DNA of 32,000 nt from Nonlabens ponticola. GTDB taxonomy: Bacteria > Bacteroidota > Bacteroidia > Flavobacteriales > Flavobacteriaceae. Below the pieces are notes generated by a model. The model was not told the origin of the DNA and ran no database searches. It saw only the letters and a list, made by a program, of their open reading frames with translations. A program made the position numbers and the translations under genes. Shown in pieces: positions 1 through 32,000 of this stretch. The number at the start of each line of letters is the position of its first letter. The stretch's first letter is position 1. The stretch spans positions 2,840,101 to 2,872,100 of the forward strand of contig NZ_CP034549.1 of NCBI RefSeq assembly GCF_003966335.1. The letters are read 5' to 3'.

Positions 1-1
1 A

Positions 2-202
2 GAAAAAACCGATGAAGACCAGATAGGCGCGAGTTATGATGAGCTTGAATGGGCTATGAAACAAGTAGATAAGGATAAAACTGTAGATGCTTTTAAAGGA
101 CGTGAAAGAGAAGTCTTAAACATATATTTAACGTTGAATAGACGTAACCAGCACAAGATGAAACCTATACCTGTTTGGGAATTTCCAACTCAATTACAAT
201 AA
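2..202 (+). CDS. nadE: C-terminal fragment (66 aa) of NH3-dependent NAD+ synthetase; the 5' end is outside the window
   Basis: Frame 2 is open from the window edge to TAA at 200-202. The translation EKTDEDQIGASYDELEWAMKQV...NQHKMKPIPVWEF resembles the conserved NadE C-terminus (TDE..lG.sYdELd, then HK..P). This is recognised from memory only. Confidence 0.55.
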   Translation, partial: EKTDEDQIGASYDELEWAMKQVDKDKTVDAFKGREREVLNIYLTLNRRNQHKMKPIPVWEFPTQLQ

Positions 203-291
203 GTTTAACCATAAAGTGCTGTGAAGTACGTATTTACCTACGAATATTAACGGTAAAAAGTGTTTATTGATTCTATCTTTGTATCAAACAA

Positions 292-924
292 ATGTTCATG
301 AAAGTTCTTTTGGCAGATCATCATCCTCTATTTAGGCGTGGTATCAAAAGCATGATGAAAAGCAGTAAGAAATTCAACTTTAAAGGTAAGGTTGAAGATG
401 GACGTTTCTTGATATCTGAAATTCAAAAATTATCTCCAGACATTCTTGTTCTTGAAGTTGATCTACCTAACTCTAATGGAGTAGGCGTTCTAAGAGAATT
501 GAGAACCGAGTTTCCAGATCTTAAAGTACTAGTAGTAAGCTGTCATCCAGAAGAGATTTATGCTCATTCATCCATAAAAGCTGGAGCTAACGGGTACATT
601 GCCAAAACAAGATCAGTCAAGGAAGTGAAAAAAGCTTTTGAGACTGTTGCAGCTGGGAAGAAATTTCTATCAGAGAATATTAAAAGAAAAGAAAGCAATA
701 AAGCCACTAGCGCTGAAGTGCTGAGATTTAAAACACTTTCTACCAGAGAGATTGAGGTCCTTAACCTACTTTCAAGAGGTAAGCGCAATAAAGAGATCGC
801 TCAATCACTAGCCATCAATGAGAAAACTGTAAGTACTTATAAGACTCGTTTACTCAAAAAGTTGAATGTAGATAACATTGCAGAGCTGATCCACCAGTCT
901 CGATTGTTGCAAATTACCAACTAG
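292..924 (+). CDS. NarL/FixJ (LuxR)-type response regulator: receiver domain plus LuxR HTH
   Basis: 210-aa ORF. Receiver motifs are VLLADHHPLF, the acceptor Asp in ILVLEVDLP, Ser in VLVVSCH and Lys in GYIAK. The C-terminal LuxR HTH is LSTREIEVLNLLSRGKRNKEIAQSLAINEKTVSTYKTRLLKKL. ATG at 292 or 298 could be the start. No histidine kinase is in the window. Confidence 0.9.
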   Translation: MFMKVLLADHHPLFRRGIKSMMKSSKKFNFKGKVEDGRFLISEIQKLSPDILVLEVDLPNSNGVGVLRELRTEFPDLKVLVVSCHPEEIYAHSSIKAGANGYIAKTRSVKEVKKAFETVAAGKKFLSENIKRKESNKATSAEVLRFKTLSTREIEVLNLLSRGKRNKEIAQSLAINEKTVSTYKTRLLKKLNVDNIAELIHQSRLLQITN

Positions 925-2879
925 ATTACCCTATTCAATCGTTTACCTAGATCACGATAAAGAGCTTGATAGTTCTTTATTTGTGTTAATACTTCGAGAT
1001 TAGAAGCTTCTGGATCGCTGGATATATCATCCATAGCAGCATTCACTTTCTTATCAATCAATAACCTACGGAAGTTTAGAATCGTTTCAGTCAAATACCG
1101 ACTAATCATATCTTCTTTTTGAGTGACAAAAATTTGCTTGTCTTCCCAACGACTCAATGCATGTCTATCTTCATCCATAATGAGATCTGCTACCAGTTGT
1201 GCTTCTTGATCATCAAGCTCTGTCATGACGATGTTCATATCAATCTTGCCTTGCAGCAGCATCATATCGATGAGCTTAGGATAAAGATTCTTGAAGTAAG
1301 TATTGCTGAACTCAAACTCATCAGACTGTAGTTCTAGAAACATTTTTTCATACACTGGTCGCTCAGACTTCATCTGTTCCATCTCAATTTCACCTTCTAC
1401 GCTATCTTGATAAAACACCTCTTCAAACACCTCGCTGCGATCACCATACATGAGTAAGATTTTGATGAGCGTGCGCTCCAGTACTTCTCTTCTATCGACA
1501 GTCTCGCTGGCTACGGTCTCTACTTTTTTGAGTCTATCGACCTCTTTATCGCGACGCTGTTTATCTCTTGTTTGCGTTACGGATGCGTTGCGCACCTGGG
1601 CGAGAGTCGAGAACAGCACGTCTTCTCCTATTTCAAGGATCTCAGCACTTTCTCGCACAAATATCTCTCGTGAGATATCGTCTGGTATTTTGGCAATGCT
1701 TTGTACGATCTCGCGTATCATACTTGCCTTTTTTATGGGATCGCCTGCAGCCTCATCCTTGAGCAAGCTGGATTTGAACCTGATAAAATCTACCGCATTC
1801 TCACTTAAAAATTCCTGTATCTCGCTTTGTGTGTGAGATTTTGCAAAACTATCTGGATCTTCTCCTTCAGGAAACGTGCATACGCGCACATTCATCCCAG
1901 CTTCAAGAATAAGGTCAATACCACGTATAGCCGCGCGCATTCCAGCGGCATCACCATCATATAAAACAGTGATGTTTTTAGTAAGTCTGCTTATGAGCCT
2001 TATCTGGTCTGTCGTGAGCGCTGTACCAGAGCTGGATACCACATTTTGAACGCCAGCCTGATAGAGCTGGATGACATCCGTATAGCCTTCAACTAGATAA
2101 CATAGGTCCTCTTTGGCAATCGCCTGTTTTGCTTCATAGATGCCGTACAGTACTTTGGACTTGTCATAGATCTCACTTTGCGGCGAGTTGAGATATTTCG
2201 CTGCTTTTTTTGAACTGTCTAATATCCTGCCGCCAAAACCCAGCACACGACCCGACATACTGCGTATAGGAAACATCACGCGCCCCTTAAAGCGATCAAA
2301 TTGCTTATCTTCCTTAACAATCGTGAGACCTGTTTTCTCAAGAAACTCTAGCTTGTAGCCAGCCTTGATAGCAGCATCTGTAAGCGCACTCCAATTATCT
2401 GGAGAGTATCCCAGCTGGAAAAATTCAATGGTCTCATCACTAAAACCACGCTCTTTGAAATAGCTGTAGCCTACTGCTTTGCCTTCGCCGGTTTTAAGTT
2501 GATCATGAAACCACTGTGCCGTATATTTTGAGACCATAAACATGGACTCCTTCTCGTCCTGTTGTTGTTTTTGCTCATCAGTCTGCTCAGTCTCCTCGAT
2601 CTCAATACCGTACTTTTTGGCGAGGTATTTTATGGCTTCGGGATACGTGAGATGCTCGTGCTCCATGATAAAGGATACTGCCGTACCGCCTTTACCTGAT
2701 GAAAAATCCTTCCATATTTGCTTGACGGGCGACACCATAAAACTAGGTGTGCGCTCGTCTGAAAATGGGCTCAGGCCCTTGAAGTTGGATCCTGATTTCT
2801 TGAGCTGCACAAAATCACCTATCACCTCTTCTACCCTTGCGGTGTCAAAAACGGCATCTATGGTAGCTCTTGATATCAA
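921..2879 (-). CDS. dnaG: DNA primase
   Basis: 652-aa ORF with an N-terminal primase zinc-ribbon-like segment (GLSPFSDERTPSFMVSP...WKDFSSGKGG). TOPRIM motifs are LVEGYTDV and VLYDGDAAG. The C-terminal helical region is long. Confidence 0.93.
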   Translation of the reverse strand: MISRATIDAVFDTARVEEVIGDFVQLKKSGSNFKGLSPFSDERTPSFMVSPVKQIWKDFSSGKGGTAVSFIMEHEHLTYPEAIKYLAKKYGIEIEETEQTDEQKQQQDEKESMFMVSKYTAQWFHDQLKTGEGKAVGYSYFKERGFSDETIEFFQLGYSPDNWSALTDAAIKAGYKLEFLEKTGLTIVKEDKQFDRFKGRVMFPIRSMSGRVLGFGGRILDSSKKAAKYLNSPQSEIYDKSKVLYGIYEAKQAIAKEDLCYLVEGYTDVIQLYQAGVQNVVSSSGTALTTDQIRLISRLTKNITVLYDGDAAGMRAAIRGIDLILEAGMNVRVCTFPEGEDPDSFAKSHTQSEIQEFLSENAVDFIRFKSSLLKDEAAGDPIKKASMIREIVQSIAKIPDDISREIFVRESAEILEIGEDVLFSTLAQVRNASVTQTRDKQRRDKEVDRLKKVETVASETVDRREVLERTLIKILLMYGDRSEVFEEVFYQDSVEGEIEMEQMKSERPVYEKMFLELQSDEFEFSNTYFKNLYPKLIDMMLLQGKIDMNIVMTELDDQEAQLVADLIMDEDRHALSRWEDKQIFVTQKEDMISRYLTETILNFRRLLIDKKVNAAMDDISSDPEASNLEVLTQIKNYQALYRDLGKRLNRVI

Positions 2880-2973
2880 CTCTTAATTTTTGCTGGTTCA
2901 CCCCAATTTTTATATCAACACAGATAGTTGACGTCCCAAAAAGTAGGATCGTAAAAATAGGGATTATTGATGG

Positions 2974-2995
2974 TCACGCTTTCGCGAAAGCGTAA
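2974..2995. repeat. Intergenic palindrome family, copy 1 (21/22 match to TTACGCTTTCGCGAAAGCGTAA)
   Basis: tcACGCTTTCGCGAAAGCGTaa. The 18-nt core at 2976-2993 is a perfect palindrome. It lies about 40 nt downstream of the stop of the 3034-3828 gene and upstream of the dnaG start. Confidence 0.85.
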
Positions 2996-3033
2996 AAACC
3001 ATTAACAATCCCTGCAATAAAAAGGCTGTTGTC

Positions 3034-3828
3034 TTATCTAAATCTAAAGCCGATGCTGGCGTACTGTTGATCTACAGGTGAATCCTTAAAAATACTATTG
3101 AGACCATATTTTGCAAAAATTTGTAATGCGCCGTTACCAACGTAGGCACTAAGACCATAGACAAAATCTTCCATCTCATAATCATTGTAACGTCGCGTGG
3201 TGACGTCGCGCCCTTCATTCTCAAACTTGAGCAATTGGTTTGTCGCGGCATTGATACCTAAGTATCCACCCAATCCTATCGTCCAACTTTCAACATCATC
3301 GTACCTAGTAACACCGTTGTCATAGGTTATTTTATCCTGCTTACCGAATTCAAGATGCACCGGCGCAATGATGGTAAGCTGTTCAAATTTTGATTTATCA
3401 ACGTTGAATCCGACTGGTTGTAATCTAGTAACGTCACCGCTAGTCTCAAACTCTTTATTATCGTTAATGCGCAGCGTTTGCCATTGAAACGACAAACCGT
3501 AATTGAAACGTACGGTGTTTGCCTTGTTTACTTTAGTGCTGAACTCCAATCCAAGCTCCCATATCCCAGAACCCCAAAAGCGGTAGTCCTCGCCAATACC
3601 GTTGTCATCGCCTAATGCTTGATTCCAGCCAACAGCAAAAACACCATTGGTGACCGTTTTTACATCGCGGTCCTCTCGTGAGCTATCAAAAGCGTCTAGA
3701 AAGTCGCTAGGCACTTCTTGAGTGTCCTGATCGTCATCGTTATCATCCTGCGCGTAGGACAGTGTAAATGCAAGTAAGCAAATTGATGAGAGAAAGAATT
3801 TTTTCATAGGTTTTTGTTTTAATTTCAT
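3034..3828 (-). CDS. Outer-membrane beta-barrel protein (porin-like); paralog of the 3904-5055 product
   Basis: 264-aa ORF with a signal peptide (KKFFLSSICLLAFTLSYAQ) and an acidic N-terminal stretch. It has an alternating beta-strand pattern and ends in ...ASIGFRFR. The last ~190 aa align motif by motif with the neighbouring gene (PVHLEFG / PMHLEFG; GLGGYLG / GIGGYAG; VYGLSAYVG / VYGVDAYVG). Confidence 0.7.
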   Translation of the reverse strand: MKLKQKPMKKFFLSSICLLAFTLSYAQDDNDDDQDTQEVPSDFLDAFDSSREDRDVKTVTNGVFAVGWNQALGDDNGIGEDYRFWGSGIWELGLEFSTKVNKANTVRFNYGLSFQWQTLRINDNKEFETSGDVTRLQPVGFNVDKSKFEQLTIIAPVHLEFGKQDKITYDNGVTRYDDVESWTIGLGGYLGINAATNQLLKFENEGRDVTTRRYNDYEMEDFVYGLSAYVGNGALQIFAKYGLNSIFKDSPVDQQYASIGFRFR

Positions 3829-3836
3829 TAAAGATA

Positions 3837-3869
3837 AAAGAACCCTTGCGATAATTGAAAGGGTTCTTT
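3837..3869 (-). terminator. Hairpin between the two beta-barrel genes (terminator or attenuator candidate)
   Basis: The arms are aaagaaccctt (3837-3847) and aagggttcttt (3859-3869), giving an 11-bp stem with an 11-nt loop. On the minus strand it is followed by tatcttta, about 35 nt after the stop of the 3904-5055 gene. Confidence 0.45.
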
Positions 3870-3903
3870 ACTAGCTAACATGAAAACTTATCTTGGTCTT
3901 ACC

Positions 3904-5055
3904 TTAGTCTGTCTGTAATCTAATACCAAAAGCCACGTACTGCCCATCAACAGATCCGGATTGAAATATGTCATTTAAGCCAAGCCTACCAAATAATGAC
4001 CATGAGTCAAACCCAACATATGCATCAACTCCATAGACCAGTACTTGATTGTCAAATGCATTAATTGTAGTCTGTTTGATATCTGCGCCTGCTAGATCAT
4101 ATTTATACTTAAGTCTGCTACTCAAATTGAAACCAGCATAACCACCTATACCAAATTTGAGCTGATCATAATTGTAATATCTCTCGCGACCATCCTCGTA
4201 GGTTTTTTTATAGCGTGGACCAAATTCCAAGTGCATAGGAAATACGAATTGATCTTGTCTGAACTTCGCTTTATCCGCGTTAAAAGTCAATCGCTCAATC
4301 TGGGTATTATCAGGATCATCAATCGTAAAAGCTCTATTTCCATTAAGCTCAGTTCCTTGTGTTTGGTATTCTACACCGTATCGCCAGCGTATCGTCTGAC
4401 TCTTATTCAATGCAGTGATCCAAGTTATACCTAGGGAAAAGTAGTTGTTGTTTCCATAACTGAAATCGTCAATTCCTAAGTCATTACCATCAATAAAGTT
4501 ATACCCAAAGCCTAAAGACAAGCCAGATGTAGTTTTGATTTGCTTTTTATATTTATTAGTGTTCTTACCTATTTCAAACTCCATTGCCGTGTTGTTCAAT
4601 AGCTTTACGCCATCACTGCCAAGGGAAGCATAATTCAATTCAGTAGATTCAAATTTTAACTTTGCTTCAATAAGCTTATTGTATGCGTCAATTTTATCTG
4701 CATAAGTCTGTGCGGTAAGCTCTTTATCTCTGCTTGCCATCGCGGCTGTGTAAGCATCATTTTGCTCCTGACGCTGATTTATCTTTTCTATTTTCTCGGC
4801 TAATTCAGTGCGCTGATTAGATTCGTAAAGACGTCTATCTTCCTTAAGTTCATCAATGCGTTCCAATCTTTTGGTTTCACTTCTCAAGAAAGCCTTTTCA
4901 GAATTATAATAAAACTTCGAAACTTTTCCATCTACGGTGTCGGTAACCACGTAATATTCACCTTCCTGAACTCCCGTTTTTAAATTCTGCGAACGGCTTA
5001 AAAGGATGCCAGCAAATGATAAAGTTAATGTGATAAGTAATTTTTGATTTTTCAT
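3904..5055 (-). CDS. Outer-membrane beta-barrel protein with an N-terminal coiled-coil-like extension
   Basis: 383-aa ORF with a signal peptide (LLITLTLSFAGILLSRSQ). Residues ~60-150 are a charged, heptad-like region (RLERIDELKEDRRLYESNQRTELAEKIEKINQRQEQ...). The C-terminal ~230 aa are homologous to the 3034-3828 product. Confidence 0.7.
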   Translation of the reverse strand: MKNQKLLITLTLSFAGILLSRSQNLKTGVQEGEYYVVTDTVDGKVSKFYYNSEKAFLRSETKRLERIDELKEDRRLYESNQRTELAEKIEKINQRQEQNDAYTAAMASRDKELTAQTYADKIDAYNKLIEAKLKFESTELNYASLGSDGVKLLNNTAMEFEIGKNTNKYKKQIKTTSGLSLGFGYNFIDGNDLGIDDFSYGNNNYFSLGITWITALNKSQTIRWRYGVEYQTQGTELNGNRAFTIDDPDNTQIERLTFNADKAKFRQDQFVFPMHLEFGPRYKKTYEDGRERYYNYDQLKFGIGGYAGFNLSSRLKYKYDLAGADIKQTTINAFDNQVLVYGVDAYVGFDSWSLFGRLGLNDIFQSGSVDGQYVAFGIRLQTD

Positions 5056-5132
5056 GATGCTTGTTTTTTTGATATTGAATTCCTGTCGGCACTAATTAAA
5101 ATGCTGATTATTATTGATTTATGTATTGTGGT

Positions 5133-5891
5133 TTAATTTCTGCTATCGATAAGCGCTACCGCTTCACGTTTCAAAATTTTAAAGCCGTCCTCGACAATAT
5201 TTTGAAGCCTGTCCTGTCGTCTCGCTTCCAGATCCCATTCCGTTTCTCGCAGTAGTTGTTGAGGATTTATTGACGCGTTGGTGATCATGGTTTTCGTTGC
5301 CTTGCTTTGTAAGGCTTGATCTAATAATCTATTAGCTTCGTCCTTTGGTGAGAGTGCAACATCAGCTGCTTTAGAACTAACGATGTCATCTGCGGGTTCA
5401 TCCATTGTGGATGGCTCTTCAATGATGGCAATGGCTTCTATCGGTTCAGATTGCGTAGCAATTGAAGATTTGTATGATTGTGATTTCGATTTGTTTCTTT
5501 CTTTGACAGTGCTTGTGGATCGTTTGGTGTCTTTTTTTATTCGCTTGGGTTCTGCAACAACTATAGCTTCTTGTAGGAACGGCTTTCTTTTACTTGACTT
5601 AACTTCTTCCGCATCTGGTTCAGTTGTTATGACTGATTCGCTACTAACATCATTTTCCAATACAACTGTATTTTCTGGTGACGAGCTCATTTCATTATTT
5701 GAAGTAATCACTGGTACTGCAATCAATCCTAAAATCAATATGGCCGCTATCGCGCCTAGCCAATAAATCACCGGTTTTTCATTGGTGCTTTTCTGTTCTG
5801 CATCTAGCATTCCTGATAATCGATCCCAAGAGTCTGCGCTAGGCTGGATCTCACGGTTATCAAATTTCTTCTTCATATTCTCAAGCTTCAT
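5133..5891 (-). CDS. Putative membrane-anchored anti-sigma factor, assigned by position and topology only
   Basis: 252-aa ORF. Its ATG overlaps the sigma-factor stop by 11 nt (ATGAAGCTTGA), which indicates translational coupling. It has one TM helix (VIYWLGAIAAILILGLIAVPVI) after a ~45-aa cytoplasmic N-terminus. The S/T/E/K-rich region is extracytoplasmic. No HxxxCxxC zinc anti-sigma motif is visible. Confidence 0.45.
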   Translation of the reverse strand: MKLENMKKKFDNREIQPSADSWDRLSGMLDAEQKSTNEKPVIYWLGAIAAILILGLIAVPVITSNNEMSSSPENTVVLENDVSSESVITTEPDAEEVKSSKRKPFLQEAIVVAEPKRIKKDTKRSTSTVKERNKSKSQSYKSSIATQSEPIEAIAIIEEPSTMDEPADDIVSSKAADVALSPKDEANRLLDQALQSKATKTMITNASINPQQLLRETEWDLEARRQDRLQNIVEDGFKILKREAVALIDSRN

Positions 5892-6444
5892 AATGTTTCT
5901 TCTTTAATAGGGTCAATTGTTCTTGTAACATCAATCGCGCCTTGCGGTATTGACTTTTGCTGGTATTCTCACTTATGGATAGCATGATGGCAATCTCGCG
6001 ATGTTTTAAACCGTCTAGTGCAAACATTACAAAAACACTTTTATAACCATCTGGCAAGGTGTCGATGCATTGCTGGATTTGATCAAGTGGCACATCTTCA
6101 CTATCATCTTCAACCACATCTTCAAACTGATCGTCATCGATCTCACTACTCCATTTATAGGTTTGCTTTTTACGTAGGCAGTTAAGACATTCACGTATCA
6201 TGATGCGTCGCACCCAACCTTCAAAACTTCCTTCGTGGTTAAAAGTATCCAGCTTAGTAAACACCTTTAAAAAACCATTGAGCATGATTTCTTCTGCGCT
6301 CTCTATAGGTGAGATGTATTGGCGGCAAACACTCAGCATTTTACCAGCGTGCTTATCGTATAGTCGACGTTGCGACTTGCGATCACCCTTTGCGGCTCGC
6401 TCGATAAGTTTTTTCTCGTTAGTGTATAGCTGAATCACCTTCAC
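5881..6444 (-). CDS. ECF-type RNA polymerase sigma-70 family factor
   Basis: 187-aa ORF. The region 2-like segment is GDRKSQRRLYDKHAGKMLSVCRQYI...FLKVFTKLDTF. The region 4 HTH is GYKSVFVMFALDGLKHREIAIMLSISENTSKSQYRKARLMLQEQL. The start codon is GTG at 6442-6444. Confidence 0.9.
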   Translation of the reverse strand: MKVIQLYTNEKKLIERAAKGDRKSQRRLYDKHAGKMLSVCRQYISPIESAEEIMLNGFLKVFTKLDTFNHEGSFEGWVRRIMIRECLNCLRKKQTYKWSSEIDDDQFEDVVEDDSEDVPLDQIQQCIDTLPDGYKSVFVMFALDGLKHREIAIMLSISENTSKSQYRKARLMLQEQLTLLKKKHYEA

Positions 6445-6692
6445 AATTTACATGCTTTCTATTTACATAGACACAGGTGCATTTGAAAGGTTGTCTGGTG
6501 AGGTGAAAAAATGATAGTATTCTCTGCTTACTCTTACGTGAGCTCGGTTGTAACGGCTGCGCCGTGGCATTTCCCAAGAGGGAAAAGTTTATTTTTCTAA
6601 TGGAAACTTGGACGTTGAGAGGCGCGGTCCTCAATTTTAAACCTAAACTTGAAAATCCAAGGAAACATGAAACAGACCATCAACTAAAAAGC

Positions 6693-7583
6693 CTACTTGT
6701 TATCACCTTTATAGCCAAAACGCCTTAATTGTTTCTCATCACTACGCCAGTTCTTATTCACTTTTACATACAACTCAAGATGGACTTGCTTGCCGAAGAA
6801 TTTCTCAAGATCCTTCCTTGCCTCAACGCCTACGCGTTTTACCGCTGTCCCTTTATGACCTATAATGATTCCTTTTTGAGTCTCGCGCTCCACCATAATA
6901 ACTGATCGTATGCGGATGATATTCTCGTCCTCAAAAAACTCCTCAGTATCAATTTCTACTGAATACGGAATTTCTTTCTTGTAATGAATCAGGATTTTCT
7001 CGCGTATGCTCTCATTGACAAAAAAGCGTTCTGGCTTGTCAGTAAGAGCATCCTTGGGATAATAAGCCGGAGAAACTGGTAGTAATTCTATAATGCGGTT
7101 AAGCAATTGCGGTACACCAAAGTTTTCAAGTGCACTTATGGCAAAAATCTCAGCATTAGGCAAACGCTCTTTCCAATGGGACAAAGCTTCTGATAATTGG
7201 TTCTCGTCGCCTTTGTCAATTTTGTTGATGAGTACAATAACCGGAACTTCCGCAAAGGTTAATCGCTTTTCAAAGTCTTCATTTTTGAGCTCTTTCTCAC
7301 CTAGCTCTACCATATACAAGATGCAGTCTGCATCTTCAAAAGCATTCTTGACAAAATCCATCATGCTCTCTTGCAGCTTGTAAGCTGGTTTCATAATACC
7401 AGGTGTATCGCTCAATACCATCTGGAAGTCATCACCATTTACAATACCTAGAATCCTATGTCTAGTAGTTTGAGCCTTACTAGTAATGATAGACAAACGC
7501 TCACCTACCAGAGCATTCATGAGCGTGCTCTTACCTACATTAGGGTTTCCTACAATATTTACAAATCCTGCCTTGTGTTCCAT
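6693..7583 (-). CDS. era: GTPase Era
   Basis: 296-aa ORF. The motifs are G1 GNPNVGKS, G3 DTPG and G4 NKID, followed by a C-terminal KH domain (IIIGHKGTAVKRVG). Confidence 0.95.
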   Translation of the reverse strand: MEHKAGFVNIVGNPNVGKSTLMNALVGERLSIITSKAQTTRHRILGIVNGDDFQMVLSDTPGIMKPAYKLQESMMDFVKNAFEDADCILYMVELGEKELKNEDFEKRLTFAEVPVIVLINKIDKGDENQLSEALSHWKERLPNAEIFAISALENFGVPQLLNRIIELLPVSPAYYPKDALTDKPERFFVNESIREKILIHYKKEIPYSVEIDTEEFFEDENIIRIRSVIMVERETQKGIIIGHKGTAVKRVGVEARKDLEKFFGKQVHLELYVKVNKNWRSDEKQLRRFGYKGDNK

Positions 7584-7678
7584 ACTGTAAAGTTAGTCCA
7601 ATTAAAAATCAATGACGCCAGCGTTATCACCAAGCGGTAAAATATTGTTAAGCGCATAGTATCATGGATTCAAAAAAT

Positions 7679-7686
7679 TATTTTTG
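7679..7686 (+). promoter_or_regulatory. Candidate Bacteroidetes -7 box (TAnnTTTG)
   Basis: TATTTTTG matches TAnnTTTG. It overlaps the TTG that the ORF track uses as the start (7684). I found no clear -33 element. Confidence 0.25.
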
Positions 7687-7692
7687 AAAGAT

Positions 7693-8742
7693 ATGATGTT
7701 GACAATTTTACAATTAGCCCAAGCGGCTCAAGATAAATCCAAAGAAAATTCAGGCGGATCTGGATCAGGCGGTTCAGAGTCTGGTGGTAGTGCAGCCGAT
7801 AAAGCTGCCAATGGTGCCGAGAAAGGTAAAGATGCCGTTGAGCTTATTCTAGGACAGCTAGAATCGTGGTACACCAGTTTTATAGAAAACCTACCCAACC
7901 TTGCCGTAGCGATCGTATTTCTAGTAGTAGCATTTTTTGTTTCTAGATGGGTCAATACAGGTGTTCAAAAATTACTTAACCATCGAGTACCACAAAAAAG
8001 CATCAAGAGAATCGCAGGTAAGTTTGCAGCGGTCATCGTTGTGCTTGCAGGTATTTTTATAGCGTTGAGTGTCATGAACCTAGACGATCTAGTAAGCGGT
8101 ATCATCGCCGGTGCTGGTATATCTGGTCTAGTGGTAGGTCTTGCCTTGCAAGGCACATTATCTAACACCGTTAGTGGTGTAGTGTTATCCTTCCGTAAGC
8201 AAGTGCGCATAGGCGATTGGGTAACCACAAATGGTTATGAAGGCGAGATCGTGGATATAAAATTGAGCACCACCGTAGTAAAAGAGCCTGACAATAATCT
8301 AGTCATCATTCCCAACAAGATGGTATTAGAAAACCCTATGAAGAACGCATCATTGACTGATAAAATGCGTATCATCATTGAGTGCGGTGTTGGTTATGAG
8401 ACAGACTTACAACATGCCAAGGATGTTGCGTGTAAAGCAATAAGCGATGCGTTTGAAGATGTAGAAAAGCCAGAAGATGTAGAGTTTTACTACCGTGAAT
8501 TCGGCGACAGTAGTATCAATTTTATGTTGCGATTTTGGTACAATGCAGAGCGTGGTATCGAACGATTAACATCGACCAGTAAGGCTATCATGGCAATTAA
8601 AAAGGCTTATGATAACGAGGATATTAATATTCCATTCCCAATACGTACGCTGCAATTTGACAACGAGCTCACAATGAACCAACCGTCAAAAAGCAAGAAG
8701 AAAGGAAATGACAAGACCCAATCTTCTGCTGAAGAAGAGTAG
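7693..8742 (+). CDS. Mechanosensitive ion channel, MscS family
   Basis: The ORF track starts at TTG 7684; I prefer ATG 7693 or 7696. The N-terminus is G/S-rich and low complexity. It has three TM helices, including the pore-like GISGLVVGLALQGTLSNTVSGVVL. The beta-domain is IGDWVTTNGYEGEIVDIKLSTTVVKEPDNNLVIIPN. Confidence 0.88.
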   Translation: MMLTILQLAQAAQDKSKENSGGSGSGGSESGGSAADKAANGAEKGKDAVELILGQLESWYTSFIENLPNLAVAIVFLVVAFFVSRWVNTGVQKLLNHRVPQKSIKRIAGKFAAVIVVLAGIFIALSVMNLDDLVSGIIAGAGISGLVVGLALQGTLSNTVSGVVLSFRKQVRIGDWVTTNGYEGEIVDIKLSTTVVKEPDNNLVIIPNKMVLENPMKNASLTDKMRIIIECGVGYETDLQHAKDVACKAISDAFEDVEKPEDVEFYYREFGDSSINFMLRFWYNAERGIERLTSTSKAIMAIKKAYDNEDINIPFPIRTLQFDNELTMNQPSKSKKKGNDKTQSSAEEE

Positions 8743-8770
8743 CAACTTGTTATAAATTATTTGAGATTAA

Positions 8771-8798
8771 ATCCTGCTTGTAATAAGCAGGATTTTTT
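8771..8798 (+). terminator. Rho-independent terminator of the MscS-family gene
   Basis: The stem is atcctgctt (8771-8779) paired with aagcaggat (8785-8793). The loop is 5 nt and a T5 run follows at 8794-8798. It lies 29 nt after the stop. Confidence 0.8.
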
Positions 8799-8803
8799 GT
8801 GAA

Positions 8804-8825
8804 TTACGCTTTCGCGAAAGCAAAA
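8804..8825. repeat. Intergenic palindrome family, copy 2 (20/22 match)
   Basis: TTACGCTTTCGCGAAAGCaaaa. The last arm is degraded (GT to AA). It sits immediately 3' of the MscS terminator hairpin. Confidence 0.8.
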
Positions 8826-8934
8826 TCATCACCAAAACCATGACATGAATAATCAATCTTAACAAAAGAATAAGCATGTCAACAAAATAAGCGAGCCAAA
8901 AAAAGGTTGTAACCATACCTTAAAACCCTAAAAA

Positions 8935-9792
8935 ATGAAAAACTACCCAAAAGTAGTTGCTGCATCCCTTGTAGCTGCTGCAATGACAGTAAGTTGTGTA
9001 TCAAAGAAAAAATACACAGAACTTGAAAACGATTACAATAACACTCGATCAGAGCTTGTGAAAACTCGAGTAGCTAAAGAAGATCTTGAGGCAAGATTTG
9101 AGGCTATCGAACAACGCGTGGATCGCTACAACGAGAAAATCGCATCTCTACAAGCATCGCAAGAAGGCATGATGGTCAAGACTGCAGATGGTGACCTTGT
9201 GTTAAGCGATAAGAACAAGGCGGCCATGCGTCGTACATTACAAAATGTGCCTAGCGAAAAATTATCAGGAGCCACAACACTCAAGGACAGTGTAAATCTT
9301 GCCATATCATATAAAATGAGCCAGCGACTATCTGGCGTCAATGAAGGCAAGAACATTGACATGAAGATAGAAAACACCGTAGTCATGATTGAGATCGCCG
9401 ATGAAATGCTATTTAACGACAGTAGTTACCGTGTTGGCAACAAGGCGGATGATATCCTTGAAAAAATCGCACAAGTCGTCAATAGCGAGCCGTCACTAGA
9501 GGTTCTAATTGAAGGACATACCGATAGTCGCACTGTGCGAGAAGGCAGCTACATCAAAGACAATTGGGACCTGAGTACAGAACGTGCTGCGGCAATCGCT
9601 AGAAGATTGTCAACTAAATTTGAGGTGCCCAACGAGCAATTAATCGTTGCAGGTAGAGCAAGTTATGATCCAGTTGCAGCAAACGATAGCAATGAGAATC
9701 GAGCGCGCAACAGGAGAACCCAAATCATCATCATGCCAGATCTCGATAAATTCTTTGGAATGCTAGAAAGTGAGACTCAAATTGTTAATTAG
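8935..9792 (+). CDS. OmpA/MotB-domain lipoprotein with an N-terminal coiled coil
   Basis: 285-aa ORF with a lipobox-like AAMTVSC. It has a coiled segment (ELVKTRVAKEDLEARFEAIEQRVDRYNEKIASLQ). The C-terminal OmpA-like domain is EGHTDSRTV...ERAAAIARRL...NRARNRRTQIIIMP. Confidence 0.85.
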   Translation: MKNYPKVVAASLVAAAMTVSCVSKKKYTELENDYNNTRSELVKTRVAKEDLEARFEAIEQRVDRYNEKIASLQASQEGMMVKTADGDLVLSDKNKAAMRRTLQNVPSEKLSGATTLKDSVNLAISYKMSQRLSGVNEGKNIDMKIENTVVMIEIADEMLFNDSSYRVGNKADDILEKIAQVVNSEPSLEVLIEGHTDSRTVREGSYIKDNWDLSTERAAAIARRLSTKFEVPNEQLIVAGRASYDPVAANDSNENRARNRRTQIIIMPDLDKFFGMLESETQIVN

Positions 9793-9946
9793 CAATTCTT
9801 TTTAATTTTCATTGATCTTGTATTTAACACGCGGCCAGCTGACTCATGTATAACGCGCCGTTAAAGGCAAGGTCTAAATTGTTAAATATCCTTTAATCTA
9901 TTGGTAAACAAACGTTATGAGCGATGCGTGCGAGCGCATCCTCATA

Positions 9947-9954
9947 TACCTTTG
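9947..9954 (+). promoter_or_regulatory. Candidate Bacteroidetes -7 box (TAnnTTTG) for the fasciclin gene
   Basis: TACCTTTG lies 23 nt upstream of ATG 9977. I found no convincing -33 TTG. Confidence 0.3.
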
Positions 9955-9976
9955 ATTCACAATTAAATCAACAATT

Positions 9977-10630
9977 ATGAATTTTACAAAAGTATTGAGT
10001 ATCGCATTGATCGCAGGAACAGTTACACTTGTTTCCTGTAATGATGCAGAGAAAGAAAAAGCAGAAAAAGAAAAAATGGAAATGGAGCAGCGCGCAGCAG
10101 ACTCTGTAGCCATGGAAGAGCAAAAAATGAAAGAGCGTGAAGACAACGCAATGATGGTAGGTGGTGCAAAAATGTACCAAGATCAGACTATCGTTGAGAA
10201 TGCTTCAAAAGCTAACAACTTGACAACTCTTGTAGCGGCAGTAAAAGCAGCTGGTCTTGTAGAGACTCTTAACAGTGATGGTCCATTTACAGTATTTGCA
10301 CCGGTAGATGATGCATTTGCAGCACTACCTGATGGAACTGTAAGCACATTATTGAAGCCAGAGAACAAAGAAACTCTTTCTGGTATCTTAACTTACCACG
10401 TGGTAAGCGGTAACGTTGATGCAGCATCATTGACTAAAATGATTCAAGACAACAACGGTAGCGTAACTGTGGACACGGTAAACGGTGGTAAACTAACAGC
10501 AGCTATTGAAGGTGGTAATGTAGTTATTACTGATGCTAAAGGTGGAAAAGCAACTGTAGTAGTTGCAGACATCAAGCAATCTAATGGTGTAGTACATGCA
10601 GTAGATGCAGTATTGATGCCAGCTAGCTAG
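9977..10630 (+). CDS. Fasciclin (FAS1) domain lipoprotein
   Basis: 217-aa ORF with the lipobox LVSC. A K/E-rich linker follows. The FAS1 motifs are TVFAPVDDAFAALP and SNGVVHAVDAVLMP. Confidence 0.9.
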   Translation: MNFTKVLSIALIAGTVTLVSCNDAEKEKAEKEKMEMEQRAADSVAMEEQKMKEREDNAMMVGGAKMYQDQTIVENASKANNLTTLVAAVKAAGLVETLNSDGPFTVFAPVDDAFAALPDGTVSTLLKPENKETLSGILTYHVVSGNVDAASLTKMIQDNNGSVTVDTVNGGKLTAAIEGGNVVITDAKGGKATVVVADIKQSNGVVHAVDAVLMPAS

Positions 10631-10657
10631 GAGTTAACGTCCTTTTAAAAATTAGAA

Positions 10658-10686
10658 AGCCTGAAGCGATGCTTCAGGCTTTTTTT
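10658..10686. terminator. Bidirectional rho-independent terminator between convergent genes
   Basis: Perfect 10-bp stem: agcctgaagc (10658-10667) pairs with gcttcaggct (10671-10680), with a 3-nt loop. A T6 run follows on the plus strand. An A-run precedes it, which gives a T-rich tail on the minus strand. Confidence 0.85.
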
Positions 10687-10707
10687 ATGGTACACAATTA
10701 ATTGCTC

Positions 10708-13551
10708 TTACTTGATCAACTTTATATTCTTGATGTTAAGTTGTTTAAGTCGTTCAAATTGTGTGGCTGCATCGCCTACAATAACATAATACATAGCATC
10801 TGGATTGATGTACTGCTGGGCGAGAACCTTCACTTGCTCTACCGTTAAATTTCTAACATATTGTTGTTGCTGTAAGGCATAGTCTGCAGGTTTGTCAAAT
10901 GACTGCATCGTATTAAGTAATTGCAATTTTGCTCCTGCGGTTTCATACTCTCTGGCACTTGATTTGACCATGTAGCTCTTTGTCACCTCAAGATCCTGGT
11001 CACTATAAGAATTGGCATAGTTTCTCAATATATTTCTTATTAGAGCAGTTGACTCTAACGTGACATTGCTGCGCACACCACTGCTCAATGTAAATTCACC
11101 TAGGTCCTCGTTTCCTGTAAATCTAGAGCCTATGCCATAGGTGTAACCTTTTGCTTCACGCAACTGTTGCATCAATTGGCTTGCAAATCCACCACCGCCT
11201 AAACGATAGTTCATGACCTCTACCGCATAATAATCTGGATGCATCGCAGAAATTGATGGGTTCCCGAATCTCAATACCGATTGTTTTGCACCAGGAACAT
11301 CATAAAATAAAACGATTGGCTCACTAATGGCTGGTGCTGGGTCATAAACCGGTATTTCCATACCAACGGTCGTCCAGCGCTCATTTAAACTGGTTAATGA
11401 CTGACCGATGGAATCTTGATCTATATCACCTACCACCATAAAAGATGTATTTGATGGTGCCATCGCCGTTGCATAGTATTGCTTAAGGTCATTGATCGAC
11501 AAACTGCCAACTGTTTCTACTGTTCCTAGGCCGCTGTGTGATAATACGTGATCGTCACCGTAGAGCGCCTTATAATATTTAGAAGACGCGATGGCATTAG
11601 GATTACCCAGCTGCTCTTCAATAGCGCTCAAGGCTTGTTTCTTGAGTATTTCAAACTCTTCTTCATCCCAACGTGGTTGTAGCAGTATTTCTTCAACAAG
11701 CTCCATGGTTTTATCATAATTGCGTGCCAATGTGGTACCCGTAGTAGTGACTGATTCATTTCCTGCAAAAATATTGATGCTCGTTCCCAGATCATCAAGC
11801 GCTTCTTCTAGCTGTTGCACACTTTTATCTTGAGTTCCTTTAAGCATTAACAAGGCAGTTAGTCTAGCGGCACCAGCCTTATCTGCAGGCTCTAATAATT
11901 GTCCACCTGCTATTTCCATATTAAAAGTGACTAAGGGTACCTCGTCATTAGTAATCCCGTAGATCTTAATACCACTTGATAAACTATCAGTCCATACTTC
12001 TGGAACTTTTAGTGAAGGTTCTGCACCGTAAGCTGGTTCTATACTACGATCAAAGGACGATGGTGTTTTCTCGTAAGTTGCGACAACATTGGGATCCACA
12101 TTATCATTGGCATTATTGACAATTACTTCTTCTACTACCGTTGCCATTTTTGAATCTTTTAATGCTAGTGAACTAGCACCACGAGGCACAAAACTAGTAG
12201 CAATGTATGGTTTGTCCTTAATGTATTTTTTGAACACTCGATTCACATCATTTACCGTTACTGATTTGATGTTTTCAAGATCTTTGTTAATAAACGCAGC
12301 ATCGCCAGCAAAAATTTCATATTGTGCAAGCTGGAATCCCTTGCCAAGTACGCTGGAAAGACCGCGGTAAAATTGAGTCTCGTTTTGAGTCTTAATGCGT
12401 TCTAACGCTTCACTCGTGATTGGATTTTGATTATAATTTGCAAACGTATTCATCACTGCATCATGAACACTGTCTAGATCCACCTCCTCAAACGCTCTAA
12501 CGGTCAACTTTACATCGCCTGCAAGCTCACCAGAATTATTTCTCATGGATACACGGGTCGCCATATTCAAACTATCAATGAGTACTTGATTTAAAGGTGC
12601 TGCTTTACCGTCTGACATATATCTGACAAGCATATTAAGAGCATAGTAGTCCTTACTGTATTGCTTGACGCCAGGCCAGGTCATGCTCAATTGTGGCAAC
12701 CTGGCAAAGTTATCTTCATACATCAAGCGCTTTGAATTAGCTAATGCCACAGCAGGAACGCTTTGCTCTTCAAGCTTTTCTCCAGTTGGTATCTCACCAA
12801 AGTATTTTTCTATCCATTCTTTTGCCTGAGCTTTTTCAAAATCTCCTGCGATTGTGAGTACCGTATTTCTAGGCGTATAATACTTACCGTAAAATTGTTT
12901 AACATCTTCTAGCGTGGCGTTTTGTAAATCTTCCAGTGAGCCTATGACCTGCCAATGATATGGATGATTTTCAGGATACAGATTGCGATCGATTACATAA
13001 TCCTCGTGGCCATACGGTTGATTATCCACACCTTGACGCTTCTCGTTTTTTACCACTTGCTTTTCTTTGGCAAGCACTGGTTGAGTCACTGTATTGATAA
13101 AATACCCAAGTTTATCAGCCTCTGCCCAGATCATTTTTTCTAGCGCATCATTAGGTACCGTCTGGTAATAATTTGTCCTATCCCGATTTGTGGAACCGTT
13201 GGCACCAGATCCACCTATGCGAGCACTCATGGCGTCCAAACCACCTCTTCCCAGGTTTTCAGATTCCAGGAATAGTAGATGTTCAAATAAGTGTGCAAAA
13301 CCTGTACGTCCCTTTACTTCTCTCGCACTACCTACATGTGTTGTTAGCGCCACTGCCACGACTGGATCAGACGTATCAGTATGTAGCACTACGGTCAGTC
13401 CATTATCAAGCGTGTATTTCTCGATGTTTACATCAAGCGATTCATTAGTGGTTGTAGATTCCTCGTTCTTTTGCTTGCATGAGGTGATAAAAAAGGCAAG
13501 CAAGACTAGTAATAACGCTGAGTGCTTTAACATGGTGGTTATATTTTTCAT
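10708..13551 (-). CDS. M16 (pitrilysin/insulinase) family zinc peptidase, two-unit form, probably a lipoprotein
   Basis: 947-aa ORF with signal/lipobox LLAFFITSC. The inverted zinc motif HxxEH is present as HLFEHLLF. The length fits two tandem M16 halves. Confidence 0.9.
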   Translation of the reverse strand: MKNITTMLKHSALLLVLLAFFITSCKQKNEESTTTNESLDVNIEKYTLDNGLTVVLHTDTSDPVVAVALTTHVGSAREVKGRTGFAHLFEHLLFLESENLGRGGLDAMSARIGGSGANGSTNRDRTNYYQTVPNDALEKMIWAEADKLGYFINTVTQPVLAKEKQVVKNEKRQGVDNQPYGHEDYVIDRNLYPENHPYHWQVIGSLEDLQNATLEDVKQFYGKYYTPRNTVLTIAGDFEKAQAKEWIEKYFGEIPTGEKLEEQSVPAVALANSKRLMYEDNFARLPQLSMTWPGVKQYSKDYYALNMLVRYMSDGKAAPLNQVLIDSLNMATRVSMRNNSGELAGDVKLTVRAFEEVDLDSVHDAVMNTFANYNQNPITSEALERIKTQNETQFYRGLSSVLGKGFQLAQYEIFAGDAAFINKDLENIKSVTVNDVNRVFKKYIKDKPYIATSFVPRGASSLALKDSKMATVVEEVIVNNANDNVDPNVVATYEKTPSSFDRSIEPAYGAEPSLKVPEVWTDSLSSGIKIYGITNDEVPLVTFNMEIAGGQLLEPADKAGAARLTALLMLKGTQDKSVQQLEEALDDLGTSINIFAGNESVTTTGTTLARNYDKTMELVEEILLQPRWDEEEFEILKKQALSAIEEQLGNPNAIASSKYYKALYGDDHVLSHSGLGTVETVGSLSINDLKQYYATAMAPSNTSFMVVGDIDQDSIGQSLTSLNERWTTVGMEIPVYDPAPAISEPIVLFYDVPGAKQSVLRFGNPSISAMHPDYYAVEVMNYRLGGGGFASQLMQQLREAKGYTYGIGSRFTGNEDLGEFTLSSGVRSNVTLESTALIRNILRNYANSYSDQDLEVTKSYMVKSSAREYETAGAKLQLLNTMQSFDKPADYALQQQQYVRNLTVEQVKVLAQQYINPDAMYYVIVGDAATQFERLKQLNIKNIKLIK

Positions 13552-13579
13552 GATATGAAATTAAGTGAACTGCATAAAT

Positions 13580-13602
13580 AAAGCCGCTATGATAGCGGCT
13601 TT
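13580..13602 (-). terminator. Hairpin terminator candidate at the end of the adhesin-porP-ompA transcription unit
   Basis: 10-bp perfect stem: aaagccgcta (13580-13589) pairs with tagcggcttt (13593-13602), with a 3-nt loop. On the minus strand it is followed by atttat. It lies about 50 nt downstream of the stop at 13654. Confidence 0.55.
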
Positions 13603-13623
13603 TGTTACAATGATTTTTATGGA

Positions 13624-13645
13624 TTACGCTTTCGCGAAAGCGTAA
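13624..13645. repeat. Intergenic palindrome family, copy 3 (perfect 22-nt palindrome)
   Basis: TTACGCTTTCGCGAAAGCGTAA. It lies 9 nt downstream of the stop of the 13654-15633 gene. Confidence 0.9.
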
Positions 13646-13653
13646 CAAGGCAT

Positions 13654-15633
13654 CTACCTCTCTACAATTATAAACTCTGATCTTCTATTGAGTTGGTGCT
13701 GCTCTTCACTACACTTAACTCCATTAGAACACTCATTGATAAGTTGGTACTCGCCATAACCTTTGGAGGTTAATCGACTCGCATCAACACCTTTTGAGAT
13801 AAGGTAGTTCATGGTACTCATTGCGCGACGGCTGGATAATTTCTCATTGTAATCATCATTACCTCGACTGTCAGTATGTGACCTTATATCGATTTTCATG
13901 GTAGGATTATCCTCTAGGACGGCAAGAACTTTTTGTAGTTCAAGCTCTGCATCCTCACGTATGAATGAACGATCAAAGTCAAAATAAATAGGATTGAGAT
14001 TCAATAGTTTTGCAAGATCGTCACCTACTTTACCTGTAATCGTTGTAGGCTGTAGCGCTAAAGGAACATCAATATTGCTTGTTACTGTTGGAGTGTTTAC
14101 AAGCTCCTCTGCAGTGTTGTAAGCTCGTTTTTCACCTCGAACAAAATAAGTCTTATCACAAGCTAATTTAAAAGCAAATTTACCGTTGTCTCTGGTCCTA
14201 CGAGACGCCACGATATTATTATTGACATCAATCACGTTTATTACGGCGTTTTCTAAAGGTACTCCAGTTTGCTTATCGGTAATTGTGCCGGTAACGAACT
14301 GCTCACAAGTTTCACGCAAATCCTCTAATTGAATGAAGCGATAGATTTCATCATCATTACCGCCACCTATCCTATTAGAACTGAAATAGCCAGTGTCATT
14401 ACCTTCATCAATTATAAATGCAAAATCATCGTCAGTACTATTTGCAGGCTCGCCTATGTTTACTGGATTACTCAAACTGCCATCGTCATTAATTGTACTC
14501 ACAAAAATATCTAGACCACCTAGTCCTTGTAAACCATTACTGGCAAAGTACAGATTGCCGCTACGGCTGATGTAGGGATAGCTTTCACGGCCTTCTGTAT
14601 TAATTGGTGACATATTCTCTGGCTCGCCATAGCTACCGTCTTCATTAATAGCGACGCGCCATATGTCAGTTTCTTTAAATTTGCTTTCCATACCCATAGT
14701 TCCCAGCATATTGCTTGAGAAATAAAGGTATTTACCATCTGGTGTTAGTGCTGGATGTGATGTGGTGTAATCTTCATCAGAGAATGGTGTTCTTTCAGGT
14801 CTGGACCATTTACCATCTTTTTTAACTGATTTGAAAATCTGTAAACGATTGACATTTTCATCGTCGCGCTCGAGATCACCTTTCTGGTAATTATTCCTGG
14901 TGAAATACATGGTATTCAAATCTGCAGTAAAGGTTGGCGTGCTCTCATGTAGTATTGAGTTGATGCGCTTGTCAAACTTTTCTGGGTTTGATAGTTTACC
15001 TTCAGCATCTCTATCTGCGATGTATAGATCAAGAAAATAGCGCTCATTCCAAGAATGGGTTCTTTTGTAAAAAACTCCAGTATCACGGGCACTTGCAAAA
15101 ACGACTTTATCAGGACCATAATAAGCCGTCCCAAAATCTTGCTCGTCACTATTGACAGAAACTTTTTCTACCTCAAACCTACCTTTTTGAAAATCGATAA
15201 TAGTTAAAAAATTAGGCATATTGCGAGCCGCACTAAGCCTTGAATCCTTAAGACCTACTACATTGAATCCAGATAATATTTGATTTGCCTTATCGTATTG
15301 CTTATCGCTTTTAAGTGCCTGTGCATATCTAAAGAAATATACTGTAGGAATGCTTTTTTGATCTAGTTTAAATAGCTGATTATACCATTTTAAAGCATTA
15401 CTATAATCGTTATTGAAATAGTAAGAATCACCGAGATTTGAAAATATCTCAACACTCTTAAAACCACGATCTGCCATACGCTGATAGATGTCACGTGCCT
15501 CAATAAACGCGTACTTCTCTACCTTGCGCTCTGCTCGTGGTGAGTCTGCTTTTTGCGCCTGCGCAAAGGTCACTACTAGAAAAAACAGAATAACGGGAAC
15601 CCTAAGCAAGTTTTTCAAGTTGTGTTTTTTCAT
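13654..15633 (-). CDS. OmpA family protein with TPR, PD40/TolB-like beta-propeller, CarboxypepD_reg-like and C-terminal OmpA domains
   Basis: 659-aa ORF with a signal peptide. It has a TPR-like N-terminus and PD40-like repeats (YFSSNMLG..., YFASNGLQGLGGLDIF, GYFSSNRIGG). A transthyretin-like segment follows (GTITDKQTGVPLENAVINV). The OmpA domain is SHTDSRGNDDYNEKLSSRRA...NRRSEFIIV. Confidence 0.88.
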   Translation of the reverse strand: MKKHNLKNLLRVPVILFFLVVTFAQAQKADSPRAERKVEKYAFIEARDIYQRMADRGFKSVEIFSNLGDSYYFNNDYSNALKWYNQLFKLDQKSIPTVYFFRYAQALKSDKQYDKANQILSGFNVVGLKDSRLSAARNMPNFLTIIDFQKGRFEVEKVSVNSDEQDFGTAYYGPDKVVFASARDTGVFYKRTHSWNERYFLDLYIADRDAEGKLSNPEKFDKRINSILHESTPTFTADLNTMYFTRNNYQKGDLERDDENVNRLQIFKSVKKDGKWSRPERTPFSDEDYTTSHPALTPDGKYLYFSSNMLGTMGMESKFKETDIWRVAINEDGSYGEPENMSPINTEGRESYPYISRSGNLYFASNGLQGLGGLDIFVSTINDDGSLSNPVNIGEPANSTDDDFAFIIDEGNDTGYFSSNRIGGGNDDEIYRFIQLEDLRETCEQFVTGTITDKQTGVPLENAVINVIDVNNNIVASRRTRDNGKFAFKLACDKTYFVRGEKRAYNTAEELVNTPTVTSNIDVPLALQPTTITGKVGDDLAKLLNLNPIYFDFDRSFIREDAELELQKVLAVLEDNPTMKIDIRSHTDSRGNDDYNEKLSSRRAMSTMNYLISKGVDASRLTSKGYGEYQLINECSNGVKCSEEQHQLNRRSEFIIVER

Positions 15634-15635
15634 GA

Positions 15636-16598
15636 TTAAAAGAATCTAGGAGTCAATAGCTTATCGTAATCTCTAGTAAGTTCATACCTTAAGAATACCT
15701 CAAAACTACCGTCGTTGAATTGAGTGTTACCTAAATCTGTAGTTTCACGATCGTAAGCCAATCCTATTTGAAATTGATTACTTATCTGATACCCAAGTAA
15801 GCCACTTACCGCAGCATCCCATCTGTAAGCAGCTCCTAATGTAAGTCGCTCATTAATCAAAAAGTTTGCAGTTACATCGACTTGTAAAGGTGCTCCTGAG
15901 ACTGCCTTGATCATTGTGCTAGGCTTGAACATCAAATTGGGATTGATGTCAAATACATATCCTGATGTCAAATAATAATGAATACGTTCTCTTGCTACAA
16001 AGGATGCCGTATTGTTGTTATTGGACTCTTCAAAATGCTCATTGCGCAATAAATTGGGTGCACTCAAACCTGCATAAAACTTGTCGGTATGAAAGTAAAT
16101 ACCTGTACCAATATTAGGCGAAAGCTTGTTGTCGATGTTTTGCTCAAAAGCTGCATCATCTAAATCAAAACGCTGCAATTCATCAAAGTTTACGTCCAGG
16201 ACGTGCGCACCTAATTTGACCCCAAAGCTAAGCTTGCTATTGTAACCTGTATCAATGGTATAACTAACATCACCATTAAAGTAAGTCTCGCTGGTAGGTC
16301 CTAGCTTATCGTTGACAATAGAAAGTCCTAATCCTACTTTACCAAACCCAACTGGACTGTGTAAACTTAGACTTTGAGTTTCTGGAGCACCGTCGAGACC
16401 TACCCACTGACTTCTGTGCAACAGTATTGCACTGAACATACCTCTGTTTCCTGCGTATGCTGGATTTATAGACAAAGTGTTGTACATATACTGTGTGTAC
16501 TGTGCATCCTGTTGCGCTATTCCTTTAATAGAAAGAGAAAAGAGAAACACGGCTATCAAATATTTCATCGATTGTATTTTGTTATTAGTATATCTCAT
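15636..16598 (-). CDS. PorP/SprF family type IX secretion system membrane protein
   Basis: 320-aa ORF. The hallmark N-terminus is AQQDAQYTQYMYNTLSINPAYAGNRG, followed by a beta-barrel pattern. The start is more likely ATG 16568 (MKYLIAVFLF...). Its stop lies 2 nt from the start of the downstream OmpA-family gene. Confidence 0.9.
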   Translation of the reverse strand: MRYTNNKIQSMKYLIAVFLFSLSIKGIAQQDAQYTQYMYNTLSINPAYAGNRGMFSAILLHRSQWVGLDGAPETQSLSLHSPVGFGKVGLGLSIVNDKLGPTSETYFNGDVSYTIDTGYNSKLSFGVKLGAHVLDVNFDELQRFDLDDAAFEQNIDNKLSPNIGTGIYFHTDKFYAGLSAPNLLRNEHFEESNNNNTASFVARERIHYYLTSGYVFDINPNLMFKPSTMIKAVSGAPLQVDVTANFLINERLTLGAAYRWDAAVSGLLGYQISNQFQIGLAYDRETTDLGNTQFNDGSFEVFLRYELTRDYDKLLTPRFF

Positions 16599-16603
16599 TA
16601 TTT

Positions 16604-19600
16604 CTATCTCTGTATATAAATGTAACCTGCTACTGACTTGCGTTCACCGCTTTCATCATCCTGGTAATTGAGAACGTAGTAATAGGTTCCTACAGGTAAT
16701 TCTTCTCCTTGCTGGATTGTTGCTCTACCTTCAGATATTCCTCTAAATACATTACCGTTGACCCCATAGCTTTCGGTTTCATAGACTAGCACACCCCAAC
16801 GATTGAAAATTTGTAAATCATTAGTTGAGAAACAGTCTAGATTTTCAATGACTAAGAAGTCATTTCTAGAGTTACCATCTGGAGAAATTCCGTTGTAAAC
16901 TATTGGTTCACCGCAGACAACTTCTTCATCAAATTCTAAATAATCAAAGATTCCATCGCCATCAGTATCTCTCGTGTTTCCAGTGTTAGGATTTTGATCA
17001 TTATCTGGATCTGGACCTTCGTCGATAGTATCAAAAGCATCACCATCATCATTATCATCTAGATAATCAGGAATACCATCACCATCGGTATCTTGATCTA
17101 CTGGATTATCATCACCATCATAATCTTCAAATACTGTATTCACCGTATCTCCATCATCGTCAATATCGCGATAATCCACGTCCTCAGTACCGTCTAGATC
17201 TGGAAGCTCAGATGGATCACCATCTAATTCTAGACCATCTGGATCACCATATCCAGAAGTATCACCATCATAAGCATCATTAAGACCATCGTTGTCAATG
17301 TCTTGATCACTTGGTGAAACGTCTGCAATACCATCGTGATCAAAATCATGACCTTCTAACCTATCCAATACATTATCATTATCTGAATCAGAATCGATAT
17401 AATCTTGAAGATCGTCGCCATCAAAGTTGAATTCTTCGATTGGTGAGCCATTGGTATCATAAGCATCATCAACACCGTTATTATCTTCATCTTGACCTGA
17501 TGGACTTATATAGTCAAATGTATCTTGAGACTCTACATTATCTGTAATACCATCATTATCAGAGTCTTGATCAAGATAATCAGGCAGTAAATCTGTATCA
17601 GTTTCTCGTGGTGCTGTTGAAACACCGTTACCGTCGATACCATCATCTTCTACCGCATCAGGTATACCATTCACACCTTCTGGCCCGTCAACCATACCGT
17701 CGTTATCAGCATCAAGTGCAGAGTTTCCTGTCTCATTGACATCATAGATACCGTCATTATCGCTGTCAAGGTCTAAATGATTTGATATTCCATCACCATC
17801 AGTATCAAATTCTGGGTTTACTGCATTGTCATCGTCACCAACAGTTGGATCGTTATCATCGTCATCTAGGTATGCAGGTACGCCGTCACCGTCGTTGTCG
17901 ATATCAGGATTTGATCCTACTTCTACAATATCAGGAATACCATCATTATCGTCGTCTTCGTCAAATAGATTAGTATCGTCGGTAGCGTCAAGATAGTTAG
18001 GCGTACCGTCTCCATCAGTATCATCATTGGTTGGATCGCCGTCATTATCCACATCTTCACCTTGTTCAGGATCATTATCGTCACCACCACCTTCAAAAGT
18101 TAATAATCCATCATCATCATCATCCCTATCACGGAAATCTGGGTTGTCATTTGCTCCATCTCTATTAGGTAAATCGAATGGATTGTCAATGACTAATAAA
18201 CCGTTAGGGTCTTCAAAATCTCCCAATGATCCGTCATATGCGTCATCCAATCCGTCACCATCATTATCTACACCAGATGGATCTACATCCGCCACACCAT
18301 CTGCGTTGTAGTCACTACCCTCGATGGAGTCAGGCACATTATCATTATCAGAATCAAGATCTAGATAATCAGGAAGTTCGTCTCCACCATCATCATCATT
18401 ACCATTGTCAAAATCCTCATCTGTGTTGACTGGCTCAATAGGTGCACCATTAGTATCATAGGCATCGTCAACTCCGTTAGAATCAGAATCCATCCCTGAT
18501 GGTAAGATATAATCAGCTGATGATTGAGATTCAATGTTATCTGTAATTCCGTCGCCATCAGAGTCCTGATCCTTATAATTAGGGATGTCATCATCGTCGA
18601 GATCAGACTCAAGAGGATCATCGCCAACACCATTTCCATCAACTCCATCATCCTCGGCAGCATCAGGAATACCATTAACGCCTGCAGGACCGTCTACCAT
18701 ACCATCATTGTCTACATCTAGATCTGAATTACCAGTTTCTACCACATCATAAATTCCGTCGTCGTCTACATCTAGATCTAATTGGTTAGGTATACCATCG
18801 CCATCCAAGTCTAATGATGGATCAAACAAGCCATCTTCATTTCCTACAAAGAAGTCGTTATCATCATCATCAAGATAGCTGGGAACACCATCTCCATCGT
18901 TATCTATATCTGGATCAAAGCCATCTAGTTCTTCTATATCCGTGATACCGTCATTATCGTCATCCAAATCAATATTATCTGGAATAGAGTCATTATCTCT
19001 ATCTATAGACACGATTGTAGGATCATCTGGCTCTCCATCATTGTTTTCATCGAAGTCATTTGGATTGTTTGGATCATCAGACGTATCTGTAACATCAACA
19101 CCATTAACATCTTCTCCGATACCGATTAAGGAGTTGATTGCGCGGTTATTTCTAACGTCATCTTCGTCAATTGTTTGAGTCACGGTTGCTATTACGCTTT
19201 CGCCAGGAGCTATACTATTGAATGTATCAGGCATTATGCTACCCGCATCCGCATTATCGTCTGATATCACAACATCTGTAAGAGTGATATTTCCTGTGTT
19301 TGTTATTACAATGTCATATGTAATAACGTCACCAATATTTCTGAAGAATTGCTCACGAGCAGCCTTAGTGATGCTCATCGAACTTTTCTGTCCCAGGTCC
19401 GTATCCGTTGGATCGTCGCCCACGTTGCTGTCATCATCCGAGTCATCACTTACCGTGTTGCCATCCGGAGTCTCTCCGCTCACCACTGCCTGGTTGCGTA
19501 CAAAGCCGCGGTCGATGTCATCCTGAGTGATCGTATAGCTACCCGTAAAGGTCGTATCGTCAAAGGCTCCCGGTGACAGGCTAGCGATAGGACCGCCGCT

Positions 19601-21004
19601 TAGTGTACCGTTGGCGCCTTCCAATAGAACGTCCTCAAGGGTGATGTTCGTCAGCGTCGTGCTTCCGGTATTCGTTACCCTGAAGCTGTACGTGATCGTC
19701 TCGCCCACCTGTGCCGTACCGTTGCCGGCATCATCCGTATCACCGCTGCCGGCATCATCAAACACCGACGTCTTGATCACCGCGATGCTGCTGTCCTGTC
19801 CCAGGTCCGTATCCGTTGGATCGTCGCCTACGTTGCTGTCATCATCCGAGTCATCACTTACAGTGTTGCCATCCGGAGTCTCTCCGCTCACCACTGCCTG
19901 GTTGCGTACAAAGCCGCGGTCGATGTCATCCTGAGTGATCGTATAGCTACCCGTAAAGGTCGTATCGTCAAAGGCTCCCGGTGACAGGCTAGCGATAGGA
20001 CCGCCGCTTAGTGTACCGTTGGCGCCCTCCAATAGAACGTCCTCAAGGGTGATGTTCGTCAGCGTCGTGCTTCCGGTATTCGTTACCCTGAAGCTGTACG
20101 TGATCGTCTCGCCCACCTGTGCCGTACCGTTGCCGTCATCATCCGTATCACCGCTGCCGGCATCATCAAACACCGACGTCTTGATCACCGCGATGCTGCT
20201 GTCCTGTCCCAGGTCCGTATCCGTTGGATCGTCGCCCACGTTGCTGTCATCATCCGAGTCATCACTTACCGTGTTGCCATCCGGAGTCTCTCCGCTCACC
20301 ACTGCCTGGTTGCGTACAAAGCCGCGGTCGATGTCATCCTGAGTGATCGTATAGCTACCCGTAAAGGTCGTATCGTCAAAGGCTCCCGGTGACAGGCTAG
20401 CGATAGGACCGCCGCTTAGTGTACCGTTGGCGCCTTCCAATAGAACGTCCTCAAGGGTGATGTTCGTCAGCGTCGTGCTTCCGGTATTCGTTACCCTGAA
20501 GCTGTACGTGATCGTCTCGCCCACCTGTGCCGTACCGTTGCCGGCATCATCCGTATCACCGCTGCCGGCATCATCAAACACCGACGTCTTGATCACCGCG
20601 ATGCTGCTGTCCTGTCCCAGGTCCGTATCCGTTGGATCGTCGCCCACGTTGCTGTCATCATCCGAGTCATCACTTACAGTGTTGCCATCCGGAGTCTCTC
20701 CGCTCACCACTGCCTGGTTGCGTACAAAGCCGCGGTCGATGTCCTCCTGAGTGATCGTATAGCTACCCGTAAAGGTCGTATCGTCAAAGGCTCCCGGTGA
20801 CAGGCTAGCGATAGGACCGCCGCTTAGTGTACCGTTGGCGCCTTCCAATAGAACGTCCTCAAGGGTGATGTTCGTCAGCGTCGTGCTTCCGGTATTCGTT
20901 ACCCTGAAGCTGTACGTGATCGTCTCGCCCACCTGTGCCGTACCGTTGCCGTCATCATCCGTATCACCGCTGCCGGCGTCATCAAACACCGACGTCTTGA
21001 TCAC
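16604..21004 (-). CDS. Longest uninterrupted 3'-terminal frame of the adhesin gene (1466 codons); not an independent gene
   Basis: It comprises 4 array-A units, one AT-rich DUF11-like domain, the polyacidic TSP3-like region and the type-B CTD. The stop is TAG at 16604-16606. Confidence 0.85.
16607..16921 (-). other. T9SS type B C-terminal sorting domain (gliding-motility-associated CTD type)
   Basis: The last 105 aa are [28 protein letters not shown]...[13 protein letters not shown]...[12 protein letters not shown]...AGYIYIQR. This fits the pattern NgisPnGDg.ND.f.I....l.IfNRWG..Vf....lp.GtYyY. Confidence 0.85.
16922..19002 (-). repeat. Polyacidic thrombospondin-type-3-like calcium-binding repeat region, made of two diverged ~340-aa copies (16922-17956 and 17957-18964)
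   Basis: Dozens of DxDxDGxxDxxD-type motifs occur ([43 protein letters not shown]). The two halves align block for block. Confidence 0.8.
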
Positions 21005-24000
21005 CGCGATGCTGCTGTCCTGTCCCAGGTCCGTATCCGTTGGATCGTCGCCACGTTGCTGTCATCATCCGAGTCATCACTTACAGTGTTGCCATCCGGA
21101 GTCTCTCCGCTCACCACTGCCTGGTTGCGTACAAAGCCGCGGTCGATGTCATCCTGAGTGATCGTATAGCTACCCGTAAAGGTCGTATCGTCAAAGGCTC
21201 CGGTGACAGGCTAGCGATAGGACCGCCGCTTAGTGTACCGTTGGCGCCTTCCAATAGAACGTCCTCAAGGGTGATGTTCGTCAGCGTCGTGCTTCCGGTA
21301 TTCGTTACCCTGAAGCTGTACGTGATCGTCTCGCCCACCTGTGCCGTACCGTTGCCGTCATCATCCGTATCACCGCTGCCGGCATCATCAAACACCGACG
21401 TCTTGATCACCGCGATGCTGCTGTCCTGTCCAGGTCCGTATCCGTTGGATCGTCGCCCACGTTGCTGTCATCATCCGAGTCATCACTTACCGTGTTGCCA
21501 TCCGGAGTCTCACCACTGACCACTGCCTGGTTGCGTACAAAGCCGCGGTCGATGTCATCCTGAGTGATCGTATAGCTGCCCGTAAAGGTCGTATCGTCAA
21601 AGGCTCCCGGTGACAGGCTAGCGATAGGACGCCGCTTAGTGTACCGTTGGCGCCTTCCAATAGAACGTCCTCAAGGGTGATGTTCGTCAGCGTCGTGCTT
21701 CCGGTATTCGTTACCCTGAAGCTGTACGTGATCGTCTCACCCACCTGTGCCGTACCGTTGCGTCATCATCCGTATCACCGCTGCCGGCGTCATCAACACC
21801 GACGTCTTGATCACCGCGATGCTGCTGTCCTGTCCCAGGTCCGTATCCGTTGGATCGTCGCCACGTTGCTGTCATCATCCGAGTCATCACTTACAGTGTT
21901 GCCATCCGGAGTCTCTCCGCTCACCACTGCCTGGTTGCGTACAAAGCCGCGGTCGATGTCATCCTGAGTGATCGTATAGCTACCCGTAAAGGTCGTATCG
22001 TCAAAGGCTCCCGTGACAGGCTAGCGATAGGACCGCCGCTTAGTGTACCGTTGGCGCCTTCCAATAGAACGTCCTCAAGGGTGATGTTCGTCAGCGTCGT
22101 GCTTCCGGTATTCGTTACCCTGAAGCTGTACGTGATCGTCTCGCCCACCTGTGCCGTACCGTTGCCGGCATCATCCGTATCACCGCTGCCGGCATCATCA
22201 AACACCGACGTCTTGATCACCGCGATGCTGCTGTCCTGTCCCAGGTCCGTATCCGTTGGATCGTCGCCTACGTTGCTGTCATCATCCGAGTCATCACTTA
22301 CAGTGTTGCCATCCGGAGTCTCTCCGCTCACCACTGCCTGGTTGCGTACAAAGCCGCGGTCGATGTCCTCCTGAGTGATCGTATAGCTACCCGTAAAGGT
22401 CGTATCGTCAAAGGCTCCCGGTGACAGGCTAGCGATAGGACCGCCGCTTAGTGTACCGTTGGCGCCCTCCAATAGAACGTCCTCAAGGGTGATGTTCGTC
22501 AGCGTCGTGCTTCCGGTATTCGTTACCCTGAAGCTGTACGTGATCGTCTCACCCACCTGTGCCGTACCGTTGCCGTCATCATCCGTATCACCGCTGCCGG
22601 CGTCATCAAACACCGACGTCTTGATCACCGCGATGCTGCTGTCCTGTCCCAGGTCCGTATCCGTTGGATCGTCGCCCACGTTGCTGTCATCATCCGAGTC
22701 ATCACTTACCGTGTTGCCATCCGGAGTCTCTCCGCTCACCACTGCCTGGTTGCGTACAAAGCCGCGGTCGATGTCATCCTGAGTGATCGTATAGCTACCC
22801 GTAAAGGTCGTATCGTCAAAGGCTCCCGGTGACAGGCTAGCGATAGGACCGCCGCTTAGTGTACCGTTGGCGCCTTCCAATAGAACGTCCTCAAGGGTGA
22901 TGTTCGTCAGCGTCGTGCTTCCGGTATTCGTTACCCTGAAGCTGTACGTGATCGTCTCGCCCACCTGTGCCGTACCGTTGCCGTCATCATCCGTATCACC
23001 GCTGCCGGCATCATCAAACACCGACGTCTTGATCACCGCGATGCTGCTGTCCTGTCCCAGGTCCGTATCCGTTGGATCGTCGCCCACGTTGCTGTCATCA
23101 TCCGAGTCATCACTTACCGTGTTGCCATCCGGAGCTCTCCGCTCACCACTGCCTGGTTGCGTACAAAGCCGCGGTCGATGTCCTCCTGAGTGATCGTATA
23201 GCTACCCGTAAAGGTCGTATCGTCAAAGGCTCCCGGTGACAGGCTAGCGATAGGACCGCCTTAGTGTACCGTTGGCGCCTTCCAATAGAACGTCCTCAAG
23301 GGTGATGTTCGTCAGCGTCGTGCTTCCGGTATTCGTTACCCTGAAGCTGTACGTGATCGTCTCGCCACCTGTGCCGTACCGTTGCCGTCATCATCCGTAT
23401 CACCGCTGCCGGCGTCATCAAACACCGACGTCTTGATCACCGCGATGCTGCTGTCCTGTCCCAGTCCGTATCCGTTGGATCGTCGCCCACGTTGCTGTCA
23501 TCATCCGAGTCATCACTTACCGTGTGCCATCCGGAGTCTCACCACTGACCACTGCCTGGTTGCGTACAAAGCCGCGGTCGATGTCATCCTGAGTGATCGT
23601 ATAGCTGCCCGTAAAGGTCGTATCGTCAAAGGCTCCCGGTGACAGGCTAGCGATAGGACCGCCGCTTAGTGTACCGTTGGCGCCTTCCAATAGAACGTCC
23701 TCAAGGGTGATGTTCGTCAGCGTCGTGCTTCCGGTATTCGTTACCTGAAGCTGTACGTGATCGTCTCACCCACCTGTGCCGTACCGTTGCCGTCATCATC
23801 CGTATCACCGCTGCGGCGTCATCCACACCGACGTCTTGATCACCGCGATGCTGCTGTCCTGTCCCAGGTCCGTATCCGTTGGATCGTCGCCCACGTTGCT
23901 GTCATCATCCGAGTCATCACTTACAGTGTTGCCATCCGGAGTCTCTCCGCTCACCACTGCCTGGTTGCGTACAAAGCCGCGGTCGATGTCATCCTGAGTG

Positions 24001-25082
24001 ATCGTATAGCTACCCGTAAAGGTCGTATCGTCAAAGGCTCCCGGTGACAGGCTAGCGATAGGACCGCCGCTTAGTGTACCGTTGGCGCCTTCCAATAGAA
24101 CGTCCTCAAGGGTGATGTTCGTCAGCGTCGTGCTTCCGGTATTCGTTACCCTGAAGCTGTACGTGATCGTCTCGCCCACCTGTGCCGTACCGTTGCCGGC
24201 ATCATCCGTATCACCGCTGCCGGCATCATCAAACACCGACGTCTTGATCACCGCGATGCTGCTGTCCTGTCCCAGGTCCGTATCCGTTGGATCGTCGCCT
24301 ACGTTGCTGTCATCATCCGAGTCATCACTTACAGTGTTGCCATCCGGAGTCTCTCCGCTCACCACTGCCTGGTTGCGTACAAAGCCGCGGTCGATGTCAT
24401 CCTGAGTGATCGTATAGCTACCCGTAAAGGTCGTATCGTCAAAGGCTCCCGGTGACAGGCTAGCGATAGGACCGCCGCTTAGTGTACCGTTGGCGCCCTC
24501 CAATAGAACGTCCTCAAGGGTGATGTTCGTCAGCGTCGTGCTTCCGGTATTCGTTACCCTGAAGCTGTACGTGATCGTCTCGCCCACCTGTGCCGTACCG
24601 TTGCCGTCATCATCCGTATCACCGCTGCCGGCATCATCAAACACCGACGTCTTGATCACCGCGATGCTGCTGTCCTGTCCAGGTCCGTATCCGTTGGATC
24701 GTCGCCCACGTTGCTGTCATCATCCGAGTCATCACTTACCGTGTTGCCATCCGGAGTCTCTCCGCTCACCACTGCCTGGTTGCGTACAAAGCCGCGGTCG
24801 ATGTCATCCTGAGTGATCGTATAGCTGCCCGTAAAGGTCGTATCGTCAAAGGCTCCCGGTGACAGGCTGGCGATAGGACCGCCGCTTAGTGTACCGTTGG
24901 CGCCCTCCAATAGCACGTCCTCAAGGGTGATGTTCGTCAGCGTCGTGCTTCCGGTATTCGTTACCCTGAAGCTGTACGTGATCGTCTCGCCTACCTGTGC
25001 CGTACCGTTGCCGTCATCATCCGTATCTCCGCTGCCGGCGTCATCAAACACCGACGTCTTGATCACCGCGATGCTGCTGTCT
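19388..25082 (-). repeat. Tandem array A: 14 x 408 bp (136 aa) near-identical DUF11-like ('conserved repeat domain') units
   Basis: The phase markers lie at 19611, 20019, 20427 and 20835, exactly 408 bp apart. They continue at 21647, 22459, 22867, 24082, 24490 and 24897, with every shortfall accounted for by small deletions. The unit is [16 protein letters not shown](D/A)[68 protein letters not shown](D/E)[50 protein letters not shown]. Confidence 0.95.
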
Positions 25083-25904
25083 TCTAATAATAGAGTGATG
25101 GTTGGATCATCTGGCTCACCGTCTGCTTCTGTATCTACATCTGCATTGTTATCTGGATCGTCACTGATATCTTGTATAACAGCATCCGATGGGGAATCAG
25201 CCGAGACAGTAGCACTATTTTGATAGCGACCAGCGTCAATATCGTCTTGGGTTAAAATATAAGTTCCCGTAAATGTTGTGCTGTCAGAAGCTCCAGGCTC
25301 CAACTGGGCAATCGCCGTACCTGTCACTGTCGTTCCAAGGTCTGAAACTTGAAGATTTGATAATGTAGTGGTTCCTGTATTTGTAATGACAAATTTGATA
25401 TGAAATAATATCGCCGGCGTCGGCAACAGAATTACCATTGGAATCCTCATAAGTGTCAATTTTCAATAAAGTTACGGAGCTAGAAGGGTCGAATGATACA
25501 ACCGTAGGGTCATCTGGCTCACCGTCACCATTATTATCAATATTATCTGTGTTCAAAGGATCATCTGAATCATCCACCACTATGATACCATTAGGATCTG
25601 TGGCTTCTACGCTAGCTTGATTTATAAATGATAAATTATCAATATCTGATTGTTGAATAGTATAAAATGCTGAATACGAAGCATTGTCAGATTCTCCAGG
25701 AACTAGCACAGCAATCCCACTCCCATTGACAACTACTCCAGCAGTAAGATCTGAAACAGTGATACCTGTCAATGTAGTATTTCCAGTGTTAGTTATTCTA
25801 AACGAGTATAGAATGCGATCACCAGCATCAATTACTCCATTACCATTGAAGTCTGATGCGACTCCTTGTTTGGAGAGTTGAATTTCGGAGTTGGGATCAA
25901 GAAC
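25083..25904 (-). other. Two divergent, AT-rich DUF11-like domains separating the two arrays
   Basis: The fragments read ...VITNTGTTTLSNLQVSDL...YILTQDDIDAGRYQNSATV...[13 protein letters not shown] and ...TGITVSDLTAGVV...YTIQQSDIDNLSFINQASV...GEPDDPTVVSF. The frame changes once near 25400-25440. A hand-counted 60-nt sample was about 42% GC. Confidence 0.7.
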
Positions 25905-28900
25905 TGTCGTCGTGGTATCATCCTCCAGGTTGCTGTCGTCATCAATACGTCGCTCACATCGTCGCCGTCATCAGTCGTTCCCGTGGCAGTGGCCTGGTTG
26001 TTCACGAAGCTCGTCGATGTCTGCCTGCGTGAGCGTCAACGATCCCGTGATCGTTACGTACCCGGTGCCAGATCGCGATTGGGCTGCCCGTGATGCTACC
26101 GTTGGGTGCCACCAGTAATGGGTCGCTCACCGTGATGTTGTTGAGCGCCGTGTCTCCGGTATTGGTTCCGTAAAGTCATAGTCGATCGTCTCGCCTACCT
26201 GGGCGAAACCATCTCTATTGGCGTCGTTGAACGTACCTTCCTTGATGATCGCGATGCTGTTGTCCTGTGGAAGTGGCGTCGTCGTCGTATCATCCTCCAG
26301 GTTGCTGTCGTCATCGGATACGTCGCTCACATCGTCGCCGTCATCAGTCGTTCCAGTGGCAGTGGCCTGGTTGTTCACGAAGCCTCGGTCGATGTCTGCC
26401 TGCGTGAGCGTCAACGATCCCGTGATCGTTACACTAGCGCCTGGTGCCAGATCCGCGATTGGGCTGCCCGTGATGCTACCGTTGGGTGCCACCAGTAATG
26501 GGTCGCTCACCGTGATGTTGTTGAGCGCCGTGTCTCCGGTATTGGTGACCGTAAAGTCGTAGTCGATCGTCTCGCCTACCTGGGCAAAGCCATCTGCGTT
26601 GGCATCGTTGAACGTACCTTCCTTGATGATCGCGATGCTGTTGTCCTGTGGAAGTGGCGTCGTCGTCGTATCATCCTCCAGGTTGCTGTCGTCATCGGAT
26701 ACGTCGCTCACATCGTCGCCGTCATCAGTCGTTCCCGTGGCAGTGGCCTGGTTGTTCACGAAGCCTCGGTCGATGTCTGCCTGCGTGAGCGTCAACGATC
26801 CCGTGATCGTTACACTAGTACCCGGTGCCAGATCCGCGATTGGGCTGCCCGTGATGCTACCGTTGGGTGCCACCAGTAATGGGTCGCTCACCGTGATGTT
26901 GTTGAGCGCCGTGTCTCCGGTATTGGTGACCGTAAAGTCATAGTCGATCGTCTCGCCTACCTGGGCAAACCATCTCTATTTGGCGTCGTGAACGTACCTT
27001 CCTTGATGATCGCGATGCTGTTGTCCTGTGGAAGTGGCGTCGTCGTCGTATCATCCTCCAGGTTGCTGTCGTCATCGGATACGTCGCTCACATCGTCGCG
27101 CCGTCATCAGTCGTTCCAGTGGCAGTGGCCTGGTTGTTCACGAAGCCTCGGTCGATGTCCGCCTGCGTGAGCGTCAACGATCCCGTGATCGTTACACTAG
27201 TACCCGGTGCCAGATCCGCGATTGGGCTGCCCGTGATGCTACCGTTGGGTGCCACAGTAATGGGTCGCTCACCGTGATGTTGTTGAGCGCCGTGTCTCCG
27301 GTATTGGTTACCGTAAAGTCATAGTCGATCGTCTCGCCTACCTGGGCAAAGCCATCTGCGTTGGCATCGTTTGAACGTACCTTCCTTGATGATCGCGATG
27401 CTGTTGTCCTGTGGAAGTGGCGTCGTCGTCGTATCATCCTCCAGGTTGCTGTCGTCATCAGATACGTCGCTCACATCGTCGCCGTCATCCGTCGTTCCAG
27501 TGGCAGTGGCCTGGTTGTTCACGAAGCCTCGGTCGATGTCTGCCTGCGTGAGCGTCAACGATCCCGTGATCGTTACACTAGCGCCTGGTGCCAGATCCGC
27601 GATTGGGCTGCCCGTGATGCTACCGTTGGGTGCCACCAGTAATGGGTCGCTCACCGTGATGTTGTTGAGCGCCGTGTCTCCGGTATTGGTGACCGTAAAG
27701 TCGTAGTCGATCGTCTCGCCTACCTGGGCAAAGCCATCTGCGTTGGCATCGTTGAACGTACCTTCCTTGATGATCGCGATGCTGTTGTCCTGTGGAAGTG
27801 GCGTCGTCGTCGTATCATCCTCCAGGTTGCTGTCGTCATCAGATACGTCGCTCACATCGTCGCCGTCATCCGTCGTTCCCGTGGCAGTGGCCTGGTTGTT
27901 CACGAAGCCTCGGTCGATGTCTGCCTGCGTGAGCGTCAACGATCCCGTGATCGTTACACTAGTACCCGGTGCCAGATCCGCGATTGGGCTGCCCGTGATG
28001 CTACCGTTGGGTGCCACCAGTAATGGGTCGCTCACCGTGATGTTGTTGAGCGCCGTGTCTCCGGTATTGGTGACCGTAAAGTCGTAGTCGATCGTCTCGC
28101 CTACCTGGGCAAAACCATCTGCGTTTGGCATCGTTGAACGTACCTTCCTTGATGATCGCGATGCTGTTGTCCTGTGGAAGTGGCGTCGTCGTCGTATCAT
28201 CCTCCAGGTTGCTGTCGTCATCGGATACGTCGCTCACATCGTCGCCGTCATCAGTCGTTCCCGTGGCAGTGGCTGGTTGTTCACGAAGCCTCGGTCGATG
28301 TCTGCCTGCGTGAGCGTCAACGATCCCGTGATCGTTACACTAGCGCCTGGTGCCAGATCCGCGATTGGGCTGCCCGTGATGCTACCGTTGGGTGCCACCA
28401 GTAATGGGTCGCTCACCGTGATGTTGTTGAGTGCCGTGTCTCCGGTATTGGTGACCGTAAAGTCGTAGTCGATCGTCTCGCCTACCTGGGCAAAGCCATC
28501 TGCGTTGGCATCGTTGAACGTACCTTCCTTGATGATCGCGATGCTGTTGTCCTGTGGAAGTGGCGTCGTCGTCGTATCATCCTCCAGGTTGCTGTCGTCA
28601 TCAGATACGTCGCTCACATCGTCGCCGTCATCCGTCGTTCCCGTGGCAGTGGCCTGGTTGTTCACGAAGCCTCGGTCGATGTCTGCCTGCGTGAGCGTCA
28701 ACGATCCCGTGATCGTTACACTAGTACCCGGTGCCAGATCCGCGATTGGGCTGCCCGTGATGCTACCGTTGGTGCCACCAGTAATGGGTCGCTCACCGTG
28801 ATGTTGTTGAGCGCCGTGTCTCCGGTATTGGTGACCGTAAAGTCGTAGTCGATCGTCTCGCCTACCTGGGCAAAGCCATCTGCGTTGGCATCGTTGAACG

Positions 28901-29759
28901 TACCTTCCTTGATGATCGCGATGCTGTTGTCCTGTGGAAGTGGCGTCGTCGTCGTATCATCCTCCAGGTTGCTGTCGTCATCGATACGTCGCTCACATCG
29001 TCGCCGTCATCAGTCGTTCCCGTGGCAGTGGCCTGGTTGTTCACGAAGCCTCGGTCGATGTCTGCCTGCGTGAGCGTCAACGATCCCGTGATCGTTACAC
29101 TAGCGCCTGGTGCCAGATCCGCGATTGGGCTGCCCGTGATGCTACCGTTGGGTGCCACCAGTAATGGGTCGCTCACCGTGATGTTGTTGAGTGCCGTGTC
29201 TCCGGTATTGGTGACCGTAAAGTCGTAGTCGATCGTCTCGCCTACCTGGGCAAAGCCATCTGCGTTGGCATCGTTGAACGTACCTTCCTTGATGATCGCG
29301 ATGCTGTTGTCCTGTGGAAGTGGCGTCGTCGTCGTATCATCCTCCAGGTTGCTGTCGTCATCGGATACGTCGCTCACATCGTCGCCGTCATCAGTCGTTC
29401 CCGTGGCAGTGGCCTGGTTGTTCACGAAGCCTCGGTCGATGTCTGCCTGCGTGAGCGTCAACGATCCCGTGATCGTTACACTAGCGCCTGGTGCCAGATC
29501 CGCGATTGGGCTGCCCGTGATGCTACCGTTGGTGCCACCAGTAATGGGTCGCTCACCGTGATGTTGTTGAGCGCCGTGTCTCCGGTATTGGTGACCGTAA
29601 AGTCGTAGTCGATCGTCTCGCCTACCTGGGCAAAGCCATCTGCGTTGGCATCGTTGAACGTACCTTCCTTGATGATCGCGATGCTGTTGTCCTGTGGAAG
29701 TGGCGTCGTCGTCGTATCATCTCCAGGTTGCTGTCGTCATCAGATACGTCGCTCACATC
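25905..29759 (-). repeat. Tandem array B: about 10 x 381 bp (127 aa) near-identical DUF11-like units
   Basis: Phase markers lie at 26218, 26599, 27361, 27743, 28125, 28505, 28885, 29265 and 29645. Spacing is 381 bp, plus or minus the single-base indels listed in the findings. The unit is [68 protein letters not shown](A/T)[58 protein letters not shown]. Confidence 0.95.

Positions 29760-32000: not shown

Follow-up and report, generated by a model that had tools for sequence, protein, structure and literature searches.

The window, the 32,000-nucleotide stretch of flavobacterial DNA analysed here, carries a minus-strand gene of about 5,200 codons whose start lies about 65 codons past the window end and whose C-terminus is a putative type IX secretion system (T9SS) type-B sorting domain. 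All features described below lie on the minus strand. From the N-terminus, the host gene begins with a non-repeat part (30401 to 32000), in which an SdrD_B-like domain lies between a head region and another stretch, both without a family assignment; the N-terminal 230 or so amino acids have no Pfam match, and no adhesive head domain could be assigned to them. Two single-copy DUF7507 domains with several homopolymer frameshifts follow (29760 to 30400), the second of which (about 30075 to 29815) aligns with the repeat unit of array B at the DNA level. Array B (25906 to 29759) comprises 10.1 copies of a 381-bp unit encoding a 127-aa DUF7507 domain, and includes 15 deletions and 4 insertions. It is separated from array A (19388 to 25081; 14 units of 408 bp) by two more single-copy DUF7507 domains with native low-GC codons (25082 to 25905; GC3 0.26-0.28). 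Directly after array A lies one further single-copy DUF7507 domain (KSSMSITK..., 19001 to 19387; GC3 0.31). The aspartate-rich region beyond it (16900 to 19000; GC3 0.24) resembles thrombospondin-type-3 calcium-binding repeats by eye, with no family match; within it, about 1 kb was duplicated long ago, and the two copies are now roughly 70-76% identical. The CHU_C/T9SS type-B sorting domain and the stop codon occupy 16604 to 16899 (PF13585, 78.4 bits; cut-off 27). Arrays A and B and the five single-copy domains of the same family are predicted to form the stalk of a flavobacterial cell-surface protein of about 5,200 amino acids. No tRNA gene and no Rfam family were found in the window.

Two genes follow the sorting domain. 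A porP/sprF-family outer-membrane protein gene (15636 to 16598; PF11751, E 3.5e-92; TIGR03519, 280 bits, cut-off 90.55) begins 6 nt downstream of the stop codon. Next to it is a porE-like gene (13654 to 15633) with all four Pfam domain types, TPR, PD40 beta-propeller, CarboxypepD_reg and OmpA, which is the four-domain architecture of PorE (PMC9143113). Its scores against the profiles NF052230 (321 bits, cut-off 600) and NF053607 (386 bits, cut-off 620) are both below the cut-offs. Type-B cargo has been shown to bind PorP-like proteins, and in F. johnsoniae six porP-like genes adjoin porE-like genes (PMC9143113). The sorting domain passes the Pfam CHU_C threshold and stays below that of NCBIfam TIGR04131 (25.2 bits, cut-off 35). 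Because the C-terminal domain is probably of type B, the host protein would be exported by the T9SS, and the products of the two genes just downstream, PorP/SprF-like and PorE-like, may anchor it at the surface. Its putative surface location is deduced from the sorting domain and the anchor genes.

Tandem Repeats Finder reports array A as one array (19388-25081, period 408, 14.0 copies, 98% matches, score 10954), which confirms the preliminary description of 14 units of 408 bp at 19388-25082; the number 14 is a count from the assembly. The array is 57% GC, compared with about 40% in its surroundings, a difference missing from that description. Translated on the minus strand, the consensus unit is 136 aa long (DSSIAVIK...DTDLGQ). 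The array ends fall, as had been proposed, at domain linkers (...TITLLLE|DSSIAVIK at 25082/25081 and ...DTDLGQ|KSSMSITK at 19388/19387), and the domain phase of the flanking single-copy domains is kept. Four variants that had been picked out as examples are present, at unit columns 68 (GAC/GCC, D/A), 276 (GAT/GAG, D/E), 375 (GTG/GTA) and 177 (GAA/GAG). The estimate of about six variable positions was too low: the unit alignment contains 15 substitution columns, or 16 if one doubtful column beside a deletion is included. The mean pairwise substitution difference between units is 4.8 per 408 nt, or 1.17%. Plus-strand open reading frames of 107-108 aa recur once per unit and are judged antisense by-products of the GC-rich repeat.

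Each unit was said to hold a complete DUF11-type domain with its acidic linker, and the profile searches bear this out, with all three relevant profiles above their cut-offs: PF24346 (DUF7507) at 85.3 bits (cut-off 27; E 3.5e-24), PF01345 (DUF11) at 29.9 bits (cut-off 24.6; E 7.8e-07) and TIGR01451 at 37.2 (cut-off 24). Unit B matches PF24346 at 90.5 bits. An AlphaFold2 model of one unit A is an all-beta sandwich (pLDDT 86.7, pTM 0.79) with an acidic loop of low confidence at residues 15-20. The best Foldseek matches in the PDB are generic Ig-like beta-sandwiches (TM about 0.5-0.6), and a sequence search of the PDB gave no meaningful match. On this model, the unit is predicted to have an Ig-like beta-sandwich fold.

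The searched collections contained no other genome of the species or of a near relative. The closest unit match is 50% identical at the amino acid level, and the best match to the PorP protein in a genome scan is 67% identical (Dokdonia); a look-up for proteins identical to this PorP gave no match. A metagenome scan yielded no contig of the same species and a single 59% identical homologue (L081), which starts with MIKNSTPKTVSFLRLLLLSLMFFTTAQYANAQ and has a signal peptide at its N-terminus. Long-read assemblies of relatives contain comparable arrays (e.g., 13 units of 426 bp at 100% identity in locus L024).

The units of array A show signs of exchange with one another. About nine distinct unit haplotypes occur in non-periodic order, the same haplotype is found 2, 5 and 11 units apart, and one unit is a mosaic. 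Similarity does not fall with distance, and neighbouring units are not the most alike. In the four-gamete test, all four gametes are present in 14 of 55 informative site pairs. The mosaic haplotypes and four-gamete pairs support unequal crossover or gene conversion. The near-identity of the units had been attributed to either very recent amplification or continuous concerted evolution; the haplotypes shared over a distance and the four gametes favour concerted evolution and speak against a single recent burst. Unequal crossover and gene conversion would keep identity among the units at about 98.8%, with selection maintaining the protein. As the unit is 3 x 136 nt long, such events would alter the length of the stalk in frame.

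Within the host gene, GC-rich synonymous codons are found only in the arrays. GC3 is 0.66 in array A and 0.72 in array B, versus 0.21-0.32 in each non-array segment of the same gene; that of the neighbouring genes is 0.33-0.44. The comparison holds within the domain family, as the single-copy DUF7507 domains of the host gene have a GC3 of 0.26-0.31. Third-position differences between the arrays and single-copy domains run W>S:S>W at 43:5 (unit B against the AT-rich domain at about 30075-29815), 38:14, 19:5 and 29:5. The GC-rich codons appear to stem from some process linked to the arrays; the domain family as such would not account for them. The array itself is an ordinary, well-understood feature; the codon-usage contrast is the unexpected part and worth following up. 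Full-text searches of the literature turned up no prior description of bacterial surface proteins with GC-enriched intragenic arrays, which does not prove that there is none.

A tentative explanation is that the GC-rich codons arose within the arrays, through GC-biased gene conversion among the units or through some other GC-ward bias that accompanies recombination. Domains in a homogenising array, with a native GC3 of about 0.26, would be pushed up to about 0.66-0.72, and single-copy homologues a few hundred bases away would not. From the synonymous variants among units (10 W>S, 13 S>W), equilibrium GC3 comes to 0.63 (test against host composition, p 0.0005-0.055), a value that majority-rule polarisation by its design pulls towards the present GC3. 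Since this kind of estimate is biased to present composition when polarisation is unreliable, its cross-locus version is not used as evidence. Across related loci, GC3 excess is not correlated with array identity (Spearman 0.14, p 0.37). The edge units conflict: the last unit of array B has moved AT-ward (6 S>W, 2 W>S) and the first unit of array A the opposite way (1 S>W, 5 W>S).

It is somewhat doubtful that the units are foreign, that is, DUF7507 modules of a GC-richer organism that recombined into the gene and were then amplified, with unit identity reflecting recent arrival. Their codon usage does resemble that expected at a genomic GC content of about 57-60% (Thr ACG 15/21, Ser AGC 10/14, Ile ATC 7/7, with CTG, GTG and GAG in the same pattern), and the first and second codon positions lean towards GC as well; however, no donor emerged from 5.8 billion proteins and 80 syntenic loci, where the best relatives are 50-59% identical and belong to low-GC Flavobacteriaceae. 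Arrays A and B are more alike at third positions than either is to the flanking single-copy domains, a point in favour of import. Yet the homologous single-copy domains that separate these two GC-rich arrays, 0.8 kb in all, are native in composition, so that DNA would have had to arrive twice, both times in exact domain phase. In some related genera, arrays of unrelated repeat units show this contrast between array and non-array GC3 too, a further point against import. The synonymous variants among units are also not strongly AT-ward, as they would be in relaxing foreign DNA, although this is a weak test.

Whether bacteria undergo biased gene conversion remains a matter of debate, and intragenic arrays offer a test that holds expression, strand, gene and protein family constant. 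If GC-biased conversion in place is the correct explanation, arrays in T9SS surface proteins would be a natural, internally controlled readout of it. The strength of the bias would then depend on lineage, being strong here and in Flagellimonas-like genomes and weak in Aquimarina and Nonlabens.

The array could also be real and yet owe its length and unit order to the assembly, in which a repeat would have been collapsed, expanded or mis-ordered. This is improbable. The local indel error rate is high, so the region is clearly hard to sequence, and contigs stop within a few kb upstream of porP at 55 of 80 related loci, a sign that arrays of this kind may break assemblies. Against this, the non-periodic haplotype order means that a unique path through array A exists, its junctions are seamless and in domain phase, and comparable arrays are present in the relatives' long-read assemblies.

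The preliminary description of the units as in-frame fails for the sequence as given. Array A departs from 14 perfect consensus copies by 17 short, frame-breaking deletions (18 nt in total) and no insertions. The deletions fall in units 5, 6, 7, 10, 11 and 14, numbered from 19388; when the unit boundaries are fixed, all units are 408 bp long except units 6, 7, 11 and 14 (402, 406, 399 and 407 bp). All but two of the 17 lie inside homopolymers of 2-3 nt. The longest intact reading frame runs from 21004 to the stop at 16604, and about 45 frame-breaking indels, almost all of 1 nt, are concentrated between 21004 and 32000. Elsewhere in the window there are none, and the other genes are intact. Examples outside the arrays are an insertion of AA to AAA near 25400, in the inter-array domains, and three frame switches in the N-terminal part (at about 31806, 31463 and 30780), with a fourth at its lower edge near 30370. 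The indel cluster begins inside array A, at 21004, and runs on into unique low-GC sequence, a pattern that a simple failure of repeat polishing does not explain.

The 17 deletions in array A and the roughly 45 indels over 21004-32000 most likely have no biological basis and stem from wrong homopolymer lengths in the assembly. Several observations support this reading, among them the short homopolymers in which most array A deletions lie, the recurrence of indels at the same columns in different units and the confinement of the cluster to 21004-32000. Of the 32 variable columns in arrays A and B, 28 fall at third codon positions (p = 3e-10), from which it follows that the units evolved under protein-level selection; and the 59% identical metagenomic homologue has a single 902-aa open reading frame, collinear across four of the frame switches. 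That the gene is instead a decaying pseudogene, with genuine frameshifts and the array as a relic, is very unlikely: the frame is indeed broken repeatedly within and outside the arrays, homopolymer slippage is the main natural source of frameshifts too, and the cluster is restricted to one dispensable-looking gene, but the third-position bias indicates selection on the protein, the correct-frame segments contain no in-frame stop substitution, deletions hit the same homopolymer columns in different units in the manner of a context-specific calling error, and private indels in array A are about as numerous as private substitutions, whereas in natural mutation substitutions far outnumber indels. 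A practical lesson is that, with homopolymer indels by the dozen, automatic annotation fragments the host gene (into pieces such as those of 85 and 101 aa).

Taken together, the locus is, with good confidence, a genuine stalk array of a predicted T9SS surface protein, homogenised by recombination, with indels that are most likely errors and GC-rich codons that look like the product of a process tied to the arrays. In its composition, the host gene resembles cases of GC-biased gene conversion in that the recombining arrays have a higher GC3 than non-recombining homologous sequence in the same gene; it is unlike them in that the shift is very large (about 0.26 to 0.66-0.72). The conversion that Lassalle et al. 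reportedly described in 2015 acts through exchange from genome to genome, whereas here the exchange is among repeats of a single gene.

As a predicted secreted protein, the host protein is comparable to type-B cargo anchored by PorP/SprF and PorE, namely SprB-SprF of F. johnsoniae and PG1035-PorP-PorE of P. gingivalis (Gorasia et al. 2022, PMC9143113). Common features are a C-terminal CHU_C domain (putatively of type B in the host protein), a porP/sprF-family gene directly downstream, followed by a porE-like gene, and a very large repetitive protein. On the proposal in PMC9143113, the porE-like partner would suggest a non-mobile, wall-anchored protein and not a gliding adhesin; the host protein also differs in falling under the TIGR04131 cut-off. 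Like the DUF11/DUF7507 fibrillar adhesins (Monzon et al. 2021, PMC8286594), it is a long multidomain, predicted surface protein whose stalk is a repetitive series of beta-sandwiches and whose N-terminal region, distinct from the stalk, could bind a ligand.

Periscope Proteins are the closest parallel to the array. They have a stalk of folded domains in tandem, nearly identical to one another, whose length differs from strain to strain (Whelan et al. 2021, PMC8201768), breaking the usual rule that adjacent domains are less than 50% identical. The host gene likewise has an array of complete folded domains with about 99% DNA identity between neighbours and evidence of intragenic recombination; its unit length is a multiple of 3, and its product is predicted to lie at the surface. 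Variation in length between strains belongs to the definition of Periscope Proteins, and the host array is known from one genome. Periscope Proteins were drawn from NCTC clinical genomes, without mention of Bacteroidetes, DUF11 or GC content (PMC8201768); unlike them, the host protein is a predicted T9SS type-B cargo, with two different arrays split by diverged domains. With array A, the class of variable-length stalk proteins would gain an example from a flavobacterial T9SS protein.

Array A, a tandem array of 408-bp units, sits inside one very long minus-strand gene for an adhesin. From the window end toward the stop codon, this gene encodes an N-terminal region without family assignment, then an SdrD_B-like domain and a pair of single DUF7507 domains, array B, two further single DUF7507 domains, the 14 units of array A, one more single DUF7507 domain, some 700 aa rich in aspartate whose repeats by eye look like thrombospondin type 3 repeats, and a C-terminal CHU_C domain that is a probable type-B T9SS sorting domain. 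Array B (25906-29759, minus strand; period 381, 10.1 copies by Tandem Repeats Finder) is built of a different DUF7507 domain, with 61% amino acid identity to unit A. In the metagenomic homologue L081 (59% identity), which has a typical signal peptide at its start, residue 66 aligns at window position 31997; the adhesin gene would thus begin about 65 codons past the window end and encode a protein of about 5,200 aa. The N-terminal ~230 aa of the adhesin (window 30401-32000) have no Pfam match, are conserved at 59% in L081 (3063-5768), and might constitute a ligand-binding head.

AlphaFold2 models one unit A with confidence as an all-beta sandwich (pLDDT 86.7) that has a poorly defined acidic loop; the closest folds in the PDB are generic Ig-like sandwiches. 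Directly downstream of the adhesin gene lies a porP/sprF-family gene (15636-16598), accompanied by a porE-like gene with TPR, PD40, CarboxypepD_reg, and OmpA domains (13654-15633). Given the gene context, the sorting domain, and the unit fold, array A is stalk material of a surface protein, as is shown here or follows from established family knowledge; the adhesin would be rod-shaped and would bind a ligand. An old ~1-kb duplication lies inside the aspartate-rich region, its copies ~70-76% identical (17419-17584 versus 18418-18583), and spacings of 999-1005 nt are also found in the repeat families D5-D7 of this region. As an example of a repeat of this gene that has diverged, the duplication has native low-GC codon usage and is without GC enrichment.

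Elsewhere in the window, two adjacent minus-strand genes (3034-3828 and 3904-5055) encode products with C-terminal halves that are alike by eye (...FNVDKSKFEQL...PVHLEFG versus ...FNADKAKFRQD...PMHLEFG); judged from sequence, these may be paralogous outer-membrane proteins. On the minus strand at 5133-6444, a 187-aa ORF resembling, by eye only, an ECF-type sigma factor shares 11 nt with the ORF downstream of it, which is 252 aa long and has a single hydrophobic segment; the two may form a sigma/anti-sigma pair.

Tandem Repeats Finder places array A at 19388-25081 with a period of 408, 14.0 copies, 98% matches, and no higher-order period, in agreement with the preliminary description of a 14 x 408-bp array. 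Both junctions named there are correct, and all four of its example variants are present. The minus strand is coding, and the consensus unit translates to 136 aa. Global alignment against 14 perfect consensus copies reveals 17 deletion events (18 nt), located in units 5, 6, 7, 10, 11, and 14 counted from 19388, and no insertions. Substitutions occupy 15 columns, or 16 including a doubtful one, rather than the roughly six variable positions first counted, and units differ pairwise by substitution at a mean of 1.17%. Array A is genuine and of an already known kind, and fourteen is its copy number as assembled. Across 19218-25223, the antisense (plus) strand has roughly one ORF of 102-174 aa per unit, in most cases 107-108 aa long and starting with TTG; these ORFs are probably by-products of the GC-rich repeat.

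The units were also described as in-frame, which does not hold for the assembled sequence: the 17 deletions break the frame, and the longest open frame of the adhesin gene, which ends with the stop at 16604, extends no farther upstream than 21004. In total, about 45 frame-breaking indels are scattered across 21004-32000, an 11-kb stretch of the one gene, including 15 deletions and 4 insertions in array B. The cluster starts inside array A and reaches into unique low-GC sequence (AAAA to AAA near 29960, AA to AAA near 25400, GG to G near 30370); no frame-breaking indel is visible in the remaining 21 kb, comprising the last 4.4 kb of the adhesin gene and the other genes of the window. Nearly all of the indels are 1 nt long and most lie in short homopolymers (runs of 2-3 nt hold 15 of the 17 found in array A), and the same homopolymer is affected in different array A units at columns 34, 375, and 402, a recurrence that fits context-specific calling error. 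Natural mutation produces far fewer indels than substitutions, whereas the private changes of array A are indels and substitutions in about equal number. Third codon positions account for 28 of the 32 variable columns in arrays A and B (p = 3e-10); the units have therefore evolved as coding sequence. L081 has a single unbroken 902-aa ORF, collinear over four of the frame switches in the window. Because of these 1-nt homopolymer changes, repeated columns, indel/substitution parity, third-position bias, and the intact homologue, the indels are very likely sequencing or assembly errors, and the broken frame of the gene is probably a sequencing artefact.

In N-to-C order, units 4 and 9, 3 and 8, 2 and 13, and 12 and 14 of array A have identical substitution haplotypes, and unit 7 joins variants that are found apart in other units. 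All four allele combinations occur in 14 of the 55 informative site pairs. Neighbouring units are no closer than distant ones, and similarity is highest at a spacing of five units, with a probable 5-unit (2,040-bp) duplication within the array. Such a haplotype pattern is what unequal crossover and gene conversion between units leave behind. A single recent burst of amplification without later exchange would look unlike these shared and mosaic haplotypes, so that of the two origins first offered, very recent amplification or continuous concerted evolution, the pattern fits continuing exchange among units better than a lone recent burst.

Arrays A and B are both 57% GC, against ~40% in their surroundings, and the difference falls at synonymous sites. 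GC3, the GC fraction at third codon positions, is 0.66 in unit A and 0.72 in unit B, compared with 0.21-0.32 in every non-array segment of the adhesin gene and 0.33-0.44 in neighbouring genes of the window; unit A favors the codons ACG for threonine (15/21), AGC for serine (10/14), and ATC for isoleucine (7/7). Immediately upstream of array B lies a single-copy domain that can be aligned over its full length with unit B at the DNA level, and the third positions of this pair differ by 43 GC-ward (W>S) versus 5 AT-ward (S>W) changes, with first and second positions nearly symmetric. For three other flanking single-copy domains, the third-position counts are 38 to 14, 19 to 5, and 29 to 5. Given this asymmetry against all flanking domains, the GC-rich state matches array membership exactly, and does so in two arrays parted by 0.8 kb of homologous domains with native composition. 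Variants among units (10 W>S, 13 S>W) imply an equilibrium GC3 of 0.63 (p 0.0005-0.055), a value close to the GC3 seen now and distant from those of the host, by a majority-rule polarisation that itself biases the estimate toward present composition; for this reason, the test is only suggestive of an equilibrium near the present GC3.

A scan with the PorP protein gave 80 syntenic loci, in which arrays were compared with the non-array part of the same ORF. GC3 exceeds that of the rest of the ORF in 35 of 45 in-ORF arrays (mean excess +0.087); the excess varies with lineage and is uncorrelated with array identity across these loci. Relative to neighbours (the porP gene and downstream ORFs), array GC3 is 0.79 versus 0.44-0.52 in L048 (Flagellimonas olearia, 5497-7161), 0.75 versus 0.41-0.48 in L051 (Flagellimonas, 1-1331), 0.72-0.75 versus 0.50 in L080 (a Flavobacteriaceae MAG, 3663-7459), 0.61 versus 0.44 in L059, 0.55-0.61 versus 0.38-0.40 in L065, and 0.53 versus 0.35 in L043. 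Aquimarina and Nonlabens arrays have a small excess or none (e.g., L024, L003). In 55 of the 80 loci the contig breaks off no more than a few kb upstream of porP, a position in or close to the adhesin gene. This points to a regular failure of short-read assembly at such arrays, which would leave them under-represented in databases.

The units of L048, L051, and L080, the high-GC3 loci with translated units, are unrelated to DUF7507, which argues for a process tied to the array state over one specific to a single domain family or a lone transfer. Among 5.8 billion proteins and the 80 syntenic loci, no donor was found, and the nearest unit relatives (50-59% identical) come from low-GC Flavobacteriaceae. 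As the cause of the GC-rich codon usage, GC-biased gene conversion is a tentative candidate and import of GC-rich modules is judged almost as probable; the remaining probability belongs to other causes.

A genome-scale action of GC-biased gene conversion in bacteria has reportedly been proposed (Lassalle et al., 2015). Full-text literature searches returned no report on bacterial surface proteins whose intragenic arrays show such conversion or GC-enriched codons, and the array-specific GC-rich codon usage is the sole feature of the array deserving follow-up. In structure, array A has a close parallel in the Aquimarina sp. MAG locus L024 (chromosome OZ246021.1), a long-read assembly in which a porP homologue has upstream of it a DUF7507-type array (3321-8863) of 13.0 copies of 426 bp that are 100% identical. 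Type-B cargo proteins of the T9SS bind PorP-like proteins, PorE bridges PorP to peptidoglycan, and cargo encoded beside porP-porE pairs has been proposed to be wall-anchored and non-mobile (PMC9143113); the adhesin, with its PorP-like and PorE-like partners, is probably alike in this context of secretion and anchoring. In Periscope Proteins, near-identical repeats of folded domains allow stalk length to be changed by intragenic recombination, in a paper that nowhere mentions Bacteroidetes, DUF11, or GC content (PMC8201768). The repeats of array A are alike, but they are known here from one genome, whereas the class is defined by strain-to-strain variation in length.
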